A DNA stretch of 64,000 nucleotides from a virus. How positions within the stretch are numbered: the stretch's first letter is position 1; each line of letters begins with the position of its first letter. The position numbers were made by a program, and so were the translations under genes. Under the pieces are notes generated by a model. It did not search any database, had not been told where the DNA came from, and saw nothing but the letters and a program-made list of their open reading frames with translations. This document shows positions 1 through 64,000 of the stretch, in pieces. The stretch lies in the UHGV virus genome UHGV-0066004; one strand, written 5' to 3'.

Positions 1-1277
1 TCAACTTCCAAAGCACCTACTGCAACAGTCTTCTGAATATAAGAACCAATTGCTTCAAGGTCTGGAGTTTCGATATCATCATAAGTGATTTGTACATGTT
101 CTTCATCGTCCCACATATTAAGAGCATAAGTCTGTGCAACTAAATCACGGTTAATTACATTCTTAATTTGCTTCAGTAGGATATCTACCGACATTGCTAG
201 TAAGCTTGTCTTAGAATCTGCAAGAGAGAATGAACCATATTTTGACTGACCCATAGCAAGAACATCCGACATAAATGCCATCATGATTTGCTTGGAATAT
301 CTGTCAATGATAGAACCTGTATCATATGCTTTAGCACCCTGTCTAGAAACTAATGAGAACTCAAAGATATCCTCTTTAGTATCTGGGTCGATATATCTAG
401 GCCAGATTAAACCTGCTCTATCGTTAGCAATCATATCGTTAACAACAGTTTTGCAGTATTGTACGAAAGCTTTCTTTTCAGGTTCTGCATTTTCATCCAG
501 ATAATCTGGTGGTAAACCAATCTTTGGCATACCTACCAAGTCTCTTGAAACGCCAACAGCTTCGTACTCTTCAATCTGAACTTTATACTTCCACGGTACA
601 TAAGCATTAAGTAATGGTGAACGACCTTCTGGGTTTCCATATTCATCGTCATACTTAAACAGCATGAATTTAGCTCGTGGAAGTTTTCTTGTTAGCGGTC
701 TTTCTCCAAGATTAATTGCTCCAGCAATATGTGAAACATTTCTCAGATTCTGTCTAACACCAGTAACTTTTCTAAAGTCTTCGTCAAAATACCACTTATC
801 AAGTGTTGATTGGTTTCTGATTGGTAATTTAGCCCATCCAATTAGACCATCATCAAATTTTGACTGGTACTTTCCTTTTTTACCCTGTCGCTTCTTATAA
901 ACTTTCTCGTTAACACAGAACCCATAAGTGCAGAATGACATTACAGAGTTAATAAAATCTGCCCAATCATGCTCCATGTCATCCATTAAAGAATTAAAGA
1001 AGTCTGCTCTCTCAAGCATTTTAGGGTCTTGCTCTTTTCCCTTTGGAGGTACGAATCTCCAGTTGACTTTTCTGACAAACATCTTAATAATATTTACAGA
1101 TGCTGCTACAGCAGGGTCACGCATCATTAATTGGAAAGTTTTAATACTTTCAGGGAACCTTAGTGCCTGACGAGGTTCTTCATAGATTCTTCCATTCTTA
1201 ACCTTCAGACCCAAAGAACCTACTTCACCCATTCTAAATGGTGGTAAGCTTTCTTGTGTTTCTGTAATATCTGCCAT
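1..1277 (-). CDS. putative portal protein, partial (gene continues beyond window start)
   Basis: Minus-strand frame starting ATG at 1277 stays open to position 1 on manual translation; lies directly downstream of terL; portal identity is by synteny only. Confidence 0.4.
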   Translation of the reverse strand, partial: MADITETQESLPPFRMGEVGSLGLKVKNGRIYEEPRQALRFPESIKTFQLMMRDPAVAASVNIIKMFVRKVNWRFVPPKGKEQDPKMLERADFFNSLMDDMEHDWADFINSVMSFCTYGFCVNEKVYKKRQGKKGKYQSKFDDGLIGWAKLPIRNQSTLDKWYFDEDFRKVTGVRQNLRNVSHIAGAINLGERPLTRKLPRAKFMLFKYDDEYGNPEGRSPLLNAYVPWKYKVQIEEYEAVGVSRDLVGMPKIGLPPDYLDENAEPEKKAFVQYCKTVVNDMIANDRAGLIWPRYIDPDTKEDIFEFSLVSRQGAKAYDTGSIIDRYSKQIMMAFMSDVLAMGQSKYGSFSLADSKTSLLAMSVDILLKQIKNVINRDLVAQTYALNMWDDEEHVQITYDDIETPDLEAIGSYIQKTVAVGALEV

Positions 1278-1293
1278 TCTTCTCACCTAGCTA

Positions 1294-2895
1294 TCAACGT
1301 CTAAGCCCCTCATACGGGTTTCCTCTCACTAAATCTGTGTGAGCACCCATTGATGGTGGCTTGAATAATTTAACTTCGTTAAGACTGTTGAAAGCATCAC
1401 TGGTAGCATCCACTTGGTCATCTTTAGTTTTGCCGTCACCACAAAAACCTTCAAGTTCTTGAAAGTAAGCTTCATTCCAACTACCTCTCAAGACTTTTAC
1501 AAGTCCAGCTTCAGAAGCAGCAGAAAATCCCGCAAAGCGGGTAACTTTATCTTTATTTGTTGGTTTGGCTCTTGCTCGATAACCTTTCTCGGCAAGTTTC
1601 CTGATGAGGGATGTTGCGTAGGATTTACCAGCAGCGCCTGGGTCTTGAGGGATAAAAATACCAGTTCGCTTACCGTCACTTTCAGCAGTCAAATTAATTT
1701 GTGTTTCGACTCCAGAGGGTCTATCTCTAAATCTTACTACATCAATGATATAATAGCAACCGTCTTTTTTAGATTTACCCATCTTAACACCTGCTGTCCA
1801 GTCTGGATTAGGGTTAATCTCAGATGGTAAAGTTGCTGCTAAGTCCCATGCTCTAACATCAAATACATCTTCTGGGAGTGAATCAACAACCTCACACCAT
1901 TGCCTTTGCCAATAGTTTGAACCTTCTGCACGAGCCTTCCAGTTACCGAAACGAAGTCTTGCAACGTTTACAGGGGTGTTGTTTTCCAACTTACCACGGT
2001 ACTTAGGTTCTAAGAAGTCAAGGATTGGGTTATCATCAATCGTACCAGAGATAAAGGTGTATGTTTGAGGAATCTCAAGAGGGAACATTTCAAGAATCTT
2101 GTCTCTCTCCCAATCAGAAACCATCACACCATCGTTCATTACATACCAACGAATACGACCACATTTTTCAGGGTCTGGATAGCCTTCTTCATCTAAGAAT
2201 GGCTCTACCCAATCGTAAATAAAGTGGTCTCTGTCTGGGTTCATGGAAATCTTCATGTATGAATCACCTTCAGCACCAGAACGTAGACGGGTTTGTAGGT
2301 ATGAAATCTGTGAAGCAGAGAAGTGTGTACCTTCGTCAAAGTAAATAGCTGAGTATTCAATACCCTGATGACCTTCAGCGTGCTTTTCAAGTTCTAGATA
2401 GGTAAACTTGATAGTTGCCCCAGAAGGGAATGTGATAGTCATCTTCTGCTCGTGAGGAACCCCACCAAACTTACCAAATAGTTTCTTTGCAGCAGGCCAC
2501 AAACCACCTTGTAACTGTGTTGTATTTCGACGGAAATATACAGCGTTATAATTAGGGTCGTCAATAAACCTTAAAGAGTCCATTAACAATGCAGCAGTCT
2601 TACCAGCACCCGCAGCACCACCATAGAGAACCAAGTCAGCATTAGTATTTAAAAAGACCTCTTGAGAACCCGGCTGAGGGGCTACATAGTTCTTATCAGT
2701 CATCAATTTGAAGATAAGTCTAACTTGGTCTGGTGTGTATCTTAATAAAGTCAGAATTTGAGTTGGAAGGAATTTAGAGGGGTCTTTACCGAATGATTTG
2801 ATAATTTCTTTTACTTCATCAGAAAGCCCCAACTCTCCAGCTAGGACTTTCCTAACATCTTCCACTCGCTTCTGCTTAACAGCATTTAAGTCCAT
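1294..2895 (-). CDS. terL: terminase large subunit
   Basis: 538-aa ORF with Walker A P-loop (GGAAGAGKT) and C-terminal nuclease-like region; start moved to ATG at 2895 (MDLNAV) preceded by GGAGGTG, since the track start appears to be a TTG. Confidence 0.85.
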   Translation of the reverse strand: MDLNAVKQKRVEDVRKVLAGELGLSDEVKEIIKSFGKDPSKFLPTQILTLLRYTPDQVRLIFKLMTDKNYVAPQPGSQEVFLNTNADLVLYGGAAGAGKTAALLMDSLRFIDDPNYNAVYFRRNTTQLQGGLWPAAKKLFGKFGGVPHEQKMTITFPSGATIKFTYLELEKHAEGHQGIEYSAIYFDEGTHFSASQISYLQTRLRSGAEGDSYMKISMNPDRDHFIYDWVEPFLDEEGYPDPEKCGRIRWYVMNDGVMVSDWERDKILEMFPLEIPQTYTFISGTIDDNPILDFLEPKYRGKLENNTPVNVARLRFGNWKARAEGSNYWQRQWCEVVDSLPEDVFDVRAWDLAATLPSEINPNPDWTAGVKMGKSKKDGCYYIIDVVRFRDRPSGVETQINLTAESDGKRTGIFIPQDPGAAGKSYATSLIRKLAEKGYRARAKPTNKDKVTRFAGFSAASEAGLVKVLRGSWNEAYFQELEGFCGDGKTKDDQVDATSDAFNSLNEVKLFKPPSMGAHTDLVRGNPYEGLRR

Positions 2896-2916
2896 TAAGC
2901 ACCTCCGCAAATAGAA

Positions 2917-3117
2917 TTATTCAGAGTCTGTAGCAGTCTCTTCTTTCTTAACTTCGAACTTTGCATCAACAGCATCAAGAAGTGCATCCATAGATGCTTC
3001 TTTAATATCAATGCCTGTTGCTACAGATAATCTGTCTGCAATTGCCATGATAGTATTCTGCATAAATTCTAGCTTCTTGTTAGCTTCATAAAGTTCTTTA
3101 TAAACGGTCTCGCTCAT
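2917..3117 (-). CDS. small acidic protein upstream of terL (function unknown)
   Basis: 66-aa ORF, GGAGAA SD 7 nt upstream, 6-nt gap to terL. Confidence 0.5.
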   Translation of the reverse strand: MSETVYKELYEANKKLEFMQNTIMAIADRLSVATGIDIKEASMDALLDAVDAKFEVKKEETATDSE

Positions 3118-3242
3118 TATGTTTTCTCCAAATAATTAACCATGTTTCCCCTTAAAAAAGACGGCACAGAGACCGTCAAGGAGAAACCACAATGTACGTC
3201 AGAGACATACTGTATAAGGCTTCCTATAAAGTATAACTCTGT

Positions 3243-3302
3243 AAAAAAGCCCTGTCTAAAAATACTCTTCGGTAGCGAAAGGAAGAATACTTATAGCAGG
3301 GC
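3243..3302 (-). terminator. putative intrinsic terminator after tRNA cluster
   Basis: Minus strand GCCCTG...CAGGGC stem followed by TTTTTT; long imperfect loop. Confidence 0.35.
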
Positions 3303-3342
3303 ATTATTATTATTATTTTAATTGAGAGAGAGTAAAATAAAT

Positions 3343-3418
3343 TGGAGAATCCGAAGGGACTCGAACCCTTATAAACCTGTTTTGCAGACAGGCACATAGC
3401 CATTTCTGTCACGGATTC
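3343..3418 (-). tRNA. tRNA-Cys(GCA)
   Basis: T-arm GGGTTCGAGTCCC, 7-bp acceptor pairing GAATCCG/CGGATTC, anticodon loop CTGCAAA, encoded CCA; hand-folded. Confidence 0.65.
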
Positions 3419-3422
3419 AAAT

Positions 3423-3515
3423 TGGAGGAAGATACCAGACTTGAACTGGTACACCGATTTCTCAGCTACTGGCAGTTTAGCAAACTGCTCCCTTACCTTT
3501 TAGGGTTAATCTTCC
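3423..3515 (-). tRNA. tRNA-Ser(GCT), type II
   Basis: 93 nt, long variable arm, T-arm CCAGTTCAAGTCTGG, acceptor GGAAGAT/ATCTTCC, loop TTGCTAA. Confidence 0.6.
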
Positions 3516-3517
3516 AT

Positions 3518-4252
3518 TTATTTCTGTAATGCGTTCTTCATTTCTGGTGTTGCAATAGTGTCAATTACACCAGTTTTACAAGCATCATCAAACCAGTCTG
3601 GTAAGATACCTGCTAAGAACCCATTGATATTCGTTTTAAGGTACTCTGCAATAAGGGCAGCTTCTTCTTCAATCATCTGCACAACTTCATCTGCATAAGC
3701 TGTAATCTTTGAGATACCTTCATTAATCTTACTGACAGCTTGGTTAGCTAAATCAGAAACAGTATCAAGACCCTTGTCAATAGCGTCTTGTAAGTCACTT
3801 AATACATCGTTAACACTCTCTAGTGTACTGTTAATCGTATCAATAGCTTTTTGACCATATTCTGTAGCAACACCCATAATACCACTGAACGGTGTACAAC
3901 CAACTTGTTCTCCTGCTGCACCCATAACATTGGAATATCCCTTTGCTACCTGCATACGTGATGAAAACTCATCAATAGATTTTTGACCGTAGTCTGTCAG
4001 GGTCTTAGTAGTTGCTGTAGTGCTTGTAAGGCTTGTTGTAAAGCTGTTTAGAAGGACTGTTGTAAGTCCAGCAGCAACAAGCTTATCCTTTACTGTAGGG
4101 TCTGATACAGAGCTAATAGAGCTTACAAGTGATGTAGAGGCAGCTACGGTTCCACCGAGAACTGCTGCACCAGTAATAAGGGGGTTAGAAAACCCTTTAC
4201 CGGTTTTTAAGAGATTGAAAATCTCCTTACCTTGTTCTGTCATCTCTTTCAT
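3518..4252 (-). CDS. Ser/Thr-rich hypothetical protein inside tRNA cluster
   Basis: ORF in track; start trimmed to ATG at 4252 (AAAGGTG SD) because the upstream part overlaps tRNA-Phe. Confidence 0.45.
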   Translation of the reverse strand: MKEMTEQGKEIFNLLKTGKGFSNPLITGAAVLGGTVAASTSLVSSISSVSDPTVKDKLVAAGLTTVLLNSFTTSLTSTTATTKTLTDYGQKSIDEFSSRMQVAKGYSNVMGAAGEQVGCTPFSGIMGVATEYGQKAIDTINSTLESVNDVLSDLQDAIDKGLDTVSDLANQAVSKINEGISKITAYADEVVQMIEEEAALIAEYLKTNINGFLAGILPDWFDDACKTGVIDTIATPEMKNALQK

Positions 4253-4268
4253 TAAGCACCTTTGAAAT

Positions 4269-4345
4269 TGGTAGTCCAGTGGGATTTGAACCCTCTTCTC
4301 ATGTTTTTCAGACACGCGCTTTAACCATATAAGCTACTTGGACTA
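4269..4345 (-). tRNA. tRNA-Phe(GAA)
   Basis: T-arm GGGTTCAAATCCC, acceptor TAGTCCA/TGGACTA, loop CTGAAAA. Confidence 0.6.
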
Positions 4346-4350
4346 TAAAT

Positions 4351-4426
4351 TGGGGTGACCTACGGGATTTGAACCCGTATAGACCATGTTCACAGCATGG
4401 GTCATTACCGTTTATGATAAGGCCAC
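4351..4426 (-). tRNA. tRNA-His(GTG)
   Basis: T-arm ACGGGTTCAAATCCCGT, loop CTGTGAA, encoded CCA. Confidence 0.65.
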
Positions 4427-4457
4427 ATTTAAGGACTCTCGTAAGAATCCTTAGAAG

Positions 4458-4533
4458 TGGCAGCGGCATAAGGATTTGAACCTTAATAAGACAGCTTCAG
4501 AGACTGCTGCATTGCCAGTTATGCTATGCCGCT
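4458..4533 (-). tRNA. tRNA-Gln(CTG)
   Basis: T-arm TAAGGTTCAAATCCTTA, acceptor AGCGGCA/TGCCGCT, loop CTCTGAA. Confidence 0.55.
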
Positions 4534-4538
4534 AAATT

Positions 4539-4617
4539 TGGTACTCCATATCGGATTCGAACCGATACATAACACAGATTTTAAGTCTGGCCTCTCTGCC
4601 AATTGGAGTAATGGAGC
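4539..4617 (-). tRNA. tRNA-Leu-like (anticodon TAA?), atypical
   Basis: Perfect T-arm ATCGGTTCGAATCCGAT, discriminator A, Leu-type D-loop AATTGGCAGAG, loop CTTAAAA, but no long variable arm in my fold. Confidence 0.35.
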
Positions 4618-4619
4618 AT

Positions 4620-4695
4620 TGGCGGGGGATGTTGGAATTGAACCAACTTCTTCGATTTCAAAGACCGAGGTTTTAACCTTGTAAACTAATCCCCT
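4620..4695 (-). tRNA. tRNA-Gln(TTG)
   Basis: T-arm GTTGGTTCAATTCCAAC, loop CTTTGAA, encoded CCA. Confidence 0.55.
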
Positions 4696-4703
4696 TTAAA
4701 TCT

Positions 4704-5261
4704 TTACTTTCTCAGTGGATGAATAAAGAATGCCAACATAACTCTTTCCCTTGAGAATGCTCTTTCTTCTGGGACAACACTTTTTAGTTTCCATCCAATA
4801 TAAATTCTCCAGTAAAATTGTTTACCAAAGATTTTAATTGATGGGATAAAAGCGAATAATCCCCAAGCATTACTGTTCCACATTAGGAGATAACCTGTCT
4901 GATTATCTTCAGGGTCAGAACTTACGTTGATATTACCTTTCCACTTAGTAACATCTTTTACATCTCTTCCTAATACATGGTAAGAGAAGTTATAAGCTTT
5001 GTTTCTCCAGAGCCATCCGACTCTTTGCATGTAGACACCTAGTTTACCAATCCATCTGATATTAGCCCATCTTTTAACGTGACCTTCATCACCATCAATT
5101 GGGTTGTCATATGTCTCCATCCATCTGAACCCGAAAGGTAAGTGTCCTTTCTTCTCACTGTAGAATGGAACTACGAAAGGTGCTAAGATAACTGCTAGTA
5201 TTGCTGCAAGTGGTTCTAGCAAAGCTAAGAAAATCCATGAAGCATATTTTAAGTATCTCAT
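4704..5261 (-). CDS. membrane protein (hydrophobic N-terminus), function unknown
   Basis: 185-aa ORF between tRNA sub-clusters; N-terminal TM-like segment. Confidence 0.5.
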   Translation of the reverse strand: MRYLKYASWIFLALLEPLAAILAVILAPFVVPFYSEKKGHLPFGFRWMETYDNPIDGDEGHVKRWANIRWIGKLGVYMQRVGWLWRNKAYNFSYHVLGRDVKDVTKWKGNINVSSDPEDNQTGYLLMWNSNAWGLFAFIPSIKIFGKQFYWRIYIGWKLKSVVPEERAFSRERVMLAFFIHPLRK

Positions 5262-5500
5262 TGTCTAACCCTCGTAAGGAGGTAAGCATTATTACTTGTT
5301 TCTGAGCTTTCTGGTAACATTGTCTCAAAATTGACACTTTTAAGTTGTCTTCCACCAAAGCAATGACCAATAAATCTTTCTACTTTTATTGGGTCGCATT
5401 CCCATCCGACTTTTAAGAAAATGTGGGTATCTATAGTGGGAACCCTTACAAACTCAATACTATTGGGATTTTCATGTTCAACGACGATTAATGTTTGCAT
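5258..5500 (-). CDS. hypothetical protein
   Basis: 80-aa ORF with ATGA-type overlap onto downstream gene. Confidence 0.4.
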   Translation of the reverse strand: MQTLIVVEHENPNSIEFVRVPTIDTHIFLKVGWECDPIKVERFIGHCFGGRQLKSVNFETMLPESSETSNNAYLLTRVRQ

Positions 5501-5518
5501 AAATTCCTCTTGCTTATC

Positions 5519-5594
5519 TGGCGCAGGATAAGGGATTCGAACCCCTATTAACAGTTTCGTAGACTGTTGCTCTATCCATTTGAACTAATCCTGC
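5519..5594 (-). tRNA. tRNA-Arg(ACG)
   Basis: T-arm GGGGTTCGAATCCCT, acceptor GCAGGAT/ATCCTGC, loop CTACGAA. Confidence 0.65.
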
Positions 5595-5599
5595 AAAAT

Positions 5600-5677
5600 T
5601 GGTGTTCCAAGACGGATTCGAACCGTCACTAATACAAGGTTTGAGCTTGCATCCTCTGCCAATTGGGATACTGGAAC
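5600..5677 (-). tRNA. tRNA-Leu-like (anticodon CAA?), atypical
   Basis: T-arm GACGGTTCGAATCCGTC, D-loop CAATTGGCAGAG, loop CTCAAAC, discriminator A; short variable arm. Confidence 0.35.
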
Positions 5678-5678
5678 A

Positions 5679-5753
5679 TGGTACTCACTAAAGGACTTGA
5701 ACCTTTTTCTTCATCTTGTAAGGGTGGTGTTTTACCATATAAACTAAGCGAGT
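5679..5753 (-). tRNA. tRNA-like gene with disrupted anticodon stem (possible pseudo-tRNA)
   Basis: Good acceptor, D-arm GTTTATATGGTAAAAC and T-arm AAAGGTTCAAGTCCTTT, but I cannot pair an anticodon stem. Confidence 0.3.
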
Positions 5754-5848
5754 GTGAAAGAGGTCTGAAGTTGTGCCGCTAACTCAACTCCGTGGAATTT
5801 GTTACGGTCTTCAGTTGACACCAGCGGTCTTTCACTTGACCTCTGAAT

Positions 5849-5925
5849 TGGTGCTGCTCACAGGACTCGAACCCGCATTTCCATCCTTACAAGGGATGTG
5901 TAATAGCCAATTATACGAAAGCAGC
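5849..5925 (-). tRNA. tRNA-Thr(TGT)
   Basis: T-arm GCGGGTTCGAGTCCTGT, anticodon stem CATCC/GGATG, loop CTTGTAA. Confidence 0.65.
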
Positions 5926-5932
5926 ATTAATT

Positions 5933-6007
5933 TGGAGCATCCAGAGGGAATCGAACCCTCAACCTCAGTTTGGAAGACTGTAATTTTCCCGTTTAAACTA
6001 TGGATGC
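5933..6007 (-). tRNA. tRNA-Gly(TCC)
   Basis: T-arm GAGGGTTCGATTCCCTC, acceptor GCATCCA/TGGATGC, loop CTTCCAA. Confidence 0.6.
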
Positions 6008-6013
6008 ACTAAT

Positions 6014-6089
6014 TGGTGGAGAAGCAGGGAATTGAACCCTGTACTTAAGTTTGCAAAACTTATGTTTTAACCATGTAAACTACATCCCC
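6014..6089 (-). tRNA. tRNA-Ala(TGC)
   Basis: T-arm CAGGGTTCAATTCCCTG, anticodon stem TAAGT/ACTTA, loop TTTGCAA. Confidence 0.6.
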
Positions 6090-6095
6090 AATGTA

Positions 6096-6171
6096 TGGTA
6101 CAGGTGGAGGGAATTGAACCCATCGTCTTACTGATTAAGAGTCAGCCGCATAACCATTTTGCTACACCTGC
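6096..6171 (-). tRNA. tRNA-Lys(CTT)
   Basis: T-arm GGGTTCAATTCCC, loop CTCTTAA; paralogous to the Lys(TTT) gene at 7323. Confidence 0.55.
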
Positions 6172-6178
6172 ATTAATT

Positions 6179-6256
6179 TGGTAGGAGACAAGGGATTCGA
6201 ACCCTCAAACACCAACTTCTAAGGATGGTAGGTTTACCAATTACCGTCAATCTCCC
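6179..6256 (-). tRNA. tRNA-Leu-like (anticodon TAG?), atypical
   Basis: T-arm GAGGGTTCGAATCCCTT, D-loop TAATTGGTAAA, loop CTTAGAA, discriminator A; short variable arm. Confidence 0.35.
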
Positions 6257-6512
6257 ATTAAATCTTTTTAGAGAACTTCTAAGAACCTAAGCAACAAGGT
6301 TCCACAACAAGCTGTAATAACCTTAGAAGCCCTCTAAAAAGACCTAAAAAGGTCTTTGCATAGTCTTGTTTAATCCGGTGACTAGAACCTTTGGAGAGCT
6401 TGATATTATCTCTTCTCCGTGACACATACTAGGTGCTTTACTGTGCTTGTACGACAATACACGAGGGATACCAAAGCAACATCCGAATGAAGCTTGGCTT
6501 TAAACCTTATTA

Positions 6513-6602
6513 GGCGGTAAGTAAAGGAGTCGAACCCTCACCGTATCTCTACAGTGGCAACTGTTTTCAAGACAGTTTGGCTACCATTAGCCGCTACCTA
6601 CC
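6513..6602 (-). tRNA. tRNA-Ser(TGA), type II
   Basis: 90 nt, T-arm GAGGGTTCGACTCC, anticodon stem ACTGT/ACAGT, loop CTTGAAA, long variable arm. Confidence 0.6.
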
Positions 6603-6615
6603 CCTAATAAGACTT

Positions 6616-6698
6616 TGGCATGGGACGGAGGAGTTGAACCCCTTTGAAACGGTTTTGGAGGCCGTTGCTCATGCCTTAGAGTCTTAACATCGTCCCAT
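6616..6698 (-). tRNA. tRNA-like, 83 nt, anticodon unresolved
   Basis: Perfect acceptor ATGGGAC/GTCCCAT and T-arm GGGGTTCAACTCC; internal AACGG/CCGTT hairpin with 9-nt loop; cannot assign anticodon. Confidence 0.3.
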
Positions 6699-6840
6699 AT
6701 TATAATTCGAAGCTTACCGTATTATCTCAACACTGTAAAGCCCCTTCTCAGATTATTTACATGTTCTGGAAAACATGAGATACAGACCACCTCCCTACAG
6801 GAAGACCCGCTTAGGTCGTCTAAGTAATCTGCTAACTAAT

Positions 6841-6917
6841 TGGCACACCCTACAGGATTCGAACCTGTAACTAACGATTTAGAAGACCGTTGCTCTATCC
6901 AATTGAACTAAGGGTGC
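6841..6917 (-). tRNA. tRNA-Arg(TCT)
   Basis: T-arm ACAGGTTCGAATCCTGT, loop CTTCTAA, encoded CCA. Confidence 0.65.
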
Positions 6918-7164
6918 ATTAATCTTTAAAGACTCTCTTAGAAAGCCCTTAAAGATGCCCACCTTATTAATCATACCGTGGGCTAGTACGCCAAATTCTT
7001 TGATGAGGGATTGGAAGACCTCACTGGTGTTTAGCCTATCAAGCTACTGCCAGAAAAACATTGTCGTTTGCATTTATTTTAAATTTGCAAAATAGACGCT
7101 ACGCAACGAAAACTAAGGTTACTATAAAGTAGTCACATCTCAATGTCAACAACTTTATTGAAAT

Positions 7165-7240
7165 TGGTACTGGTAGGTGGAATCGAACCACCGATGTTCC
7201 CTTATCAGGGGAGTGTTATAACCTTCTTAACTATACCAGC
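7165..7240 (-). tRNA. tRNA-Ile(GAT)
   Basis: T-arm GGTGGTTCGATTCCACC, loop CTGATAA. Confidence 0.6.
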
Positions 7241-7241
7241 T

Positions 7242-7318
7242 TGGAGGTTCAGATGGGAATCGAACCCACATTCATAGGGCTTATGAGACCCTTGCATTAC
7301 CTTATCTGCGACTGAACC
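7242..7318 (-). tRNA. tRNA-Met(CAT), elongator-like
   Basis: T-arm TGGGTTCGATTCCCA, loop CTCATAA, G1-C72 paired. Confidence 0.6.
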
Positions 7319-7322
7319 ATAT

Positions 7323-7398
7323 TGGTAGAAGTGGAGGGATTCGAACCCATCGCCTGTCAGATTAAAAGTCTGCTGCATCACCATTCTGCTACACTTCC
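7323..7398 (-). tRNA. tRNA-Lys(TTT)
   Basis: T-arm GGGTTCGAATCCC, loop CTTTTAA. Confidence 0.55.
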
Positions 7399-7403
7399 AT
7401 TAA

Positions 7404-7546
7404 ATTATCTTTGTAGATAAGCTACCCAGACTTGCTTAAGGTCTGTAGCGATGTGCCTTGTTGGGTTTAAATCTAGAATTTACCCTTTCACCCTTTGTGG
7501 TCGCATACTCACAGGTAAGCTTAATAACTTATCTACAAAGATAATT
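7404..7546. repeat. pair of inverted 18-bp hairpin elements (TTATCTTTGTAGATAA / TTATCTACAAAGATAA) about 107 bp apart
   Basis: Exact reverse-complement arms at 7404-7421 and 7529-7546, each arm itself a 5-bp stem hairpin. Confidence 0.7.
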
Positions 7547-7589
7547 ACCAGACCGTTGTTTATCATCTTAAGTGCTACCATTACACCAA

Positions 7590-7680
7590 CTCGACATCTG
7601 CCGAGTGAAGGAATCGAACCTTCGCCTTTTCTTTACCGGAGAAATAGATTGTTTAAGTTTTGCTGTAAACGGTCTTCTGT
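7590..7680 (-). pseudogene. tRNA fragment or pseudo-tRNA (T-arm only)
   Basis: Perfect T-arm GAAGGTTCGATTCCTTC with acceptor-like 3' strand but no matching 5' acceptor strand and no CCA. Confidence 0.3.
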
Positions 7681-7826
7681 AAATTTGTTGAGCCAGACCA
7701 AGTTTAAATTTTCAAAATTAAATTGGCTTGAAATTTCATACGTTCTTGCTGTATTTGGTCTTCTGCTCCTTTAAAGGATACTCGTAAGGACCCTTTAAGG
7801 GAGGGGCTAAATAGCCCTCTCAAAAT

Positions 7827-7904
7827 TGGCGGTTACGAAGGGATTTGAACCCTCATCATCTCCCGTGACAGGGGAGTATTTTAACCAAATTAAACTACAT
7901 AACC
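7827..7904 (-). tRNA. tRNA-Asp(GTC)
   Basis: T-arm GAGGGTTCAAATCCCTT, anticodon stem CTCCC/GGGAG, loop CTGTCAC. Confidence 0.65.
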
Positions 7905-7909
7905 TTTAT

Positions 7910-7997
7910 TGGTGTGCCGTGTAGGAGTCGAACCTACCGAGTCTCAATGACAAGGGATTTACAGTCCCCACCGCTACCATCTACGGGATAACGACAC
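7910..7997 (-). tRNA. tRNA-Tyr(GTA), type II
   Basis: 88 nt, T-arm GTAGGTTCGACTCCTAC, loop CTGTAAA, long variable arm. Confidence 0.6.
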
Positions 7998-8006
7998 ATT
8001 TAAATT

Positions 8007-8083
8007 TGGCGGTTAGTCAGGGATTCGAACCCTGTGCCATTCGCTTAACAGGCGACCGCACATACCTTATATGCTTCCTAACC
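8007..8083 (-). tRNA. tRNA-Asn(GTT)
   Basis: T-arm CAGGGTTCGAATCCCTG, loop CTGTTAA. Confidence 0.55.
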
Positions 8084-8160
8084 TTAATACATTGCCAGAC
8101 CGTGTTTTTTCTTTTATCCGCAAAAAGTATTTTGTTGCTGAATACGGTCTTCTGCAAAAT

Positions 8161-8237
8161 TGGAGGCGGGTGCAGGAGTCGAACCTGCCGATACCATGCT
8201 AATGAGACATGTGAGACGCCCTTTCTCTATACCCGCA
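8161..8237 (-). tRNA. tRNA with CAT anticodon (Met, fMet or Ile2)
   Basis: T-arm GCAGGTTCGACTCCTGC, loop CTCATTA, unpaired 1-72 position. Confidence 0.45.
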
Positions 8238-8327
8238 ATTCTCAATGACCAGACCAAATATCTTCTTTGTCCGATTTCGTGTCAGATGAGTAGATTAAGT
8301 TTGCTGTAATTGGTCTTCTGTCAAAAC

Positions 8328-8405
8328 TGGCGTTCCAGAAGGGATTTGAACCCTCAGATATCCACTTTGAAAGAGTGGTGACTTTACCATTTTGTCTACT
8401 GGAAC
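8328..8405 (-). tRNA. tRNA-Glu(TTC)
   Basis: T-arm GAGGGTTCAAATCCCTT, anticodon stem CCACT/AGTGG, loop CTTTCAA. Confidence 0.65.
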
Positions 8406-8412
8406 ATTAATT

Positions 8413-8489
8413 TGGTCTCTGTTGGAGGACTTGAACCTCCGGCCTTACCGCCCCAAACGGAACGCTCTACCAAGCTGAGCTAAACAGAG
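8413..8489 (-). tRNA. tRNA-Pro(TGG)
   Basis: Canonical D-arm GCTCAGCTTGGTAGAGC, T-arm GGAGGTTCAAGTCCTCC, loop TTTGGGG. Confidence 0.6.
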
Positions 8490-8604
8490 ATAAACTTTTC
8501 AAACTCTATGTAACCACTTTAACATTATTTTTTAGTGGTTGTCAAGAACTTTTTTAAAATATTTTTCAGTATCTTAGAAAAGCTCTCGTTTCGTTTCTAT
8601 GTAG

Positions 8605-8640
8605 AACATATTAAAGGGTATCAAACACATTGTCAATACC
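8605..8640 (-). promoter_or_regulatory. sigma70-type promoter reading into tRNA cluster (TTGACA-N17-TAATAT)
   Basis: Minus strand: TTGACA, 17-bp spacer, TAATAT; a second TTGACA-N18-TAAAGT lies about 90 bp downstream. Confidence 0.6.
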
Positions 8641-8654
8641 CTTTTTAAAACTTT

Positions 8655-10070
8655 TTACCAGATATAACGGTCAATCATTACTGCTTTGAGCATTACACTG
8701 ATTGGGTCAAACTTCTCACCACCAAGCAGAGCTTTTAAAGTAGCTGGAGAAAAACCAGATACCATTGCTACACCGTTATCCTTAACAGACACTTCGCAAG
8801 TACCATTACGGTTTGCTAAGTACCAGAATACCAGTTGAGGCATTTCGTATCCAGCTTTTTTGTACTTACTCTGAATTGCTTCAAAGTTTGTACGACCGTT
8901 AGCTCCATCAACCTGATTGAACTCCATATCGGAGAAGATGATAAGCTTACTTGGCATATCTTTCTGAGTCAAGTTGTTTCTTTTACCTGTTTCAAGAATA
9001 CGGTCAAAAGCTGCTTGTAAGTTAGTTGAGCCATATTCAACGTGTCGCATCACCTGACGATGACGGTTTCGTAAATCACCACTCAGTTCGATGAAGTGAG
9101 GGTTTGTTGAATAAACCATCAACTCATTCTTAAAGCAACCTGTATTACGTTCTGCTACATACAATGCAAGTGAAACACCAATATCAAGAGCAGTAATTGA
9201 ACCAAAATTCACCCAAGACATTGAGCTTGAAACATCAGACATACACAAGATGTTTTCACCCTCTGCCATCCAGTTTGGTAGTGCTTTCCACTGCTCATTA
9301 GCAACATCTGCATTACCATACTTAACAGATTTAATTACATCGTATGGGTAAACAGCACCAGCATTAATCTTAGTCTCACCCTTTGATAAGGACTCGATGT
9401 AAGCTTTGTAGCGTTCTCCATCTTTGCGGTTAAACAGTTTTTGGTAACGTGCAGCAGCAAGTGAAGGAATCTTACTGTAGTCAATCTTACCAAACTCATT
9501 AGCAGAGATTTTTTGCTCAACTGTATCAGATAGTGCAGACAACAGTGTGCGGTACTCTTTCTCACTCAAGTTGGCAAACTTGCAGAAACGTTTTACAAAC
9601 TGCTTATGACGTGGTTTGACTCGTGGTAACCACTTAGCCGCCAAACCTGCTGTTGCAGGGTCTAGTAATGCTGCTTCTAGATGTTTGAAGGCATCTGTCT
9701 CGAAACAAGTACCTACGAAGATTTTGAAGTCATCAAAACGACCAAGTTCTGCAATCTTATCCATAATGCGAAGAACCTGCGTAGGCTCTAAAACTTTGTC
9801 TTCAATCGCTTGAAGTAAAACAGTTCTGAAGGCTTTACGCTCACCCATACCTTCTCGTACATCTCGCATATGAAGCAAAATACGAACTGCAACATCAACA
9901 TCCTCACGCAAAGCTTTGTAGAACAGGTCTGGTAAGATTTCTACGTTGCTACGGCTTGAACCAGCAGCTTTGTAAAAGTCTACAAGAGCAGACATTGATG
10001 AAGTATGGTTTACAGCACCATTTTCAGTTCGACCTGCATGAAGGTGCGCATGTTTAAATAATTCGCTCAT
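8655..10070 (-). CDS. von Willebrand factor A (vWA) domain protein, possibly TROVE/Ro-like
   Basis: 471-aa ORF; C-terminal MIDAS-type DxSxS (DVSSSM) and hydrophobic beta strands (LIIFSDMEF); TROVE assignment is a guess. Confidence 0.55.
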   Translation of the reverse strand: MSELFKHAHLHAGRTENGAVNHTSSMSALVDFYKAAGSSRSNVEILPDLFYKALREDVDVAVRILLHMRDVREGMGERKAFRTVLLQAIEDKVLEPTQVLRIMDKIAELGRFDDFKIFVGTCFETDAFKHLEAALLDPATAGLAAKWLPRVKPRHKQFVKRFCKFANLSEKEYRTLLSALSDTVEQKISANEFGKIDYSKIPSLAAARYQKLFNRKDGERYKAYIESLSKGETKINAGAVYPYDVIKSVKYGNADVANEQWKALPNWMAEGENILCMSDVSSSMSWVNFGSITALDIGVSLALYVAERNTGCFKNELMVYSTNPHFIELSGDLRNRHRQVMRHVEYGSTNLQAAFDRILETGKRNNLTQKDMPSKLIIFSDMEFNQVDGANGRTNFEAIQSKYKKAGYEMPQLVFWYLANRNGTCEVSVKDNGVAMVSGFSPATLKALLGGEKFDPISVMLKAVMIDRYIW

Positions 10071-10151
10071 ATTTTACTCTCTTCTCTCATTTGTTTGTTG
10101 ATGTGACAGACTTTAAAGCAACTTTGTAGAGTCTGTCAACACCTTTTAAAA

Positions 10152-10523
10152 TTATTTTTTGAGAGTCGCTACAGCAGAGAACGTTGGTTTGTTATCTGTC
10201 TGAGACTGACCACCATTATCAGGGGTCTTCTTAGTGTCTGCTGCAATCGCTTTCATCTCACCTGCTGAGTGAGTCATGATGGTTTTACCAGCCTCCATCA
10301 TCGACTTCAGGTTTACATCGTCAGTCGTCAAACCGAACTCTGCAAGCTTAGCAGCATCCCTTGTAACAACCGCCTCAAACAACTTTGCAGCAAACTCAGC
10401 AGAATTATCAATGGTCAGTTGAGCTTTTACAAGTGAGCTTTTGTTACGAGAGCCTTTTGGTCTTCCAGATGGGTTTCCAGACTGGCCTTTTTTAAACTGG
10501 CCTTTGTTTGTTCTGTTTTTCAT
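10152..10523 (-). CDS. hypothetical basic protein (GNPSGRPKG N-terminal motif)
   Basis: 123-aa ORF, first gene of minus-strand unit diverging from plus-strand cluster. Confidence 0.5.
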   Translation of the reverse strand: MKNRTNKGQFKKGQSGNPSGRPKGSRNKSSLVKAQLTIDNSAEFAAKLFEAVVTRDAAKLAEFGLTTDDVNLKSMMEAGKTIMTHSAGEMKAIAADTKKTPDNGGQSQTDNKPTFSAVATLKK

Positions 10524-10698
10524 TGGTATGCCTCTTATAAGACCTCTTAAAAGGCTTTTAAGATAAAAGATAGATATCCAGAAAGATATCTGTTTAAATA
10601 GCCTTTTTAGAGGAACCTTTTAAGTTATCTTCTAAGTATTTATAAGCCTACACCTTGTCAAGTACTTTGTCAACAACTTTTTTAACTTGCAATAGTTC

Positions 10699-10727
10699 TT
10701 GACTTGTTGTATGGATTACTGTACCAT
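10699..10727 (+). promoter_or_regulatory. candidate promoter TTGACT-N17-TACCAT
   Basis: Same TTGAC(A/T)-N17-TACCAT architecture recurs at 59757-59785; preceded by conserved CCTTGTCAAGTACTTTGTCAAC element at 10653-10674. Confidence 0.35.
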
Positions 10728-10915
10728 CTTACTTAAAGCTGTAGGTCTGCCTTGTTCTACAAAGGAGACTTAATGAGAAAATCAAATAAACCGAAGAAAG
10801 GTAAGAATACCAATCACTGTAAGGAATCAAAAAGGGTAGAATTAATCTACTATTCATCCTCTGAAATTGGTCTGTACCTGTTCTTTCAAAATTACAGAAG
10901 ACAAGAGGATTATCT

Positions 10916-11149
10916 ATGTGTAGTTCCCAATTAGAAATCGCAGATATTATAGATTTATATCAAACTGCAAAGAGTCATGGCTATATAACCTCAATTGGAA
11001 AGAATAGTCACTATGATGCTTTGACTGGAATGTATTTCAGGGCAATGGCTCAATCTAGTGAACAACACTTAGTGGTTTCTTCCAGTGAGTTTACTTCGTT
11101 TCTCTATTGCAGCAAAATTATAAATCGCAGGAGAACTGAAAAATGTTAA
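10916..11149 (+). CDS. hypothetical protein
   Basis: ORF in track, co-directional with downstream cluster. Confidence 0.3.
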   Translation: MCSSQLEIADIIDLYQTAKSHGYITSIGKNSHYDALTGMYFRAMAQSSEQHLVVSSSEFTSFLYCSKIINRRRTEKC

Positions 11150-11733
11150 CAGTAAGTTTTAATTACAATAGTGATGGCTCTGTATCAATTAACTCACCAT
11201 ATGCAAATGACCTACTTAAAGAGCTAGTCAATCAGTGTGAGAGGGGTCTTCACTATGTTCAAAATTCTTTTAAACAGAAGACTATTGCTAATAACTTGAT
11301 GCGTGTAACAGTGACGGCATCGAATCCAAATTATGACTTTGATAGTGAAAGTCCGTACTCATTAGTTGCGCTTGGAGAGAGCAGCCAATTCAAACTTGTT
11401 TGCCACGACTCAGAAACATTCCTTAAGGTATTTTCCAACCTTGTCCATAATAATAAGTGCAGCTACGTTGATGGTAGTGTAAACTTCTACCCAGCAAACT
11501 ATACATGTTTGTTAATTGATAATATGAGAAAAAGTAAGCAAGAACCTACAGAAATTTCATTTGATGTGAACTCTAGTCCAGACGCAGAAACAAGTAAGAA
11601 CTTTGATATGAGTTACGCATTGTCACTCAGTAAGAAATCCGAGTTCATTGATTATGTCAATGGATTTGGTTTTAAGTTTGATGAGAGTATGAATCTTAAA
11701 AAACTTAAGAACCTACTTAAGACCAAAGCTTAA
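11143..11733 (+). CDS. hypothetical protein
   Basis: 196-aa ORF, overlaps neighbour by 7 nt. Confidence 0.5.
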   Translation: MLTVSFNYNSDGSVSINSPYANDLLKELVNQCERGLHYVQNSFKQKTIANNLMRVTVTASNPNYDFDSESPYSLVALGESSQFKLVCHDSETFLKVFSNLVHNNKCSYVDGSVNFYPANYTCLLIDNMRKSKQEPTEISFDVNSSPDAETSKNFDMSYALSLSKKSEFIDYVNGFGFKFDESMNLKKLKNLLKTKA

Positions 11734-11780
11734 GTGTGAATAGGGGCTGATGCCCCTTTAACTATTTATAAGGATATTTA

Positions 11781-12152
11781 ATGAAGGCTAAGAGTGCAAA
11801 AGACTTTTATTGCTTCCTACAATCCTATATCAATTCCGTGAAAAATGGTGAAAGATACAATCTTAATGATGTTATCCCAACACCTTTGACATGGAGACTC
11901 AGTAAATGGCCTGAAGAAGATATTACACCAACAAGAGAACAACGCACCTACAAACCTGAAATCAACATTCCAGATTCTGAGAATCTATTATATCCAATGT
12001 TCCATATTGTTGGTCTTGGAAGATTCCTTATGGATATCCAGTATGTAATTGGTAAAGGTTATAAGGTTAAAGGCATTGTTGTTGGTGATGTATCTCCGCA
12101 TCACAAAGGTTATTTTAGACTAAACGCACATTTAGAGGCTAAAAAGAAATGA
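11781..12152 (+). CDS. hypothetical protein, paralog of N-terminal domain of the Ig-repeat protein
   Basis: Roughly 110-aa region alignable by eye with N-terminus of the next gene (shared FMDLQY-type motif, W-P-E-x-D-I). Confidence 0.5.
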   Translation: MKAKSAKDFYCFLQSYINSVKNGERYNLNDVIPTPLTWRLSKWPEEDITPTREQRTYKPEINIPDSENLLYPMFHIVGLGRFLMDIQYVIGKGYKVKGIVVGDVSPHHKGYFRLNAHLEAKKK

Positions 12153-13282
12153 TTAAAGCAAAGACTTACCCAGACTTCAAAGAGTTTGTGAAGGGCTTCA
12201 TTGCAAATGTAAAGGCTGGTAAGAGATATGATTTTAGAACATATCAAGAGGCTATTTTACCACTCACCTATAGTTCATATTGGCCTGAAGCTGATATTGC
12301 AGAAGTTGAGAAGTTTGACTACAAACCAGACTACAAAGTTCCATTTAGTGATGAGTTGCTTTACAGCGTTGGTGCTCAAATGAGAACGTCTGACTTCTTC
12401 ATGGACTTACAATATGCAATTATCAATGGTAAAGACGTTGATACAGTTTATTGTGAATGGCTGGCAAGAGTTAAACCGTTCTCAATGTTGAATGCTAAGT
12501 TGAAGGATGCTATCAAGCCACCATCAATCACTCAGCAACCAACCAATCAAACAGTAAATGAAGGGGGTACACTTACCCTAATCGTTATTGCAACTAATGC
12601 CACTGGATATCAATGGAAAAAGGATGGTGAGGACATCCCTAGTGCCAATTCTGCAACTTACACAAAACAGTCAGTAGCACCTTCTGACGCTGGTTCATAC
12701 ACTTGTGTTGTATCTGGAGAGGGTGGAACAAGTGTTACCTCAGATGCAGCAACAGTGACTGTGAACGCACTACCTGTGATTACACAACAACCTTCTAGCC
12801 AGACCATCAATGAGGGTGGAAACATCAGCTTGGAAGTGACTGCAACGGGTGCAACGGGTTACCAGTGGAAGAAAGATGGCTCTGACATTCCTTCAGCGAC
12901 AAATGCTACCTATAGCAAGTCTGGTGCTCTGCCAGCAGATGCAGGTTCATACACTTGCGTTGTAACAGGTGCAGGTGGTTCTGTTACTTCTAGCCCTGCA
13001 ACAGTTACTGTGAATGCACTTCCGGTAATCACTCAGCAACCAACCAATCAAGAAATCACTGAAGGTGAGACCTTAACACTGAATGTTGTGGCAACAGGTG
13101 CGACAGGTTATCAGTGGAAGAAAGGGGAGGAAGACATCCTCGATGCAACTACTGCAACTTACACCAAAGAAGGTGCAACCACTGCTGATGCAGGAAGCTA
13201 CACCTGTGTAGTGACTGGCGCAGGTGGCTCTGTAACATCTAATGCGGCAACAGTTACAGTTAACCCAGCAGGGGAGGCATAA
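12149..13282 (+). CDS. protein with three tandem Ig-like domains
   Basis: Three ~83-aa repeats with I-set-like signature (YQWKKDG...ATYT...AGSYTCVV); nucleotide-level tandem repeats. Confidence 0.65.
   Translation: MIKAKTYPDFKEFVKGFIANVKAGKRYDFRTYQEAILPLTYSSYWPEADIAEVEKFDYKPDYKVPFSDELLYSVGAQMRTSDFFMDLQYAIINGKDVDTVYCEWLARVKPFSMLNAKLKDAIKPPSITQQPTNQTVNEGGTLTLIVIATNATGYQWKKDGEDIPSANSATYTKQSVAPSDAGSYTCVVSGEGGTSVTSDAATVTVNALPVITQQPSSQTINEGGNISLEVTATGATGYQWKKDGSDIPSATNATYSKSGALPADAGSYTCVVTGAGGSVTSSPATVTVNALPVITQQPTNQEITEGETLTLNVVATGATGYQWKKGEEDILDATTATYTKEGATTADAGSYTCVVTGAGGSVTSNAATVTVNPAGEA
12520..13272 (+). repeat. three tandem ~250-bp coding repeats (Ig-like modules)
   Basis: Near-identical stretches such as atcactcagcaaccaaccaatcaa recur at a ~250-bp period. 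Confidence 0.7.
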
Positions 13283-13746
13283 TGCAACTCTCAAGAAAAG
13301 GTTTAGAAGCTATTAAGTTCTTTGAAGGTCTTAAGCTGGAGGCTTACGAAGATTCTGCTGGAATCCCTACAATTGGGTATGGGACAATCCGTATTGCTGG
13401 TAAACCTGTTAAGATGGGTATGAGAATCACGGCTGAACAAGCTGAACAGTATCTTCTCGCAGATGTTGAAAAGTTCGTTGCAGCAGTGAACAAAGCCATC
13501 AAGGTTCCAACTTCTCAGAACGAGTTTGATGCACTTGTAAGTGAAACATACAACATTGGCATCACAGCTATGCAGGACTCTACATTTATCAAGCGCCACA
13601 ACGATGGTAATAAGGTCGGTTGTGCAGAAGCTATGCAATGGTGGAACAAGGTTACAGTCAAAGGTAAGAAGGTCACTTCAAACGGCCTGAAAAACAGACG
13701 TAGAATGGAAGCTGACATTTATCTTGACAGTGTATATCCAAAGTAA
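13282..13746 (+). CDS. endolysin, T4-lysozyme-like (GH24)
   Basis: N-terminal FEGLKLEAYEDSAGIPTIGYG matches GH24 catalytic Glu region. Confidence 0.75.
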   Translation: MQLSRKGLEAIKFFEGLKLEAYEDSAGIPTIGYGTIRIAGKPVKMGMRITAEQAEQYLLADVEKFVAAVNKAIKVPTSQNEFDALVSETYNIGITAMQDSTFIKRHNDGNKVGCAEAMQWWNKVTVKGKKVTSNGLKNRRRMEADIYLDSVYPK

Positions 13747-13796
13747 TATCTTCATAGGCTCCTTCGGGAGCCTTTTTATTTTCTAAGGAGAAAACT

Positions 13797-14195
13797 ATGA
13801 AACTTTGGGCTGATGATGTTGGAACTTTTAAGTACACTCGCAATGGCTCAATGGTGAGAATCATTGGGAGTAACATTGTTACAATTGGTGATAGGGTGAA
13901 CACAATGTTCACTGTTGAGTTGGCTGAACTCTCACCTATTGAATCCGCTAACAACGGCCTGTTCAAGTTTGAAACTTACCATGTAAATGAACACGGGCAG
14001 TTTAACACTTTAGGTGAAAGTGGCCTTGATATTATTTCAGAACACCCCTTGACAAGAGGGCAGCTTGCAAGTTACTATAAAACAGTTCTTGAAAGGGCTT
14101 TGGCAACACATGAGAATGAGGCCAGATATCACATAGAACGCTGTGAAGTTTTAAGAGAAAAAATCGAACAAGCAGAGAGAGGTTTTTATGAATAA
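13797..14195 (+). CDS. hypothetical protein
   Basis: ORF in track, tightly packed operon. Confidence 0.5.
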   Translation: MKLWADDVGTFKYTRNGSMVRIIGSNIVTIGDRVNTMFTVELAELSPIESANNGLFKFETYHVNEHGQFNTLGESGLDIISEHPLTRGQLASYYKTVLERALATHENEARYHIERCEVLREKIEQAERGFYE

Positions 14196-14577
14196 AGAGA
14201 TTCAAGTAAAAGTTGACACTTTTGGCCATGATGGTCGAGAAGATGCTGGACTTGCCGACGCAGTGATTTTTGAGTGTAATGGTAATATCAGTCTTCGCTT
14301 TACAGGCTCAGGTAGCACCCTTCGCAGAATGCGAGATGATGCAGATGGTTGCCCTGTATTTGGTTGGTATGACATGGAGTTCCCACTTTATGCAATCCAT
14401 TATCCAGATGGTGGGGAAGATTGGACAACTCAATCAATCCGTGATGAGCTTAACGGTATTCCAGTTGAGCAAGAAGAGCAAGAACCTGTTGAACTTACCT
14501 TCACTTTTATCAAAGAAGAGAAAGTAGGTGACTTATCAGTAACTGAAGCAATTCAAGTCTCACAGGTCATTCGCTAA
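14188..14577 (+). CDS. hypothetical protein
   Basis: ORF in track, overlapping start/stop with neighbours. Confidence 0.5.
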   Translation: MNKEIQVKVDTFGHDGREDAGLADAVIFECNGNISLRFTGSGSTLRRMRDDADGCPVFGWYDMEFPLYAIHYPDGGEDWTTQSIRDELNGIPVEQEEQEPVELTFTFIKEEKVGDLSVTEAIQVSQVIR

Positions 14578-14870
14578 TGAGTAAAGTACAGGTCGTTTTC
14601 CCCATTTGTGACTTCTCACTAGAGCGTGAACTTGACCTGTACGAAGAAATTACTGACGAAATTATCTGGTCTGTTGTAGAAGAGGCTATCAAGAAACTAT
14701 ACGGTGGCCTCTTAAACCCATCAAGTAAAAAGCTCAATACTAAACAAGTAGCTGATACATATACTTCTTATGATGCCTACAACAAACCTTTTGAGAATAC
14801 CTGCTTTGACCTTATGGTAGGCAATAACAAAGTCAACTATTTCTTCGTCAGAGAGTTTAACGATGAGTAA
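14577..14870 (+). CDS. hypothetical protein
   Basis: ORF in track. Confidence 0.45.
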   Translation: MSKVQVVFPICDFSLERELDLYEEITDEIIWSVVEEAIKKLYGGLLNPSSKKLNTKQVADTYTSYDAYNKPFENTCFDLMVGNNKVNYFFVREFNDE

Positions 14871-15057
14871 GCTCCATGTCACAGTATACAAAAACTTCTC
14901 AGATATCAAAGAGTCTTTAACAAATAAGCTTGACTTACAACGTAAAAGGCTCTTTTTAATGTATGACATAGACAACTACAACCATCCTAAAGAGTTCAAC
15001 TACAAAGATGGTACAAAGGTTGTCGAATTTGAAGATTCTGTGACGGTGTATGTCTAA
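14863..15057 (+). CDS. hypothetical protein
   Basis: ORF in track. Confidence 0.4.
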   Translation: MSKLHVTVYKNFSDIKESLTNKLDLQRKRLFLMYDIDNYNHPKEFNYKDGTKVVEFEDSVTVYV

Positions 15058-15206
15058 TATGACTTACCAGCAAAGTACATAGGTATGTTAGAGTACTACA
15101 TATTCAAACATACAGGTATGCGTGGTGAATCTGTCAAGATATCTTCTGTAGAAGTTTTTGAGAAACCTAACACACAACTTAAAAAGTATTTAATGAGGAA
15201 ACTGTA

Positions 15207-15788
15207 ATGTCCGAAGAGCAACAGGATATCATTCCACAAGTAACACTTGTACAACACTTTGGAAATATTGAAGGGTGTGTTGCACTTTTTCAACCAAACA
15301 TCAATTCTCCTGTAAAAGTTTGCAAGTTGACTATGAACGTTAACAATATCAGTGTTTGCCTTGTTGAAGAAGTTCAATATTTCAAGTTCAATGACAGAGA
15401 GGTTGATGCTGCACTATTGAAGTATCGAGCAAACCTCGAAAAAGATATTGACCACAAAGAACTTGTAACACTATTTGGTGACCTTCACAAGCTTCTTGAA
15501 AAGGTTATTAAGCGTACATACTATATGAACAATGGTTCAATCATCACCACTTTGATTTCACCATGTATTTCAGAGCCAATTTTAACTGATGACGGTGGAT
15601 ACTACGTGGTAGCATCAGCAGATTCTGATTGGTGGATGAAGAACACAGCACTTAAAACAGTGATTGAGGCTATCCGCGAACATATCCCTTCATTCAGCCC
15701 GTGGAAAGGTAAAAGTGATGATTTTATCGCACTATTGAGTGAAGAGAGCAACAAGCGCAGTGCATTACTGCCTAAAAAATACTCTTGA
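15207..15788 (+). CDS. hypothetical protein
   Basis: 193-aa ORF. Confidence 0.5.
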   Translation: MSEEQQDIIPQVTLVQHFGNIEGCVALFQPNINSPVKVCKLTMNVNNISVCLVEEVQYFKFNDREVDAALLKYRANLEKDIDHKELVTLFGDLHKLLEKVIKRTYYMNNGSIITTLISPCISEPILTDDGGYYVVASADSDWWMKNTALKTVIEAIREHIPSFSPWKGKSDDFIALLSEESNKRSALLPKKYS

Positions 15789-15860
15789 CCGAGTATACAA
15801 AACTGATTATGATGGGAGCTATCGAGAGGTAGTTCCCTTTTTAGTTTCTGGAGAGTAGAT

Positions 15861-16406
15861 ATGGCTAAAGTGAAAGAGCACGATAAAATTATTTTGTATG
15901 TTAAACAGAACCCTTCAAAGAGTGTTGAGGCTGTTGTAACACACATCTCACACAATGGTACAGTTTATTTCCGACCACTAAAGAACTTAGACTTTGACAT
16001 AACACCAAACCACACATTTAGTACTTCTGCAAGACTGTGTGCCGGGACTGTATACTCAACTGCTGAGATTGAGTCCTTATCTTTCACAGGTGCTTACAAA
16101 AACTTTATAGGTATTGCTCTAAAGGACTCTGAAGAATCTTTTAAATTTTTCATGGAGACTAATAAAGGTTGCTACGCACATGTTATGCCAATCTATAAGA
16201 AAGTTGACACAGAACTTACCAGTAAGTGTGAAGAGATTAGTAGTGACCTGAAGGAGCGTAAAACAGCTATTCAGAATGCCATTTACATCATTGAGAAGAG
16301 CCACTTAGAAGTTCTTTTCAGAGATATGCTAAAAGCAGGGTTTACTCCAAACGAAATTACAAGAGAAACACAACGCCAGTTCAGAAATGCTATGGTGAAA
16401 GAATGA
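15861..16406 (+). CDS. hypothetical protein
   Basis: 181-aa ORF. Confidence 0.5.
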   Translation: MAKVKEHDKIILYVKQNPSKSVEAVVTHISHNGTVYFRPLKNLDFDITPNHTFSTSARLCAGTVYSTAEIESLSFTGAYKNFIGIALKDSEESFKFFMETNKGCYAHVMPIYKKVDTELTSKCEEISSDLKERKTAIQNAIYIIEKSHLEVLFRDMLKAGFTPNEITRETQRQFRNAMVKE

Positions 16407-16621
16407 AAAAGTTAACTACAGTTGAAGATTACTACAAACTTTCCCTGTTAGAACAGTATCGCAGAAGCCAGAATATCAGAAAATGCTATGGTAAGCACGC
16501 TGAAGGTGACTTTTACCACTGCTATGATGCAGATTTAAAAGGCGTAACGCCTAGAGGGAAAGTTCTGCAAAGATTTGTTGACCTTGAGTGGAACAAACGA
16601 TTGAGAGGGGTTGGGAAATGA
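16403..16621 (+). CDS. hypothetical protein
   Basis: 72-aa ORF, ATGA overlap with next gene. Confidence 0.45.
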   Translation: MKKLTTVEDYYKLSLLEQYRRSQNIRKCYGKHAEGDFYHCYDADLKGVTPRGKVLQRFVDLEWNKRLRGVGK

Positions 16622-17121
16622 TTTACGAAGAAAGATACAAAATAGATTACCAGAAGACTGGTCATCATACTTCTTTAAAAGTAACCAAACCAAATGGAGA
16701 TACCGGTATCATAGCACATTTTGGTGGTGATTATTGGTACGGTACAGGTTGCTTTGAGGGCTACAGTCAAGAATACTTGAAAGCTTTCTACAGAGACTTT
16801 ACAAACGACTACAACAGGGTTGTTGACGAAAAGAACAAGTGTATTAAGCATGAACACCATGCAAGAGGCTGCCTAAGTATTGTTATGGTACTGGCGTTCT
16901 TCTTAGCAATGTTACTGGCAGTATCAGCAATTAGCTGCATAGCTCAAGATTTGACAATTACACAGATTACTACAAAGATACACGATATCTGGTACTTGTA
17001 TGCTGTTCCTTTAGCTGGTATTATCATCTCACTAGTAAGATTCAGAGTTCATAAGAAACGACTTAAGGACTCTGAGGTTAAACTTGAAGAGGTAAGTAAA
17101 GAATGCAACCTACAATTATAG
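16618..17121 (+). CDS. membrane protein with two C-terminal TM helices
   Basis: Start set to ATG at 16618 (overlaps stop of upstream gene); hydrophobic stretches VMVLAFFLAMLLAV and AVPLAGIIISLV. Confidence 0.5.
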   Translation: MIYEERYKIDYQKTGHHTSLKVTKPNGDTGIIAHFGGDYWYGTGCFEGYSQEYLKAFYRDFTNDYNRVVDEKNKCIKHEHHARGCLSIVMVLAFFLAMLLAVSAISCIAQDLTITQITTKIHDIWYLYAVPLAGIIISLVRFRVHKKRLKDSEVKLEEVSKECNLQL

Positions 17122-17197
17122 CTGTATGCGTTCGTTTTGCAATCGCTGAAATGATTAACAAGGCAATCTTAAAAGATGCCTATGGAGAGACTAAGTA

Positions 17198-17434
17198 ATG
17201 ATTAAGACACCTGTACCAATTTTTGGATTTCCTTCTATAGAAGAATTTAAAGTTTATCTTGACAAAAACTTCTACAATGAGCAGCCTGTTACTCTGCTGA
17301 AGAGTGACTTATCAGAACTTCTTGATATGGTTATCAAGGCAACTCCTGAAAAGGAACCTGAAAAGGAACCTGAACAGAAAGCTGAGAAGAAGACTAGTAA
17401 GAAATCCGATAAGAAGACTGAAAAGTCTGAGTAA
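17198..17434 (+). CDS. small protein with Lys/Glu-rich repetitive tail
   Basis: 78-aa ORF ending in PEKEPEKEPE...KKTEKSE. Confidence 0.45.
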   Translation: MIKTPVPIFGFPSIEEFKVYLDKNFYNEQPVTLLKSDLSELLDMVIKATPEKEPEKEPEQKAEKKTSKKSDKKTEKSE

Positions 17435-17486
17435 TAGCTTAGGGGTTACTTGATAGCCCCTTTGTAGAAACTTAGAAGGTAGCGAA

Positions 17487-17951
17487 ATGAAAATTAAAGA
17501 AGTCGTTCAAAAAGCAATGCTTGGCAACTCAACTAAAGATGAAATGTACAAAGAGATTTGTGATAAGTTGAATTGTTCAAGACATGCTGCTAAGGCTCTT
17601 GTACATTGTTTTATCTGGGAATGCTCAGAGGCTTATATGCAATATGTAGCTTTTGAAAGTTCTCACTTGCTAGGTGATGTAGAAGCTGGTGATAAGCTAA
17701 AAGAGCCTGAGATGAAAACAGTCCCTAGAGTCGGTAACACATACCCTCTTAAAGATTTCAAGACTGGAAAGATTGTTGCAAAAGGTGTAGTAGAATCTGT
17801 CTATCATGATGGTAAATACTTACTTAAAATATTTGAGTATGACAGCCACTATACGCACTTATGTGGGATTACATTCTTAGTAACAGAAGAAGACCTTATT
17901 AAGAACAACAGCAACAAGTTTGCAGTACCAGCCTACCAAGTTTTACGATAA
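17487..17951 (+). CDS. hypothetical protein
   Basis: 154-aa ORF. Confidence 0.5.
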   Translation: MKIKEVVQKAMLGNSTKDEMYKEICDKLNCSRHAAKALVHCFIWECSEAYMQYVAFESSHLLGDVEAGDKLKEPEMKTVPRVGNTYPLKDFKTGKIVAKGVVESVYHDGKYLLKIFEYDSHYTHLCGITFLVTEEDLIKNNSNKFAVPAYQVLR

Positions 17952-17964
17952 TGGTGTGATAGCT

Positions 17965-18513
17965 ATGGAAAAAGATAACTTAAAAGAAGTTGAAGGTAAC
18001 TACCTAGTGCTTGACTGGAGTGATATCCGAGAAGCACTCTCCGAAGAAAATCTTGACTGGTTCGAACAAATTATCTTTGCAGTACGGCATAACAGAGAAG
18101 TTGAAAATGGTAAAGAGCCATTAGAAGGAATCTTTGTAGAGAGGTCTTATCCGTTCTATGAAGACACTTTACAAAAAGTTAAAATGTACTTTAAACAGAA
18201 GAACCGTAAAGTGGTCACTATGGTATCTCTTGGTGGACAGAGTATGTCTGTGATGGAAGATATCAACCCTAAGAGACCGAGTAAAGGTGTTTGTATAAAA
18301 ATCACAGGACATGAAGAGTATATCTCAGTGGCTGACTTTAGTGCATTCTGTAGTGGTTCTTGTGTCTTTAATGGTTTTCACTATGATATCCGAGTGTACC
18401 CAATCAAGGGAGATGATATCATGATGCAGATATTCGATAACAACAATGGATTCACTCATTTTTATCAGACAACTAAGCCATCCCTAAAAACAGTTCTGGA
18501 AACACTGATTTAA
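17965..18513 (+). CDS. hypothetical protein
   Basis: Start set to first ATG after upstream stop (MEKDNL). Confidence 0.45.
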   Translation: MEKDNLKEVEGNYLVLDWSDIREALSEENLDWFEQIIFAVRHNREVENGKEPLEGIFVERSYPFYEDTLQKVKMYFKQKNRKVVTMVSLGGQSMSVMEDINPKRPSKGVCIKITGHEEYISVADFSAFCSGSCVFNGFHYDIRVYPIKGDDIMMQIFDNNNGFTHFYQTTKPSLKTVLETLI

Positions 18514-18524
18514 AATATCTTAAG

Positions 18525-18552
18525 AGCCTCCTTAATTGGGGGCTTTTTAATT
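18525..18552 (+). terminator. intrinsic terminator ending the plus-strand cluster
   Basis: AGCCTCC-ttaatt-GGGGGCT stem followed by TTTTTAATTTTT. Confidence 0.6.
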
Positions 18553-19159
18553 TTTATAAAATTTTATCGGTTGTCCCAACCTCTGGGTCACCATCATATG
18601 TGAATAAAATATCTACCCTTCTTAACAACCTTCTTAATCTTACTCTCTATATAGTTATATAGTACTATATAGTATCTTAGTAACTATCTAGTGGTCTTAA
18701 TAGCCCTCTGTATAGCCCTTCTAAATAGCCATCTAAACACTCTTCTAACAAACCTTCTTAACAATCTATACAATCACCTTAACCATCTCTCTACATCCTC
18801 TTAGAAGCTCCTATACACCTCTTAATCTCTATGTTAGCTATGTTACTCTCTATAGGTGTTCACTAGGAAATACTAAGCCTCTATATAGACTGTTTTAACA
18901 AACTTAACAGGAATATCTTTACAGGCCTTATCTCACAAGGTCTAACACGGTACTAACAAGGTATCTTATAAGCCTGTTTCTACCTGTATTTTTAAAAGAC
19001 TGTATAGGTAATTATTCAGAATTTTAAAATTTTTATAAAATAGGACTATCAAGTCATTTTTTAGGGTCTTTGAAGGAACTGAAAAATATCTGTAGAAGAT
19101 GTATATCTGCTTGGTAGCCCTTAACAGCTCCCTTACAAGTACTTTGCAAAATTTTAAAA

Positions 19160-19400
19160 TATCCTTAACAATCTCTTAACAGCTCTCACATCTTCTTAAC
19201 AACTCTTCAAAGGTCTTAACAGACTCTTAACAGAACTAACAAGGGTGTAACAGTTTCTTAACAGTTGATACATAGGCTTAACAGAATCTTAACAGATGAC
19301 TAACAAGAGCTAACAAGTTAATTTTAAAGAGTTATTTTGTTAAGATAATTAACAAGTTTCTAACAAGTGTTTAATCTTTTTAACAAGCTATTAACACGGT
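19160..19400. repeat. dense cluster of CTTAACA(G/A) / CTAACAAG iteron-like words
   Basis: More than 15 copies of cttaacag, ctaacaag, ttaacaag within ~240 bp of non-coding DNA. Confidence 0.6.
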
Positions 19401-19668
19401 CACTATCTCTGGTCTTATCGTTCCCTTCTCCTCTTAGTGATTCTTTAAACATACCTCTTAAAAGCTCTCTATAGCTCTTTATAGGCTCTTTTAAGCATCT
19501 TCCTAGTATTTACCCCTCAACTGTATGGATAGCTCTTTATAAGGCTTTACAGGAGCTTTTAAGGCTATGCCAAAGATTCTTACAAGGCTTTTACGTGGTC
19601 TTAACAGAGATTTAACAAGGGGCTAACAAGTTGCTAACAAGTGCCTTAAAAGCATAACTATGTAGGGT

Positions 19669-19720
19669 TTGTTAAGAAATTGTTAAGAAATTGTTAAGAA
19701 AATGTTAAGAAAATGTTAAG
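19669..19720. repeat. tandem 11-12 bp repeat (TTGTTAAGAAA) x ~4.5
   Basis: ttgttaagaaa ttgttaagaaa ttgttaagaaa atgttaagaaaa tgttaag; reverse complement of the CTTAACA word. Confidence 0.8.
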
Positions 19721-20144
19721 GGGGCTAGCATTTACGTAACTTTATAGCCTCTTTTACGTAACTTTTAAGCTACTTTTAAGCCCCTATAACATACTTTTAA
19801 GACAATAACAAGCCCTTTATAGTAGTTCACAAGAATACTAACGAGATGATAAAGCTTACACCCTTATAAGATTCTTTTAAGGCTCTGGGAAGCTCTAGGA
19901 AGGGCTTTTTAGAGTGGGTTAATATGATTGCTTAAGTTAGGTTGATAAGGCTGTTATAGAGCTTTATAGAGCGTTTTAGTGGTTGCCCTTCCCTTTCGGG
20001 TTATGGGCTTACATTTAAGGGAAAGATTAAGTTGATTTGATAAAAGGCTATAGAGTAGACTATAGAGTTATTGCTTTTTAAGGTCTGGTAAAGTTCTGAC
20101 TTGTTAGGTGGGTTTTAAGATTCTGGAAAGGAATTTGATAGACG

Positions 20145-20168
20145 TAAAAAAGCCCCATTTAAGGGGCT
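20145..20168 (-). terminator. intrinsic terminator ending the early-gene array
   Basis: Minus strand GCCCC-TTAAAT-GGGGC followed by TTTTTT, 40 nt after stop at 20207. Confidence 0.6.
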
Positions 20169-20206
20169 GTAAAGGTATCTGGGGCTATTTAGCCCCGTTG
20201 CGGCGT

Positions 20207-20455
20207 TTAGTTAGTGCCTTCTTTGTCGTAGTACAGGGAGACGATTTTTTCTCCCCAATAGTGATAAGTGTGACCATGCGTAAGAACTTCCTGTTTTGTT
20301 TCCTCCCAGAATTCATCAGAGGGGTTGTAGTCACTGATGGTCTGACTGATAAGGCCTTTCACCATTTCAAAGGCGTTATCAGTACCTACAAGGTCAAATT
20401 TAACGTCCAGAGAGTAGAAGCCAAATTCGTTAACAGTTGCGCGGATAGTAGCCAT
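20207..20455 (-). CDS. small early-type protein
   Basis: 82-aa ORF preceded by type A leader and AGGAGA SD. Confidence 0.55.
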   Translation of the reverse strand: MATIRATVNEFGFYSLDVKFDLVGTDNAFEMVKGLISQTISDYNPSDEFWEETKQEVLTHGHTYHYWGEKIVSLYYDKEGTN

Positions 20456-20534
20456 TTTAGAATCTCCAGTTTAGGAAGTTGATTAAGGGTTTTATTTAGT
20501 GGGGAAGGTCATTCCCTCCCCGTTGATTGACAAT
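20456..20534 (-). promoter_or_regulatory. type A promoter-leader cassette
   Basis: Conserved GGGGAGGGAATGACCTTCCCC hairpin and AGGAGATTC SD; -10 TAAATT overlaps upstream stop, -35 TTGACG in upstream CDS. Confidence 0.55.
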
Positions 20535-21065
20535 TTACAGACTTTTGATTGTTTCGTCAATATCTTTTTCAATATCTTTTAAAGTTTTTTCTAAGTTCTT
20601 GATATTGAAAGATAATCCTTCTCCCAGTGTCTTAGAGTAACCGCTAGGACGTGAGTCATATAGTTCAATTTCTTCTACTTCGAAGAGGCTAACCAACTCA
20701 CCGCTTACACTGTAAGCCATTGAAACAGTATTTACAGGGGCTTTATAGAACTTGTTCAAGGACTTGATAGAACGTTCATAAGCCATTTTATAACCGTTTA
20801 AAAGGTTTTTAACGTGGTTACGAACGTTTTTACACTCATCTAGATAAATCTCTAAGAATAACGGTAATAACTCCGCTACAGCTTGCATAAAGTGAGAGAC
20901 TACAACGGTTGCAACATTACGACGATGTACATAATAAGCCCCGTTTTCTGATTTGGTGATGGTTGCAAAGTGTACCCCATTACAACGGAACTCATATGTG
21001 TCTTTAACAGGCTTAGACATTACAGCATTTGAACGAATGTAGTTGATAGCTTTAAACTTGTTCAT
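20535..21065 (-). CDS. early-type protein
   Basis: 176-aa ORF with type A-like leader. Confidence 0.55.
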   Translation of the reverse strand: MNKFKAINYIRSNAVMSKPVKDTYEFRCNGVHFATITKSENGAYYVHRRNVATVVVSHFMQAVAELLPLFLEIYLDECKNVRNHVKNLLNGYKMAYERSIKSLNKFYKAPVNTVSMAYSVSGELVSLFEVEEIELYDSRPSGYSKTLGEGLSFNIKNLEKTLKDIEKDIDETIKSL

Positions 21066-21284
21066 TTTGACTCTCCTAGTTTAAGGATTTTATTTAGTGG
21101 GGAGGGATGACCTCCCGTTGATTAGTAATTTACTTGTTTTGATAGCTGATTGCAAGCAATTTTTTAAGCTTATCTATAAAGAATCTTTTAAGTGAATCCC
21201 TTTTAGATAAACCCCCTCGAACAAAGTTACCAATGTCAAGGGGTATTGTCAACACTTTTTTAAAAGTTTTTTATAAGTTATTGA
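21066..21284 (-). promoter_or_regulatory. type A-like leader plus extra intergenic sequence
   Basis: Variant hairpin GGGAGGTCATCCCTCCCC and AGGAGAG SD. Confidence 0.45.
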
Positions 21285-21626
21285 TTAACTGATGAATATT
21301 TTTTCAGGTTTTACATAGCTGATACGCTGACTTTTTAGCAGGTCATCCCAGATTAGAGCGGCAATATGAGGATAACCGGATTCACGTAAGAGCTTCATTG
21401 TTTTACTTCTCGTTTCAAAACGGCTTGCGTAGTACTCACTATTCAGAGTTGTTTTCTTCCCTTCGTTGTCTACATGGATAATCTGCATCACTTGAAAGGG
21501 GCTTGTGTCCTCGCCTTTGTTCCACTGTTCAAAGTATTTTAGGCACTGCATAGGCGACATCTTATCACTAACCTGAGTTGACCAAGATGCGCCAGCTTTA
21601 TCGGTAATTACGGTTACATAAGACAT
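21285..21626 (-). CDS. small early-type protein
   Basis: 113-aa ORF with type A leader. Confidence 0.55.
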   Translation of the reverse strand: MSYVTVITDKAGASWSTQVSDKMSPMQCLKYFEQWNKGEDTSPFQVMQIIHVDNEGKKTTLNSEYYASRFETRSKTMKLLRESGYPHIAALIWDDLLKSQRISYVKPEKIFIS

Positions 21627-21717
21627 TTTTGAATCTCCTAGTTTAAGGACTTTACTTAGTGGGGAAGGTCATTCCCTCCCCGTTGATTGACAATTTACAG
21701 ACTTTTATCAGGCTTGT
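21627..21717 (-). promoter_or_regulatory. type A promoter-leader cassette
   Basis: Near-identical to cassette at 20456-20534. Confidence 0.55.
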
Positions 21718-21951
21718 CTAGTCTTTTTCAATGATAATTTCATATTGACCGTCAACGCTGTCAAAATAGATGCCGTCTTCATCTTCTGTCTTAAAGTAGC
21801 ATTGTATATCATCACTTGCGGGATAGTCTTGCCGTGCTATCTGGCAAGCTTGAATAGCGTTTTCTTTACTTCCTGTGAACTCCTCAAGCCCTTTAAAATC
21901 ACATGAATGGCCATTACAAATTGAGAGGATGAGATAAATGGTTGTAAGCAT
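21718..21951 (-). CDS. small secreted or membrane-anchored protein
   Basis: 77 aa, hydrophobic N-terminus MLTTIYLILSICNG, four Cys. Confidence 0.5.
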   Translation of the reverse strand: MLTTIYLILSICNGHSCDFKGLEEFTGSKENAIQACQIARQDYPASDDIQCYFKTEDEDGIYFDSVDGQYEIIIEKD

Positions 21952-22014
21952 GATTTAAGCCCTCTAAATGGCCCTGTATGGGCCTTAAGTTGGAAATTAG
22001 TGTCTTTGTACTGC

Positions 22015-22581
22015 TTAGTCTAAAAAGTCGCTTAGATTGCGCTCTGTGAGATTCTCGGTAATTTTATCCAGCAGGTCACAAAACAAAGAAGAAGTATCCC
22101 CGCTATTCTGTACAATTTTTGCAATACTCAACAAATCATCGTCAATATAGCCCAAATTGCGGTTAGTTGTATCAGGTACAAAGAATGGCGCATACATTGC
22201 ACTAAATTTCGTCGAGTGAATACCGATAATCCAATCTTTATCAAAGTAACCGGTAAAGCTGGCGATTTCGCTCATGTTGTCACAAGAATAATCGTCCTCA
22301 AGTTCTTCCTCTGGGATATCCATCTCAATTACAATCACTTCCTGCGTTTCCATTTGGAAAGCTGCCGTAATAAGCCCCGACTCTAAAGCGTTTTGAATGC
22401 AGCGTTCACGGATGTAAGAGGCTTCTTCATCTTCCAGGCATTCCGTCTTGATAATCTTATCCATCGGGTAAACGTAAAAACAATCATCCATGTAAGAGCA
22501 GTTCCAGATACCTTCCGGCTTGTCGCCACCTTTAAGCAGGTTTACAAAGTTTTTCAGAGTAGTGCCGTGATAGCATTTCAT
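22015..22581 (-). CDS. early protein with N-terminal YHGT motif (possible ADP-ribosyltransferase or Tpt1-like fold)
   Basis: N-terminus MKCYHGTTLKNFVNLLKGG resembles the NAD-binding HGT segment of KptA/Tpt1; type B leader upstream. Confidence 0.3.
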   Translation of the reverse strand: MKCYHGTTLKNFVNLLKGGDKPEGIWNCSYMDDCFYVYPMDKIIKTECLEDEEASYIRERCIQNALESGLITAAFQMETQEVIVIEMDIPEEELEDDYSCDNMSEIASFTGYFDKDWIIGIHSTKFSAMYAPFFVPDTTNRNLGYIDDDLLSIAKIVQNSGDTSSLFCDLLDKITENLTERNLSDFLD

Positions 22582-22668
22582 TTTTGAATCTCCTAGTTTA
22601 AGGATTTAGTGGTAAAGCTCTTTATCTGGGGCTTACTTTATCGAACTATAAGCCCCTTGTAAAGTACT
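22582..22668 (-). promoter_or_regulatory. type B promoter-leader cassette
   Basis: Conserved GGGGCTTA-N13-TAAGCCCC inverted repeat overlapping TTTACA-N17-TAAAGT, then AGGAGATTC SD. Confidence 0.55.
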
Positions 22669-22872
22669 TTATTTGTTATTTTTGACAACTTTTAAAACTG
22701 CAAGATAACCTAAGCAATAAGAATCACCGAAGAGAGTCCTACCCATGAAAGAATCCTCTGCAATATCTTTCGCCGTGACGGTTTTTTCTACGCCGTGAAA
22801 GAGAACTACATCACCAACTTTAATATCTTTGATGTGTGTAGTTTCAATGGTTAAGCCGTTAATAATAGCCAT
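22669..22872 (-). CDS. small early-type protein
   Basis: 67-aa ORF with type A leader. Confidence 0.5.
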   Translation of the reverse strand: MAIINGLTIETTHIKDIKVGDVVLFHGVEKTVTAKDIAEDSFMGRTLFGDSYCLGYLAVLKVVKNNK

Positions 22873-22972
22873 TTTGAATCTCCTAGTTTAAGGACTTTAC
22901 TTAGTGGGGAAGGTCATTCCCTCCCCGTTGATGTGTAATTTAATCTATCTAAAAACCAGTGTCAACAGTTTT
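22873..22972 (-). promoter_or_regulatory. type A cassette with explicit TTGACA-N17-TAAATT promoter (22937-22965)
   Basis: Minus strand TTGACActggtttttagatagatTAAATT then 5' hairpin leader. Confidence 0.6.
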
Positions 22973-23377
22973 TTAGAGTTCTGCATAAATTGCGTCACAG
23001 ATATCACGGAAGTCGTGATTTGATAGGTTACGTTGTAACCAAGTGGCGAAAAAGTCAGCGATTGCATAATTGGCATCGTAGTCAACTGATAGCCACACTT
23101 TTACGGCGAATCTGAACATTTTTAAATCAAGCTCTTTATTCATTACCTTAGATTTGCCCAACATGTCGACCATTTCATATTGTGCGCCGTCTAGCGTGAT
23201 ACCTGCTGCAACGTCAGCCAATGAGCTTTTTACGTTTTCAATGTCTAAGATAACACTTTGAATCTTTCCGATAATGTTGTGCAATGTCTCATCAGGTGCT
23301 GATGACGTGATAACATTAATCCGGTTAACGGTCAAACGTGCTTTTAAGATTGATAACTCACGGTTGTTAATAGCCAT
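22973..23377 (-). CDS. early-type protein
   Basis: 134-aa ORF with type B leader. Confidence 0.55.
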   Translation of the reverse strand: MAINNRELSILKARLTVNRINVITSSAPDETLHNIIGKIQSVILDIENVKSSLADVAAGITLDGAQYEMVDMLGKSKVMNKELDLKMFRFAVKVWLSVDYDANYAIADFFATWLQRNLSNHDFRDICDAIYAEL

Positions 23378-23463
23378 TTTAGAATCTCCAATTTAGGATT
23401 TAGTGGTAAAGCTCTTTATCTGGGGCTTACTTTATCGAACTATAAGCCCCCTGTAAAGTACTT
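23378..23463 (-). promoter_or_regulatory. type B promoter-leader cassette
   Basis: Same inverted-repeat element as 22582-22668. Confidence 0.55.
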
Positions 23464-23736
23464 TTACACTAAATGCAGCTTTTTACCTTTTACCATGATG
23501 TAACTCGATGCGCTATTGCTACAAACATCTTGATAAATTCTGCGCAAACGTCCTTCGTAGTGTACTTTCCAACTAGTTGGAATCTTTTTACCATATCCGG
23601 TAGCAGTTTTTTGGAGTCCTGCTACTTGCCAATCTAAGATATGTTGCTCAGCTTGTAAATCCTCAAAGCACATTACACCATCTACATAGTGACGTAAAGT
23701 TACATTTAAAGTGCGACCGTTGTTAGTAGTATACAT
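23464..23736 (-). CDS. small early-type protein
   Basis: 90-aa ORF with type A leader. Confidence 0.5.
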   Translation of the reverse strand: MYTTNNGRTLNVTLRHYVDGVMCFEDLQAEQHILDWQVAGLQKTATGYGKKIPTSWKVHYEGRLRRIYQDVCSNSASSYIMVKGKKLHLV

Positions 23737-23826
23737 TTTTGAATCACCTAGTTTAAGGACTTTATTTAGTGGGGAAGGTCATTCCCTCCCCGTTGATGTG
23801 TAATTTAATCTATCTAAAAACCAGTG
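23737..23826 (-). promoter_or_regulatory. type A cassette with TTGACA-N17-TAAATT promoter
   Basis: Near-identical to 22873-22972. Confidence 0.6.
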
Positions 23827-24159
23827 TCAAGAATTTTGTTTTCGTTTGCTCAATTCTTGAACAATTACAGCGTAGTAGTCTTTTAAGTCAATGATATTTA
23901 AAGCATTTATCAGAGAATTATAATCATCAACTAACTGGAAATCATCTTTGAAGATGTCACTTATCTGATAGGTTTTCGCTTTATATCTGAAGCTCATCTC
24001 TAGCCGCTTTATTTGCTCATCACTGAGACGCCCTAGAAAGCTTTCTACAAGGTTATTGCTAACCTGCTGTGTGATTGCCTTATTTGCTAGATTATAGGCT
24101 TTATATGCCTTATAGAGCGCGAGAATGGCAATGATTGCAGTGATGCCAGTCATTAACAT
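23827..24159 (-). CDS. small membrane protein
   Basis: 110 aa, N-terminal TM helix ITAIIAILALYKAY. Confidence 0.5.
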   Translation of the reverse strand: MLMTGITAIIAILALYKAYKAYNLANKAITQQVSNNLVESFLGRLSDEQIKRLEMSFRYKAKTYQISDIFKDDFQLVDDYNSLINALNIIDLKDYYAVIVQELSKRKQNS

Positions 24160-24449
24160 GGTGTTTCCTCTTTACGTGATACTTTGCCATTTACAGATAT
24201 CTCATAAGAATCTAGCAAATCACTTTTAGACTTTACTGGACTTTTAAAAGTATCATCATAAATATTTACTTGCAATACAGGTTTTTTGTACTCCCTGCAG
24301 CTATTCCATAAGCAAATCACTACGCGACGGCCTTTGATTTTTCCGTGTAACCATTCCATAACATCGTGGCTATTTCTTGATGTCTCGATAAAATCAATTT
24401 TGTTGAGTAACTTGCTTAGATTTTCACGGACTTTATTTGACAATTTCAT
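24153..24449 (-). CDS. small early-type protein
   Basis: 98-aa ORF with type B leader. Confidence 0.5.
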   Translation of the reverse strand: MKLSNKVRENLSKLLNKIDFIETSRNSHDVMEWLHGKIKGRRVVICLWNSCREYKKPVLQVNIYDDTFKSPVKSKSDLLDSYEISVNGKVSRKEETPC

Positions 24450-24537
24450 TTTTGAATCTCCAGTTTAGGATTTAGTGGTAAAGCTCTTTATCTGGGGCTT
24501 AAGATATCAACTTTTAAGCCCCCTGTAAAGTACTTTA
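24450..24537 (-). promoter_or_regulatory. type B promoter-leader cassette
   Basis: GGGGCTTA...TAAGCCCC element. Confidence 0.5.
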
Positions 24538-24828
24538 TCAGTTAATTTTCAGTTTTGCATAGCCTCTGATTGTTCGAATGGGGGAGGTTAAGGCCACGCG
24601 TTTGATATATGATTTTTTAGTGTATACGTTTGTTTTACCGAGTGTTTCCACACCTTTAAAAAGGTTATTTGAACTGCGTTTCAAGGTTAAATGTTTATCA
24701 ACCTTTACGCCCCATCTTACAGCAGACTGTTTTCCGTTGTCAACCACTTTCCCGCATAACTTTTTAGCCATGATACGAGCGTCATCACGAGTCTTTGCGG
24801 TAATTACAACGTTTTTGATAATAGCCAT
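24538..24828 (-). CDS. small basic early-type protein
   Basis: Start set to ATG at 24828 (MAIIKNV) adjacent to type B leader. Confidence 0.5.
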   Translation of the reverse strand: MAIIKNVVITAKTRDDARIMAKKLCGKVVDNGKQSAVRWGVKVDKHLTLKRSSNNLFKGVETLGKTNVYTKKSYIKRVALTSPIRTIRGYAKLKIN

Positions 24829-24914
24829 TTTTAAGTTCTCCAATTTAGGATTTAGTGGTAAAGCTCTTTATCTGGGGCTTACTTTATCGAACTATAAGCC
24901 CCTTGTAAAGTACT
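24829..24914 (-). promoter_or_regulatory. type B promoter-leader cassette
   Basis: GGGGCTTA...TAAGCCCC element. Confidence 0.5.
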
Positions 24915-25298
24915 TTATTTGTTAATTTTGAAGATAGTTACATAACCATCGCTGCCGATGATTTGTGATGCTCCAGCTTTTTCTACTTGATAGCCCATAT
25001 TTTCAAGATGGTAAACAGCATCATCATAACCATATGCGCCGCCCTGATAACGTCTCTTATCACATCTTACTAATACCTTTCCACGTCCTGCCAGTGCATT
25101 TAGTACGGCTTTTTCACTTGAAAGTGTACCATCTAACATGGTTGCCGTGTAATGGTTGATTCTATTCCCGTTTACATCATACTTAAAATTGAATGCGTGA
25201 ACAACGATAATGTTACCTTTAAAATTTTCATCAAGTGACTTCTCCAGTGCGTTGCGAAAGTTGTCTTTGTTGATGAATTTAGGTGCACGATATGCCAT
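24915..25298 (-). CDS. early-type protein
   Basis: 127-aa ORF with type B-variant leader. Confidence 0.55.
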   Translation of the reverse strand: MAYRAPKFINKDNFRNALEKSLDENFKGNIIVVHAFNFKYDVNGNRINHYTATMLDGTLSSEKAVLNALAGRGKVLVRCDKRRYQGGAYGYDDAVYHLENMGYQVEKAGASQIIGSDGYVTIFKINK

Positions 25299-25388
25299 TT
25301 TTGAATCTCCTAGTTTAAGGGTTAATTTGGTAAAGCTCTTTATCTGGGGCTTACTTTATCGAACTATAAGCCCCTTGTAAAGTACTTT
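25299..25388 (-). promoter_or_regulatory. type B-variant promoter-leader cassette
   Basis: GGGGCTTA...TAAGCCCC element with altered SD-proximal part. Confidence 0.5.
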
Positions 25389-25610
25389 TTATTTATCGTA
25401 GTAGTAAATTGCTGTCTGTCTCGTAAATTTTTTAGTATTTCTTGTAAGGTAGCAATTAGAGTTTATAGCTGTTTCTACATAGTTGCAATAGTCAGCTTCT
25501 GATATTCTGGACCATACGCCACAGATTTGCATGTAAAAACGTTTTGCCTTTGTGTTAACGTTAGTTGTAACCATCAATTCGCGACTGTAAAGCATTATTT
25601 CGCGCTCCAT
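25389..25610 (-). CDS. small early-type protein
   Basis: 73-aa ORF; start may be the internal ATG at 25595. Confidence 0.45.
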   Translation of the reverse strand: MEREIMLYSRELMVTTNVNTKAKRFYMQICGVWSRISEADYCNYVETAINSNCYLTRNTKKFTRQTAIYYYDK

Positions 25611-25783
25611 TTCTCAAAGAGTTCAGCAGGGAAACGTTCGCTATACCCTTTTAAGGAAAAAGTATTATCTTTGTGGATAGCTTCCACCTGATAAACCTTA
25701 TAAGAGCGTATAGTTAGCATTTTGTAAGAGTATTCGTGCTTAATGTTAACCTCATCGCCAACTTTAATTTTTCTTGATGCCAT
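25595..25783 (-). CDS. small early-type protein
   Basis: 62-aa ORF with type A leader. Confidence 0.5.
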   Translation of the reverse strand: MASRKIKVGDEVNIKHEYSYKMLTIRSYKVYQVEAIHKDNTFSLKGYSERFPAELFEKWSAK

Positions 25784-25850
25784 TTTTGAATCTCCAGTTT
25801 AGGATTTTATTTAGTGGGGAAGGTCATTCCCTCCCCGTTGATGTAAATAT
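25784..25850 (-). promoter_or_regulatory. type A leader (first of array)
   Basis: GGGGAGGGAATGACCTTCCCC hairpin and AGGAGATTC SD. Confidence 0.5.
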
Positions 25851-26039
25851 TAGATAACCACGTTCAAAGAGTCAATAAAAATTTTAAAAATATTTTTGGC
25901 AAAACTGTAATGAAACGGGTGCGCACGACTACCACAAAACAGAACGCAAATCAAGAATTATTTTTCAATCCGCTACAAATTTTTCTCTTGACTTTTGGGG
26001 AGAGGAAGAGGGGGAGAGGGGTTGGGCTGGCTGTCTATA

Positions 26040-26230
26040 AAAACCTACCTGCACAATTCTAAAATGATTTTTCTTGCCCGACCTGAGCGGGGTCTGCACG
26101 TTTTGAAAATGAAAAAGCTCTTTGGAGATTACCTGCACAGTTTGAAAATGAATTTTCTCTTTGGAGTTCAAAATTCTCTCTACAGATTTCTCTACAGAAC
26201 TCTACCTGCACAATTCTAAAATGAAAAAGC
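26040..26230. repeat. four direct ~45-bp repeats (CTGCACARTTYTAAAATGA...)
   Basis: ctgcacaattctaaaatga (x2), ctgcacgttttgaaaatgaa, ctgcacagtttgaaaatgaa in non-coding DNA upstream of early array. Confidence 0.7.
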
Positions 26231-26297
26231 CCTCCTTACCTGAAAAATTTACCAGATAAGAAAGGCTTAGGCTATTGTGAATATACTACAGAGTTTC

Positions 26298-27083
26298 TTA
26301 GTTCTTTGCGTCTAAGAAGGTAACTTCTGGTGAAGAGAAGATTGCCTCGATATCCTCATCAGTTCTTGCATAGATATAAGCTTCTGCATCACTACCAAAT
26401 GTTACAGCAATTCTGTGATTGCTCTTTGACAGGTGGGTAACTAGAGCGTTACTTAGAGACATCTTTTCAACCGGAGGGTTACTTTGATGTATCTTACCTT
26501 TTCTTCGTCTGAAGAGGGTAACTGCGTTATCTGTGAACACTGCTACACCTGCAAAGTATTCTGGTTCACAGTAGTTCTTCCAACCTGAGCGTAACTTGTG
26601 GTACATCTCGCCTTCATAGACATACAGATAAACATCTACACTCTTCATCACCTGATTGATGATAACTGTGATGGCTTGAGGGTCAAGTCCACCGATACCT
26701 GCACCAATCATAGGTAAACCAACTTTCTTCAACTGATTAACTTCACAGTATCTGTTAAGCTGTTTCAAAGATGACTCTAAAGCACTGTATCGGGCATCTT
26801 TACCAGTCTTAAGCTGAGTGTAAAGGTTAGCTATACGACCTTGTTTTAAGCGTGCTACAGAGAAATTACCTAGTAAATTCTCACAGGGTTTGTGACCTAT
26901 ACCACCTGCATAGAGATAAACTTCTGTATCGGTCTCATATGCTTTTGGGTAAAGTTTAGAAATCTTGTCAGCGATACCTGCGCCCATTAGGTTCATGCAG
27001 TTACAACCATGACCAATGATGTCAAACTTACCTTTATCAAATGCAGCAAAGATATCACCATTGATGATTTTTACAATACCCAT
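26298..27083 (-). CDS. macro-domain protein (ADP-ribose binding or hydrolase) with C-terminal extension
   Basis: N-terminal NGDIF...DIIGHGCNCMNLMGAGIADKI and LPMIGAGIGGL match macro-domain glycine-rich motifs. Confidence 0.6.
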   Translation of the reverse strand: MGIVKIINGDIFAAFDKGKFDIIGHGCNCMNLMGAGIADKISKLYPKAYETDTEVYLYAGGIGHKPCENLLGNFSVARLKQGRIANLYTQLKTGKDARYSALESSLKQLNRYCEVNQLKKVGLPMIGAGIGGLDPQAITVIINQVMKSVDVYLYVYEGEMYHKLRSGWKNYCEPEYFAGVAVFTDNAVTLFRRRKGKIHQSNPPVEKMSLSNALVTHLSKSNHRIAVTFGSDAEAYIYARTDEDIEAIFSSPEVTFLDAKN

Positions 27084-27284
27084 TTAGCATCTCTCCCAAG
27101 ATTCTTTATCTTCTGAAGGTTTTACACGTTGCCCCTCATGGTCTACCCAGATGCACCCACAACCTTCACAGATTACTGGCATTGCATAACCAGCTTTAAA
27201 ATCATCTTCAGTGATAAGACCTTTTAAGTCACCTGTATCACGTCCGAACATTTCGATAGAACAGTCTTTACAGAAGTCAGCCAT
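27084..27284 (-). CDS. small Cys-rich (zinc-binding?) protein
   Basis: Start set to MADFCKDCS; CxxC and CEGCGC motifs. Confidence 0.4.
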   Translation of the reverse strand: MADFCKDCSIEMFGRDTGDLKGLITEDDFKAGYAMPVICEGCGCIWVDHEGQRVKPSEDKESWERC

Positions 27285-27504
27285 GAATAATTGCCTCTTG
27301 AATGATGATACCTTTACCACAACGACTTTTAAAGTCTTCCAATGGTTCAGAGATGAAGCCACGTAAGCAGTCAGTGAATACTAAGTTCTTCCTGTAAGCT
27401 ATCACATCATTTGCTGTAAATGGGATGACCTCATTTCGTCCAATGAATACTGCTGACCTTATAAGTTTTCGTGTCTTTTTATCTCTGGCTAGTATTACTT
27501 TCAT
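27277..27504 (-). CDS. hypothetical protein
   Basis: ORF in track. Confidence 0.4.
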   Translation of the reverse strand: MKVILARDKKTRKLIRSAVFIGRNEVIPFTANDVIAYRKNLVFTDCLRGFISEPLEDFKSRCGKGIIIQEAIIHG

Positions 27505-27805
27505 AGTTTACCTTCTCAGTTAGTTCATATAAATCAACATGCTCAATACTGTCAATGTTGATATCAATCTTTTTGAAACGCTCCATCACTTCGTTATCAG
27601 TCATCCATATCAGACACCAATGATTCTGGATGGATTCTTCAAGAAGGTCAACACAATCTTTAAAGGTTTTTGTATCACTTCTTGTTCCTACTACTGCGAT
27701 TGTTCCATATAGCCACTTACCATTGCCATAAGATACTTGTGCTACGCCAACTTCTTTACCTTTCTCATAGTAAACGGCTACAAAGTCTCTTCCATTAATC
27801 TGCAT
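27479..27805 (-). CDS. hypothetical protein
   Basis: ORF in track. Confidence 0.45.
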   Translation of the reverse strand: MQINGRDFVAVYYEKGKEVGVAQVSYGNGKWLYGTIAVVGTRSDTKTFKDCVDLLEESIQNHWCLIWMTDNEVMERFKKIDINIDSIEHVDLYELTEKVNYESNTSQR

Positions 27806-27807
27806 AG

Positions 27808-28077
27808 TTACTTCCTCGTTTTAAGAACTGCTAAGATTTCTTTAGAATCTGGTAAGAACCATGTGTAGTGATTCTCTTTGATTTCTGGATGAGTGTCAAC
27901 CTTTATTTTGCACTCTTTACCAACATGTTTAAGCTGTGCTGTGACACCTTGCATAAAGATATGGCACATCACATTATCCATAATGGTTGGTGAGAAATCA
28001 ATTCGCATATAAGTCTCTTTTGGTCGTGGTAACAGTAAGTATCCTTCTACGTAAAAAGTATCTTGATTCTCTGTCAT
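27808..28077 (-). CDS. hypothetical protein
   Basis: ORF in track. Confidence 0.45.
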   Translation of the reverse strand: MTENQDTFYVEGYLLLPRPKETYMRIDFSPTIMDNVMCHIFMQGVTAQLKHVGKECKIKVDTHPEIKENHYTWFLPDSKEILAVLKTRK

Positions 28078-28343
28078 TGCTGCTTATTCCCTAATAAAAT
28101 CATGTCAATAAGGTTGTTAGCTTTGATTGTGCACTGGTAAAAGCCGTCACGATAGAACTCAAGGGCTGCTGCTACATCGCTGCCTGTGTTGCCTTTGATG
28201 ATATACCGTGATTCTTCTTGGGTGTACTTATCACCCTCACTTACTTGGGAGTTTTTGAATGTACTGCTCACTTTGTTCGTTGAACACCCTGACATAGTTA
28301 TCAGTAACACAAACATTATAAAACTCTGGCTTAGTTTTTTCAT
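28074..28343 (-). CDS. putative lipoprotein
   Basis: Signal peptide with lipobox (ITMSGC). Confidence 0.5.
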   Translation of the reverse strand: MKKLSQSFIMFVLLITMSGCSTNKVSSTFKNSQVSEGDKYTQEESRYIIKGNTGSDVAAALEFYRDGFYQCTIKANNLIDMILLGNKQQ

Positions 28344-28584
28344 ATGTTAGTACCTCTTTTGTATGCTTATTCTTAGCAAGCACATCTTTCAAATCATTTT
28401 TGTAATTGGTGCTGAGTGTGGCTAAACCTTCCTGATAAGCATCTTTAGCAACACTTATTAGTTTCTCATTATTTAGCTCAGTTTCAGCAACTTGATAGTC
28501 TCTGTAAGAGTATCCTCCCCAGACACCTGCACCAACTAAGAAAACAATTATGAAAGTAGCTTGACAGAACTCTTTAAATGTCAT
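28237..28584 (-). CDS. membrane-anchored protein (3' end overlaps lipoprotein gene)
   Basis: N-terminal TM helix; 107-nt out-of-frame overlap with 28074..28343 is unusual. Confidence 0.4.
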   Translation of the reverse strand: MTFKEFCQATFIIVFLVGAGVWGGYSYRDYQVAETELNNEKLISVAKDAYQEGLATLSTNYKNDLKDVLAKNKHTKEVLTYEKTKPEFYNVCVTDNYVRVFNEQSEQYIQKLPSK

Positions 28585-28603
28585 TTAACAATCTCCTAAA
28601 ATG

Positions 28604-28624
28604 AAAAAGGCTCCCGAAGGAGCC
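28604..28624 (-). terminator. intrinsic terminator with UUCG tetraloop
   Basis: Minus strand GGCTCC-UUCG-GGAGCC followed by U-run. Confidence 0.6.
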
Positions 28625-28636
28625 TGTATCTTAACC

Positions 28637-29101
28637 TTAACCGAGGACTTTAGCAAGGATATTCGCAGCCATCGAAGAAGCTTTTGCAGCAGCAACTACG
28701 CCAGCTTTGACAGTGCTATCCTTAATAGCAGATACCGTTGCAGCATCAGTAAAGAGATAAGTGATTGTTTTAGAACCACTTGTAAAGGAAAGCATAAGAG
28801 TAGTTTCCAGATTGAAAGAGCGATACGGAGCACCTTCTTTAACGATACCTTCAGCACCTAACTCTGAAGCCTTGCCCATATCATAGATAGTCATCAGGTT
28901 TTCTTTGTGTGCTGTGGTTGAGCCAGAACCTTTTACGTGTTTCTTAACATTCAAAAGAGCACGATACTCTCGGATGTTACCGTCTGCTTTTACGTTGACA
29001 GCACGGAAAATTTTACCCTCAAAGTTGCTCTTGATAATGTTACGAACTACTTCAGATTTGTTTGCCGTAACGTCCAGTGCTACCGTAATGATATTGTTCA
29101 T
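28637..29101 (-). CDS. hypothetical protein
   Basis: 154-aa ORF. Confidence 0.5.
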   Translation of the reverse strand: MNNIITVALDVTANKSEVVRNIIKSNFEGKIFRAVNVKADGNIREYRALLNVKKHVKGSGSTTAHKENLMTIYDMGKASELGAEGIVKEGAPYRSFNLETTLMLSFTSGSKTITYLFTDAATVSAIKDSTVKAGVVAAAKASSMAANILAKVLG

Positions 29102-29111
29102 AAGTTTTCTC

Positions 29112-29807
29112 TCAATGTTTAACTAACATGGTTTTGATGTGTGGAAGTATTCTGTTCACCTTCTGCACATTCTTCTCTGTGTCTTCTATAAAACATACTA
29201 TATTAAAGTAAGGCAGAATACAAGACTGAATCATCCTCACTTTCAAACTTTCTGCACTTATAGAGTTAGTCCCAAAACCACGCATAAAAAGCATGTAGTC
29301 ATGCTCTGTGTTATGCCTTAAAAACATCTCAGTAGGTATTCTCTGAGATTCACCTCTCGCTGTCAAGAGTCCAATGGCAGCATGATTAGCAATTGCATCA
29401 ATAATACTAAAGACATACGTTGGTTTTGCTCTTACAGAGTCAAGAAGATTAGTGTACTGTGAGAATGACCCATCAGTCAATTCCGTTGAGCAATCTTCGT
29501 GATTAAAATTTGTAAGAACACCATCAATATCTGCTAAGATGAGGTTACCTTTTTCTACAAGGTCTTTATTGACTATGACTAAGCTATCACGACTTACACC
29601 TATAGTTTGTCCAGTCTCTTTATCTACAACATTCACAATTGGCTCTGATGTGTGGAACTCTTCGAGTGAACATACAACTTCTCTTGCAGTGTCTTCAAAA
29701 TCCCTACACTGTTCTGGAGTCCATACACAGGAATCAAGACCTAACTCATGAGGATGTAAGTCGTAAGCATGACACAGTACTTCATCAGACTTTTTTAATT
29801 TTTTCAT
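29112..29807 (-). CDS. HAD-superfamily hydrolase (putative nucleotidase or phosphatase)
   Basis: LILADIDGVLTNF matches HAD motif I (DxDGV). Confidence 0.45.
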   Translation of the reverse strand: MKKLKKSDEVLCHAYDLHPHELGLDSCVWTPEQCRDFEDTAREVVCSLEEFHTSEPIVNVVDKETGQTIGVSRDSLVIVNKDLVEKGNLILADIDGVLTNFNHEDCSTELTDGSFSQYTNLLDSVRAKPTYVFSIIDAIANHAAIGLLTARGESQRIPTEMFLRHNTEHDYMLFMRGFGTNSISAESLKVRMIQSCILPYFNIVCFIEDTEKNVQKVNRILPHIKTMLVKH

Positions 29808-30333
29808 GGTTTACCTTAGAAATGTTTATTGCAAATTCACATTGAGCAATGACTTTCATGTTGTTATAGACATCTTGAGAATATTTCTTAGCTTTAGGGA
29901 TTTTGTACGAATACCCAGCATTATATGATGCTAAAACTTTTTGTAAAGTCTTCTTTGACTTTGGCTGACCATGCACCTTTGTCCAAAACTCAAGCTCTTT
30001 GTGAGTTTCCTTCGCAGCATAGTCAAAGTCTTTTAAGAGTTTCTTTTTAGCCACATTAGGACTAATTTTGTTACGCTTTACAACAGTCTTCAAGTGATTC
30101 TGGAAGATACCATAATCATGTGTCTTTTTATTCTCTACCTTCAGACCTAACTCTGACTCTTGTAAGGCTATAGCAGCTAGAGTGATACCCCAACCTTTAC
30201 CCATGTTATTCTCACCATACTGGTAAGCTTTTAACATGTTTACTTTTTGGCTAATTGATAGCTCTGGGCAGTCAACTGCATAAGATAAGTGTGCTGTAAA
30301 CATTAAGCACAAACCTAGAATCAATTTCTTCAT
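29785..30333 (-). CDS. secreted lysozyme or lytic transglycosylase-like protein
   Basis: N-terminal signal peptide; AIALQESELG...DYGIFQ resembles SLT-domain catalytic region. Confidence 0.4.
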   Translation of the reverse strand: MKKLILGLCLMFTAHLSYAVDCPELSISQKVNMLKAYQYGENNMGKGWGITLAAIALQESELGLKVENKKTHDYGIFQNHLKTVVKRNKISPNVAKKKLLKDFDYAAKETHKELEFWTKVHGQPKSKKTLQKVLASYNAGYSYKIPKAKKYSQDVYNNMKVIAQCEFAINISKVNHEKIKKV

Positions 30334-30433
30334 TGGTTCTCCTGTTTAGTTTATCGTGACAACAATTATACAGCACTCTGCACAAAATACAAATAAAAAA
30401 GGCCGCCGAAGCAGCCTTTTAAGAAATTACTTA

Positions 30434-31543
30434 TTAGATTTCACGTTTACGTTGGGAGATTAGTTCACCAGCAGTGCCAACGATGACATGCAAAGCTTCA
30501 GTCTTGCCATCCCATTCTTTCAGCACTTTACGTTGATTATCAACGATTGCTGCAACTTCATAACGAGACGAACGCATCTTCATATCGTTGTAATCAGTTG
30601 GAACAGATACAACATCTCGTGGATGGACACGAACCTTCAGGATTGTATCACCTGAGAAGCAACGAACATAATCCCAAGCACCAACGTGAAGACCCTGAGA
30701 GCAAGTCACGTTACGGTTATTATCAACCATCCAACGTGGCATTTCTACAATGTTACCCAAATCATTAGGTACTCTGTAGGTGTGGGAGTCAACCAGCTTG
30801 CCTTCATGAGTAGAGACTTTCTTCCAACCAATGATGTAGCCTTCTTCATCAATTTCAACATCAAGGTGAGATACGAATCCCCAAAGTTGTTCTACAGAGT
30901 CTTTAGATGGGTTTTCCATCAGTTTTTCGAAGAACATCACAAGGCGTTCAAAACCCTTATCTCCAGTCTTCATCATGTGAAGAATACGGTCAACCAGAGT
31001 AGAACGCATCTCAACAGCACCGTAGAATAACTTGTCACCTTTGATGGTGATAGCACCCTGAGTGAAGTTTTCGATAGACTTACGAATGTTCATCAGTTCG
31101 AAAGCTTTCTTATACTCACCGGATACAACAGCCATCACGATTTCTTTGTAGTTCGGATGGGTAGATTCAACGATTTCAGAATCTGCACCGAAAGTCATGA
31201 TAACAGAGTCGCCAGTAATCATGTACTCAATCTGGTTGCCATTCTGCATAGCTTCATGCAGTTTATTTACCGGAGCTTTCTGTACAGGCTCTTTAACAAC
31301 CTTTTCAACTGGTTTGTCAGCTTTCTTTTTAACTGATTTAGCAACTTGCTTCAAAGTCTTCGTAGCTGGTTTAGAAGCTACCTTTTTCTTACCTTTTAAG
31401 GTTGCTTCATGACGCTCTACAGCACGACCAACTGAACGGGTTGAAGTATTGAACTTCTGTGCAATAGCTGTTTTAGTCAGCTTACCTTCTTTAACCAGTT
31501 CGTAAATTTCTGCGTCAATCTGTGCTTTAGTTTTAGTAGTCAT
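30434..31543 (-). CDS. rIIB-like protein (tentative)
   Basis: 369-aa ORF immediately downstream of rIIA-like gene; assignment mostly by synteny. Confidence 0.35.
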   Translation of the reverse strand: MTTKTKAQIDAEIYELVKEGKLTKTAIAQKFNTSTRSVGRAVERHEATLKGKKKVASKPATKTLKQVAKSVKKKADKPVEKVVKEPVQKAPVNKLHEAMQNGNQIEYMITGDSVIMTFGADSEIVESTHPNYKEIVMAVVSGEYKKAFELMNIRKSIENFTQGAITIKGDKLFYGAVEMRSTLVDRILHMMKTGDKGFERLVMFFEKLMENPSKDSVEQLWGFVSHLDVEIDEEGYIIGWKKVSTHEGKLVDSHTYRVPNDLGNIVEMPRWMVDNNRNVTCSQGLHVGAWDYVRCFSGDTILKVRVHPRDVVSVPTDYNDMKMRSSRYEVAAIVDNQRKVLKEWDGKTEALHVIVGTAGELISQRKREI

Positions 31544-31622
31544 CTTATTACTCTCTCTTGTTAGTTAATAAATCATTTTGTAAGGCTATTCTAAGGGGCT
31601 TCGAAGCCCCTTGTCAAACACT

Positions 31623-33989
31623 TTAATCGTAAATTGTAGTTCCTTCTGGAACACACTTCACATCAAAACCTAAGAACTTACTCACTTCGATGGGTGACAC
31701 TTTATTCCAATCTAAATGAGAAAGCAAGAAGTTTTCTTGTTTTCTTTTTGAAAGATAGTTTGTCAGTTTGATAACCATGCGGTCACCCGCTTTCTTAATC
31801 TTTTTGTACAGTTTTGTATCATTGTCAAGGCATGACTTCAAATCCTGAAGAACACTGATAGTGTAAGTGTATGCAAACGGTGCAGCCACATACTGAATCT
31901 TACCAAACATTGCCTCAACAGCATTCTCATTACCTTCTAAGAAGATGGTTTTGTTTGTATCTCGTGAATAGCAATACCCGCGAGAAGTCTTCTTGTTATT
32001 AAACGTAAAGTTTCTGGCAATAATCCAACTACTTGTAAGGTCAAGGACACCATTCATATAGATACGTGTCATATACCTGTTATGATTAATCCAGTGAACA
32101 TCAGTTAAGCTGTCATTCAATAGCTTCTCATCTACTTCAATCCAGTCTTCTGGTATCTTTTTCCAATTTGCTTTTCGGAAAACATAGACTGTTTTTCCTA
32201 TAACATTAGCAATTGTTTTAGCTACATCTTCTGGGGATGAGCAAAAACATTCACCATCAACTGTGTCGCCTACTGCCTTGATATAAAGCTGGGGTTCTTC
32301 AATTGTATCTAGGTCTTCTGACACCTCTGTGTATGAAGCTTTAGTTTCTGATGGAACAGCTTTCCAGAGTTTTACAACACCCCTCACAGCTTCTTTACGC
32401 TGATAATGGTGTTCCTTATCAGACATCTTCACAATCTTTAACAAACTTTTATCAAGCTTGTGTAGATTGATTAAATCATCTAACTCTTTTTCAGTCGAGA
32501 ATACAAACACAATACCATTGTATCTGTGGAACAGGCTTGACTCGTTAGCGTAGTCTCGACATGCACCACGCAGAATCTGATTGCGGCCTACAGTCTTCTC
32601 AGTGCCATTTTTATTACGACGGTCATTAATCACGAACAAAAACTGTTCAATTTGGCTTTTACGCATTGCACCAAAGATATTGAACATACTTGCCTCTTGA
32701 GTGTAGGAAAGTGCTGTTGCACGAATCTTACTCTCTAAAGAGTTGAACTTGACATAAGCAACTGGATTATAAAGATAATCCAGTTTAGGGATATTGTTCC
32801 CGTTCCTATCAACCTTGATATTACCTTTACCGTCACGTTCATAAATGACTGAGCCGTCTTCTGCGTAGATAATCCCACGACGAATGTTTAGTAATTCTTC
32901 TTCCAGAGAATCAAGCTTAATGCCTCCCCACTCTAGCTTTGGACACACAGCATTAAACATCTCTCGTGAGTTCAAACGTAACTCAGCATAAGCCTGTGCA
33001 GCATCCATGAGTGTAGGTTGGTTGTTAACTTTCTTGATAACATCCTTTGTAATGGCTTCAGTTATCTTTTTAGTAGCCTCAATGATAACATTTTTTGTCG
33101 TGTCATTCATCTGCAATGCTTCACGAGAAGCTGCAATAGCCACTGAACCAATAGGCATGTAGATGTTTACAAGGTCTACGCTCCTACGGAAAAACTCTGG
33201 CAAGACTTTGAAGAAATCATCACCAAGTAATGCTTCCATGTTCACTGGGTAGGCAATATTACCCATCACCACATTAAACTCTGTCCTGTTGCCACTAGAA
33301 CGCCAGCTTTGCTTATGAATCATAGCATCATAAACACCCTCTTCACGGGCAATGACATTCATATCTGCTAATACATCATCATATACAATGTTACTTTCTG
33401 GTTTTACAGCAAAGTATGAGTATACGTGACCAGCCTCTTCAAAGAACTTTGAAATACGATGGTCAGCAACTGCCACACGTACAGCTAAACCATTGGGTTC
33501 ATTTGTTGGGTTGGTAGTAAGCTTAGTTACTTGAGGGATACCATTCTCAAGGTAAACAGAGTACTTATTAACAACACCATCAACATAGCTAGATACTGTG
33601 AATGACTGAGCAATTGCAAATGGGGATTTTGAGCCGATACCCATTGCACCAATGTAATCATTGGAGTCATTCTTCGTAGAAGCCCCATAGTTCAGATACA
33701 AACTCATTACTTTGTCATGGGTTAAACCAGTTCCAAAGTCACGGACTTCAAAGTAAGGCTCAAATCGAGTAGGTAAATGCACATGGAATGGGATGTTCTC
33801 TTTTCCAGCTTCTTTTTGAGCATCTACTGCGTTACATGACAGTTCACGAATCACTGCCCTTTCTTTGAATGTGTATACACCTGAACTCAAAAGGCTGAAC
33901 ATTTCAGGTGTCATTGTAATCTGTGCTTGAGATGTTTCCAAAGAAGTTGAACTCTTAATCACTTCTGCGTGGTCGTTTACCATGCGCAT
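31623..33989 (-). CDS. rIIA: rIIA-like protein with GHKL ATPase N-box
   Basis: 788 aa; N-terminal ELSCNAVDA (ExxxNxxD) and DFGTGL motifs of histidine-kinase-like ATPase fold. Confidence 0.55.
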   Translation of the reverse strand: MRMVNDHAEVIKSSTSLETSQAQITMTPEMFSLLSSGVYTFKERAVIRELSCNAVDAQKEAGKENIPFHVHLPTRFEPYFEVRDFGTGLTHDKVMSLYLNYGASTKNDSNDYIGAMGIGSKSPFAIAQSFTVSSYVDGVVNKYSVYLENGIPQVTKLTTNPTNEPNGLAVRVAVADHRISKFFEEAGHVYSYFAVKPESNIVYDDVLADMNVIAREEGVYDAMIHKQSWRSSGNRTEFNVVMGNIAYPVNMEALLGDDFFKVLPEFFRRSVDLVNIYMPIGSVAIAASREALQMNDTTKNVIIEATKKITEAITKDVIKKVNNQPTLMDAAQAYAELRLNSREMFNAVCPKLEWGGIKLDSLEEELLNIRRGIIYAEDGSVIYERDGKGNIKVDRNGNNIPKLDYLYNPVAYVKFNSLESKIRATALSYTQEASMFNIFGAMRKSQIEQFLFVINDRRNKNGTEKTVGRNQILRGACRDYANESSLFHRYNGIVFVFSTEKELDDLINLHKLDKSLLKIVKMSDKEHHYQRKEAVRGVVKLWKAVPSETKASYTEVSEDLDTIEEPQLYIKAVGDTVDGECFCSSPEDVAKTIANVIGKTVYVFRKANWKKIPEDWIEVDEKLLNDSLTDVHWINHNRYMTRIYMNGVLDLTSSWIIARNFTFNNKKTSRGYCYSRDTNKTIFLEGNENAVEAMFGKIQYVAAPFAYTYTISVLQDLKSCLDNDTKLYKKIKKAGDRMVIKLTNYLSKRKQENFLLSHLDWNKVSPIEVSKFLGFDVKCVPEGTTIYD

Positions 33990-34017
33990 AATACTTTCCT
34001 CTTAGTTTACTGTTAAA

Positions 34018-34194
34018 TTACTTATTAAACATTTTACCAGAACCACCACAAATAGGGCAACAACCTGCTCTTGTGTACCCTTCCCCGTTGCAGTAATCAC
34101 ACTTCTTGTGCTCTGCATAGTACTTGCAAAGAAGGTAAACAAATACTGCTACACTACCAAGTGACAGTAAAATTTCTATCCAATATGCTTGCAT
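34018..34194 (-). CDS. 58-aa membrane protein with zinc-ribbon (CxxC-N11-CxxC)
   Basis: Below track length cutoff; translates as MQAYWIEILLSLGSVAVFVYLLCKYYAEHKKCDYCNGEGYTRAGCCPICGGSGKMFNK. Confidence 0.35.
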   Translation of the reverse strand: MQAYWIEILLSLGSVAVFVYLLCKYYAEHKKCDYCNGEGYTRAGCCPICGGSGKMFNK

Positions 34195-34511
34195 GACTCA
34201 CCTCTCATATTCTTGTAAAGGATAAAGCTTCTGTCATGGACGATACTTGTAGACACTGCAAAGTTACTTTCAAGCATCTGTTTGTTTGGATTGTAGAAGC
34301 TTTCTTTAAACTCGTCAAGTGCAAATTGGTGATGTTGTGGAAGACCTTTTACACAGATTTTTATTGTGATTGCTGCTGCAACCTTACCCGTCAGTTCTTC
34401 TTTAGCTGCTACTAAAATTTTGTTAAGGAATTTATGACCATTTTCAGGTTTCTTAATGTTTTCCCAACGTTCTTCCAAGACAACGTTGATGTTCATCTCT
34501 TTGATTTTCAT
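34176..34511 (-). CDS. hypothetical protein
   Basis: 111-aa ORF. Confidence 0.45.
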   Translation of the reverse strand: MKIKEMNINVVLEERWENIKKPENGHKFLNKILVAAKEELTGKVAAAITIKICVKGLPQHHQFALDEFKESFYNPNKQMLESNFAVSTSIVHDRSFILYKNMRGESCKHIG

Positions 34512-34526
34512 AGTTTTCTCCAGAAA

Positions 34527-34551
34527 TTAAAAAGGCTCCCGTAGGAGCCTC
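34527..34551 (-). terminator. intrinsic terminator after NAMPT-family gene
   Basis: GGCTCC-CGUA-GGAGCC stem followed by U-run on minus strand. Confidence 0.6.
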
Positions 34552-34564
34552 TTATCATATACTT

Positions 34565-36346
34565 TTAAAGCTGCTTGTCAATATTATTTCGAATATCACC
34601 AAGAGTTGTGTAACCGAACTGCTCAGAGTCACTAAAGACTAAACGTAAAGCACAGGCTGGGTGGTCAAGTACATCTGCAAAACTCTGGAATCCATATCCA
34701 TCTACAGCTTTCAGCTTATCACCGTCCCACATAGGTGCTACACCACCAAAGGCAGACTTCTTAACACCACTATCTGTTTTAGGGTCTTTTGCAAGCATAA
34801 TCTCTTTACCACCAATGCTTGCAAGAGTTGCTTTGACAGCAAATGCAAAGGTGTCACGAGTCATGTACTGGTAAGTGTAGGAGCCTACACCAAACACTAC
34901 GTTAGAGCTTGCAAAACCCATTCCATACAGACGCTTCAGGATTTCGTTTGCACGTTCCAGCGTGATAGAATCACCATAGATAAGGCCGATATGCTCATCC
35001 AGTACCTTAAACCCTTTAGAGTTAATAGTTCCCCCAAAGATGTTGTACAGTGTCTTAATAGCTCCATCAATCTCAGCTACAGGACGTGTTACAACGTTTG
35101 CAGAACCAACCATATAAGCATCCTTTAACATCACCGTATCAGCAGCTTCAAAGTCTTCTCTGTCAACAACCATTTCGTAGCCTTCTGACAGTAGCCATCC
35201 AGCAATACCATAGCTGATGTTTTCAAGCTTCATGTTCAGAATAGCATTCAACATTGTGTCACTGGCTTCCAGCTTGCTTAGGTGCTTATAATAAGCCTTC
35301 TTAGCACACTCTAAGTGGATTGCTTTATAACCTGTGACAATATGTACAGGGTCTCCAGAGTCAGGACGAATTACCAGTTTGCCATCACGTTCCATAATTT
35401 CTTTACGGAGTGCTGGTAAGATTTCTGACACAGTTCTCCAGAAGTTATAAGTATCTGAAACAATACTTGCAATACCAGTTGGGTAAGTTTCTGTTAAGAA
35501 ACGACGGAAGGTTTGTAACTCACCTTTAAAGCGTCTTTCTTCTTCAATCAATTCATTACCACCTTCCCAAGCAATGTTTGCACACATTACAGAGTGCTCA
35601 GTGGCTGGTACAGAACTACCAATATCAGAGATTGGGTAAGACTGACCATAGATTCGTTTAGCCGTGTATACAGCAGGGAAGCTATCAGTTCCTTTAAAGC
35701 TGGTTAAGTGACCTACAGCGTTAAATGCGTCATCAGTAAAGCCGGACATACCACGCATAGCAAAGTCATGGCACTGATAAGGCAAATGTAAGTCGTTGTC
35801 ACAAGTAAGGTCAGACCACTTCTTACAGATACGTTTGTAGTGCAATGCAATAGTCGCAATGGTACAAGCCTTCCAAATTTCAGCAGAGAAAGCATCTTCC
35901 AGATAACCTGCTACCCAATGGAAACCTGAAACAGTGTTCTGGAAGACAATCATTGGGACACGCATAGGAACAACTGTACCTTCTTCTACAGCGTATACTT
36001 CAACTGGTAGATAACCTAAGTCGTGAAGTGATTCCCAATGCTCTCGACCGATAGCATCTTTACCCAGAACACCATTCATGACTTCTAAGATTTCGTCAAC
36101 TGCTTCTTTTTTATCACGTTCAAAGAAAGTGGCGTTCCAGTGGTCTATCAGGTAATCTTTAACGAAACGTTGAATACCAAAAGCTACTACACCATCAATT
36201 GCTAAGGGGCTGTTAAACCATTTGTCACTACGTGGTGTCAGGTTGAACATCAAGTATTCTGTTGCACTAGGGTACTGGTAAACATGACCAGATTTGTAAG
36301 CATCTGCGTTTAAACCTGCTGGTACTGCGTAAAGCGATTTAGTCAT
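34565..36346 (-). CDS. nicotinamide phosphoribosyltransferase-family enzyme (NadV or Namat-like)
   Basis: 593 aa; N-terminal NADAYKSGH and overall NAPRTase-fold features typical of NAMPT. Confidence 0.7.
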   Translation of the reverse strand: MTKSLYAVPAGLNADAYKSGHVYQYPSATEYLMFNLTPRSDKWFNSPLAIDGVVAFGIQRFVKDYLIDHWNATFFERDKKEAVDEILEVMNGVLGKDAIGREHWESLHDLGYLPVEVYAVEEGTVVPMRVPMIVFQNTVSGFHWVAGYLEDAFSAEIWKACTIATIALHYKRICKKWSDLTCDNDLHLPYQCHDFAMRGMSGFTDDAFNAVGHLTSFKGTDSFPAVYTAKRIYGQSYPISDIGSSVPATEHSVMCANIAWEGGNELIEEERRFKGELQTFRRFLTETYPTGIASIVSDTYNFWRTVSEILPALRKEIMERDGKLVIRPDSGDPVHIVTGYKAIHLECAKKAYYKHLSKLEASDTMLNAILNMKLENISYGIAGWLLSEGYEMVVDREDFEAADTVMLKDAYMVGSANVVTRPVAEIDGAIKTLYNIFGGTINSKGFKVLDEHIGLIYGDSITLERANEILKRLYGMGFASSNVVFGVGSYTYQYMTRDTFAFAVKATLASIGGKEIMLAKDPKTDSGVKKSAFGGVAPMWDGDKLKAVDGYGFQSFADVLDHPACALRLVFSDSEQFGYTTLGDIRNNIDKQL

Positions 36347-36391
36347 CTTTTAATCTCTCTCAAAATGGGGCTTTCAAGCCCCTATAAAGTT

Positions 36392-37288
36392 TCAATCAAT
36401 GGTTGCTACAGTAACTTGGGCGTAATGTGTTAAGCCACGGTCTTTAGCTTCACCTAAAGTGTTTGTAGTGTAGATATGGTCAATACCGTTGTCAAGTAAG
36501 TTTTCAACACCTTTAGAGAAAATACCATGAGTTACATAGAGTTCCACACGTTTTGCACCTGCTTCACGTAGGTGTTTAGCTGCCTCTACGAAGGTTCGAC
36601 CACCATCACAGATATCATCAAGAATCATGACAGTTTTATCGGTCAAATCAACATCGTCAAGGATTCGCATACCAGTGATTTCTCCAGTCTTAAGATTGCG
36701 CACCTTAGACATTGTGATATACGGTTTATCCACCTCTTTAGCGGTATCTTCAGTCTTCTTAGCTGCACCTGCATCTGGGGCTACCAAGAAATCAATGCGT
36801 GGGTCACTTGCAAAGTGTACTGCCACATCTTTTTGCTTCATGCTTTGAAAGCACTTAAATAAGTTTTCTGCAACATTACTGTGAGGGTCAAGAGCACATA
36901 CTGCATCAAAACCCATTGCATTAACTAGGTTGGCAAAGACTTTCAGTGCTGCTGCATCACCTTTGAACATGTGGCGGTCATATCGAGCATTTGGTAAGAA
37001 CCCGAAAACAACGGTTTTCATCGCTGATTTCTGGGGAACAAGACTGTCAACGGCATCCTTAGCCAAAGCTAATGCAAACAGTGTATCTTTGTCATATCCC
37101 TGCACAGTAAGTATAACATTGTCAATCTTACCAGCATTACGCTCAGTAAACTTAACAAAATCTTCAGAGAAGTTTCCACCAATTTCTCCAGATGGGAATT
37201 GAATGATATTAAATTTTTCTGTGTGGAAGAATTTCTCTTGTGCGGTGACGACGGCTTCAATAACAGTTTTCATAGTTTTCTCTCTCAA
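36392..37288 (-). CDS. ribose-phosphate pyrophosphokinase-family enzyme (Prs or Adps-like)
   Basis: PRTase-type nucleotide-binding motif VMILDDICDGGRT, DPHS resembling Prs DLHA; divergent from canonical DDxxDTxGT. Confidence 0.7.
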   Translation of the reverse strand: MREKTMKTVIEAVVTAQEKFFHTEKFNIIQFPSGEIGGNFSEDFVKFTERNAGKIDNVILTVQGYDKDTLFALALAKDAVDSLVPQKSAMKTVVFGFLPNARYDRHMFKGDAAALKVFANLVNAMGFDAVCALDPHSNVAENLFKCFQSMKQKDVAVHFASDPRIDFLVAPDAGAAKKTEDTAKEVDKPYITMSKVRNLKTGEITGMRILDDVDLTDKTVMILDDICDGGRTFVEAAKHLREAGAKRVELYVTHGIFSKGVENLLDNGIDHIYTTNTLGEAKDRGLTHYAQVTVATID

Positions 37289-37563
37289 TCAAAAGTTACG
37301 TTTGTTACTGCCATTGCAGATTTGCATTTTGCAGGGTCTACAACGTGATAAAGTACACTACAGTTACCTGTGCTGTCTGGTACAGGCTTTACCCATTGCT
37401 GCTTTATAGTTGGCTCTCCTAAGTCTTTGTAAGAACCATCTGTAAAGTTGTTTACCATCTCAAGTGCAATTGGTTCTGGAACATGACCACGTATCATGTA
37501 CATTTCACAACCATTACCGCCTTCACTGACTAATGGTAAAATCTCCCACTTCTCTTTAGCCAT
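37285..37563 (-). CDS. hypothetical protein
   Basis: ORF in track. Confidence 0.45.
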   Translation of the reverse strand: MAKEKWEILPLVSEGGNGCEMYMIRGHVPEPIALEMVNNFTDGSYKDLGEPTIKQQWVKPVPDSTGNCSVLYHVVDPAKCKSAMAVTNVTFD

Positions 37564-38071
37564 TGTAAGTTGCCCTATAAACTGTCTCGAACTTCAACAG
37601 GAGAGATATTGCCAAATCTGTATAGTTGTTGTCAAGCACATCTGGCATATTATTTTTGATATATTTCTCTTGCTCTTCATAGGTCATCTTAGGTGTGCTT
37701 AGAAGATTACCCCCTTGCTTCTGGTTATCAAGTTTAGTTTGGATAAACCAGTTTGCACAGTGATGCTCACCACCCTTTGTAACAGGCTTGTGGTGGCCTA
37801 ATGTAAATGTTTGCTTACCTGTATACCTGCAAAGATTGTTCAGTGTTGCAATAGTGTTCTTCACAACACACCATTCATACAGGTTATCTATTGTGTAGTG
37901 TGGGTAATAACGGACAAGTGCTCTTTCACGGAAGTTATCACGATTCCAAAGAACCATGTGATTCGAGTTAGAAGGGTCGTATTGGTGGGAGTCAATGAAC
38001 TCTTGACGTTCCTCAAAGCTGAGTCTTAGAACTGACATTGCAGCCGAACGTTTCAGGTTTGACAGATACAT
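37556..38071 (-). CDS. possible HNH-fold nuclease
   Basis: LGHHKPVTKGGEHHCANW resembles HNH core (HH...GG...N); weak. Confidence 0.35.
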   Translation of the reverse strand: MYLSNLKRSAAMSVLRLSFEERQEFIDSHQYDPSNSNHMVLWNRDNFRERALVRYYPHYTIDNLYEWCVVKNTIATLNNLCRYTGKQTFTLGHHKPVTKGGEHHCANWFIQTKLDNQKQGGNLLSTPKMTYEEQEKYIKNNMPDVLDNNYTDLAISLLLKFETVYRATYNG

Positions 38072-38122
38072 TTTATCTCCAAAATAAAAAGGGAACCTTT
38101 ACAGTCCCCTTATAGTATCTGT

Positions 38123-38443
38123 TTACTGAGCTACTTTCAAGATGCTTGTGAATGAGATTTCACTCTCATCCATAAACTCTTTTGCTTCTCCAGTAACTTT
38201 CACAAAGTTATCTAGGCAGATAATCTTCTTATCTTTCTTACTGTAGGTTAGCTTAACCTTTTCAATATCTTTCTTAGAGCTTTCCTCTTCATTGAAGAGT
38301 TTTACAGCCTCTTTGAATGGGAGGTATGAGCCATCATCATCACTAATAAAACCTGTACCACAATAGTAGAAGTTATATTCTTTAGCCATAAACTGGCACA
38401 GTACGAAAATCTGTAATTTGCGAGTGTTATAAACTTTGCTCAT
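38123..38443 (-). CDS. hypothetical protein
   Basis: ORF in track. Confidence 0.45.
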   Translation of the reverse strand: MSKVYNTRKLQIFVLCQFMAKEYNFYYCGTGFISDDDGSYLPFKEAVKLFNEEESSKKDIEKVKLTYSKKDKKIICLDNFVKVTGEAKEFMDESEISFTSILKVAQ

Positions 38444-38445
38444 GA

Positions 38446-38703
38446 TTATTTAGCCTTCTTATTACGTTTACGGTTACGAGCTTTCTTAGCTGCTCGTTTA
38501 ATAGCTGCTGCACCAGACGGACGGTGGGCTTGTTTCTTACCACCTTTGCCACGGCCTACATAGATACTTTTCATAATCTCATTAGCCAGCTTCTCATCCA
38601 TCTTGAAGTTCTGCATAAGATGAGTCACATCAACTCCAGTGAGCATACCTAATGAAGTTAGTGCTGCTTTTACTTTTGATTTAAAACTATTCCAGATTCC
38701 CAT
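38446..38703 (-). CDS. small protein with highly basic C-terminal tail
   Basis: Ends KRAAKKARNRKRNKKAK. Confidence 0.45.
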   Translation of the reverse strand: MGIWNSFKSKVKAALTSLGMLTGVDVTHLMQNFKMDEKLANEIMKSIYVGRGKGGKKQAHRPSGAAAIKRAAKKARNRKRNKKAK

Positions 38704-38827
38704 TTCGTATCTCTCTCAATCTTTTCACAAAATGCTTTAAGTTCTTCTTCAGTGACGCCAACTGTTAAGTTTGTTCTGTAGAAGATTGTAAAGTGGCCTT
38801 TACCGATAACCTACTTTACGACGAGGC

Positions 38828-39313
38828 TTACTCGGCTCTCCACTGGCAATCACCTTGCCACCCATACTCTTTTCTCCAGAGGTTTTGGTTATCAGAACCA
38901 CGATACGGTTTAACTGTTGGTTTAGATGAATCATACTTACCATCAATCACCACGTCAACATATTTCATCACATCTAGGTGAATTTTTTCGTGTAGTTGAA
39001 AACCTGTCCAGAGCCATATAGACTTCTCTGGATAAACAGTTTTAATACGTTTGCATATGTTGGTAACCTCTTGAATATTTCTATCATCCAAAGGTTCTCC
39101 ACCAAGTATTGACAAACCACTGACAGCATTATCACCCATTAACTTAATGATGCCGTAAAGGTTTGCATAAGTAAACTCTTTACCAGCATTAAACTTCCAA
39201 GACTCCCTGTTAAAGCAGCCTTCACAGTGATGCTTACAACCAGCTACGAAGAGGCTTACACGAACCCCTTCACCATTAGCTGTGTCAAATGGTCTAATCT
39301 CCATGTAATTCAT
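38828..39313 (-). CDS. nrdG: anaerobic ribonucleotide reductase activating protein
   Basis: Radical-SAM cluster motif CKHHCEGC near N-terminus; close to nrdD. Confidence 0.8.
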   Translation of the reverse strand: MNYMEIRPFDTANGEGVRVSLFVAGCKHHCEGCFNRESWKFNAGKEFTYANLYGIIKLMGDNAVSGLSILGGEPLDDRNIQEVTNICKRIKTVYPEKSIWLWTGFQLHEKIHLDVMKYVDVVIDGKYDSSKPTVKPYRGSDNQNLWRKEYGWQGDCQWRAE

Positions 39314-39372
39314 CTAGTTACCTCACCAATAAATATAAATGTTCTTTAAACCTTTTCTTCGAATTGTTTTAC

Positions 39373-39768
39373 TCATTCAAACACCACCTGACAAGGAACC
39401 TGTTTAGTAATAAATTCTTCACAGTGCTCTTTAATGAAGTTTTGTAATGGTACACAATCTTGTGCGCAAGTCATTAGCATAACGTACTCTGGGTTCATGA
39501 TGTTTTCAAGGGTGTAGAAGACAACATCATCAGACAGTTCGTGACCATCTTCCTCAGACCAAGTTCCAGAGACTACAGCTAGTTTATCAAGTAATTCATT
39601 AGGCAATGCTACACCATCTTCTACAGAATCACTTAGAACATTTTCACCGATATACAGTGTGAAGGTCGTATGGAATGTTGAGTATCTTACATGATTCTTT
39701 TCGCAAGAGCCACACTCTGAGGCGTAATCTTTAATCCACTCTAATTGTTTTTGGCTTAACTTAATCAT
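39373..39768 (-). CDS. hypothetical protein
   Basis: 131-aa ORF between nrdD and nrdG. Confidence 0.45.
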   Translation of the reverse strand: MIKLSQKQLEWIKDYASECGSCEKNHVRYSTFHTTFTLYIGENVLSDSVEDGVALPNELLDKLAVVSGTWSEEDGHELSDDVVFYTLENIMNPEYVMLMTCAQDCVPLQNFIKEHCEEFITKQVPCQVVFE

Positions 39769-39965
39769 AATTTCACCTTAGTTGGTAATGCACTGAATGC
39801 TATAGCTAACCCTAAAAATGGTTTGAAGCATGACCATAAGTCCATCTGACCATTATATGATAAATTCCATTGTGGGTCTGAAAAACCACATACCATAGCA
39901 CTAACCCCAAAGAAGAAGGTTAGAGTGCGGAGTATGTATATCATCGTTTTTGATATCTTAAACAT
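39765..39965 (-). CDS. small membrane protein
   Basis: 66 aa, hydrophobic segments. Confidence 0.4.
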   Translation of the reverse strand: MFKISKTMIYILRTLTFFFGVSAMVCGFSDPQWNLSYNGQMDLWSCFKPFLGLAIAFSALPTKVKL

Positions 39966-40119
39966 TTTAACTTGCCTCTCAACTCACAATAAGAGAGTCC
40001 TAAAAAGAACCCTAGTAAGACAGAACCTATGAACAACCCAATAATACTCTCTGCCATATATAACATCCAATAAAAAAGGTGATGTAAGCCTATCAAGACC
40101 CACATCACCTTGTCAAGTT

Positions 40120-40686
40120 TTACATAAGGTTATTTTTCTTACAATTGTCAAAATGATATCGAGTCATGTTACCAGCGCCACCAGTCATGCCACAATGAGG
40201 ACAGGTTTTCTTTTCCTTTGGCTTTTTTCCGGCTTCTGACATCTTCTTCCTTGTTTCTATAGACCTTTTACAACCTTTTGATTTTGTATTTCCTATTTGG
40301 GATTCCCCTAATCGTCTTCGATGTTCTTCAGTGAAAACCCTACCTTTATTCACAATAGATAAAGCTTTCGAGTTTAAAGCCCTTACCTTTTCATAGTCTC
40401 TGGATGATATTTTCCTATCTAGGCCATCATGAGCTAACCTGTGCCATGCGAACCATAACTTATGATTGTTTGGATACATCTTAACCAGTAATTTATGAGC
40501 TATATAATGCTCTCTAGGTGTAAGTAAAGCAATATTATCTCCACTAATTTTATCGCCACCTAGACATACTGGTATGATATGGTGTCTTTCATAACCCTTA
40601 CCTTGACATTTGTAGTATGTCAGGGGCACACCCCTTTCAGAATGTGCCTTCTTAATAATTGCATTATATATTAGTTTGTAATTCAT
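40120..40686 (-). CDS. HNH homing endonuclease (free-standing, downstream of nrdD)
   Basis: ERHHIIPVCLGGDKISGDNIALLTPREH HNH motif plus C-terminal CPHCG zinc finger; start set to ATG after nrdD stop. Confidence 0.75.
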   Translation of the reverse strand: MNYKLIYNAIIKKAHSERGVPLTYYKCQGKGYERHHIIPVCLGGDKISGDNIALLTPREHYIAHKLLVKMYPNNHKLWFAWHRLAHDGLDRKISSRDYEKVRALNSKALSIVNKGRVFTEEHRRRLGESQIGNTKSKGCKRSIETRKKMSEAGKKPKEKKTCPHCGMTGGAGNMTRYHFDNCKKNNLM

Positions 40687-40693
40687 TTGTATA

Positions 40694-42838
40694 CTACATA
40701 GAAACCCTATCCTTAATTTCTGCCATCTTAGCGTCATTCATTCGAGACTGACCTTTAATTTTTGTGAATGACAAGTACCCGCACACCCTGTTAATCACAG
40801 AGATATCATGTGAATGGCAAACCTCACATTCTTCAACATCAGCTTTTGGTCTGTTACCACAATGTTCACAGATTGCTAAGTCAAAGTTAAGTCCCTGATA
40901 GAAACCTTTCAACATACCTCTCGTAATACAACTCTTAAGTGCTGATAAGTTTTCTGGATTAGCCACTCTTACATATTGGATTCTTCCGCCTCTACAGATA
41001 TGGAAGAAGGGTTCTTCTAAGTCCTGCTTCTCAAATGGTGTAATGTCTGCTGCAACATTCATATGGAAACTGTTTGTAAAGTATTCCTTGTCAGAAACGC
41101 CTTTGATAACGCCAAACATATCTCTGAACTGTTTTAGCTGAGTTCCACAAAGTGATTCTGCTGGAGTGCCATAGACTGCATATAAGAAGCCATCTTCATT
41201 TTTAAACTCTTCAGTCTTCATGTTGATATATTCCAGAACATCATATGCAAAACTACAGCTTCCAACTTCATGAAGTCGTTTACCTTCAGCAAGAACAGAT
41301 AGCTCATCAAGCGCAGTAACCCCAAAAGAAGCTGTGAAGGACTTCACGATATCCCAGCCAACCTTATCAGTAGGTTTCTTATTCCCTTTGTACAGACCAC
41401 CTTGTGTAAATGCAAGAGGGTTAGAACTTGCTGGCATATTAGCAATCATTTCGTAGCGTTTCTTGTGGAAGCTGCGAATCATCTCTAGGTACTTATCAAG
41501 CTCTTTCCAGAAATCTAAACCATTCTCTTTAGAATACTGGTAAATCATTGGTAAGTTCAAAGATACAGCACCAATGTTAGCACGACCAACGTAGAACTCT
41601 TCCCCATTCTCGTTAAAATATGGAGATAGGAAGGCTCTGCAACCCATCGGTGAAATAACCTTACCAGAACGCTCAAAAGCCTCTGCTACAGCACCATGAC
41701 CAGATACACTTAAGAAATCTGGATACATTGCTTTAGAGCAACACTCAATAGCTTTACTGTACAGGTGGCCTTGACAGATATTCTCATCGTGTCTCTTCTG
41801 GTCATAAATATAAACCAGTTTAGGAAATACAACAGGTTTCTTGCTCTTACCTTGTCCATTCATACGAACATCTAGGAGAGTACTTGCAATCATGTATTGT
41901 AGTCGGTTATCTTCATTGGACATATCTGAGTCAAGTAACCCGAATGTCAAAGTTGTAAATGCAAAATCCCCACGACTACAAGGTACAGTGTTTAGTTTCA
42001 TTTCAAGTGACTGGAAACCTTGAGTCAGTTCAATCTGTAGCTGCTCCATGACATAATTGTGGTAATGTTCTTTAGGAATACCATAAGATGCTGCTTTCTC
42101 AGCATGATAGCGTAGAGACTTCTTAGCATACGGCACAAGTACCTTATCAATCTCTGCTAAAGTAAAGCCACCAAATTGCTGTGCAGTTGCTGAAAGAACT
42201 ACGTCACCAATAACCTGTAAGGCTGACAGTACAGACTTCGGTTCACAATATTCAATGCCAGACATTTCAAAGCCACCTTTCAGGACTTTACCAATGTCAA
42301 ACAGGCAACAGTTGATACCACCAAAGATTAAGTCTCTTAAATCATGGATATAGATAAACCCTTTTTCAATGGCTTCAAGTTCCTCTGGTGTTAAATGGTA
42401 CTGTTTAAAGATTTCTTTAGTCAGGTAACCACGAATAATTGAGCCTTTTGTAGAAATTAAACTGCTGTCAAAGTTAGCATTCTCTCTGTCACCTAAGAAG
42501 AGTGTATCTCTGGTCTTCTGGTAGAGTTCATCCCAATTTTGAGCAACTTCTTTACGGTAATTTCTGTATGTTGAGTAAGACTCATAAATTTCGTGATTGA
42601 CTTCTGCCAAAGCACCCTCAACAATACTGTGAATATCGTTTACAGAAATTAGCAAATTATTCTGCTTAGTGGACTTTACCAGAATCCTCATAAATGCTGA
42701 CTCAAGAGCTTGAGTAACATCTGGTGGAAGCTCTTTATAACCAACTCTGTTAGCTGACTTTGTGACTGCTGCTAAAACTTTTTTGATATCAGGTTCTTCA
42801 AGTGAGCCGTTCTTTTTAATAATCTGTACTTTGTTCAT
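40694..42838 (-). CDS. nrdD: anaerobic ribonucleoside-triphosphate reductase
   Basis: 714 aa, C-terminal zinc ribbon CEHCG...CEVC and glycyl-radical motif RVCGYL. Confidence 0.9.
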   Translation of the reverse strand: MNKVQIIKKNGSLEEPDIKKVLAAVTKSANRVGYKELPPDVTQALESAFMRILVKSTKQNNLLISVNDIHSIVEGALAEVNHEIYESYSTYRNYRKEVAQNWDELYQKTRDTLFLGDRENANFDSSLISTKGSIIRGYLTKEIFKQYHLTPEELEAIEKGFIYIHDLRDLIFGGINCCLFDIGKVLKGGFEMSGIEYCEPKSVLSALQVIGDVVLSATAQQFGGFTLAEIDKVLVPYAKKSLRYHAEKAASYGIPKEHYHNYVMEQLQIELTQGFQSLEMKLNTVPCSRGDFAFTTLTFGLLDSDMSNEDNRLQYMIASTLLDVRMNGQGKSKKPVVFPKLVYIYDQKRHDENICQGHLYSKAIECCSKAMYPDFLSVSGHGAVAEAFERSGKVISPMGCRAFLSPYFNENGEEFYVGRANIGAVSLNLPMIYQYSKENGLDFWKELDKYLEMIRSFHKKRYEMIANMPASSNPLAFTQGGLYKGNKKPTDKVGWDIVKSFTASFGVTALDELSVLAEGKRLHEVGSCSFAYDVLEYINMKTEEFKNEDGFLYAVYGTPAESLCGTQLKQFRDMFGVIKGVSDKEYFTNSFHMNVAADITPFEKQDLEEPFFHICRGGRIQYVRVANPENLSALKSCITRGMLKGFYQGLNFDLAICEHCGNRPKADVEECEVCHSHDISVINRVCGYLSFTKIKGQSRMNDAKMAEIKDRVSM

Positions 42839-42857
42839 TATTGCCCCTTTATATGCT

Positions 42858-42878
42858 AAAAAGGTCTCCGAAGAGACC
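42858..42878 (-). terminator. intrinsic terminator with UUCG tetraloop
   Basis: GGTCTC-UUCG-GAGACC followed by U-run on minus strand. Confidence 0.55.
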
Positions 42879-42886
42879 CTTTCATT

Positions 42887-43093
42887 TTAAATCTTTTTAG
42901 AAAACTTCGAAAAGAGTTCTCTTAGTTTTTCAGTGATACCTAACTGTATCTCTAATATTTCAAAGATAACCCATAGTAACATAGCTCCAAACAATGAACC
43001 TTGTTCAAAGTCAGTAAATAGGTTAACAATAAGCATACCAATCACAATAGCTGGTGCATCAACAACCAAACCTTCCCAAAGGCGTTTAAGCAT
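42887..43093 (-). CDS. small membrane protein
   Basis: 68 aa, two hydrophobic helices. Confidence 0.4.
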   Translation of the reverse strand: MLKRLWEGLVVDAPAIVIGMLIVNLFTDFEQGSLFGAMLLWVIFEILEIQLGITEKLRELFSKFSKKI

Positions 43094-43328
43094 TATTCAC
43101 CTCTGCCATAAAATTCTGTAGCGTCCCAACAGGTTTTAGGTTTTGTCCATCAGTTTTCATGATGAATGGCATCTGACGAACTGGCATCTGTGCAATATCC
43201 ATCAGGTCTGATAGTTCATAGTCCTGCCCTAACATTCTCACAACATGGTCAATACCACGAGCTTTTGCAAAATTCTTTGCAGTCTCACACTGAGGGCATC
43301 CAGTTTTGGAGTAAATTACATAAGTCAT
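43086..43328 (-). CDS. glutaredoxin or NrdH-like redoxin
   Basis: 80 aa with CPQC active site near N-terminus, adjacent to nrdB. Confidence 0.7.
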   Translation of the reverse strand: MTYVIYSKTGCPQCETAKNFAKARGIDHVVRMLGQDYELSDLMDIAQMPVRQMPFIMKTDGQNLKPVGTLQNFMAEVNNA

Positions 43329-44401
43329 TAAGGAACCTCTAAAAATCCACTATTCAAATCATCTACAACAGTATTCAATAGGTACGCACCGTTCTGTTGC
43401 TCCTGATTAGCATTCTGCTCTTTATCAATTTCCATCTTCTTAATCATGTACTTCAAAGGTGGTTCTTTAGGAGCTACAAAATCTCTGGGAATGCCAAACA
43501 TATCATACAGTGGGGCAGCATTATAGTAAACCCACTCATGAAGAAGCTTTGTATTTAAGCCAACTACAGCACGTCCTTCGGAGAAGATATAATACGACCA
43601 TTTCTCTTCACTTTCAACTACTTCATCTAAGATTACTTTAATCTCTGGAAGAATCTGTTGAAAAGCTTTCTGCCACTCATCATCTCTTAAAGTTTCTTTT
43701 AAAACTTCAATATCAATTTTAGTGTGAAGGATTTCATCAAGCATAATCTTCTGCACAGCTTGAGCAATACCCTGAAATTTATCTTGAGCATCAAGTGCAA
43801 AAGTACATGCAAAGGATGCCATAAAAGATATACCTTCCAGTGCAGTCACTGCAAATAGACCTTTCAGAATCACTTTATGGAAGTGTAAAGGGTCTTTGTC
43901 CAGAAGTGAGTCACGAACATAACTCAGTCGATAGTTTATACCTTCATCCAGTAATTCTTCAAGAACACGATTCACAGTTTTTAATCGGTCTTGCACAGCA
44001 ACATTCTGGTTAATCTCATCTAAGATTGTTTCAGGATTTTTAATACATTGTCTTACAATCTCTGAGTAAGTAAGAGCATGTAGGTTTTCAATCTCAGACT
44101 GCTTCATAATTGCAGTTGCGTAGATATCATCAGAAATAAATGGTGCAAAGGCAAATGCCAAGCTCTTAGCAACTTGAGTGTCTGCTTCCCATTGCCACTT
44201 AAGAATCTCAAGCATTACACCTGACATTGATGCTGGGACACTCTCAAAATCAAGACGTGATTGTTCAAAAGGAAACTCATCTTCTGACCAGTCTTGTGCT
44301 TTTTGTTGTTTATAAAGCTCAAAGATTTTTGGGTAGTGTTTATTAAGTGAGTCAAAAGTTTTTCTCTCACCACCTAAAAAGATTGGGTGCTGATTAATCA
44401 T
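43328..44401 (-). CDS. nrdB: ribonucleotide reductase small subunit
   Basis: Ferritin-like di-iron protein length and position next to nrdA; start trimmed to MINQHPIF. Confidence 0.8.
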   Translation of the reverse strand: MINQHPIFLGGERKTFDSLNKHYPKIFELYKQQKAQDWSEDEFPFEQSRLDFESVPASMSGVMLEILKWQWEADTQVAKSLAFAFAPFISDDIYATAIMKQSEIENLHALTYSEIVRQCIKNPETILDEINQNVAVQDRLKTVNRVLEELLDEGINYRLSYVRDSLLDKDPLHFHKVILKGLFAVTALEGISFMASFACTFALDAQDKFQGIAQAVQKIMLDEILHTKIDIEVLKETLRDDEWQKAFQQILPEIKVILDEVVESEEKWSYYIFSEGRAVVGLNTKLLHEWVYYNAAPLYDMFGIPRDFVAPKEPPLKYMIKKMEIDKEQNANQEQQNGAYLLNTVVDDLNSGFLEVP

Positions 44402-44655
44402 AGCGTGATTTCTCCTTTCTTTATCATTTCTAAGGCTTGTTTTCTGTCTAAAACTTCCCAATTTTCTTTGTTAAACATCTCATAAGGTCTTGCATAGATT
44501 TTACCATCTGCTGTAGAGATGTAAGAGATACCAGCAACCCATGAGTCATCATTTTGTTTTATCATCATGTCTGTGCTACTCACATAGTACATCGTTTTCC
44601 GAGGCTTGTGGAGCAAGTATATAGGCCGCTCATGTTTTTCTATTAAATCTTTCAT
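44398..44655 (-). CDS. hypothetical protein inserted between nrdA and nrdB
   Basis: ATGA overlap with nrdB start. Confidence 0.4.
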   Translation of the reverse strand: MKDLIEKHERPIYLLHKPRKTMYYVSSTDMMIKQNDDSWVAGISYISTADGKIYARPYEMFNKENWEVLDRKQALEMIKKGEITL

Positions 44656-44710
44656 GGTCTCTCCAAAGTTATTTTTAGAGGGTCTTTTACGACCCTCATA
44701 GTTGTTAAAA

Positions 44711-46945
44711 CTAAACACCACAACCCTCGCAATAAGCATCTTGCAGTGCAGATTTACCTACACCAATGCGGCTGTTAAGGTAGTACATGGTTTTCATACC
44801 TACCGAGTTGGCATAAATCATGTACTTCAGAGCTTGAGCCAATGATACCTTCTTAGACTTTGCATAGTCAACATAGAAGTCTGAAGAGATAGCCTGACCA
44901 GTGAACTTTTGAACAATTGCATAACAATCAATCATATCAAAGGTGTCAATATCCCAAGCAATCTCATAGACATACTTCAACTCTTCATAATCTGGAACAA
45001 TAAACAGTACGTTACCAGTTGCAGACTTTTTAGTTAAAATAAAGTCACGAATTGGGTACAAGCCATTTGTCGTATTAGTTGCCAGTGAAGAACTCTCATT
45101 AGGCATATAAGCCTCAAGTACAGAGTTTCGGATTCCACCATTTTCTTTGATACGTTGTGCTAAGTCGTCCCAATCATATCGTAGTTTTGCATCATGCTTT
45201 TCATCAATCTTCTTGTTAGCTGTCTTTGGAGGAACCCATCCTTCAGGATACTTAGTGAACTTCATGTACTCTGGAACGCCACGCTCTTTAGCAAGTCTCA
45301 GAGAGGCTTCATGCAGATAGTAAGAGTGCATCTCTGCAAGTTCATGAAGCTTCGTCTTACCTGCTCGTGAAGAGTAGTTCACGTAGTTCTTCGCAAGGTA
45401 ATGAGCCACATTTGTAAGGCCAATCCCAACAGAACGACGCTTCTGAACATGGTTACGCATCGACGGATACGGATAATCCATAAGGTCAATAACGGAGTCA
45501 ACCATTGCAAGAGCATAATAAGCAACGTCAGCGTATTCATCTTCTGAAATTCTCCCTGCAACCAAACTAGCTAGGAAGCAAAGAGCCACCTCACCATCCT
45601 CTTTCACAGCATCGTCTCTGTAAAGGTCTGTCTCTTTCTCAAAACCATACACTGGCAACACAATTTCCATACAAAGATTTGACATCTTCAAAGGCTCTTT
45701 AAATGGTGTATGTGTGTTCGCATTATTTGTGAAGAATGGATACACACGGCCTGTTGCGTAACGCTGCTGAATAAACAGTTTAGCAATTTCACGAGCCTTT
45801 ACTCGTCTGTGCTTAACTCCTGAATGTACTGCGTGACCAACTGCCATAGCAAACTCATCAGCAGATGCTGTGTAGAACATGTCATAGAGTTTTGGTGCAT
45901 CTTTGTAAGAGAATAGCAACCAATCTGTATCATACTGGACACACTGCCAGAAATAATCGTTTGTGCCGAATGAGTAGTCCATCTCATTAATACGTTTAGA
46001 AGGAACCGTTGTAGGGTGCTTCAAACGCAGTAAATCTTCAATCTGCGGGTCTAGAGCAGTGTAAAAGTTATTAGCTGAACCACCACGGCTCTTCTGTTTG
46101 TTTGCCTCTACAGATGAACGTACAAGCTTGTAATAAGGTAGCTTACCCATGTGCTCAATAGTATTTTGACGGATACCATCACCAATAGTGCGAGTCTCCA
46201 TCAGCATACCAATACCAGCTTGCTTTGTAGTCATATCATAAGCAACCTTTGCAGCAATACCAAGTGATTCAGCAGTATCATTTGCCTTAATCAAACAGCA
46301 TGACGCATAGCCTGACTTGGTGGCTCTTAAACCGTTTAAATAAGGTGTAGGAGCATTAATCTTCAGGTCAGACAGGTAAGTGTACAGCTTGATAACATCT
46401 TGCAGTCTACGGTGCTTTGGTTGCTTCTCAAAGGCTTTCATAGCCATACCCATAAACATAAACTGTGGTGACTCAAAAAGTCTTCCAGTTTTAATATCAC
46501 GGATACCGTACTTGTCTCTGAACTGTTTCAAGACTGCATAACCGTAAGAGATATCTTTTGAGTGTACGATGTAACCTTGCAGGTATTCAAGCTCTTCCTG
46601 TGAATAGTCCATCTTCTCCCAAAGTCCTGCTCTCTCCATATTTTTAACGAAGGTAATCAGTGTAGGAACCTTAGTAAAGCCTCCAAAGGCTTCTTTGTAG
46701 ATAATACCCAAAAGTAGCCGTCCAGCCATGTCTGAGTACTCTTGAGTTTGTTTATCAACACAAACATCAATCATGGCTTGGTGCATCTCTTTTGTAGTGC
46801 ATCCTTCATAGACACGTTTCATGGCTTCCATAGTGACTTCTGACCAGATAATTCCACGCTTATCTGCCCATGATGCCCACTTGTTCAGTCTTTCTGGGTC
46901 AAAGCTTACTACTGTACCGTTTGATTTTTTAATTGTCTTAATCAT
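44711..46945 (-). CDS. nrdA: ribonucleotide reductase large subunit
   Basis: 744 aa with N-terminal ATP-cone-like segment and C-terminal Cys pair (YCEGCGV). Confidence 0.85.
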   Translation of the reverse strand: MIKTIKKSNGTVVSFDPERLNKWASWADKRGIIWSEVTMEAMKRVYEGCTTKEMHQAMIDVCVDKQTQEYSDMAGRLLLGIIYKEAFGGFTKVPTLITFVKNMERAGLWEKMDYSQEELEYLQGYIVHSKDISYGYAVLKQFRDKYGIRDIKTGRLFESPQFMFMGMAMKAFEKQPKHRRLQDVIKLYTYLSDLKINAPTPYLNGLRATKSGYASCCLIKANDTAESLGIAAKVAYDMTTKQAGIGMLMETRTIGDGIRQNTIEHMGKLPYYKLVRSSVEANKQKSRGGSANNFYTALDPQIEDLLRLKHPTTVPSKRINEMDYSFGTNDYFWQCVQYDTDWLLFSYKDAPKLYDMFYTASADEFAMAVGHAVHSGVKHRRVKAREIAKLFIQQRYATGRVYPFFTNNANTHTPFKEPLKMSNLCMEIVLPVYGFEKETDLYRDDAVKEDGEVALCFLASLVAGRISEDEYADVAYYALAMVDSVIDLMDYPYPSMRNHVQKRRSVGIGLTNVAHYLAKNYVNYSSRAGKTKLHELAEMHSYYLHEASLRLAKERGVPEYMKFTKYPEGWVPPKTANKKIDEKHDAKLRYDWDDLAQRIKENGGIRNSVLEAYMPNESSSLATNTTNGLYPIRDFILTKKSATGNVLFIVPDYEELKYVYEIAWDIDTFDMIDCYAIVQKFTGQAISSDFYVDYAKSKKVSLAQALKYMIYANSVGMKTMYYLNSRIGVGKSALQDAYCEGCGV

Positions 46946-46962
46946 TTTTGAATCCTACAGAT

Positions 46963-46985
46963 GAAAAGAGCCTCCGAAGAGGCTC
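46963..46985 (-). terminator. intrinsic terminator with UUCG tetraloop
   Basis: GAGCCTC-UUCG-GAGGCTC followed by U-run on minus strand. Confidence 0.55.
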
Positions 46986-47041
46986 CATAGTTTAAATCTT
47001 GAAAATTTGCTCATTCTGCCACATATCGTAAAACTTATCAC

Positions 47042-47326
47042 TTACTTTGTGACTGAAGAAGTGTGCATACAATTTAGGAACCATGATGGTGCGCTAGCAT
47101 CCATAATTGTTTCAAGTTTTTGTGTAACGTTCACATCCATGTCTGCAACAACGTAATTACCTCTCATCTTGCAAACAATTCTTCCAAACAAGATTGCACT
47201 TCTGCCTCTTCGGTCATCACAGTACATAACTGTGTCTCCGTGCTTGATATCTTGTCCGATACTGTCAACACCTAACTTAGCACCTGAGATGATGTCATCA
47301 TAAGATAGCTTTTTTGCTTTAGACAC
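47042..47326 (-). CDS. hypothetical protein
   Basis: ORF in track. Confidence 0.45.
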   Translation of the reverse strand: MSKAKKLSYDDIISGAKLGVDSIGQDIKHGDTVMYCDDRRGRSAILFGRIVCKMRGNYVVADMDVNVTQKLETIMDASAPSWFLNCMHTSSVTK

Positions 47327-47651
47327 GGTATTTCTCCAAGTTTCTTTTTAGATACAACCAACCATAGTCAGTCCTTTCTACACCCATAAAGAGTGGAGCC
47401 ATCACAACTTTACCGAAAGTATTCCTGTGTTGGCAGATTTCAAAGGAATACTCTTTCTCAATATCAATCCCGTATTTGTACAGGACTGCTTTTAAAACTT
47501 GTTCATTGTCCAGAAGTGTATCTGGAGTCTCACCATATTTTTCTAGTAACGGGTCATTCATAAACACCGTCATAGAAATATTGTAGTTTGAGAAGTGGCT
47601 CTTCTGAGCCACACCCTCTTTATTAATGTTCTGTGAATCCATTATAACCAA
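47319..47651 (-). CDS. hypothetical protein
   Basis: ORF in track. Confidence 0.45.
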   Translation of the reverse strand: MVIMDSQNINKEGVAQKSHFSNYNISMTVFMNDPLLEKYGETPDTLLDNEQVLKAVLYKYGIDIEKEYSFEICQHRNTFGKVVMAPLFMGVERTDYGWLYLKRNLEKYRV

Positions 47652-48378
47652 CCCCTTTTAACCAGCACTTCAGGTTATTAGCATCATAATTCAGTTTCGG
47701 GTATGAGGTTACATGGAACTGCTCACCATCATAGTAGACAATATCTGCAATCCATAGTCCGTTCTCTTTACAGAAGTCTTTATCTGCTTTAGAGGTAATT
47801 GGATTAACTTCTACAAAACCATCTACACCCAAATCCTTTAAGCTACCTACAATACCTTTGCAGATAACGCATGTCTCAGATACTACCACAAAAAGTTCTT
47901 GGCTTTCAAGCTCTACAATGTATTCACCAAGCTGTACTTTAGGGAGATTTGATTGCTTCATAATCTTCCCATCGGCTGCACGAACAATCGCATACCACTC
48001 TTTACCATCAACTACTGACATTCTGATAATACACTCTTGACCAGTACGCTTTTCAATGTCTGCAAGACGTTTTAAAGCTTCTTCATAGTCATCTGTGTAC
48101 TTCAGGTCATTATTATGGCAAACAGCTTTCATAGCACCGTTATGGTCATGTTGTGACAGATAAATCAATCCGTCAAGAACATATTGCAAATCCGCCTGAG
48201 CATCCAGTGTCTCAATGGGGTCTTTCTCTTCAATTGCTTTTACAAGCTCTTTTGCTTCTTCAAGCATACACAGAGATTGAGATTTTAAAGATTCCCAATA
48301 CTCATCACTGTAAGGTTGCTTTTGAGTGTTTCCACAACGAAGGTTCCAGTTTTTTACTGATTCTCTTGAGTTAAACAT
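47623..48378 (-). CDS. hypothetical protein
   Basis: 251-aa ORF. Confidence 0.5.
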   Translation of the reverse strand: MFNSRESVKNWNLRCGNTQKQPYSDEYWESLKSQSLCMLEEAKELVKAIEEKDPIETLDAQADLQYVLDGLIYLSQHDHNGAMKAVCHNNDLKYTDDYEEALKRLADIEKRTGQECIIRMSVVDGKEWYAIVRAADGKIMKQSNLPKVQLGEYIVELESQELFVVVSETCVICKGIVGSLKDLGVDGFVEVNPITSKADKDFCKENGLWIADIVYYDGEQFHVTSYPKLNYDANNLKCWLKGVGYNGFTEH

Positions 48379-48617
48379 TTGGACTCCTTAAAATATTTGT
48401 TAACCTTTAGCTCTCGTGTTTCAATATATTCTAGATGCTCACGTAGCTCTTGACGTTTAAGCATTAGGTGCTGCATTTGAGATTCAACAGCTTCAACTTC
48501 TTTAATGATTGACTCTTTAGCATTTGCAAGAATGCGCTCAAGTTCTTCAATCTTGCTGTCAACTTTTGCTACATGACTTACAGCTTTACTTTTGTTAAAC
48601 ATTTTATTCTCTCTCAA
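48354..48617 (-). CDS. coiled-coil protein
   Basis: 87 aa, heptad-like charged sequence. Confidence 0.4.
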   Translation of the reverse strand: MRENKMFNKSKAVSHVAKVDSKIEELERILANAKESIIKEVEAVESQMQHLMLKRQELREHLEYIETRELKVNKYFKESKCLTQENQ

Positions 48618-48623
48618 TAGTTA

Positions 48624-49121
48624 TCAAGCACAATTTGCTTTCATTACCTTATGGATTCTTTTTTCAGCATCTTCATAAGTTTCTTTAGTAATAAACTTAA
48701 TTGCTGCAATATTGGCATTGTAGAAGAGTCTGAGCTTCGAGTCAATCCTTTTTGTCATTACATCGAACTTATGTTGAAGGTTTGCTTCACCATAAACTAG
48801 ACCACCTTTTGTGTAGTAGGTTTGGATAATGTAAAAGTCAAAAAACTCTTTTCCAAAGCTTTCAATATCTTTTTTGATATACTCAGAAGAAGTCTCATAA
48901 GTCATCCAATCACTTTCCTTAGTGACTATCTTCTTCCGAGTCTTACCAGCAACTTTTCTTTTGGTCACACTGTTAAGCTGCTTCTTACCCAAATAGTACT
49001 GTCCAGTCTTTTTGCAGTACACTAGGTAGACAAAACCAAAGTGCTTTGCTGGGTCAACTTCACCACATAGTGAAACCCAATGTCCATATTCAGGGCAATT
49101 GCCAAAACCTTTAACCTTCAT
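48624..49121 (-). CDS. GIY-YIG homing endonuclease (Seg-like)
   Basis: FGFVYLVYCKKTGQYYLGKK matches GIY-(10)-YIG spacing. Confidence 0.55.
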   Translation of the reverse strand: MKVKGFGNCPEYGHWVSLCGEVDPAKHFGFVYLVYCKKTGQYYLGKKQLNSVTKRKVAGKTRKKIVTKESDWMTYETSSEYIKKDIESFGKEFFDFYIIQTYYTKGGLVYGEANLQHKFDVMTKRIDSKLRLFYNANIAAIKFITKETYEDAEKRIHKVMKANCA

Positions 49122-49618
49122 TCATAAGCTTCTCCGTGATTTGAAAACTCTTTATGTAGTTCTTCTCTTTTCTTTTTGACAACTGATTCAGCCTCAGTGA
49201 TAGAGTCAAATAAACCTAGATGGTAGCATACTTTATTATGCTTGACTTGTGCAGCCCATCTACCTCTTTGCTTGTGGTAATATACACCCTTCACACCAGA
49301 CTTATTATCTTTTCTTTTGACTGCATTGCAGTTGTTGTCTGACCTGCTACACTCTCTCAAATTGTCGAACCAGTTGTCGTGCCTGATACCATTCTTGTGG
49401 TCAACAAATTTTGGGAGGTAGCCTTTCATATACAAGAATGCCAGTCTGTGTGCTGCATATCTTTTTCCGAAGAGTTTTATATAGATATAACCACTATGGT
49501 GTTTAAGACCTGCTACTGAGCCAGCTTTGGCCTTACCTCTTCTACCAACTAACCAAGTAAAGACCCCTGTTTCGGGGTCATAGTGCAGGTATTCTTTAAG
49601 AGTTTGTTGAGTTAACAT
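49118..49618 (-). CDS. HNH/AP2-type homing endonuclease
   Basis: Paralog of 59233..59760 (shared LHYDPETGVFTWL, AHRLA, C-terminal AP2-like KGV...GRW motif). Confidence 0.7.
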   Translation of the reverse strand: MLTQQTLKEYLHYDPETGVFTWLVGRRGKAKAGSVAGLKHHSGYIYIKLFGKRYAAHRLAFLYMKGYLPKFVDHKNGIRHDNWFDNLRECSRSDNNCNAVKRKDNKSGVKGVYYHKQRGRWAAQVKHNKVCYHLGLFDSITEAESVVKKKREELHKEFSNHGEAYE

Positions 49619-50642
49619 TTGGTGTCCACCCATACTTATCAAAAGTGAAATCGTCTTTCTTGTTTCTTTCCTGATAAGCTAAGAAAAAGTGTTGCTGCAT
49701 TAACTCTAAAGGTGTTCTGGTAATTGTTTGACCATCCCATGATACATAAGTGTATGACTCTTTCTTAGCATAAAGTTCATAGATAGCATCAAGGCACTCT
49801 TTATAAGTATTTTTACCTTCAAGGGCTTTCATTACAGTAGCCTTACCAACACCCTTTAAACCAAAATAATTATCAGCATTGTCACCAGCCACAGCTTGAT
49901 AACAAAGGAATTTAAAACCTACACCAACTGTCTTCTTAGCTTTTGGTGTTGATTTTATTGGGCAATCCCAAATTTCACCTACGTTGTTGTCAGCAATGAA
50001 AATCAAAGGCGACTTTTCATAGGTCATATCAATGCAGTAAGTCCCTTCAGCTTGGCGAAGGTCTTTATCAATACTCATCAAGGCAGCCTTTTTACCCATC
50101 TTTTCAGCTTTAGCAATAACGATAGAATCGGCTTCAAATCCATCAAGAATTAGTTTGAACTCTGGTCTTGACAGAAGATACTCACGACAAGCAACTAAGT
50201 GTGTTGGTGTGACAGCATCTTTACGGTTCCCTTGATATTGGTGCTCAAGACCTTTAATGTCTTTATGTTTATGCACACCTTTCTCTGTTAAATAACCTAC
50301 CCAAGTTCTCTCTTTACCAACAATCTTAAGCCATTCCTGAAGCACCTGTTGAGTAGCCATGATAGCTTCTTTTTCACTCTTAGCTTCTTTCCAAGTCTGT
50401 CTTTCCCATTCATCTTCATCAAATGTCAGGCCAAGCTCTTCCACAAGGATTCTCTGGTCTGCTAACCATCTTGCAGCATCTTTCGCATTATCAAATAGCT
50501 CAGATTCTTCTGCTGTGAGTTTATTGATGTATTTATATTTTGCTTTCTCAACTACACAAGCACCTTTATAGGCAATACTGTCAGAGTCAATAAAAACATG
50601 TGTAACTGAATCGGGAAGTTTTGTTAATGTGTACTTCTCCAT
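49596..50642 (-). CDS. 5'-3' exonuclease / flap endonuclease (RNase H-like)
   Basis: Acidic clusters FIDSDSIAY and MSIDKDLRQ typical of FEN/PIN-fold metal sites. Confidence 0.55.
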   Translation of the reverse strand: MEKYTLTKLPDSVTHVFIDSDSIAYKGACVVEKAKYKYINKLTAEESELFDNAKDAARWLADQRILVEELGLTFDEDEWERQTWKEAKSEKEAIMATQQVLQEWLKIVGKERTWVGYLTEKGVHKHKDIKGLEHQYQGNRKDAVTPTHLVACREYLLSRPEFKLILDGFEADSIVIAKAEKMGKKAALMSIDKDLRQAEGTYCIDMTYEKSPLIFIADNNVGEIWDCPIKSTPKAKKTVGVGFKFLCYQAVAGDNADNYFGLKGVGKATVMKALEGKNTYKECLDAIYELYAKKESYTYVSWDGQTITRTPLELMQQHFFLAYQERNKKDDFTFDKYGWTPNVNSTNS

Positions 50643-50704
50643 TATGGCTCTCCATATGAAAAAGCCCCATACTAAGTACAGGGCTTTAAAGTAACTTTTA
50701 GAGA

Positions 50705-51562
50705 TTAGTCTTCTGTATCGAAGTCTTCATCTTCTTCGTCATCTGGGTCTGGCAAATCTTCATCATCACCATCATCAGAAGCATTCGAAGATTTATGGTC
50801 TGTTGCGTCTTCTTCAGTGATTTCACCGTTATCTTCAACACCATCAAGACCAAGCATAGCCAGTTCATCTTCATCCAGTTCAGGTTCACCATTAGCACCG
50901 TTACCACCAGTGTAAGGTACAAGAGTATCAATGATAAACTGTTCCTGAATAGGTTTTGTCAGAACATTGTTCTCAAAAGTGTAGAAGTGAGTAGAAAGAA
51001 TCACACTACCAAAAGAACCATTACCAACTGCGATATCTGGATGAATTACATCATAGTTCTTGTCATCTTCATGTTTATCAGATGCTTGAGCTTTGATTTT
51101 CTTCATCGGCTGCTTAACAGCTACACGCTTACCATTTACTTCTTCAATCAGCATTACAGGGAATGACTGTTTAGCTGTCCATACAGCACCATCTTTATAA
51201 GCTGCTGCACGACTTACTTTCAAGATGTAGTAAGTGTCTGCTTCAAAAGGTGGCTTACAACCAAACTTCTCTTCGAAGTCGTCTGCATCAACTGCTTCAG
51301 TAGTGACTTTATCCCAGCCTTCTGGATTTTTCTTAGATTTAGTAAACTCTTTAAACAGTTTGTTACCGTCTTCTGCCAGAATTGATACGCTGTAGCTACA
51401 ATCTTTTCCTGGGAATTTCTTGTCAATAGATTTACCTTTACCCGGACGTGGTGAAGTGTTCAGGTAATAAAACCAGACATCTTTCAGCAGGTAACGCAGA
51501 GTTTGACGTTCAGTACCGTTGTACTTCTCTACCGGAGCTTTCATTTTAACAACTTTAGACAT
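50705..51562 (-). CDS. single-stranded DNA-binding protein (acidic C-terminal tail)
   Basis: 285 aa ending DDGDDEDLPDPDDEEDEDFDTED; sits in replication module. Confidence 0.5.
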   Translation of the reverse strand: MSKVVKMKAPVEKYNGTERQTLRYLLKDVWFYYLNTSPRPGKGKSIDKKFPGKDCSYSVSILAEDGNKLFKEFTKSKKNPEGWDKVTTEAVDADDFEEKFGCKPPFEADTYYILKVSRAAAYKDGAVWTAKQSFPVMLIEEVNGKRVAVKQPMKKIKAQASDKHEDDKNYDVIHPDIAVGNGSFGSVILSTHFYTFENNVLTKPIQEQFIIDTLVPYTGGNGANGEPELDEDELAMLGLDGVEDNGEITEEDATDHKSSNASDDGDDEDLPDPDDEEDEDFDTED

Positions 51563-51634
51563 TATTTAAACCTCTATCTCAATTTATGAAGAGTACCAAT
51601 TCTAATTTGTTGATACTCTATTGTCAAATACTAA

Positions 51635-51784
51635 TTACTGGAAGTTGTGCTTATCTTTAGAAGCTGCTTTACGTGCAGTTTTTCCAGTTCTTACACGTTT
51701 TTCTTCATAGTATTTTGCTGGTTTTCCAGCAGTGGCTTTTAAGGAATCCCCAAAAACTTTTTCAAATGCTTTAGAGTGTTTCAT
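51635..51784 (-). CDS. 49-aa basic protein (below track cutoff)
   Basis: ATGA-coupled to upstream ORF; MKHSKAFEKVFGDSLKATAGKPAKYYEEKRVRTGKTARKAASKDKHNFQ. Confidence 0.3.
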   Translation of the reverse strand: MKHSKAFEKVFGDSLKATAGKPAKYYEEKRVRTGKTARKAASKDKHNFQ

Positions 51785-52074
51785 GATATTCTCCGATATA
51801 CTTGATATTCAAACACATTTTCTTTCATTATAAACAGCCAACCAATATTATGCTGAGGCAGTGTAATGATGACTGTAATCATACTTTGATGGAACTGCTG
51901 TTCTATTTCAACTTCTCCATCGCATTTCATGTGGAGCATTCTATAGAACCTATCAATCTTTGTCAAACACTCTTCATGAAATTTATTTAAACTTTTTTCT
52001 TCAAATAAGGGTGTGAACCCCTCTCTTTTATAGCTATCACTCAGTTTCGAACGGGCAGTCATCTGCATCCTCAC
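51781..52074 (-). CDS. hypothetical protein
   Basis: ORF in track. Confidence 0.45.
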   Translation of the reverse strand: MRMQMTARSKLSDSYKREGFTPLFEEKSLNKFHEECLTKIDRFYRMLHMKCDGEVEIEQQFHQSMITVIITLPQHNIGWLFIMKENVFEYQVYRRIS

Positions 52075-54022
52075 TTAATACAGGTGGAATCGTTGAGCTT
52101 TGACGCTGCTCTTCAGTATAGACTTCACCAGTCTCACGGTCAAACACTTCATCCTCATAATGTGGCAAAGAGTCATCGTAATGGTCTTCAGCTTCACCAA
52201 TACCAAACTGTTGGCGAATATTTTCTGCTGCACCATCAATGTCAACTCCACAACCAGAGGCTTTAATGAGACGTCCTGTATCTGGATTGTACCAAGTATG
52301 ACCAGCAATACCTGTTGACTTACCGTGACGACGGCATTTAGTTAACTTGATTTTTGTCAAGTTTTTCTTAACAGGGTCTGGGTCAACCTTGTTACGCATT
52401 AACAGAATGTTGTTCATAGAAATCTGGAAATACGCACCAGAACCTTTAATATCCTCTTCAGAGATATCTCCACCTTCGGAGTTAGCCTTCTGACCACCTG
52501 CACTCTTACGAACGTGACAGACGTTCACCTGTGCATACTGGTAGCGTTTGCAACGACGCAATAGCTCAGATAAAACTTCCTCTTCATCCGTATCTGAACG
52601 TGACAGAGCCAACGTAATAGGGTCAAGAATAATAATCTTACAGTCTAAGCTGTTAACAAGACAGTCAACAAACTCCAGCAAGTTATCTTGGTCAATTGCC
52701 CCTTGATGGTCAACGATGTGGATACGACGACCTTTAGACAGTTCTGCGTGTGCCTTCTTCAATTCATCCCAATCACGTTCGTCATAAGGAATCTCAGAAA
52801 TCTGCTTGCTCAGGTGGATTGCACAGAGCATCTCCATCAACTCTTCATAGGTATCTTCTACAGGAATTACACCAATATTGTAATCGGTATCTTTCCAAGC
52901 AGTATAAATCATTTCACGAGTGTATGCAGATTTACCCACTGAAGAGGGTGCTGCCAGAGTTGTAATCTCACCTAAACCATAACCGCCATAAGTCAGTCTG
53001 TTCAAATCTCCGAATGATTCTGGGAAAGGAATCAATGGAATCTGACCACGATTCTTCATTGCCTCAAAACCATCTGCGAAGTTCTTGATACCAGCAGGGC
53101 AGTAACGGGGTGCATTGTATATACGCTGCTTAAACCCTTCAAGAACTGTATCTTTCTCTTTATAGAACTTTGTCCACCATTCGTTAAGGTCTTTTACACC
53201 CTCTGGATACTGGAATAAACGAACCTTCTCGATAGGGAGAATGCCAGCAGCCTCTTTGGTAGCTTTAGCACCTGCTTCATCGTTATCAAAGCACAAGTAA
53301 ATCTCATCAAATGATGTGATGTACTGATAGTTGTCTTTGATAGACTTAATGTTTGCACCTGATGGAACAGATACGTGACAGTAATTCTTACGACGAGACT
53401 TATCTTTAATCGCCAAAGAAGTCATGTAGATAGCTGTCGCACATTCCATCTCACCTTCCCAGATGAACAGTCGGTTCCCACCTTCTGGAGCAATCCATGA
53501 ACCGAACATTGCCAGTTCACCTTTGATATCTCCAACACCACCTGAAAAGTCTTTTAACTTACCACGTAGGTGTTCTTTTGGATGGTCTTCTGGGTAACGG
53601 TGACGAACACGGTAGCCAACATGTTCTAGCTTGCCATCTTCATTACGTTTGTAAGTTGGATAGAAATGTGCATCAATTTCACCATCACTATCAATGTCAA
53701 CCTTGATACCTAAACGTTCAAGGACTTTTGCAGGGATTTTCCTGTCTTTCAAGTCCATTGCTTCAAGGTTTTCTTTCACATCGTCTAAATCCATTCCACG
53801 GAAAGTACGGTTTTTATTGTCTGAACCAGTAGAATAAGTGCTCACGATTTGTCCTTTATCAAAATCCCACTCTGGGAAACCTTTGTTACAGCTAAAGCAA
53901 GTCATCGAATAAGAATCATCGTCATGATGATAGATTGAACCAGCATCTGATGAACCACAACGTGGACATGCACAATGACCAATAAACTGACCAGCCTCTT
54001 TCAATTTACGACCTTTAGACAT
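52037..54022 (-). CDS. bifunctional primase-helicase (T7 gp4-like)
   Basis: N-terminal Cys4 zinc finger (CPRCG...CFSC), central TOPRIM-like region, C-terminal DnaB-type Walker A (APSSVGKS). Confidence 0.8.
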   Translation of the reverse strand: MSKGRKLKEAGQFIGHCACPRCGSSDAGSIYHHDDDSYSMTCFSCNKGFPEWDFDKGQIVSTYSTGSDNKNRTFRGMDLDDVKENLEAMDLKDRKIPAKVLERLGIKVDIDSDGEIDAHFYPTYKRNEDGKLEHVGYRVRHRYPEDHPKEHLRGKLKDFSGGVGDIKGELAMFGSWIAPEGGNRLFIWEGEMECATAIYMTSLAIKDKSRRKNYCHVSVPSGANIKSIKDNYQYITSFDEIYLCFDNDEAGAKATKEAAGILPIEKVRLFQYPEGVKDLNEWWTKFYKEKDTVLEGFKQRIYNAPRYCPAGIKNFADGFEAMKNRGQIPLIPFPESFGDLNRLTYGGYGLGEITTLAAPSSVGKSAYTREMIYTAWKDTDYNIGVIPVEDTYEELMEMLCAIHLSKQISEIPYDERDWDELKKAHAELSKGRRIHIVDHQGAIDQDNLLEFVDCLVNSLDCKIIILDPITLALSRSDTDEEEVLSELLRRCKRYQYAQVNVCHVRKSAGGQKANSEGGDISEEDIKGSGAYFQISMNNILLMRNKVDPDPVKKNLTKIKLTKCRRHGKSTGIAGHTWYNPDTGRLIKASGCGVDIDGAAENIRQQFGIGEAEDHYDDSLPHYEDEVFDRETGEVYTEEQRQSSTIPPVLSEDADDCPFETE

Positions 54023-54215
54023 TAGCACCTCTTCGTTGTAGTTCTGCTTTTAATCCATTTTCAATCTTGTCCAGCTCATGAATTTCATCTGCAATCTCTT
54101 TCCTTCGTGATTCAACTCTCTTAAGACGTTCAATCATTACCTCATTGGAAAGAGATGAGAGTTCCACTAAACGGTGGTCAATAACTTTAAAATTGTCTTT
54201 TACTCTCATCTTCAT
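54015..54215 (-). CDS. hypothetical protein
   Basis: 66-aa ORF. Confidence 0.4.
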   Translation of the reverse strand: MKMRVKDNFKVIDHRLVELSSLSNEVMIERLKRVESRRKEIADEIHELDKIENGLKAELQRRGANV

Positions 54216-54223
54216 CCTCTCTT

Positions 54224-54967
54224 TTAAACTTTAATGATGGCTCTTAGCTTGTTCTCAAGGTCTGCAAGAGTACCATTATTATGAATAATGTCACGCTCAT
54301 ATTTTGTAGAAATGCCATTTTCTGAAACATGTGATGAAACTTTGTCCACATTGTCTCTTTTTACTTCAATAGTTTGGTGTGCAAATCTACTCAGCCATTC
54401 AGCTTCAGAGTCAAATCTTAAATCACTGATTAAGACAAAACCATATTGATTTCTAAGTGAGCACATTTCATGGAATCTAACCATTCTTTTTTCAAGGTCT
54501 TTAGACCAGAACTTGTCGCCCATTACTTTACGGACAACTTCAGTACCCCAAATCTGTTGAATTTGTCTTGATGAGAATTTATACTTTTTACTAAATCCCA
54601 GACGTGTTAATAGGGTAGGTTTAGCAACCTTCTTAAGCTCCATGATTAATCGTCCGGTTAACTCTGACATAAGCTTGAAGTCCATATGGTAACGTTCATC
54701 TCTGAAGGTGAACTCCATAGCTTCCGTAACTTTAAACATCAGTTCAGGATATGATAAGTCAAATACCTGTGGAGTCTCTTTAGTTTCACCATACAGGTCA
54801 TTCCAAGTCAGGTCAAATATCTTTGATGCAGACAGTTTAAGGTTGTCTGCAAAGGCCATTACAGCAACATTGTAGCCATACTCATCCTCTAAGATGTTCT
54901 TCACAATAGAACATGAGGTGTCTTTTCCAGAACGTGCCTTTCCAGTAAATGCGATAATATTACTCAT
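54224..54967 (-). CDS. deoxynucleoside monophosphate kinase
   Basis: N-terminus IIAFTGKARSGKDT closely parallels the T4 gp1 P-loop. Confidence 0.75.
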   Translation of the reverse strand: MSNIIAFTGKARSGKDTSCSIVKNILEDEYGYNVAVMAFADNLKLSASKIFDLTWNDLYGETKETPQVFDLSYPELMFKVTEAMEFTFRDERYHMDFKLMSELTGRLIMELKKVAKPTLLTRLGFSKKYKFSSRQIQQIWGTEVVRKVMGDKFWSKDLEKRMVRFHEMCSLRNQYGFVLISDLRFDSEAEWLSRFAHQTIEVKRDNVDKVSSHVSENGISTKYERDIIHNNGTLADLENKLRAIIKV

Positions 54968-54985
54968 TTTATCTCCCTTAATTAC

Positions 54986-55010
54986 TAAAAAGCCCCCAAC
55001 TAAGGAGGCT
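54986..55010 (-). terminator. intrinsic terminator
   Basis: AGCCTCC-loop-GGGGGCT followed by U-run on minus strand. Confidence 0.5.
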
Positions 55011-55028
55011 TGTAAGATTTATAAAGAC

Positions 55029-55841
55029 TTAGTGCAGTTGCTCAGTATTAATCTGTGAGTGTTCTTTTTCAGCCATAGCTGAGATTTGCTTCACAAAATC
55101 ATCACCAAAGTTAATGCGCAGCTTCTCTTCAATGATTGAAGCACCAATGCTCACCAGAACATCATTGATTGCTTGCATACTCACACCACCAGTCATGCTC
55201 TCAATGAACTCAATGCTTGCACCCATCATCTGTGAAAGCTGTATTAGTGCAACGATATTCATCATTGTAGAAATAGCTGGAATCATCAGAGCAACCTTCA
55301 CCTGTAGTGGTTCTACATCAGCTACAGAATCATCTTTCACAGCTTCTTCTAAAGAATCTTTAGTTTGCTGGATAATCTCTTTGATTCGTGGGTTTAACTC
55401 TTCTACACCCCAATCAAGTTTTTCATATCGTGACAGCTTCTCTTCCATGCGCTTCTCAAGAGCAGCCATAACAGCACTCGTTGACGAAATTAACAGGTCA
55501 ACTAGCTCATTATTATCTAAGAGCAGTAGCGAGTCTTTTTCTTCAGAGGTCATGGCAATATAGTCATTTTTCTGCATCTCATAAAAAATGAACTCTGCAA
55601 GAGCATCAACACCTACAACAATAGATGCTAAAGCAAGTGTTTTGTCACACAGCATCATATTAACCTGTTCTGCAAAAGCACCGTTATCAGACTTGTCTTT
55701 AGGCAGGTTATAGCTTGCAGGCATAAACTGTTCTGTGTAGTTGTTTCCACGAAGAATCATAGCCATGCTTTCTACGGCATTGATTAAGAAAGCTTCGTCA
55801 ATACCTTTTTCTTCAAGCATCTGGTCTACAGTAGTATTCAT
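55029..55841 (-). CDS. hypothetical protein
   Basis: 270-aa ORF. Confidence 0.5.
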   Translation of the reverse strand: MNTTVDQMLEEKGIDEAFLINAVESMAMILRGNNYTEQFMPASYNLPKDKSDNGAFAEQVNMMLCDKTLALASIVVGVDALAEFIFYEMQKNDYIAMTSEEKDSLLLLDNNELVDLLISSTSAVMAALEKRMEEKLSRYEKLDWGVEELNPRIKEIIQQTKDSLEEAVKDDSVADVEPLQVKVALMIPAISTMMNIVALIQLSQMMGASIEFIESMTGGVSMQAINDVLVSIGASIIEEKLRINFGDDFVKQISAMAEKEHSQINTEQLH

Positions 55842-55842
55842 A

Positions 55843-56265
55843 TTATTTCTCTCTCAGTTGGTTAAGTTTCTTTCTAGAGCATTTTAAGTTTTCAGATGAA
55901 GAAAAGTCAAGTGTCTTTTCAGAACGTGGATAGTAATGCCTGTCCCAAGAAGTTTCAACATCGTTAATCAGTGATGCTAGATTACACAGGTCTGTACCAC
56001 TTTGCAACCTCTTTTTAAGAGAATCTAGTAAAGCAACTGTATCTTTAGCTTTACGTCTAGCTATAGCAACGTCTTTCATATGCTCAAACACAGAGCATTT
56101 TAAGTCATCTTCATAGTCTTCTGATAACTCTATTTCATGTTGTATATCAACCATTCTCCTGTGATGGTGAGCATATTCCCGTTGAGCAGCAATGTCAAGT
56201 TCTTCCAACTTCTGCAAAGCTCTAACAAAGTCAGCTATGTCTGGGTGAACAAACATTTTCTGCAT
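55843..56265 (-). CDS. hypothetical protein
   Basis: 140-aa ORF, first gene of minus unit diverging from polymerase. Confidence 0.5.
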   Translation of the reverse strand: MQKMFVHPDIADFVRALQKLEELDIAAQREYAHHHRRMVDIQHEIELSEDYEDDLKCSVFEHMKDVAIARRKAKDTVALLDSLKKRLQSGTDLCNLASLINDVETSWDRHYYPRSEKTLDFSSSENLKCSRKKLNQLREK

Positions 56266-56441
56266 GTAAGCCTCTTTTAAGTAACTATTAAGTTTTAATC
56301 TTTTATCTTAACGTATTCTATACGTTATACTTTAAAGCTTTTTAAAAGCTATTAAATAATCTTTTAAGAGCTTTAAAGTATCTGTATAGTTAAACTGTTA
56401 AGTAACCTTTTAAGTAAAAACCCACTTCGCAAAGATTAACA

Positions 56442-56477
56442 CCTTGTCAAGTACATTGTCAACTTGCTTTTTATAAT
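56442..56477 (+). promoter_or_regulatory. conserved CCTTGTCAAGTACATTGTCAAC element plus TATAAT upstream of polymerase
   Basis: Near-identical 22-bp element also at 10653-10674; spacing to TATAAT is not canonical for sigma70. Confidence 0.4.
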
Positions 56478-56522
56478 TTTTTGCAGTAATGTATGAGGTT
56501 AATGATTTTAGAGGGAGTAAAA

Positions 56523-59222
56523 ATGGAAAACGTAGATTTTAAAAACTTACATTTAGTTGGTGATACAGAAACTGATGGTTTACTCCTTGAGTTCACTAAA
56601 GTTCACGTAATGGCCTTTGCAGACTATAAATCTGACGATGAAGAGCCACCTGTATGGGTCTTTACAGATGAGCCTATCCTCGGTCACAAGTACACTAAGT
56701 ACATTAAGGGTGGTTTACGTGAAGGTATTGAGTTTGCGTTGAAGGCAAAACGACTTTGTATCCATAATGGTCTCGGTTATGACTGGTGGGTTTTCAATCA
56801 CATTGCACCGGATTTATGGAACTTTGATAATCCAAAATGTAAGCCGTGGAGTAATTTCTTTCAGGACTCTCTTATCCAGTCTCGTGTTCAGTGGATGGAT
56901 AGACCAACTCCAAAGGGTTATAAAGGTGCTCATGGTTTGGCTGCATGGGGTGCTCGTGTTGGTGTTCGTAAACCAGAGATTGAACATTGGGGTGTGTGGA
57001 ATGCAGAAATCTTCACTCGTGTTGTAGAAGATATCCGTATTAACGCCAAAACTAAACGGGCGCTTGATAACGAGTATCTCAAGCTTAAGAAGTGTGGTAT
57101 AGACACTTATGAAACTTACATGCGAGCTAAAGAGACATCTTTCTGGATGAGCCAACAAGCTATTAATGGCTGGAAAGCTGATAAAGAGCTTATGGAGTTC
57201 CATGTAAAGGAGCTTGACAAGTTGACTAATGAGCTTGCTTCAGAGGTTGAACCACATCTACCTCCAACTATTAAGACCAAAGGTAAAGTCACTGGAGAGG
57301 AGTTTGCAAAAGCTTGGAATGAGTATGTTGAAACATTTGGTCATGCAGATGGACTGAAGAGAATTACCAAGTACCCTAAGACAAAGTATCGTCAGCAGGT
57401 ACGTAATGGCGAGATGCAGACATACGAAATCAAACCATTTGGTAAGCCAACTACAAAGATTTTTAACATTGAGAAAAGGAATTGCTATACACCAACCAAC
57501 ACTGTAACTGGTGAAGAGTACAAGGAAGGCTTTGTAGCAATGAAGGATGCTCGTGCAATTTGCAATGAGTTGAACGCAAAGATTGGTAAGAAATGCAAAG
57601 ACTGGAAGCCAGTAAAAACAGTCAAAACTGTGAAGTACTATAACAGCCACGTTGTTAACCACTTTGAACTTGAGTCAAGTCGCTACACAGGTTTGATTGA
57701 TGCACCATATACACCAATTGAGTTCGAGGTTTCTCGTATGACTCAGGTAGCAGTTGTTAAAGACTACTTGAAATCAGTTGGTTGGATTCCAGATGACTGG
57801 AACTACAAGAAAGACTCAGATGGTCGTCCTGTCAAAGTTTGTCGTTTCAAAGACAATAAAAAGATGATTACAAAACATCCTAAGTGGCAGGAAATGGTTG
57901 AGCGGTGTGGTTTGAGTTATGTTGAACATGAAGGTGTCCAGTACATTGAGCATAACTGGTCTGTGAAGAAATACACAGATTTGCTTGAGCCTTGCTTAAT
58001 CCGTACTTCACCAAAACTTACCGAATCATCCTATGATACGATTGAAGGTGAGCTTGGACAGAAGATTGCGAAATACTACACTTTGATGCACAGACGCAGA
58101 ACTATTGAGAACTCAAAGGATGATGAAAAAGGTTGGTTGAACCAGATTCGTCCTGATGGTCGCCTTAGTGCTGGTGCAATGGTGTTTGGTACTTCAACTG
58201 GACGTATGACGCAATATGGTATTGTAAACGTACCGTCTGGTGCTGCTGTCTATGGGGAACCAATGAGGGCAGTGTGGATTTGTGAGGAAGGTACTAACGT
58301 TGTCTCTGTAGACATGAACTCAGCCCAGCTAGTTCTCCTTTGTAACTTTATGGGTGATAAAGATTTCACCAAAGCGGTAACGCAAGGTAAAGAAGAAATT
58401 GAGTTTACTCGTCAAGAAGATGGACGCTATTACTGCAAACATTTTGATGAGTACCTCAACCCAGAGATTGATAAGTACCTTCGCTATGACTCTGAGAATG
58501 ACCTGTACGTTGTCTATTCAGGGACTGATGCGCATACACTGAACAGTATCTACTTTAGCTTGAACGATGAGCAGGACATCTTGACTTGTCGAGCTACTCA
58601 GGATGAGAATCTTCTCCATGAGATTAGCAAGGGTCGTAAGAAAGCTAAGAATGGTATCTATGCACTGCTGTTCGGTGCAGGTGATGAGAAGTTTGCTAAG
58701 ACGATTAAAGCTGCAACTACTCAGGAAGGAGCACTGACTAAACAGACTTACTTTATTCGTTTGCCTAAAATTAAGAAGCTGCTAGATGACTTGGAAGCTG
58801 ACTACAAAGCAACTAAAAAGGCACTTGAAGAGGTGTTTGGTAAGACTGCTGCAATCTCTAAAGGGGGTTTTGTAAAGGTTGCTGGAGCTTGGTTGTGGTG
58901 TAAATCTCCACATAAGTTATTGAATTATTTGCTCATGGGTTCGGAAAGTCAGATTCAGAACGAGGCAATTAACCTTGCTTGCCGTCGTATGATTGACGAA
59001 GGTTTGATGAAGTTGAACGGTCGCAAACCAGCTATAGGTGCTCGTTTATTGTGCTCCTATCACGACGAGACAAGTTGGGAATGCCCAGAGAGTATGACGG
59101 CAGAGGTGAAGGCTGTCACTGATTGGTATTACGGGCAAGCCTCTAAGAACTTAGGGCTAAAGAGTGAAACACTGGTAACTGGTACTGGTAAGGTTGGTAA
59201 ATCGTGGTTGGAAGTGCATTAA
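56523..59222 (+). CDS. DNA polymerase, family A (T7 gp5-like)
   Basis: Exo motif DTETDG, HNGLGYDW, and segments paralleling T7 gp5 (AHGLAAWG, APYTPIEF, KSVGWIPD); start set to ATG after GAGGGAG. Confidence 0.85.
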   Translation: MENVDFKNLHLVGDTETDGLLLEFTKVHVMAFADYKSDDEEPPVWVFTDEPILGHKYTKYIKGGLREGIEFALKAKRLCIHNGLGYDWWVFNHIAPDLWNFDNPKCKPWSNFFQDSLIQSRVQWMDRPTPKGYKGAHGLAAWGARVGVRKPEIEHWGVWNAEIFTRVVEDIRINAKTKRALDNEYLKLKKCGIDTYETYMRAKETSFWMSQQAINGWKADKELMEFHVKELDKLTNELASEVEPHLPPTIKTKGKVTGEEFAKAWNEYVETFGHADGLKRITKYPKTKYRQQVRNGEMQTYEIKPFGKPTTKIFNIEKRNCYTPTNTVTGEEYKEGFVAMKDARAICNELNAKIGKKCKDWKPVKTVKTVKYYNSHVVNHFELESSRYTGLIDAPYTPIEFEVSRMTQVAVVKDYLKSVGWIPDDWNYKKDSDGRPVKVCRFKDNKKMITKHPKWQEMVERCGLSYVEHEGVQYIEHNWSVKKYTDLLEPCLIRTSPKLTESSYDTIEGELGQKIAKYYTLMHRRRTIENSKDDEKGWLNQIRPDGRLSAGAMVFGTSTGRMTQYGIVNVPSGAAVYGEPMRAVWICEEGTNVVSVDMNSAQLVLLCNFMGDKDFTKAVTQGKEEIEFTRQEDGRYYCKHFDEYLNPEIDKYLRYDSENDLYVVYSGTDAHTLNSIYFSLNDEQDILTCRATQDENLLHEISKGRKKAKNGIYALLFGAGDEKFAKTIKAATTQEGALTKQTYFIRLPKIKKLLDDLEADYKATKKALEEVFGKTAAISKGGFVKVAGAWLWCKSPHKLLNYLLMGSESQIQNEAINLACRRMIDEGLMKLNGRKPAIGARLLCSYHDETSWECPESMTAEVKAVTDWYYGQASKNLGLKSETLVTGTGKVGKSWLEVH

Positions 59223-59232
59223 TGGTGACAAA

Positions 59233-59760
59233 ATGATTACACAAGAACGTTTAAAGGAACTACTACACTATGACCCCGAAACAGGGGTCTTTACTTGGCT
59301 TCGTAGAGAGGGTGACTCAAGGGCTGTTAAAGTCTTTAATAGTAAGTACGCAGGACAGGTAGCGGGGAGCATCCAGATTGACTCAACTGGTCATAAGCAG
59401 ATTACTATCTATTTTGACAAGAAAGCACATAAAGCACACAGACTTGCATGGCTGTACGTGTATGGTAGGCTACCGAAAGGTGTTATTGACCATATTAATG
59501 GGGACTCCCTTGATAACAGGGTTGTAAACTTAAGAGAAGCAGATGACTGCCAAAGTGCTTGGAATAAAAGCAAGTTATCTACCAATAAATCAGGCTATAA
59601 GGGTGTAAGCCTGAAGAAGAAGTCTGGTAGGTGGGTTGCGCAAATAAGCTATAAAGGTAAAAAGATATCATTAGGTTACTATGACACACCAGAAGAAGCC
59701 CATAAAGCTTACTGTGAAGCTGCTATTAAACTCCACGGAGAGTTTGCAAAACTAAGTTGA
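59233..59760 (+). CDS. HNH/AP2-type homing endonuclease
   Basis: Paralog of 49118..49618; 33-bp identical nucleotide stretch in inverted orientation. Confidence 0.7.
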   Translation: MITQERLKELLHYDPETGVFTWLRREGDSRAVKVFNSKYAGQVAGSIQIDSTGHKQITIYFDKKAHKAHRLAWLYVYGRLPKGVIDHINGDSLDNRVVNLREADDCQSAWNKSKLSTNKSGYKGVSLKKKSGRWVAQISYKGKKISLGYYDTPEEAHKAYCEAAIKLHGEFAKLS

Positions 59761-59785
59761 CAAGGTGCTCAGGGAAGAGTACCAT
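59757..59785 (+). promoter_or_regulatory. candidate promoter TTGACA-N17-TACCAT
   Basis: Same architecture as 10699-10727. Confidence 0.35.
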
Positions 59786-59805
59786 ATACAATATCTTATA
59801 TAGGA

Positions 59806-60021
59806 GTGATTATGAGCCACCGTGGAAGAACCCATGCAGCGATGATGAAAGGTGCTTCAAAGGAAACTATCAAGAACCGTAAGCAGAAGTTGTTTGAGAG
59901 AATGAACAGGTTAATTGACAATTCATCTCTTTCAGGTTCTGAGAAGGTTTTCTTGAAAGGTAATCTGAAAAGCATTGCACAAGAACTTATTGATATTGAG
60001 TATTGGAGACATCAAAAATGA
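59806..60021 (+). CDS. hypothetical protein
   Basis: ORF in track. Confidence 0.45.
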   Translation: MIMSHRGRTHAAMMKGASKETIKNRKQKLFERMNRLIDNSSLSGSEKVFLKGNLKSIAQELIDIEYWRHQK

Positions 60022-60236
60022 CACTTGCAGACGTTATTCAGCAACTTCACGACAATTGCTATACTCCAGAGTTGATTCAGGAGATGTCCATTGTAGTGAT
60101 GCCTAGTAAGTTCGTAAAAGCTTTTAATGGTGACTCTTTAAGGGCTGCACATATCCTTATTGTTGACGGCAAGATTGCAAGAGACTGTACTGGAGTACTC
60201 AAAGGCGAACGTATTGATATTCTGGAGTTGCTATGA
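60003..60236 (+). CDS. hypothetical protein
   Basis: ORF in track. Confidence 0.45.
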   Translation: METSKMTLADVIQQLHDNCYTPELIQEMSIVVMPSKFVKAFNGDSLRAAHILIVDGKIARDCTGVLKGERIDILELL

Positions 60237-60368
60237 AGAAAATGTACAGTCTCTGGGGAAGGGTTGGTAAAGGTTTTGACTGGACACTTCTTCGTTCAAA
60301 CGTTAAACGTAGTGAATTACCAGAACTCATCACTCACTATTTAAAAACATACAGAGAGGTAGACTATC

Positions 60369-60626
60369 GTGAACAATAAGGTTAAGAGTTGTGTGAAAGC
60401 AATGGTTGCACTTGGAGTAATTTTTCTGGCTGGCTGCAACCCATCTTATGAAAACAAAGATGCTTCTTACAGCCTCCCTCCAGAGATGCAAGACTGCAAA
60501 ATCTACAAACTCAATGGTGATGCTATAAGCAGAGATATTGTTGTTGTCAGATGCCCAAACTCTCAAACAACAACATCTTATAGCTATGGCAAAAATGGTC
60601 AATCACATACTACGGTTATTGAGTGA
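60369..60626 (+). CDS. putative lipoprotein (GTG start)
   Basis: Signal peptide with lipobox LAGC; GAGAGGT SD upstream of GTG. Confidence 0.5.
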   Translation: MNNKVKSCVKAMVALGVIFLAGCNPSYENKDASYSLPPEMQDCKIYKLNGDAISRDIVVVRCPNSQTTTSYSYGKNGQSHTTVIE

Positions 60627-60636
60627 GGTTTTCACG

Positions 60637-60843
60637 ATGGAAGTATTAGTAAACTATATCTATCGTTATGATGTTGTTCACTCCACTACAACGGTAGCTC
60701 AACGTAATCCAATCGTCCCACGAGAAGGTGAGTTGGTTCGCATTGAGGATTGGACTTACACTGTGGAAAGCATCATTCATAAGTTTGATGTTGCTGGTGA
60801 TGTTCAAGTTATTGACGTAGAAATTGGTGGCAAGAGGAAATGA
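60637..60843 (+). CDS. hypothetical protein
   Basis: Start set to ATG after upstream stop (MEVLVNY). Confidence 0.4.
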   Translation: MEVLVNYIYRYDVVHSTTTVAQRNPIVPREGELVRIEDWTYTVESIIHKFDVAGDVQVIDVEIGGKRK

Positions 60844-61031
60844 ACAAAGAAGATAAGCATAAAAATGCTGTACGAACTCCTGATGGAAAGATTCAGTCCT
60901 TCGTCCTGACAGTTGGTGGAAAGCCATTTCGTTGCCACTGCGGAGCAAACTGTTTTCATAAACCGGATAAAAATGACTTAGAGCTTTACGCATGTAATGC
61001 TTGCAACACTTGGTATCACTCAGAGGAATAA
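60840..61031 (+). CDS. small zinc-finger protein
   Basis: 63 aa with CHCG...CNACN Cys/His cluster. Confidence 0.45.
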   Translation: MNKEDKHKNAVRTPDGKIQSFVLTVGGKPFRCHCGANCFHKPDKNDLELYACNACNTWYHSEE

Positions 61032-61032
61032 A

Positions 61033-62136
61033 ATGACAATCCTATACAAACAAAATAAAGATGGCTCTTTCAACGTCTGGTCATGCGTTGCTGTAGGTGA
61101 CAAAGTTATTACAACCTATGGTAAAGAAAATGGCAAGATGATGTTTGAAGAGTATACAGCAGAACCTAAAAACATCGGTAAAAAGAATGAGCGTAACGCT
61201 GAACAGCAAGCTCTCTTTGAAGTTGCTGCTAAGTATAAAAAGCAAGTTGACCGTAAAGGTTATGCTTACACAAAAGAGTCTGCACAGAATACTGAGAAGG
61301 TAGGTGTACAGCTTGCTCATGATGCTGCAAAGGTTAGTCATGCGAAGTACCTGAAGTTCCCTGCTGATGCTCAACCAAAACTTGATGGTGTCCGTTGTAG
61401 AATTTCAAGACACTTGAGCATCGGTAGTGTATTTACAGCATACTCTCGTGAGAATACTGTTTATAAAATTCCTACTGAGCTAATACCTGACATTATGGCA
61501 ATGTTAAGGCTCCACAAAGATGTTGATGAATTTGATGGTGAGATTTATGCTCATGGGCAGGACTTAGAAGATATTGTCTCCATGATTAAAAATGAAGACA
61601 ATCCTGACCGACATCTACTCAAGTTTTACTGGTACGATATCTGTGACAGTACTAAGACGTGGCCTGAGCGTAGAGATATTATTGAGACTTCACCATTGAA
61701 TGACTTTAGAGACGGCTGTAAAGTTGTTCCTGTTAAATCTCGTCGTGTAAATTCTTGGGAAGAGTTTGATGAAGCTCATGATAAGTGGGTTGAAGCTAAG
61801 TTTGAAGGTGCAATGTACCGTTCAATCTCTGAAGACTCCTTCTATGAGTGTTGTCACCGTTCATACTTCTTGATTAAACACAAGAAGATGCACACTGAAG
61901 AGTTTAAAGTGACTGGTGTCAAGACCGATAAACGTGGTCATGGTAAGTTCGTTGTAGAGACTCTTCCTAACGTCTTTGTAGATGTCTCATGGAAAACTAC
62001 ACACGAGAAGAAACAGTATCTTGCTGAACACCCTGAAGAGTTTATCGGGAAACCTTTAACGGTTCAGTTCCAGAAGATGACTCGTAAGGGTTCTTTACAG
62101 TTCCCTGTTGGTCTCGTTATTAGGGATTATGAATAA
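61033..62136 (+). CDS. ATP-dependent DNA ligase
   Basis: Adenylation motif I KLDGVRC; start set to ATG after GAGGAA SD. Confidence 0.8.
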   Translation: MTILYKQNKDGSFNVWSCVAVGDKVITTYGKENGKMMFEEYTAEPKNIGKKNERNAEQQALFEVAAKYKKQVDRKGYAYTKESAQNTEKVGVQLAHDAAKVSHAKYLKFPADAQPKLDGVRCRISRHLSIGSVFTAYSRENTVYKIPTELIPDIMAMLRLHKDVDEFDGEIYAHGQDLEDIVSMIKNEDNPDRHLLKFYWYDICDSTKTWPERRDIIETSPLNDFRDGCKVVPVKSRRVNSWEEFDEAHDKWVEAKFEGAMYRSISEDSFYECCHRSYFLIKHKKMHTEEFKVTGVKTDKRGHGKFVVETLPNVFVDVSWKTTHEKKQYLAEHPEEFIGKPLTVQFQKMTRKGSLQFPVGLVIRDYE

Positions 62137-62139
62137 ACT

Positions 62140-62286
62140 ATGTTCAGTACAGTCATTCTGTTTATACTGGTTGTCTTTGTATTGTCATACGTTGCAAGTA
62201 AGCTTTTGGACACATCTTTTGCAATGGGTGTCTTGTTTACAATCTTTTGTTTCGTGACACATATAGCTATCAGAACTTTTTTATAA
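62140..62286 (+). CDS. 48-aa hydrophobic membrane protein (below track cutoff)
   Basis: MFSTVILFILVVFVLSYVASKLLDTSFAMGVLFTIFCFVTHIAIRTFL, 4 nt after ligase stop. Confidence 0.35.
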   Translation: MFSTVILFILVVFVLSYVASKLLDTSFAMGVLFTIFCFVTHIAIRTFL

Positions 62287-62351
62287 AAAGTTGTTGACAT
62301 AGAAAATTTGGTGAGTATACTGAGCAGCATAAACCAACAGGTACTCACCAG

Positions 62352-62450
62352 CATCACTTAAGAGTCTTTTAAAAGGGTTTTTAAGTGAAGTATGGTATGG
62401 CATGGCGCGGTGAGGTCGGGTGCGGTCAGGTCAGGTGAGGTTCGGTGTGG
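62352..62450. repeat. direct repeat copy 1 (at least 99 bp, identical to 63902-64000), contains a GGTNN array
   Basis: catcacttaagagtcttttaaaagggtttttaagtgaagtatggtatggcatggcgcggtgaggtcgggtgcggtcaggtcaggtgaggttcggtgtgg occurs twice. Confidence 0.9.
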
Positions 62451-62531
62451 GTAGTTAGTCTCAACTACATTAAAATGAGACTTACCTTTTTAAAAGGTCT
62501 TTAAAAGGTCTTTAAACAGGGTCTTTTAATG

Positions 62532-62610
62532 AGGTGTGGTAAGGTAAGGTTAGGCGAGGTTGGGTGCGGCAAGATTTGGTCAGGTTTGGTATGGTGAGGG
62601 TGGATGGTAG
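62532..62610. repeat. GGTNN pentanucleotide array (about 14 units) plus GGTAG...CTACC hairpin
   Basis: GGTAA GGTAA GGTTA GGCGA GGTTG GGTGC ... GGTGA. Confidence 0.75.
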
Positions 62611-62689
62611 TAGCCACGTTAAAAATCTACCAAGTTTCTAAAGAGTCTTCTGTTGAGGGTTCTTTACAAACAACTTAACAATCAACTAA

Positions 62690-63295
<606 letters not shown>

Positions 63296-63297
63296 TT

Positions 63298-63738
63298 ATG
63301 AATACAAAAGCATTAGCAGCAAAGTTCAGTTACGGTGACACTGTATCACATTCTGAGATGGACACCTTCTTAGGTATTGTGAAGCCAACTTATCAAGGTG
63401 ACATTGTTAAGTACGAAGATGAAATGAAGGCTTACGCACTGACACGTTTAAATCGACTTGAGAAGTTTATTGAGAAGCTTCTTAAAGAAGAGAAGATTTA
63501 TCTGGTTGCTTCAATGGGTGTTGGTTATCGTGTGGTTGAACCTAAGCATCAAGCAACTATTGCAAAACGAAAAATGTCTGGTAAAATTGGTCGTGCTTTA
63601 AAGCAAGCCACTCAAGCGATTGAGAATGTGAACACTATGGCACTTAGCCATCAAGAACGCTCACGACTAATTGAACAGCAAAACCATTTAGCTGCTATGA
63701 AAGCTAACATTAACAAGCAACGTAGAAAACCTTTCTAA
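63298..63738 (+). CDS. hypothetical protein
   Basis: 146-aa ORF, 2 nt after previous stop. Confidence 0.5.
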   Translation: MNTKALAAKFSYGDTVSHSEMDTFLGIVKPTYQGDIVKYEDEMKAYALTRLNRLEKFIEKLLKEEKIYLVASMGVGYRVVEPKHQATIAKRKMSGKIGRALKQATQAIENVNTMALSHQERSRLIEQQNHLAAMKANINKQRRKPF

Positions 63739-63748
63739 GTTAACTAGG

Positions 63749-63773
63749 TAGCCTCTTCGGAGGCTCCTTTTTA
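63749..63773 (+). terminator. intrinsic terminator with UUCG tetraloop
   Basis: AGCCTC-TTCG-GAGGCT followed by CCTTTTT. Confidence 0.7.
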
Positions 63774-63810
63774 AAAGGTCTTTAAGAGGGTCTTTTAACA
63801 AGGTGCTGCG

Positions 63811-63872
63811 AGGTGGGGTCGGGTCAGGTACGGTCTTGTAAGGTCAGGTTAGGTAAAGTGAGGTATGGGTAG
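63811..63872. repeat. GGTNN pentanucleotide array (about 11 units)
   Basis: GGTGG GGTCG GGTCA GGTAC GGTCT ... GGTAT GGGTAG then GTAG...CTAC hairpin. Confidence 0.75.
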
Positions 63873-63901
63873 TTAATCGGAGCTACATAAAAATTCGATT
63901 A

Positions 63902-64000
63902 CATCACTTAAGAGTCTTTTAAAAGGGTTTTTAAGTGAAGTATGGTATGGCATGGCGCGGTGAGGTCGGGTGCGGTCAGGTCAGGTGAGGTTCGGTGTGG
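63902..64000. repeat. direct repeat copy 2 (identical to 62352-62450), truncated by window end
   Basis: Exact match over all 99 bp available. Confidence 0.9.

What the first reader, a model, noticed from the sequence alone, without database searches (positions are those of the whole stretch)
8605..10070. vWA (MIDAS) protein transcribed with a near-consensus promoter directly upstream of the tRNA cluster
The 471-aa protein ends in a vWA-like fold with a DxSxS MIDAS motif, and its N-terminal about 300 aa could be TROVE-like. Ro60-type proteins combine TROVE and vWA and bind tRNA-like Y RNAs, so the location beside a tRNA cluster that includes atypical tRNA-like genes suggests a possible RNA-protein partnership.
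Basis: inference. Interest (0 to 1): 0.5.

Follow-up and report, generated by a model that had tools for sequence, protein, structure and literature searches.

The report
Phage Ro60-like protein with Y-like RNAs
This Felix O1-type phage gene encodes a divergent relative of the RNA-binding ring protein Ro60, and beside it, inside the tRNA cluster, lie four copies of a conserved small RNA that is absent from Rfam and follows this protein family across very different phages, so the two probably form an RNA-protein particle.

Summary
ORF 8655..10070 (- strand, 471 aa) has an invariant MIDAS motif and sits 165 nt upstream of 26 same-strand tRNA genes.

Databases already label the family 'RNA-binding' or 'Ro-like', so that part is not new.

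What appears new is an RNA partner. A 55-75 nt element has a 7-bp terminal stem, an invariant CAGCAA after the 5' strand and UG after the 3' strand. It occurs four times in the window's tRNA cluster. One 126-nt copy carries a permuted tRNA-like module (T arm, closed acceptor hairpin, D arm), which is the design of bacterial YrlA.

A covariance model found such elements:
- on the gene strand in 62 of 62 hits across 41 of 75 diverged loci;
- next to the gene in 8 of 9 held-out phages (Listeria, Staphylococcus, Rhizobium, Campylobacter and others);
- in none of the canonical-Ro loci or the T5 tRNA region.

A reverse search from RNA to protein gave 29/58 against 0/25.

Binding and function are untested.

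The parts
8655..10070 (-). CDS, 471 aa, DUF2828 + DUF7788 family (PHROG 850); predicted Ro60-like ring protein
9276..10070 (-). N-terminal all-helical domain (aa 1-265, pI 9.2), TROVE-like by predicted fold. It carries invariant R40, R69, R72, R78, R111, K146 and W147.
   Evidence: Sequence-level TROVE match is absent except for aa 235-265.
8706..9263 (-). C-terminal vWA domain (aa 270-455; Pfam DUF7788), homologous to the Ro60 vWA domain
9222..9236 (-). MIDAS DxSxS motif (D279 V S281 S S283); T349 and D381 complete the site
10110..10139 (-). promoter-like site TTGACA-18-TAAAGT upstream of the CDS
   Evidence: annotated as a promoter in MZ726791; function not tested
8608..8644 (-). 12-bp hairpin directly after the stop codon; it contains promoter-like site TTGACA-17-TAATAT (8636..8608)
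8516..8545 (-). promoter-like site TTGACA-18-TAAAGT (with TG) just before tRNA-Pro
8251..8316 (-). short CAGCAA-stem RNA element 1, between tRNA-Glu and tRNA-Met: stem AGACCAA/UUGGUCU, CAGCAA at 8306..8301
   Evidence: (41.6 bits, E 1e-6)
8097..8150 (-). short CAGCAA-stem RNA element 2; it fills the spacer between tRNA-Met and tRNA-Asn: stem AGACCGU/ACGGUCU, CAGCAA at 8140..8135
   Evidence: (41.7 bits, E 9e-7)
7695..7761 (-). short CAGCAA-stem RNA element 3: stem AGACCAA/UUGGUCU, CAGCAA at 7751..7746
   Evidence: (36.1 bits, E 2e-5)
7550..7675 (-). long CAGCAA-stem RNA with a permuted tRNA-like module (YrlA-like). Parts: 5' stem 7675-7668, CAGCAA 7665-7660, anticodon-arm-like hairpin 7645-7628, T arm 7623-7607, closed acceptor hairpin 7606-7589, D arm 7587-7571, 3' stem 7557-7550.
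3343..8489 (-). cluster of 26 tRNA genes downstream of the CDS on the same strand; it hosts the four RNA elements

Best explanation
The gene encodes a divergent Ro60-type protein: a basic alpha-helical TROVE-like domain closed by a vWA domain with an intact MIDAS site. It belongs to a large phage family (Pfam DUF2828/DUF7788, PHROG 850).

The family has its own class of Y-like non-coding RNAs. These are encoded in tandem on the same strand, next to the gene or among the phage tRNA genes. In this phage three short copies (about 55-67 nt) and one long copy (126 nt) lie in spacers of the tRNA cluster. They would be released from the tRNA precursor transcripts by ordinary tRNA 5' and 3' processing (inferred).

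All copies share a 7-8 bp terminal stem followed on the 5' strand by NUN-CAGCAA and on the 3' strand by UG. I take this module to be the protein-binding site, by analogy with the Ro-binding stem shared by YrlA and YrlB (inferred). The long copy adds a tRNA mimic whose acceptor stem is closed by a loop, as in bacterial YrlA.

By analogy with Rsr/Y RNA/PNPase in Deinococcus and Salmonella and with phiLo phage Ro60, the particle most likely works in surveillance or repair of structured RNA, above all tRNA, during infection. The RNA would act as an adaptor or gate that couples the ring to a host exoribonuclease or to tRNA-handling enzymes (inferred, least certain).

Status of each step:
- Shown here: the predicted fold, the conserved MIDAS site, the RNA family, and its association with the gene.
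- Not shown: binding, processing, and function.
For: Fold.
- The model is confident.
- Foldseek's top 12 hits are all Ro60 structures, aligned over the full length.
- An HMM of the family has Ro60 as two of its three weak PDB hits, aligned at the MIDAS strand.
- hhalign to canonical Ro profiles gives 86%, E 5e-6 over the vWA domain plus the last TROVE helices.

Independent annotation.
- PHROG 850 is named 'RNA-binding protein'.
- SEA-PHAGES names cluster L homologues 'Ro-like RNA binding protein'.
- HHpred's best hit for the Listeria phage homologue is Rsr (PMC12282133).

tRNA linkage.
- In 75 diverged viral loci, 35 have tRNAs within 8 kb and 18 within 1 kb; all 240 tRNAs are on the gene strand.
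- All 9 held-out annotated phages have a tRNA on the gene strand in the fetched stretch; in 7 it is a cluster next to the gene.

RNA family.
- The strict T-arm / closed-acceptor / D-arm descriptor gives about 30 hits against 0-1 in shuffles. It recovers the Rfam YrlA sites in canonical-Ro control loci.
- 20 of 21 such modules carry a perfect 7-bp outer stem plus a CAGCAA-type motif that the descriptor did not require.
- Model R1 gives 62/62 hits on the gene strand in 41/75 loci.
- Held-out phages of Firmicutes, Alphaproteobacteria, Campylobacterota and Gammaproteobacteria have hits directly beside the gene, with E down to 6e-8.
- There are no hits in the canonical-Ro loci, in the other 60 kb of the window, or in the 30-kb T5 tRNA region.
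- Reverse test: among exact matches to AAAGGATNNNTACAGCAAA in all of IMG/VR, 29/58 with a 3' stem have a DUF2828 gene in the held stretch, always on the same strand, against 0/25 without a stem (Fisher p 2e-6).
- Felix-related genera keep the closed acceptor hairpin through compensatory changes.

Expression and context in a relative.
- Abundant unannotated transcripts lie within 2 kb upstream of the homologue in Listeria phage CKA15 (PMC12282133).
- RtcB and RNA ligase genes follow the homologue in Listeria phage WIL-1. An RNA ligase 2 gene lies 4.3 kb downstream of the homologue in the Rhizobium phage. LeBron encodes an RNA ligase and a polynucleotide kinase elsewhere in its genome.
Against: - There is no Pfam TROVE match, and no sequence-level alignment of the first roughly 230 residues to Ro60. 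TROVE likeness rests on a predicted structure.
- Rfam YrlA does not hit the window or other DUF2828 loci. The YrlA motif GNCGAAN0-1G is absent from the outer stem.
- No binding, processing or expression data exist for this phage.
- 34 of 75 diverged loci and Acinetobacter phage ME3 gave no R1 hit at E <= 0.01. Model sensitivity is unknown.
- The training elements were chosen by requiring a perfect stem, so the pairing statistics are circular. CM E-values come from a short calibration.
- The Listeria homologue was found in purified virions, and a Salmonella phage homologue is annotated 'structural protein'. This could point to a different role.
- No RNA-repair enzyme is adjacent in this window.
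Confidence: 0.7

Rival explanations
1. The protein is a vWA/MIDAS protein-protein adaptor, for example a virion-associated or assembly/chaperone factor. Its helical N-terminus resembles Ro60 only superficially, and it has no RNA partner.
For: The Listeria phage CKA15 homologue was detected in purified particles with 57% coverage (PMC12282133). The Salmonella phage 7t3 homologue is annotated 'structural protein'. The MIDAS site is invariant, and MIDAS sites usually bind proteins. There is no Pfam TROVE hit.
Against: The 12 best Foldseek hits are only Ro60 structures, aligned over the full length, and no other helical-repeat protein appears. The gene is linked to tRNA clusters and to a specific RNA family in very different phages. 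No MoxR-type ATPase partner lies in the window. Presence in virions does not exclude an RNA-binding role.
Confidence: 0.1
2. The CAGCAA-stem elements are real RNA signals but are not ligands of this protein. They could be processing or termination signals of early or tRNA transcripts, or leaders and trailers that control the gene's own mRNA.
For: They lie in tRNA spacers or directly 5' or 3' of the gene, often in tandem. No binding data exist. In some lineages they sit 5-7 kb from the gene, with the tRNAs.
Against: They also flank the gene in loci with no tRNA within 8 kb, for example L009, L012, L021 and Faith1. They are absent from tRNA-rich regions of phages that lack the gene: T5 and the canonical-Ro actinophages. 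The same module frames a YrlA-like tRNA mimic, which is the hallmark of Ro partners. An autoregulatory role would still make them ligands of the protein.
Confidence: 0.15
3. The tRNA-like element at 7675..7550 is a decaying permuted or tandem tRNA pseudogene with no function, and its proximity to the gene is accidental.
For: Phage tRNA clusters hold degenerate tRNAs. This window has another at 6696..6622. The anticodon-arm-like and T arms resemble a tRNA-Thr(GGU) 3' half.
Against: The same permuted architecture with the same outer module recurs in at least 18 elements from unrelated phages, including Mycobacterium, Enterococcus and Bacillus phages. Shuffles give 0-1. The element is conserved in 248 Felix-like records, and related genera show compensatory changes.
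Confidence: 0.05

Closest known systems
Bacterial Ro60 (Rsr) with YrlA/YrlB or Yrn1 Y RNAs (Salmonella rsr-yrlBA-rtcBA operon; Deinococcus Rsr-Y RNA-PNPase 'RYPER')
   Same: Predicted ring of helical repeats closed by a vWA/MIDAS domain. Small RNAs are encoded within a few kb on the same strand. There is a long RNA with a T arm, closed acceptor hairpin and D arm (tRNA mimic) and shorter RNAs that share the terminal-stem module. RtcB or RNA ligase genes lie nearby in some relatives (PMC4201824).
   Different: A different Pfam family: DUF2828/DUF7788, not TROVE/vWA_Ro60. The protein is about 70-80 residues shorter. The RNAs are not detected by Rfam YrlA. The conserved motif is CAGCAA rather than GNCGAAN0-1G. 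The long form usually has an extra hairpin before the T arm. The RNAs are embedded in phage tRNA clusters.
Phage-encoded canonical Ro60: Thermus phage phiLo phiRo60 with Yrl1/Yrl2 (PDB 9KOP, 9L5Y; PMC12135203) and actinophage 'Ro-like' proteins (Bxz1 gp220, Jada gp106, Magritte gp118) with YrlA
   Different: Those proteins match Pfam TROVE + vWA_Ro60 and their RNAs match Rfam YrlA weakly. Model R1 finds nothing in their loci. Host range differs: canonical Ro is found in 332 mostly actinophage records, the DUF2828 family in 710 records of many host phyla.
TEP1 (vault / telomerase-associated protein) and Tetrahymena p80
   Same: TROVE + vWA module that binds small structured RNAs (established knowledge; domain scheme in 10.64898/2026.05.01.722283).
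   Different: These are very large multidomain eukaryotic proteins with NACHT, WD40 and TIR-like domains. They gave no specific structural or sequence match here.
Stable RNAs of unknown function in phage tRNA clusters (T5 RNA1, RNA2, RNA3 'tRNA-like stable RNA', RNAI/III/IV/X)
   Same: Small stable and tRNA-like RNAs encoded between phage tRNA genes (annotation of NC_005859).
   Different: T5 has no DUF2828 gene and no hit to model R1, so these are unrelated sequences.

Membership tests
DUF2828/DUF7788 phage protein family (PHROG 850) | Significant matches to PF11443 and PF25043, and a full-length match to phrog_850 | tested here: met
   PF25043 E 1.8e-43, PF11443 E 4e-29; phrog_850 E 1.7e-183 over aa 1-471; 2555 homologues, the best 120 all with both domains
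Ro60 / Rsr orthologues | TROVE domain recognisable by sequence (PF05731) | tested here: not met
   No TROVE hit at E <= 1. Profile-profile comparison aligns only aa 235-447 to Ro (last TROVE helices + vWA), 86% probability. Control phage Ro proteins match TROVE at E 1e-36 to 1e-50.
Ro60 / Rsr orthologues | Helical-repeat TROVE domain and vWA domain arranged as in the Ro60 ring (three-dimensional fold) | tested here: met
Ro60 / Rsr orthologues | vWA domain with MIDAS motif DxSxS...T...D | tested here: met
   D279, S281, S283, T349 and D381 are invariant in 47 sequences. The motif aligns with Ro60 DVSASM.
Ro60 / Rsr orthologues | Binds Y RNA on the outer surface and single-stranded 3' ends of misfolded RNA in the central cavity | not testable with these tools
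   Needs EMSA, CLIP or a structure. Only indirect support: a basic N-terminal domain (pI 9.2) with invariant Arg/Lys residues.
Ro60 / Y RNA systems | One or more Y RNAs encoded within about 4 kb of the gene on the same strand | tested here: met
   Four candidate RNAs lie 340-1100 nt downstream on the same strand. The association is reproduced in held-out phages and in the reverse search. Transcription in this phage was not tested.
YrlA RNA family (Rfam RF02553) | Match to the YrlA covariance model | tested here: not met
   No hit at E <= 1 in window 1-12000, nor at E <= 10 in 7399-7826. Control phage YrlA loci score 27-37 bits.
YrlA RNA family (architecture) | Terminal stem formed by the 5' and 3' ends, enclosing T arm, loop-closed acceptor stem and D arm | tested here: met
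   Window 7675..7550. The arm order is the same as the Rfam YrlA consensus structure. There is an extra hairpin before the T arm.
MoxR-vWA chaperone pairs | Adjacent MoxR-type AAA+ ATPase gene | tested here: not met
   The upstream neighbour is a 123-aa DUF5681 protein and tRNAs lie downstream. Conserved neighbours in 75 loci include ClpP, DnaJ and RNase HII, but no MoxR.

The most novel reading that the evidence does not exclude
DUF2828 proteins and CAGCAA-stem RNAs form a phage-specific Ro-like particle. It may be carried in the virion. It would guard the phage and host tRNA pool against host tRNA-cleaving defences. The closed-acceptor tRNA mimic would act as a decoy or adaptor that brings cleaved or misfolded tRNAs to repair ligases (RtcB, Rnl) or to an exoribonuclease. 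That would make it a widespread, so far unrecognised counter-defence module in Felix O1-, KVP40-, P100- and CP81-type phages.
Probability: 0.2. Interest if true: 0.85.

Novelty: new variant of a known kind. Interest (0 to 1): 0.7.

Why it matters
Ro60 and Y RNAs are conserved from bacteria to humans, yet their functions are still only partly understood. This analysis ties a second, much more widespread phage family (710 of 50,697 phage records) to a defined RNA motif with precise coordinates. The family includes model and biocontrol phages such as the Felix O1 group and the P100/A511 group.

The hypothesis becomes directly testable by EMSA, CLIP and knockouts in easy E. coli and Salmonella systems. 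It explains part of the unannotated 'spacer' sequence in phage tRNA clusters, which public records often annotate as tiny ORFs. It also gives a candidate identity for abundant unexplained transcripts reported in a Listeria phage.

If the particle acts on tRNA damage, it bears on the arms race between phage tRNA genes and host tRNA-targeting defences.

Tried and rejected
- Direct sequence search of PDB with the protein: no hit. NCBIfam: no hit.
- Literature search for DUF2828: only incidental plant and tardigrade mentions. The Burroughs and Aravind 2016 RNA-repair paper is not held, and the jumbo-phage paper has no held supplements.
- Rfam scans gave no family on the elements. Weak 'Dicty_Class_I_RNA' hits coincide with two elements, and I treat them as chance resemblance of a stem plus an A-rich loop.
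- The GGCGAAG sequence next to the T arm (7626-7620) matches the YrlA motif GNCGAAN0-1G. In YrlA that motif lies in the outer stem, so I do not count it as evidence.
- Conserved protein neighbours in 75 loci (ClpP, DnaJ, RNase HII, metallopeptidase, PolB) reflect lineage synteny, not an RNA-repair operon.
- The pairing statistics of the terminal stem are not used as independent evidence, because the sequences were selected for a perfect stem.
- The MAFFT alignment of the long forms (A4) was too ragged in the acceptor/D region to build a second model.
- One row of alignment A6 (L006) was given wrong coordinates and is ignored.
- The count of promoter-like sites is not above chance.
Full report
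**Source and observation.** The window is a Felix O1-type phage (Felixounavirus). Region 8400-10600 is 99.6% identical to Escherichia phage vB_EcoM_ASO1A, and 253 phage records match it. The ORF at 8655..10070 on the - strand encodes 471 aa. ARAGORN finds 26 tRNA genes, all on the - strand, between 8489 and 3343, so the gene ends 165 nt upstream of the first one, tRNA-Pro.

The MIDAS motif is D279-V-S281-S-S283 (nt 9222-9236). In an alignment of 47 homologues down to 40% identity, D279, S281, S283, T349 and D381 are all invariant, as are many Arg/Lys residues of the N-terminal half: R40, R69, R72, R78, R111 and K146.

Three sigma-70-like sites with 10/12 matches lie on the - strand: 10139..10110 before the gene, 8636..8608 inside a 12-bp hairpin just after the stop codon, and 8545..8516 before tRNA-Pro. 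The number of such sites is not above shuffled expectation, so they are only sequence matches. One is annotated as a promoter in a public record.

**What the protein is.** Pfam assigns DUF2828 (PF11443) and DUF7788 (PF25043), not TROVE. PHROGs places it full-length in phrog_850, 'RNA-binding protein'. NCBIfam and a direct PDB sequence search give nothing.

An AlphaFold2 model built on the 47-sequence alignment is confident (mean pLDDT 89.6, pTM 0.89). It shows an all-helical N-terminal part (aa 1 to about 265) and an alpha/beta C-terminal part.

At the sequence level:
- A family HMM hits Ro60 only weakly, at the MIDAS strand (E 0.3).
- Profile-profile comparison with canonical Ro proteins (three phage Ro proteins, then 37 diverse TROVE proteins) aligns aa 235-447 at 86% probability, E 5e-6. 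This is the last TROVE helices plus the vWA domain. The first roughly 230 residues do not align.

I conclude that the protein is Ro60-like in architecture and shares its vWA domain by descent, but is a separate family and not a Pfam TROVE member. The TROVE likeness of the N-terminus rests on a predicted structure.

**Is that known?** Partly. tblastn finds the family in 710 phage records: Felix O1-like, KVP40-like Vibrio phages, Listeria/Enterococcus/Staphylococcus/Bacillus phages, Campylobacter phages, Aeromonas, Rhizobium, and Mycobacterium cluster L. Annotations range from 'hypothetical' through 'vWFA protein' and 'RNA-binding protein' to 'Ro-like RNA binding protein'.
- LeBron gp53, a member, was moderately toxic on overexpression in M. 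smegmatis (PMC13148394).
- A 2025 multi-omics study of the P100-like Listeria phage CKA15 reported Rsr as the best HHpred match of its homologue and found the protein in purified virions. It saw very abundant unannotated transcripts within 2 kb upstream, and speculated that these might be Y RNAs (PMC12282133).
- A comparative paper on jumbo phages mentions 'ROT/TROVE' proteins in some phages (PMC7824862).
- Canonical phage Ro60 is a different set: 332 mostly actinophage records, with Pfam TROVE + vWA_Ro60.

**Link with tRNA genes.** A scan of IMG/VR with the family alignment gave at least 594 loci, of which I kept 80. Among the 75 loci that are only 38-47% identical to the query, 35 have tRNA genes within the fetched 8-kb flanks and 18 within 1 kb. 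All 240 tRNAs are on the strand of the gene.

In nine annotated phages fetched later, seven have a same-strand tRNA cluster beside the gene: Listeria WIL-1 (15 tRNAs), Campylobacter CP81 (6), Vibrio Va3 (12), Yersinia P778 (26), Enterococcus VRE9_1 (17), Bacillus FADO (15) and Rhizobium RHph_I1_18 (5). Staphylococcus SEP9 has one tRNA, 2.3 kb downstream, and Acinetobacter ME3 has one, 5.6 kb downstream.

Canonical phage Ro genes also sit among tRNAs. Other conserved neighbours (ClpP, DnaJ, RNase HII) look like lineage synteny. However, WIL-1 has RtcB, an RNA ligase, and HD and NADAR proteins just downstream. The Rhizobium phage has an RNA ligase 2, a nucleotidyltransferase and a phosphoesterase nearby.

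**The RNA partner, long form.** The gaps between tRNAs in the window fold far better than shuffles: z -4.9 for 7399-7826, -4.0 for 6918-7164 and -3.7 for 6257-6512.

In 7399-7826 the Rfam tRNA model matches only an anticodon arm plus T arm (22 bits). Reading on, the T arm (7623-7607) is followed by ACUCGGC-AGAU-GUCGAGU, an acceptor stem closed by a tetraloop (7606-7589), and then by a D arm (7587-7571). The whole is enclosed by the 8-bp stem AGACCGUU/AACGGUCU (7675-7668 with 7557-7550). This is the order of arms in the Rfam YrlA consensus: terminal stem, T arm, closed acceptor, D arm.

A strict descriptor (5-bp T stem with a UUCRA-type loop, 7-bp closed acceptor, D arm with GG) behaves as follows:
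- It recovers the sites that Rfam YrlA hits weakly in the canonical-Ro control loci.
- It finds 17 further elements in 14 diverged DUF2828 loci, one in Mycobacterium phage Faith1 148 nt after the gene, and later one in the Enterococcus phage and two in the Bacillus phage.
- All lie on the gene strand and none overlaps a called tRNA.
- Block shuffles give 0-1.

**The RNA partner, shared module and short form.** In 20 of 21 of these elements a perfect 7-bp outer stem is present, with C[AC]GC[AGT][AGT] (mostly CAGCAA) 2-3 nt after its 5' strand. The descriptor did not ask for this.

The same module without the tRNA-like insert occurs as 48-75 nt elements, often in tandem arrays. Their form is AAA-[A G R N N N N]-N U H-CAGCAA-(A/U-rich 25-45 nt)-[N N N N Y C U]-G W U A A.

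The window has three of these:
- 8316..8251, between tRNA-Glu and tRNA-Met;
- 8150..8097, which fills the spacer between tRNA-Met and tRNA-Asn;
- 7761..7695.

All four copies share the flanks GCAGAAGACC...GGUCUGGC.

The stem-pair statistics look perfect (98.9% paired, every pair with double changes). They are circular, because I selected for a perfect stem, so I do not use them. The independent signals are those below.

**Tests of the association.**
1. A covariance model (R1) built from 38 short elements was run over the 75 diverged loci (1.04 Mb, both strands). It gives 62 hits at E <= 0.01, all 62 on the gene strand (binomial p 4e-19), in 41 loci. Most lie within 500 nt of the gene's start or end. 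The distant ones lie among tRNAs 5-7 kb away.
2. In loci never used for training, hits flank the gene:
   - Listeria WIL-1, three copies 70-340 nt upstream (E 6e-8, 3e-6, 3e-3);
   - Staphylococcus SEP9, three copies in the 329-nt gap after the gene;
   - Rhizobium phage, three copies in the 285-nt gap before it;
   - Bacillus FADO, Campylobacter CP81, Enterococcus VRE9_1 and Vibrio Va3, one each just upstream;
   - Yersinia P778, two copies 700-900 nt downstream;
   - Acinetobacter ME3, none.
3. Negative controls: no hit in the three canonical-Ro loci, none below E 0.5 in the remaining 60 kb of the window, and none in 30 kb of the T5 tRNA region, which has its own annotated 'stable tRNA-like RNAs'.
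4. Reverse direction: the 5' motif AAAGGATNNNTACAGCAAA has 83 exact matches in all of IMG/VR. Of these, 58 have the complementary 3' stem and 25 do not, which is about the number expected by chance. A DUF2828 homologue lies in the (often short) held stretch for 29 of the 58, always on the same strand and mostly 100-700 nt away, and for 0 of the 25 (Fisher p 2e-6).
5. Homologues collected by sequence similarity alone: the pair of elements at 7546-7770 is present in 248 Felix-like records. In the related genera Suspvirus and Mooglevirus the closed acceptor hairpin keeps pairing through U-A to A-U and G.U to U.G changes, while the other differences fall in loops and linkers.
6. Rfam 15 has no family on these elements, and the literature held here does not describe them.

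**Mechanism.**
- Shown: a predicted Ro60-like fold with an intact MIDAS site; a conserved, strand-specific RNA family with short and tRNA-mimic forms; and a tight genomic association of that family with this protein family and with tRNA clusters.
- Inferred: the RNAs are cut out of tRNA precursor transcripts by RNase P and 3' processing, because two of them occupy whole tRNA spacers. The shared stem-CAGCAA module is the protein's binding site, by analogy with the Ro-binding stem shared by YrlA and YrlB. The particle acts on structured RNA.
- Known Ro systems tether or gate a 3'-5' exoribonuclease: Rsr-Y RNA-PNPase, and phiLo Ro60 with Yrl RNAs and host PNPase (PMC4201824, PMC12135203). They are also co-regulated with RtcB in response to tRNA damage (title and abstract of PMC7790460).
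- Given the tRNA setting, and the RtcB/RNA ligase neighbours in some relatives, I favour tRNA and non-coding RNA surveillance or repair during infection. This last step is the least certain, at roughly one in three.
- Virion association of the Listeria homologue suggests the protein may enter with the DNA. That fits an early role but also keeps a structural rival alive.

**Verdict.**
- The Ro-like nature of the protein is already reflected in database names, and one paper has speculated about Y RNAs, so that part is a new member of a known kind.
- The defined CAGCAA-stem RNA family, its YrlA-like variant and its pan-phage linkage to DUF2828 proteins appear undescribed. They make this a new variant of the Ro60/Y RNA theme.
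- Confidence is about 0.9 that the protein is Ro60-like, about 0.7 that these RNAs are its partners, and about 0.3 for the proposed function.

Noticed in passing
L086 (Listeria phage WIL-1, NC_025440) 4429-4980: A ROOL RNA (Rfam RF03087, 87 bits, E 2e-16, just below the gathering score of 99) sits inside the phage tRNA cluster, about 1 kb upstream of the DUF2828 gene. It is probably the 492-nt 'most transcribed unannotated region' reported for the related phage CKA15 (PMC12282133). That link is my inference.
   Followed up: partly
window 8613-8644 (- strand): A 12-bp hairpin starts 11 nt after the stop codon of the gene and contains the -35 hexamer of a promoter-like site (8636..8608). It is also scored as terminator-like. 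It could be a combined terminator/promoter or a processing site.
   Followed up: no
window 6622-6696 (- strand): A second atypical tRNA-like sequence: acceptor stem GGCAUG/CAUGCC, an anticodon-like arm and a T arm (loop at 6639..6631) but no D arm. ARAGORN does not call it, and Rfam tRNA-Sec scores it at only 23 bits. It lacks the CAGCAA module.
   Followed up: partly
window 6257-6512, 6918-7164, 7403-7548 (- strand): Other spacers of the tRNA cluster fold much better than shuffles (z -3.7, -4.0). Each ends in a long near-perfect hairpin (up to about 24 bp) just upstream of the next tRNA. 6918-7164 also holds a promoter-like site (about 7120-7148) and weak tmRNA-like Rfam hits. Their nature is unknown.
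   Followed up: no
L181 (phage T5, NC_005859) 8285-8645, 9809-9980, 10839-11084, 11878-11950, 18849-19567: The T5 record annotates eight 'stable RNAs with unknown functions', three of them 'tRNA-like', between its tRNA genes. They do not match model R1, and T5 lacks the DUF2828 gene. Small RNAs embedded in tRNA clusters therefore seem to be a wider, unexplained phage theme.
   Followed up: partly
L086 1-5950; L180 59-963; L091 1-5940: Public records annotate many 20-40 aa 'hypothetical proteins' on both strands over tRNA genes and over the RNA elements described here. These are most likely spurious ORF calls.
   Followed up: no
L086 8075-12520: In Listeria phage WIL-1 the DUF2828 gene is followed by an HD-domain protein, RtcB ('tRNA splicing ligase'), a NADAR protein, a 'tRNA amidotransferase' and an RNA ligase. 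This RNA-repair neighbourhood recalls the Salmonella rsr-yrlBA-rtcBA operon.
   Followed up: partly
PMC12282133 (phage CKA15); H90 Salmonella phage 7t3: The DUF2828 homologue CKA15_055 was detected in purified virions (20 peptides, 57% coverage), and the 7t3 homologue is annotated 'structural protein'. The protein may be packaged and delivered with the DNA.
   Followed up: no
window 12149-13282 (+ strand): A 377-aa ORF carries three tandem repeats of about 90 aa (ITQQPxxQ...GYQWKK...AGSYTCVV...VTVN). They look like Ig-type domains, and a nearly identical phage annotates the ORF as a tail protein.
   Followed up: no

What the first reader, a model, noticed from the sequence alone, without database searches (positions are those of the whole stretch)
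10653..10727. Conserved CCTTGTCAAGTAC(A/T)TTGTCAAC element heading two plus-strand operons
The near-identical 22-bp sequence, with tandem TTGTCAA half-sites, occurs at 10653-10674 and 56442-56463. In both places it precedes the first gene of a plus-strand unit, and its spacing to the nearest -10 is not canonical for sigma70. It may be a binding site for a phage-encoded activator or sigma factor that times middle expression. TTGAC(A/T)-N17-TACCAT promoters at 10699 and 59757 may belong to the same class.
Basis: seen in the sequence. Interest (0 to 1): 0.5.

Follow-up and report, generated by a model that had tools for sequence, protein, structure and literature searches.

The report
Leftward double -35 promoter core
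The repeated 22-base element is real and conserved, but it is best read on the opposite strand, where it forms the core of two ordinary host-type (sigma-70) promoters of a Felix O1-like phage; each carries an unexplained, conserved second TTGACA box.

Summary
Observation confirmed. CCTTGTCAAGTAC(T/A)TTGTCAAC sits at 10653-10674 and 56442-56463 (0 expected by chance). The shared stretch is 25 bp (ACACC...).

The window is a Felixounavirus. Complete genomes listed in the search hold two copies, one in each divergent intergenic region (Felix O1 genes 40|41 and 96|97).

TTGTCAA is the reverse complement of TTGACAA, so the minus strand reads:
- A-tract
- TTGACA
- 6 nt
- TTGACA
- AGGTG(T)
- TAGGCT (site 1, 17-bp spacer from the first TTGACA) or TAATCT (site 2, 18-bp spacer, TGn before it)

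The A-tract/TTGACA context matches several of the phage's other sigma-70-like promoters. In all the Ounavirinae lineages examined, the distal (or only) TTGACA has TAnnnT at 16-18 bp, and the proximal one never does. So the element heads the two minus-strand units. The plus-strand promoters lie back-to-back with it.

What remains unexplained is the second TTGACA inside the spacer:
- It is invariant, while the 6-nt linker takes 8 forms at site 2.
- Its offset is 10-13 bp, depending on lineage.
- It recurs at a third promoter (21224-21252).
- It always goes with a weak -10.

No transcription start data exist. Ordinary kind, modestly unusual variant.

The parts
10650..10674 (-). Site 1 copy of the shared 25-bp element. 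Minus strand reads G-TTGACA-AAGTAC-TTGACA-AGGTGT.
10668..10673 (-). Site 1 distal TTGACA, the predicted -35 hexamer of the leftward promoter.
   Evidence: 17-bp spacer to TAGGCT. The Felix O1 paper used the same hexamer for its predicted P41.
10656..10661 (-). Site 1 proximal TTGACA, inside the spacer. It is conserved, has no -10 partner, and its function is unresolved.
10645..10650 (-). Site 1 predicted -10 hexamer TAGGCT, with TG immediately upstream. Predicted transcription start near 10638.
   Evidence: The same position reads TAGCCT in SUSP1 and Moogle, and TAAGTT in L032.
10675..10686 (-). Site 1 A-tract (GTTAAAAAAGTT) just upstream of the -35, UP-element-like. On the + strand it is the CTTTTTTAAC tail that follows the 22-mer.
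10524..10638 (-). Predicted 115-nt leader of the gene 41-like (DUF5681) transcript. It is rich in CTTTTAAG/CTTAAAAG motifs and folds into a long hairpin.
56439..56463 (-). Site 2 copy of the shared 25-bp element. Minus strand reads G-TTGACA-ATGTAC-TTGACA-AGGTGT.
56457..56462 (-). Site 2 distal TTGACA, the predicted -35 hexamer.
   Evidence: 18-bp spacer to TAATCT
56445..56450 (-). Site 2 proximal TTGACA, inside the spacer.
56433..56441 (-). Site 2 extended -10, TGT-TAATCT. Predicted transcription start near 56426.
   Evidence: Reads TGG-TAGTCT in Michonne and TGT-TAGTCT in L233.
56463..56475 (-). Site 2 A-tract (TATAAAAAGCAAG) upstream of the -35. The same bases form the -35 (TTGCTT) of the plus-strand DNA polymerase promoter.
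56266..56426 (-). Predicted 161-nt leader of the gp104-like transcript, which folds into a long hairpin.
21224..21266 (-). Third double -35 promoter: AAAAAAGTG-TTGACA-ATACCCC-TTGACA-TTGG-TAACTT. It lies between two minus-strand genes, so it is not in a divergent region.
   Evidence: Also present in wV8.
10667..10696 (+). Candidate plus-strand promoter at site 1: TTGTCA-N18-TGc-AATAGT. It would reuse the right half-site as its -35.
   Evidence: TGnAATnnT is kept in SUSP1, Moogle and L032. There is no counterpart at site 2.
10699..10727 (+). Plus-strand promoter TTGACT-N17-TACCAT for the gene 40-like unit.
   Evidence: Identical in Suspvirus and Mooglevirus, with one spacer base different in L032. 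The homologous promoter in Yersinia phage P778 is TTGACA-N17-TATCGT.
56464..56492 (+). Candidate plus-strand DNA polymerase promoter TTGCTT-N17-TAATGT, abutting the element back-to-back.
   Evidence: TAGGGT and TAGTGT occupy the same position in Mooglevirus.
59757..59785 (+). Promoter TTGACAAGGTG...-N17-TACCAT downstream of the DNA polymerase gene and the HNH gene. It shares the 11-mer TTGACAAGGTG with the proximal hexamer of the element.
40087..40116 (-). Promoter-like site TTGACAAGGTG...-N18-TAGGCT, sharing the same 11-mer.

Best explanation
The 22-mer is the core of two host sigma-70-type promoters that fire leftwards (minus strand of the window).

Read on the minus strand, each copy is:
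- an A-tract resembling a proximal UP element
- a perfect -35 hexamer TTGACA
- a 6-nt linker
- a second perfect TTGACA
- AGGTG(T)
- a weak -10 hexamer: TAGGCT at site 1 (17-bp spacer) or TGT-TAATCT at site 2 (18-bp spacer, extended -10)

Transcription should start near 10638 and 56426. The two starts would drive the gene 41-like/tRNA/structural unit and the gp104-like replication and nucleotide-metabolism unit.

The plus-strand promoters sit back-to-back on the same DNA. At site 2, the plus-strand -35 (TTGCTT) is the upstream A-tract region of the minus-strand promoter. At site 1, the right half-site may serve as a -35 in both directions. Polymerase bound in one direction should therefore exclude the other.

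Shown:
- sequence anatomy
- strand-consistent conservation
- selection on both hexamers

Inferred:
- that host RNA polymerase uses these sites
- the start positions
- mutual exclusion

The second TTGACA is under selection but unexplained. My best guess is a second docking site for sigma-70 region 4. It would tune capture of polymerase at these weak -10 promoters. The direction of the effect is unknown.
For: (1) A scan of intergenic DNA for TTGACA (at most 1 mismatch)-N16-18-TAnnnT finds 29 sites, nearly all pointing with the local unit. Several share the context AAAAAG(T)T(G/C)-TTGACA (8545, 62294, 21260). Both copies of the element fit this context on the minus strand only.

(2) In 17 junction sequences, from Felixounavirus, Suspvirus, Mooglevirus, L032, LPML1-like, Hafnia, Pectobacterium, Kolesnikvirus and Yersinia phages, the distal or only TTGACA always has TAnnnT at 16-18 bp. 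The proximal one never does. The same holds in 30 of 31 further site-2 loci; the most divergent locus (L245) has a lone TTGACA with no partner.

(3) Erwinia phages have the two TTGACA 34 bp apart. The upstream one has TAGAAT or TAAAAT at 16 bp. The downstream one has only TTTAAT at 17 bp, which is not of the TAnnnT form. P778, Arno162 and SE5 have a single TTGACA with N17 TAAAGT, TAGGCT and TACATT.

(4) The left flank ACACC is GGTGT, which supplies the TG of an extended -10 at site 2.

(5) A third tandem TTGACA promoter lies between two co-directional minus-strand genes, so the design needs no plus-strand gene.

(6) Tandem TTGACA pairs: 3 in the window against 0.12 expected, all on the sense strand of the downstream unit.

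(7) The Felix O1 paper already predicted P41 from the same distal hexamer. The ASO1A record annotates a minus-strand promoter spanning window ~10635-10661, i.e. using the proximal TTGACA.
Against: No transcription start mapping exists for any Ounavirinae phage in the searched literature, so promoter use is inferred.

The -10 hexamers match TATAAT at only 3 of 6 positions. The tool's standard consensus scan therefore did not list these promoters.

At site 1 the TG abuts the -10 rather than sitting one base away.

The model does not by itself explain why a second perfect TTGACA is kept in the spacer.

Crude RT-PCR in Felix O1 puts ORFs 41, 42, 96 and 97 at maximal expression at 25 min. This leaves room for an additional factor.
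Confidence: 0.75

Rival explanations
1. The pair of TTGACA boxes is also an operator. A phage DNA-binding protein would bind both hexamers and switch the three double -35 promoters on or off together. One candidate is the 99-aa HTH_3 protein encoded in the DNA polymerase operon just beyond the window's right end. This would give temporal control on top of the sigma-70 promoter.
For: Both hexamers are invariant while the linker varies: 8 linker forms at site 2 and 6 at site 1.

The same architecture occurs at three promoters, all with weak -10 hexamers.

The HTH_3 protein (Pfam 39.7 bits, plus a sub-threshold Sigma70_r4 hit) is found only in Felixounavirus, Mooglevirus and Suspvirus. These are the genera with the 12-bp arrangement at both junctions.

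Felix O1 RT-PCR places the flanking genes in the 25-min class.
Against: Tandem TTGACA also occurs in the LPML1-like (11-bp offset) and Hafnia (10-bp offset) phages, where no homologue of that protein was detected.

The offset ranges from 10 to 13 bp, which is hard to reconcile with one rigid dimer.

The only invariant bases are exactly the sigma-70 -35 consensus.

No binding data exist.
Confidence: 0.2
2. On the plus strand, the two TTGTCAA repeats would bind a tandem activator in place of a -35. This would turn on plus-strand promoters whose -10 lies 9 bp downstream: TAACTT at 10683-10688 and TATAAT at 56472-56477. The activator could be a phage protein, or host PhoB, whose Pho box has the same TGTCA core.
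For: In this window both sites show [TTGTCAA-N5-TTGTCAA]-N9-TAnnnT. The total of 28 bp from the first repeat to the -10 equals the Pho-box geometry as I recall it (7+4+7+10). The Pho-box consensus is from memory and was not tested.
Against: The putative -10 hexamers are not kept outside Felixounavirus:
- SUSP1 site 1: TCAGTT
- Moogle site 1: TTAGTT
- Michonne site 2: TGAAGA
- Silverhawkium site 2: TCAAAA
- L233 site 2: TGTGTC

The repeat period is 12 bp, not the 11 bp of Pho boxes, and it ranges from 10 to 13 bp.

The third tandem site has no plus-strand gene to serve.

The T-run that creates these hexamers is explained as the A-tract of the minus-strand promoter.
Confidence: 0.07
3. The half-sites are variants of the TGTTAAG iterons that fill the terminal-repeat region (18.6-19.7 kb). 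They would bind the same (unknown) protein, linking the junctions to replication or packaging rather than to transcription.
For: TGTCAAG differs from the iteron TGTTAAG by one base. One exact CTGTTAAG and several CTTTTAAG copies lie in the leaders next to the element, some paired at 12-bp spacing.
Against: None of the 19 exact iteron copies in 18.6-19.7 kb carries the C, and no TGTCAAG occurs in that region.

The C is exactly what makes TTGACA on the other strand, and it is invariant in every lineage.
Confidence: 0.03

Closest known systems
Predicted promoter P41 of phage Felix O1 (Whichard et al. 2010, PMC3185647) and the 'promoter' features in the vB_EcoM_ASO1A record
   Same: Same locus and strand as site 1. 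P41 is written TTGACA(N15)TATAGG and uses the distal hexamer. The ASO1A feature is a minus-strand promoter overlapping the element and uses the proximal hexamer.
   Different: The paper states that no other sigma-70-like sequence was found in the 40-41 or 96-97 regions, so site 2 was missed. The -10 I propose is 2 bp further downstream and is the register kept across genera. The double -35 design and the third copy were not described.
E. coli sigma-70 promoters with a consensus -35 and a proximal UP-element subsite, including extended -10 (TGn) promoters
   Same: Perfect TTGACA, 17/18-bp spacer, TAnnnT -10, an A-tract at about -45 to -40, and TGn at site 2.
   Different: A second perfect TTGACA occupies about -24 to -18 of the spacer and is conserved. 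I know of no described role for such a hexamer. That is from memory; the one literature search that touched on it returned nothing I followed up.
Back-to-back divergent promoter pairs and bidirectional promoters of bacteria (for example PMC12825309)
   Same: Two promoters fire in opposite directions from one short region, with expected mutual exclusion of polymerase.
   Different: As far as I recall (only the abstract was seen), bidirectional promoters described in E. coli share a symmetrical -10 region. Here the -35 regions abut or overlap, and the -10 hexamers are about 50 bp apart at site 2.
Pho box (PhoB binding site) and the lambda CII TTGC-N6-TTGC site
   Same: Direct repeats straddling the -35 region, and a TGTCA core identical to that of Pho boxes.
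   Different: Period is 12 bp (10-13 across lineages) instead of 11 or 10. The required same-strand -10 is not conserved. The conserved hexamer is the sigma-70 -35 on the other strand.

Membership tests
sigma-70-dependent promoter (minus strand) | -35 hexamer close to TTGACA | tested here: met
   6/6 at both sites, for both hexamers
sigma-70-dependent promoter (minus strand) | -10 hexamer with A at position 2 and T at position 6, 16-18 bp from the -35 | tested here: met
   TAGGCT at 17 bp and TAATCT at 18 bp from the distal hexamer. Each matches TATAAT at only 3 of 6 positions, so they are weak. They were not listed by the stricter consensus scan.
sigma-70-dependent promoter (minus strand) | Points towards a downstream gene, and the -35/-10 register is conserved in relatives | tested here: met
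   17 junction sequences from the lineages examined, plus 30 of 31 further site-2 loci
sigma-70-dependent promoter (minus strand) | Primary transcript 5' end about 7 nt downstream of the -10, dependent on host RNA polymerase holoenzyme | not testable with these tools
   No transcription start data for Ounavirinae found in the library
UP-element-assisted promoter | A-tract at about -46 to -38 | tested here: met
   TTAAAAAAGTTG and TATAAAAAGCAAG lie directly upstream of the distal TTGACA, as at promoters 8545, 21260 and 62294. The function of the tract was not tested.
Extended -10 promoter | TG one base upstream of the -10 hexamer | tested here: inconclusive
   Met at site 2 (TGT-TAATCT) and at 21224 (TGG-TAACTT). 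At site 1 the TG abuts the hexamer, and Felix O1 itself lacks it.
Pho box (PhoB regulon promoter) | Two 7-bp direct repeats (CTGTCAT) with an 11-bp period | tested here: not met
   Period is 12 bp here and 10-13 bp elsewhere. The consensus is recalled from memory.
Pho box (PhoB regulon promoter) | -10 hexamer about 10 bp downstream on the same strand, conserved | tested here: not met
   Present in this window but lost in Suspvirus, Mooglevirus and L233
T4-type middle promoter (MotA/AsiA) | MotA box (a/t)(a/t)TGCTT(t/c)A centred at -30, plus TAnnnT | tested here: not met
   TTGCTTTTT at site 2 sits at the -35 position (17 bp from TAATGT), not at -30, and is absent at site 1.
T4-type middle promoter (MotA/AsiA) | MotA and AsiA homologues encoded by the phage | not tested
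   Only 28 proteins were scanned. The Felix O1 paper reports no polymerase-modifying proteins.
T4-type late promoter | TATAAATA recurring upstream of late genes | tested here: not met
   Only 3 copies in the whole wV8 genome, and the one at site 1 is lost in SUSP1.
Terminal-repeat iterons (TGTTAAG) | Exact heptamer TGTTAAG in phased arrays | tested here: not met
   The half-sites carry C at position 5, which no iteron copy does.

The most novel reading that the evidence does not exclude
Ounavirinae phages have a distinct promoter class: A-tract, TTGACA, a second TTGACA 10-13 bp downstream, and a deliberately weak -10. The second hexamer would be a control point, bound either by a phage early protein or by sigma region 4 in an alternative register. 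It would set the timing of the units that start at the two divergent junctions, and would couple each leftward promoter to its back-to-back rightward partner as a switch.
Probability: 0.2. Interest if true: 0.5.

Novelty: new variant of a known kind. Interest (0 to 1): 0.3.

Why it matters
How Felix O1-like phages time their transcription is unknown. The 2010 genome paper says so explicitly and found no promoter in the 96-97 region. These phages are widely used for Salmonella and E. coli typing and biocontrol.

This work does three things:
- It places likely start points for two of the four major transcription units.
- It shows that these units share one promoter design.
- It names a small, testable oddity, the conserved second -35 box. 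That box could be where temporal control or directional choice is exerted.

If the box proves to be only a tuning element, the finding is ordinary promoter annotation.

Tried and rejected
- **IMG/VR pattern scan.** A scan for TTGTCAA-N4-5-TTGTCAA returned 120 or more apparently unrelated contigs, which were not examined further. It was uninformative at 14 specified bases.
- **Single heptamers.** TTGTCAA (34 found, about 21 expected) is only mildly enriched. Only the tandem form is special.
- **T4-like late promoter.** TATAAATA occurs at site 1 but only 3 times per genome, and it is not conserved.
- **Known RNA families.** Rfam finds only tRNAs in the window.
- **Literature.** No transcriptome or start-site data exist for Felixounavirus or Felix O1.
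- **Candidate regulators.** PHROGs on 20 small early proteins gave one phosphatase, one Rz-like spanin and 18 of unknown function. Pfam on the first genes of each unit gave only DUF5681, DUF2828/DUF7788 and HNH_3+AP2.
- **Proximal TTGACA as the true -35.** Rejected, because no TAnnnT lies at 16-18 bp from it in any lineage.
- **Rejected by eye.** An IHF site (the linker is not conserved), a sigma-54 -24/-12 element (wrong spacing) and a MotA box (wrong position).

Full report
**Observation**

The 22-mer CCTTGTCAAGTAC(T/A)TTGTCAAC is at 10653-10674 and 56442-56463 on the + strand. There is no other match at up to 3 mismatches, and none is expected by chance. A local alignment of the two intergenic regions shows the shared block is 25 bp (ACACC + 22-mer minus 2; 10650-10674 and 56439-56463). 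A loosely shared CTTTTT(T)A tail follows it. Nothing else in the two regions aligns.

**Context**

The window is a Felix O1-like myovirus, 98-99% identical to Felixounavirus genomes. It carries 26 tRNA genes.

Gene layout and the annotated wV8 genome show four transcription units. Both copies lie in the two divergent intergenic regions:
- 10524-10772, between the DUF5681 gene (Felix O1 gene 41) on the minus strand and small genes on the plus strand.
- 56266-56523, between a 140-aa gene on the minus strand and the DNA polymerase gene on the plus strand.

So the element precedes a minus-strand unit just as much as a plus-strand one.

The complete genomes listed in the search hold two copies each. 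One 98-kb record has three, and Suspvirus also has two.

**Strand**

TTGTCAA is the reverse complement of TTGACAA. On the minus strand the two sites read:
- Site 1: GTTAAAAAAGTT-G-TTGACA-AAGTAC-TTGACA-AGGTG-TAGGCT
- Site 2: TATAAAAAGCAAG-TTGACA-ATGTAC-TTGACA-AGGTGT-TAATCT

All coordinates were checked.

The distal TTGACA is 17 bp from TAGGCT at site 1 and 18 bp from TAATCT at site 2. At site 2, TGT precedes the -10, which makes it an extended -10.

I scanned intergenic DNA of the window for TTGACA (at most 1 mismatch)-N16-18-TAnnnT:
- It gave 29 sites, nearly all pointing with the local unit.
- Several share the upstream context AAAAAG(T)T(G/C)-TTGACA, for example at 8545, 21260 and 62294.
- Both copies of the element fit this context on the minus strand only.

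This explains the parts of the repeat that flank the hexamers:
- The CTTTTT(T)A tail is the A-tract of the leftward promoter.
- ACACC is GGTGT, next to the -10.

**Comparative test**

I collected both junctions from GenBank phages and from IMG/VR contigs.

In 17 junction sequences the distal or only TTGACA always has TAnnnT at 16-18 bp, and the proximal one never does. The lineages covered are Felixounavirus, Suspvirus, Mooglevirus, an unnamed lineage (L032/L233), LPML1-like phages, a Hafnia phage, a Pectobacterium phage, Kolesnikvirus and a Yersinia phage. Thirty of 31 further site-2 loci behave the same way; the most divergent one (L245) has a lone TTGACA with no partner.

The -10 hexamers seen at that position are:
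- Site 1: TAGCCT (SUSP1 and Moogle), TAAGTT (L032), TACTCT (LPML1-like), TAAAGT (P778).
- Site 2: TAGTCT (Michonne and L233), TAATGT (Hafnia), TAGGCT (Arno162), TACATT (SE5).

In Erwinia phages the two TTGACA are 34 bp apart. The upstream one has TAGAAT or TAAAAT at 16 bp. The downstream one has only TTTAAT at 17 bp, which is not of the TAnnnT form.

The Felix O1 genome paper predicted P41 from the same distal hexamer. It reported no sigma-70-like sequence in the 96-97 region. The ASO1A record annotates a minus-strand promoter overlapping the element, spanning window ~10635-10661 and so using the proximal TTGACA.

**Plus strand**

The plus-strand promoters lie back-to-back with the element.

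At site 1 there are two candidates:
- TTGTCA-N18-TGc-AATAGT (10667-10696). It reuses the right half-site as its -35.
- TTGACT-N17-TACCAT (10699-10727). It is conserved through Suspvirus, Mooglevirus and L032.

At site 2, TTGCTT-N17-TAATGT (56464-56492) abuts the element. TAGGGT or TAGTGT occupies the same position in Mooglevirus. Other genera show the same back-to-back layout:
- Hafnia: TTGCAA-N17-TACTAT
- Arno162: TTGACC-N17-CATACT
- P778: TTGACA-N17-TATCGT

The distance from the element to the plus-strand -35 differs between the two sites. No plus-strand reading of the element holds at both sites and across genera.

One plus-strand geometry does exist in this window: [TTGTCAA-N5-TTGTCAA]-N9-TAACTT at site 1 and -TATAAT at site 2. 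It resembles Pho-box architecture as I remember it. However, those -10 hexamers are lost in Suspvirus, Mooglevirus and L233, and the repeat period is 12 bp rather than 11.

The promoter at 59757 is real: TTGACA-N17-TACCAT. It shares the 11-mer TTGACAAGGTG with the proximal hexamer of the element, as does a site at 40116. In wV8 the -10 of the 59757 homologue reads TACCTT, so TACCAT does not define a class.

**The unexplained part**

The proximal TTGACA sits in the spacer, at about -24 to -18. It is clearly under selection:
- Within near-identical Felixounavirus site-2 regions the 6-nt linker takes four forms (ATGTAC, ATGCAC, ATACAC, ATGCGC). There are eight forms in all across genera, and six at site 1. 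Both hexamers are invariant throughout.
- The offset is 12 bp in Felixounavirus, Suspvirus and Mooglevirus, 11 bp in LPML1-like phages, and 10 bp in the Hafnia phage.
- The offset is 13 bp at a third promoter of this window, 21224-21252. That promoter lies between two minus-strand genes.
- Tandem TTGACA pairs number 3 in the window against 0.12 expected. wV8 has the same three.
- All double -35 promoters have -10 hexamers matching TATAAT at only 3 of 6 positions. Most single -35 relatives have better ones.

A variable offset and an invariant sigma-70 consensus argue for recognition by sigma region 4 rather than by a rigid dimeric regulator. This is inference.

A 99-aa HTH_3 protein is encoded just beyond the window's right end. 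It occurs only in the three genera with the 12-bp arrangement. Tandem boxes also occur where it is absent.

Felix O1 RT-PCR, which is crude, puts ORFs 41, 42, 96 and 97 at maximal expression at 25 min. No start-site data exist.

**Verdict**

The element is the core of two leftward sigma-70-type promoters in back-to-back divergent promoter regions. The plus-strand, non-sigma-70 interpretation is not supported.

The kind is ordinary, and one copy was already predicted in 2010. The conserved double -35 design with a weak -10 is a modest new variant whose function needs experiments.

Noticed in passing
window 18500-20110: A 1.6-kb ORF-free region packed with iterons. CTTAACA(G/A) occurs about 14 times on one strand (18621-19294, 19600). 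On the other strand there are five tandem copies, four TTGTTAAGAAA(A) and a last ATGTTAAGGGG (TGTTAAG at 11-bp spacing, 19669-19723). The 581-bp direct terminal repeat of phage Pr103Blw maps to 19113-19698, so the physical genome ends lie here. The iterons may serve packaging or replication.
   Followed up: partly
window 10534-10636, 56274-56414, 19457-19881: The octamer CTTTTAAG (or CTTAAAAG) occurs 29 times against 5.5 expected. It clusters in the two junction leaders and in the terminal-repeat region. In the leaders, several related octamers sit about 12 bp apart.
   Followed up: partly
window 10524-10638 and 56266-56426, minus strand: The predicted 5' leaders of both leftward transcripts fold into long hairpins (-28.4 and -36.6 kcal/mol; z -2.9 and -3.75). 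At site 1 the hairpin pairs with the AAGAGG region near the start codon. This may indicate translational or RNA-level control.
   Followed up: partly
window 21224-21266, minus strand: A third double -35 promoter (TTGACA-ATACCCC-TTGACA-TTGG-TAACTT), upstream of a 176-aa gene of unknown function. It is conserved in wV8.
   Followed up: yes
window 59194-59760: An HNH_3 + AP2 homing-endonuclease gene lies directly after the DNA polymerase gene and is absent from wV8. Its stop codon lies inside the -35 hexamer of the 59757 promoter.
   Followed up: partly
window 21700-25900, minus strand: Two families of near-identical strong promoters repeat before the small early genes. These are TTTACA-N17-TAAAGT-AAGCCCCAGATA and TTGACA-CTGGTTTTTAGATAGAT-TAAATT. 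They correspond to the direct repeats annotated in wV8 and Felix O1, and lie next to one genome end.
   Followed up: no
window 8608-8644, minus strand: A promoter (TTGACA-N17-TAATAT) is embedded in a 12-bp-stem hairpin (AAAGGGTATTGACAATGTGTTTGATACCCTTT). The Felix O1 paper lists this hairpin as terminators on both strands (t42 and t43).
   Followed up: no
wV8 58319-58618 (L011:13319-13618, minus), about 150-450 bp beyond the window's right end: A 99-aa HTH_3 (Cro/C1-type) protein is encoded in the DNA polymerase operon. It is found only in Felixounavirus, Mooglevirus and Suspvirus.
   Followed up: partly
window 10152-10523 and 8655-10070, minus strand: The first two genes of the leftward unit at site 1 are a DUF5681 protein with an invariant KGxSGNPxGRPxGSRNK motif and a DUF2828/DUF7788 protein annotated as 'RNA-binding protein'. 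Neither has a known role, and Felix O1 has no identified small terminase.
   Followed up: no

Follow-up and report, generated by a model that had tools for sequence, protein, structure and literature searches.

Two cryo-EM studies from 2025 describe the closest known relatives of the locus analysed here. In the T=9 capsids of phages Sf14 and Bas63, gp20 and Hex-Dec respectively occupy, as monomers, the central position in the 60 pentamer-adjacent hexamers (PMC11821841, PMC12609058). Asp residues line this position, and Arg79 and Arg107 of Sf14 gp20 form salt bridges with Asp221 of the major capsid protein (PMC11821841); for neither phage has density been reported on the other hexamers (PMC11821841, PMC12609058). 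Presence in virions was established by MS and cryo-EM for Sf14 gp20 (PMC11821841) and by cryo-EM for Bas63 Hex-Dec (PMC12609058). The virion MS data of Sf14 are deposited as MassIVE MSV000096931 and its capsid map as EMD-45155. In addition, gp36 of Felix O1, a 31.6-kDa protein adjoining the lysin gp35, was detected in virions by MS with 44% coverage (PMC3185647). A Hoc-like role for the Ig fibre of the Ounavirinae is argued in both cryo-EM papers by analogy with Hoc only, and both already describe variation between 1 and 4 Ig copies (PMC11821841, PMC12609058).

The window analysed here, a 64,000-nt stretch of viral DNA, is the genome of a Felixounavirus, a Felix O1-like myophage, with 93–96% nucleotide identity to Felixounavirus genomes. 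The locus comprises three ORFs on the + strand: a 123-aa ORF at 11781–12152, a 377-aa ORF at 12149–13282 and a 154-aa ORF at 13282–13746, the last encoding a phage lysozyme-type (GH24) endolysin (PF00959, E 1.8e-40; phrog_7). An earlier note, made from the letters of this DNA, had placed a gene pair immediately upstream of a lysin, and its ORFs and coordinates proved exact. The first two genes overlap by ATGA, the stop of the second and the start of the endolysin share TAATG, and each of the three ORFs has its own Shine-Dalgarno sequence. The unit reads from a paralogue of the capsid-binding domain (CapBD) through Hex-Dec to the endolysin, as overlapping genes that are probably translationally coupled.

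The unit is closed by a strong intrinsic terminator at 13756–13773 (+ strand; 7-bp stem with 5 GC pairs, then a T-run), whose wV8 counterpart is annotated as a terminator. On the other side, between an upstream 196-aa ORF and the paralogue, a short GC hairpin, GGGGC-TGAT-GCCCC followed by TTT, was read from the sequence at 11743–11756 (+ strand). It probably acts as a weak intrinsic terminator: the equivalent wV8 site is annotated as Rho-independent, and the terminator consensus scan did not call it because its T-run is short. A sigma-70 promoter scan of the region performed no better than on shuffled sequence. A late-promoter-like motif 5' of the paralogue, CTATTTATAAGG, has 13 matches when as many as 2 mismatches are allowed, where 7.9 would be expected; at least as many occur in 4 of 100 shuffles, and the placement of the matches is patternless. 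A programmed −1 frameshift joining the paralogue to Hex-Dec was also considered, since T AAA AAG stands three codons ahead of the paralogue stop and Hex-Dec lies in the −1 frame. It was rejected: the heptamer is unconserved, its position reading GAAAAG in wV8 and AATAAA/AAGAA in Mooglevirus-type loci, and the product of about 46 kDa is unreported.

The Hex-Dec gene lies directly 5' of the GH24 endolysin, apart from the structural module; the terminase is encoded on the opposite strand at 1294–2910, and a 26-tRNA array separates it from the locus. The lysin-side position that the earlier note had found unusual is thus real. It is kept across the Ounavirinae, and the Bas63 paper already remarks on the location outside the structural module (PMC12609058).

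The 377-aa protein is Hex-Dec, a Hoc-like capsid decoration protein of hexamer centres that is already known. It matches Bas63 Hex-Dec (PDB 9NCF chain S; phmmer E 3e-295) and Sf14 gp20 (PDB 9C2D/9C3A chain S; E 7e-168) over residues 1–364/371, with 70% identity to gp20 overall. Its CapBD, residues 1–122 (12149–12514, + strand), contains both anchors, Arg79 and Arg107 aligning at the same positions as in Sf14 gp20. Structure prediction of the N-terminal domain, which the earlier note had advised, gave an AF2 model that superimposes on 9ncf_S with TM 0.81–0.83 at 98% identity. The earlier note had not named capsid hexamer decoration as the function, which was solved structurally in 2025.

From 88–98% CapBD identity we infer that Hex-Dec of the window binds the capsid as in Sf14 and Bas63. 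On this view a CapBD monomer would plug the acidic centre of each of the 60 pentamer-adjacent (facet-edge) hexamers, anchored by Arg79 and Arg107 to Asp221, and three acidic I-set Ig modules would extend away from the capsid as a flexible fibre. If T4 Hoc is a guide, this fibre presumably adheres weakly to glycans or other surfaces, or mediates particle–particle contacts. A search of the literature for a Felixounavirus Ig protein with an experimental link to mucus found none, and a paper on a Citrobacter rodentium phage mentions neither Ig nor decoration proteins. Phage STGO-35-1 is a siphovirus, and the paper on it has no bearing on this locus.

Many database records tell a different story. 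The label of phrog_3995, shared by many such records, is ‘tail protein’, and matches to the major-tail-protein PHROGs 158, 853 and 3575 occur in the Ig region as well, as if the Ig modules decorated the tail tube in the manner of lambda gpV or T5-like major tail proteins. These matches, however, are limited to the Ig modules (residues ~96–295), whereas two independent cryo-EM structures (PDB 9C2D, 9NCF) place the N-terminal domain of the orthologue in capsid hexamer centres, and the Bas63 paper explicitly calls the ‘tail protein’ label wrong (PMC12609058). A tail role is already refuted by these solved orthologue structures, and we give it next to no credence. Since most records mis-annotate Hex-Dec in this way, the correct annotation is the main value of the present identification.

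The Ig region consists of three modules on the + strand, all assigned with Pfam: module 1 (positional module A, I-set/Ig_3; residues 125–208, 12521–12772), module 2 (positional module B; residues 209–291, 12773–13021), which is missing from two-Ig variants, and module 3 (terminal module D; residues 292–372, 13022–13264), beyond which the ORF ends with PAGEA and its stop. Ig_3 (E 6e-34), I-set (1e-25) and Ig_2 (2e-26) each match in three stretches, at residues 124–206, 209–289 and 292–372. The earlier note was therefore right to count three Ig-like modules. Its description of them as nearly identical tandem DNA repeats did not hold: the units, of 252, 249 and 243 nt, are pairwise 72–73% identical in amino acids and 66–69% in nucleotides, with a longest exact common stretch of 13–25 nt. 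The wording is rejected because Tandem Repeats Finder (minimum score 30) finds no array of ~250 nt; a repeat search at the locus recovered only a 41-nt core at 68–80% identity. The modules are old and diverged, at about 67% nucleotide identity.

The expectation that repeat number varies was borne out, in agreement with the published variation. Relatives carry 1, 2, 3 or 4 modules across 28 loci, in Hex-Dec forms of 210/211, 294/298, 377 and 461 aa; this distribution comes from IMG/VR loci, the CapBD homologue search having given almost only 210-aa one-Ig forms. Since orthologues are virion-borne (PMC3185647, PMC11821841, PMC12609058), as the virion proteomics proposed in the earlier note was meant to reveal, and copy number varies, the protein is neither absent from virions nor invariant in repeats, the combination that would have spoken against that note. 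What we add to the published variation is chimeric modules: A/D and B/D chimeras occur with four different breakpoints. These indicate that diverged modules have repeatedly undergone unequal recombination in frame, the process by which module number would change. They imply that fibre length has been reset repeatedly, despite only ~67% DNA identity between modules.

The upstream 123-aa protein (pI 9.4; phrog_4463) has no Ig modules. Its counterparts are Felix O1 gp37, wV8 gp42, Sf14 gp21 and VpaE1 ORF40c. That it duplicates the N-terminal domain of its neighbour, as had been claimed, is supported by BLASTP (36% identity over 119 residues against residues 1–125 of the 377-aa protein, E 4e-18), by cross-matches between PHROGs 3995 and 4463, and by a sequence match to 9ncf_S (E 5e-12). 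Its AF2 model, of moderate confidence (pLDDT 62.7), has the order of secondary-structure elements of the CapBD model, and its only significant Foldseek matches in the PDB are 9c2d_S and 9ncf_S (TM 0.58, probability 1.0). A loop, P35-L36...W43-P44-E45-x-D47-I48 (low-confidence in the model), and an F-x-M-D-x-Q-Y helix with F82, M84, D85, Q87 and Y88 are invariant in both families. The anchors are replaced: in the paralogues, Gly stands invariably at the Arg79 position and His or Gln at the Arg107 position, with Arg at the latter in one distant paralogue. The net charge is reversed, the pI of 9.4 comparing with 5.5 for Hex-Dec. A Pfam search gave no match, and no nucleic-acid-binding or membrane motif was recognised.

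Its dN/dS of 0.13 (mean dS 0.86), against 0.04 for the CapBD, indicates that the paralogue is under purifying selection. An intact copy, of 122–124 aa, is present in 233 of the 253 phage records, across Felixounavirus, Mooglevirus and phiSUSP1/CHB7-type phages, and a divergent metagenomic lineage only ~50% identical also keeps the gene. The Erwinia (Kolesnikvirus) and LPML1-type outgroups lack it. Among 1.84 billion representatives the family forms 12 clusters confined to Ounavirinae-like phages, so that it co-occurs with one capsid type. In 19 records, from viable E. coli, Salmonella and Shigella phages, the gene is pseudogenised through a single inherited decay, with the start codon lost, a ~220-nt deletion and frameshifts. 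Phages REP9, mio and SP116 are natural examples without the paralogue.

No trace of the protein appears in the virion data that we consulted. Felix O1 gp37 is missing from the 17 virion proteins identified by MS (PMC3185647), VpaE1 ORF40c from the VpaE1 virion protein list, and Sf14 gp21 from Table 1 and the text of PMC11821841; the upstream paralogue goes unmentioned in both cryo-EM papers (PMC11821841, PMC12609058). The wV8 ‘proteome’ is limited to the tail fibre. Absence from these MS lists is negative evidence, short of proof of absence. Taken together, these data describe a gene that arose long ago by tandem duplication of the CapBD alone and is functional, selected and dispensable, with no detectable stable presence of its product in the virion.

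What the duplicate does can be weighed from the same observations. A second structural decoration protein, plugging the 20 true-threefold hexamers that Hex-Dec leaves unoccupied, would suit a basic protein of CapBD fold facing an Asp-lined centre (PMC11821841), the more so as it lacks R79 and R107, whose geometry explains in the Sf14 paper why gp20 avoids those hexamers (PMC11821841). Against this, both cryo-EM studies are without density on other hexamers, the Sf14 table omits the paralogue, and so do the Felix O1 and VpaE1 virion MS lists, where proteins of 9.7–13.7 kDa were seen. Together with its pseudogenisation in 19 viable phage records, this makes a second decoration protein very improbable. 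That same pseudogenisation, inherited from one event, and selection weaker than on the CapBD might instead mark a duplicate that has no function and is being lost. We hold this to be very improbable, given a dN/dS of 0.13 at a mean dS of 0.86, an intact reading frame of 122–124 aa with its own Shine-Dalgarno in 233/253 records, and retention in Mooglevirus, in phiSUSP1/CHB7-type phages and in the ~50% identical lineage.

A harder case is neofunctionalisation, in which the ancestral fold no longer binds capsid protein and has another partner, be it nucleic acid, a host factor or a component of lysis. The pI shift from 5.5 to 9.4, the replacement of both capsid-anchoring Arg, the absence from virion lists, the co-transcription and probable coupling with the endolysin, and a dN/dS three times the CapBD value all lean this way. 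Against it, neither a Pfam match nor a nucleic-acid-binding or membrane motif was found, the family is limited to Ounavirinae-like phages, and the loop and helix residues invariant in both families suggest a shared binding mode; a change of partner is therefore possible but somewhat unlikely. Our best guess, held tentatively and short of even confidence, is that the paralogue still recognises capsid-protein hexamers, its action being either transient or away from the mature virion. Proheads could be its target, or it could limit Hex-Dec loading by competition. A more specific version, in which a display-less ‘decoy’ CapBD acts only in assembly, as a prohead hexamer cap or as a Hex-Dec competitor tuning the number of Ig fibres, strikes us as speculative and, as it stands, unlikely. 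If true, it would mean that the paralogue regulates capsid decoration, something that we did not find described for any phage. Should the paralogue prove to modulate decoration or assembly, the engineering of Felix O1-type therapeutic phages would gain a cheap handle on display density.

For the locus as a whole, we consider it very likely that the full explanation is Hex-Dec with an Ig fibre, recombining modules and a functional duplicate CapBD gene upstream. The paralogue is its one undescribed part; the rest is ordinary and already explained.

Among known systems, the locus can be compared with T5 pb10 (PDB 5LXK, 8ZVI), whose Ig domain is homologous (E 7e-12 and 1.5e-11) and single, as opposed to three in the 377-aa protein. 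No CapBD similarity to pb10 was found, because the matches (5lxk_A, 8zvi_a) cover only Ig residues 132–289. T4 Hoc is alike in mode, a monomer at hexamer centres displaying an acidic Ig-like string, an analogy drawn in both cryo-EM papers. The Hex-Dec CapBD is larger than the Hoc domain, topologically distinct and pseudo-C2 symmetric, with minimal sequence conservation (PMC12609058). The domain order is also reversed, the capsid-binding domain being C-terminal in Hoc and N-terminal here, and the Hoc-like PHROG matches (2973, 4069, 3945) are limited to the Ig region, residues 121–370, with no sequence similarity to Hoc beyond it; Hex-Dec thus works like Hoc but stands outside the Hoc family. 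To our knowledge, T4 has no stand-alone CapBD paralogue.

The nearest relatives are the two solved orthologues. Bas63 Hex-Dec (Escherichia phage JohannRWettstein, 9NCF chain S) shares the layout of CapBD and I-set Ig modules and the genomic position, and has four Ig modules against three here, module C, which lies between B and D where four are present, being the one missing from the window. Sf14 gp20 (9C2D/9C3A chain S) belongs to another genus, Mooglevirus, and its Ig modules have diverged to about 60% identity; it nevertheless has three of them, a CapBD about 88–90% identical to that of the window and the same R79 and R107, and its genes gp21-gp20-gp19 stand in the order found here: paralogue, Hex-Dec, lysin.

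The 377-aa protein (12149-13282, + strand) is securely identified as Hex-Dec (gp20), the Hoc-like capsid decoration protein in which the domain that binds the capsid (CapBD) is N-terminal and precedes a row of Ig modules. A PDB sequence search returned chain S of 9NCF ('Immunoglobulin-like domain protein', 460 aa; E 3e-295) and of 9C2D/9C3A ('tail protein', 372 aa; E 7e-168), which belong to the reconstructed capsids of phages Bas63 and Sf14 (PMC12609058, PMC11821841). The window protein is 70% identical overall to Sf14 gp20 and keeps both R79 and R107. The structure prediction of the N-terminal domain suggested in the earlier note was run, and the AF2 model of the CapBD (pLDDT 76.5) superposes on 9ncf_S with a TM of 0.81-0.83 and 98% identity. 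The protein is a member of the Ounavirinae Hex-Dec/gp20 family, with which it agrees in every testable feature. Hex-Dec was known before, with its structure solved. The interpretation in that note was partly right but incomplete.

In the T=9 capsids, Hex-Dec (Bas63) or gp20 (Sf14) occupies as a monomer the central position of those hexamers that lie next to pentamers at the facet edges, and its Arg79 and Arg107 salt-bridge to the major capsid protein at Asp221; the true-threefold hexamers showed no density, and the flexible Ig modules were not resolved (PMC12609058, PMC11821841). According to the same reports, gp20 was detected in Sf14 virions by MS, 'tail protein' is a wrong annotation carried by most genomes, the gene lies >10 kb outside the structural module, and Felixounavirus/Mooglevirus relatives have one to four Ig modules (PMC12609058, PMC11821841). 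Felix O1 gp36 ('tail protein', 31.6 kDa), which adjoins the lysin gp35, was likewise found in virions, with 44% coverage (PMC3185647). By extension from the orthologues, for which this was shown, the CapBD would plug 60 hexamers at their acidic centres, with the Ig modules protruding, and the resulting fibre might mediate weak, Hoc-like adhesion or aggregation. In both cryo-EM papers this function is only an analogy with T4 Hoc, and no experimental test of it was found in the literature.

Hex-Dec is the middle gene of a three-gene unit, each ORF of which has a Shine-Dalgarno sequence. The anatomy described in the earlier note, with the N-terminal domain duplicated as an upstream gene and an endolysin next, holds: the 123-aa paralogue (11781-12152, +), whose stop overlaps the Hex-Dec start as ATGA, aligns with residues 2-119 of Hex-Dec at 36% identity (E 4e-18), and the 154-aa endolysin (13282-13746, +), whose start overlaps the Hex-Dec stop as TAATG, matches PF00959 (Pfam, E 1.8e-40). 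A short GC hairpin (11743-11756, +), annotated as a terminator at the homologous wV8 site, precedes the unit, and a strong intrinsic terminator (13756-13773, +) follows it. The region shares 93-96% DNA identity with Felixounavirus genomes (LF82P5, KhF3, heid, wV8; 241 matching records). Between the structural module, at its terminase end (large terminase 1294-2910, -), and the Hex-Dec region lies a 26-tRNA array (3343-8489, -); the Hex-Dec gene is therefore ~9 kb distant from the packaging/structural module's edge. Such tRNA arrays are typical of Felix O1-like phages. Directly adjoining the array is a 471-aa protein (8655-10070, -; phrog_850, 'RNA-binding protein'; DUF2828 in the Sf14 annotation). 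A 196-aa ORF (11143-11733, +; phrog_4034, no Pfam match) lies directly upstream of the CapBD genes, an arrangement shared even by two outgroups, Erwinia phage Ep030 (ORF of 205 aa) and LPML1 (207 aa); this conserved synteny may reflect a functional link to decoration or lysis. A fusion of paralogue and Hex-Dec by -1 frameshifting was also considered, since Hex-Dec is in the -1 frame and a dnaX-like AAAAAG occurs in the last codons of the paralogue (12136-12152, GCT AAA AAG AAA TGA); the site is absent at the same place in wV8 and Mooglevirus-type loci and was judged coincidental.

Pfam recognizes three stretches of Ig_3, I-set and Ig_2 (E 6e-34, 1e-25 and 2e-26 for these families respectively), corresponding to module A (residues 125-208, 252 nt), module B (209-291, 249 nt) and module D (292-372, 243 nt). 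The earlier note had counted three modules correctly, but had taken them to be nearly identical, encoded by ~250-bp tandem DNA repeats. They are in fact old and diverged, sharing pairwise 72-73% of amino acids and 66-69% of nucleotides, with longest exact common stretches of 13-25 nt, and Tandem Repeats Finder reported no array over them. The idea of expansion and contraction nevertheless fared well. The complete gene was compared across 28 loci, 27 of them in IMG/VR and one in wV8: four encode one Ig module (210/211 aa), 11 encode two (294/298 aa), 11 encode three (377 aa; the window and wV8 counted twice) and two encode four (461 aa). The modules are position-specific: each of those in the window (A, B, D) shows 88-97% DNA identity to the module at the corresponding position of most relatives and only 64-72% to modules of other positions. 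Most two-Ig forms consist of A and D, and in the four-Ig forms B and D are separated by an additional module, C. Several loci contain chimeric modules, switching from A to D at ~90 nt (L018), ~150 nt (L020, phage SP116) or ~200 nt (L019), or from B to D at ~90 nt in the second unit of L017. These different breakpoints are direct evidence of repeated in-frame unequal recombination between modules and therefore support expansion and contraction despite the low DNA identity. Such recombination would reset the fibre length. Copy-number variation itself is already published, and the chimeras are a modest residual novelty.

Two of the IMG/VR contigs (L004 and L014, 4001-5386) carry the four-Ig, 461-aa form outside Bas63. 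The statement that four Ig modules occur in Bas63 only was based on 18 ICTV species (PMC12609058) and is therefore valid just within those species. At the other extreme, Hex-Dec of Shigella phage Z31 (2498-3072 of its locus) has an in-frame stop after residue 134, within a partly deleted Ig module, so that a CapBD-only Hex-Dec is predicted in a phage that also lacks the upstream paralogue. Either a sequencing error or a naturally occurring form without Ig modules could account for the truncation; three metagenomic proteins of 121-149 aa (P0059, P0081, P0088) are similarly truncated, on short contigs.

The paralogue, whose Sf14 counterpart is gp21, goes unmentioned in both cryo-EM papers (PMC12609058; main text of PMC11821841, where neither gp21 nor gp19 is named), and this undiscussed CapBD-only protein is a second, modest novelty. 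It matches 9ncf_S by sequence (E 5e-12), and the only significant PDB matches of its AF2 model (pLDDT 62.7, pTM 0.60) are 9c2d_S and 9ncf_S (TM 0.58, probability 1.0), with the same helix order and terminal beta-hairpin as the CapBD model. It is intact, with a length of 122-124 aa, in 233 out of 253 phage records, which cover Felixounavirus, Mooglevirus and phiSUSP1/CHB7-type phages, and its gene always immediately precedes Hex-Dec, overlapping it by 4-8 nt; an 87-kb metagenomic phage keeps the same triad with a paralogue only ~50% identical.

What the paralogue does is a matter of weighing. A decaying duplicate is the least probable reading: 19 records, including REP5-12, Tf, mio, Z31, fBSPA4, fKMPT1, P54 and SP116, do share one decayed remnant (start codon lost, ~220-nt deletion, frameshifts), which points to the gene having been lost once, in the ancestor of a group of viable phages, and makes it dispensable, while elsewhere its dN/dS is 0.13 at a mean dS of 0.86. 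For comparison, dN/dS is 0.04 in the CapBD, 0.13 in Ig module 1 and 0.06 in the lysin. A low-copy structural protein at the true-threefold hexamers is also improbable. The fold would suit such a place, but the published virion data speak against it: Felix O1 gp37 is missing from the 17 MS-identified proteins though proteins of 9.7-13.7 kDa were detected (PMC3185647), VpaE1 ORF40c is not among the published VpaE1 virion proteins, and Sf14 gp21 is not in the table of the Sf14 paper (PMC11821841).

The capsid anchors have also changed. The R79 column holds an invariant Gly in paralogues and the R107 column His or Gln (Arg in the distant homologue P0099), and the pI is 9.4 (+5.8 at pH 7) vs 5.5 for the CapBD. 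Neofunctionalization toward another partner would accommodate these changes, and we regard it as possible but rather doubtful; P35, L36, W43, P44, E45, D47 and I48, in a loop of low confidence in both AF2 models, are invariant in both families, as is the F-x-M-D-x-Q-Y helix. We tentatively favour a paralogue that still recognizes capsid-protein hexamers but whose action would be transient or take place away from the mature virion: it might work on proheads, or compete with Hex-Dec and so limit its loading. This reading fits best and reconciles selection, the common fold and the common invariant loop with the missing virion signal, the lost anchors, the reversed charge and dispensability.

Ep030 (Kolesnikvirus) and LPML1-type Ounavirinae have one CapBD gene directly upstream of lysozyme, without a paralogue, which places the origin of the duplication inside the enterobacterial branch. 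With 12 clusters at 50% identity in 1.84 billion representatives, the CapBD family is a very small one. The display module joined to it has been swapped from lineage to lineage, which indicates domain shuffling onto a fixed capsid anchor. The module is I-set in enterobacterial phages and the homologue P0103, Big_2 in Ep030 (L032, 2486-3100) and P0102, Big-like in P0104 and a Lys-rich disordered tail in P0105; the CapBD of LPML1 (L033, 2501-3466) is likewise fused to a differing module, and two unclassified beta-rich segments also occur among the modules of these lineages. L033 (OK283618.1) is recorded as 'Listeria phage LPML1' with host Listeria monocytogenes, is classified in Ounavirinae and has Felix O1-like synteny (tRNAs, DUF5681-like gene, CapBD gene, lysozyme); its host assignment looks doubtful.

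Of the known decoration systems, T5 pb10 has the same domain order as Hex-Dec and a homologous Ig domain (E 7e-12), with no CapBD similarity in the PDB sequence search. T4 Hoc has the reversed domain order and a distinct CapBD topology, and the Hoc-like PHROG matches of the 377-aa protein are confined to its Ig region. Hex-Dec is therefore not a member of the Hoc family, although the two are alike in working.
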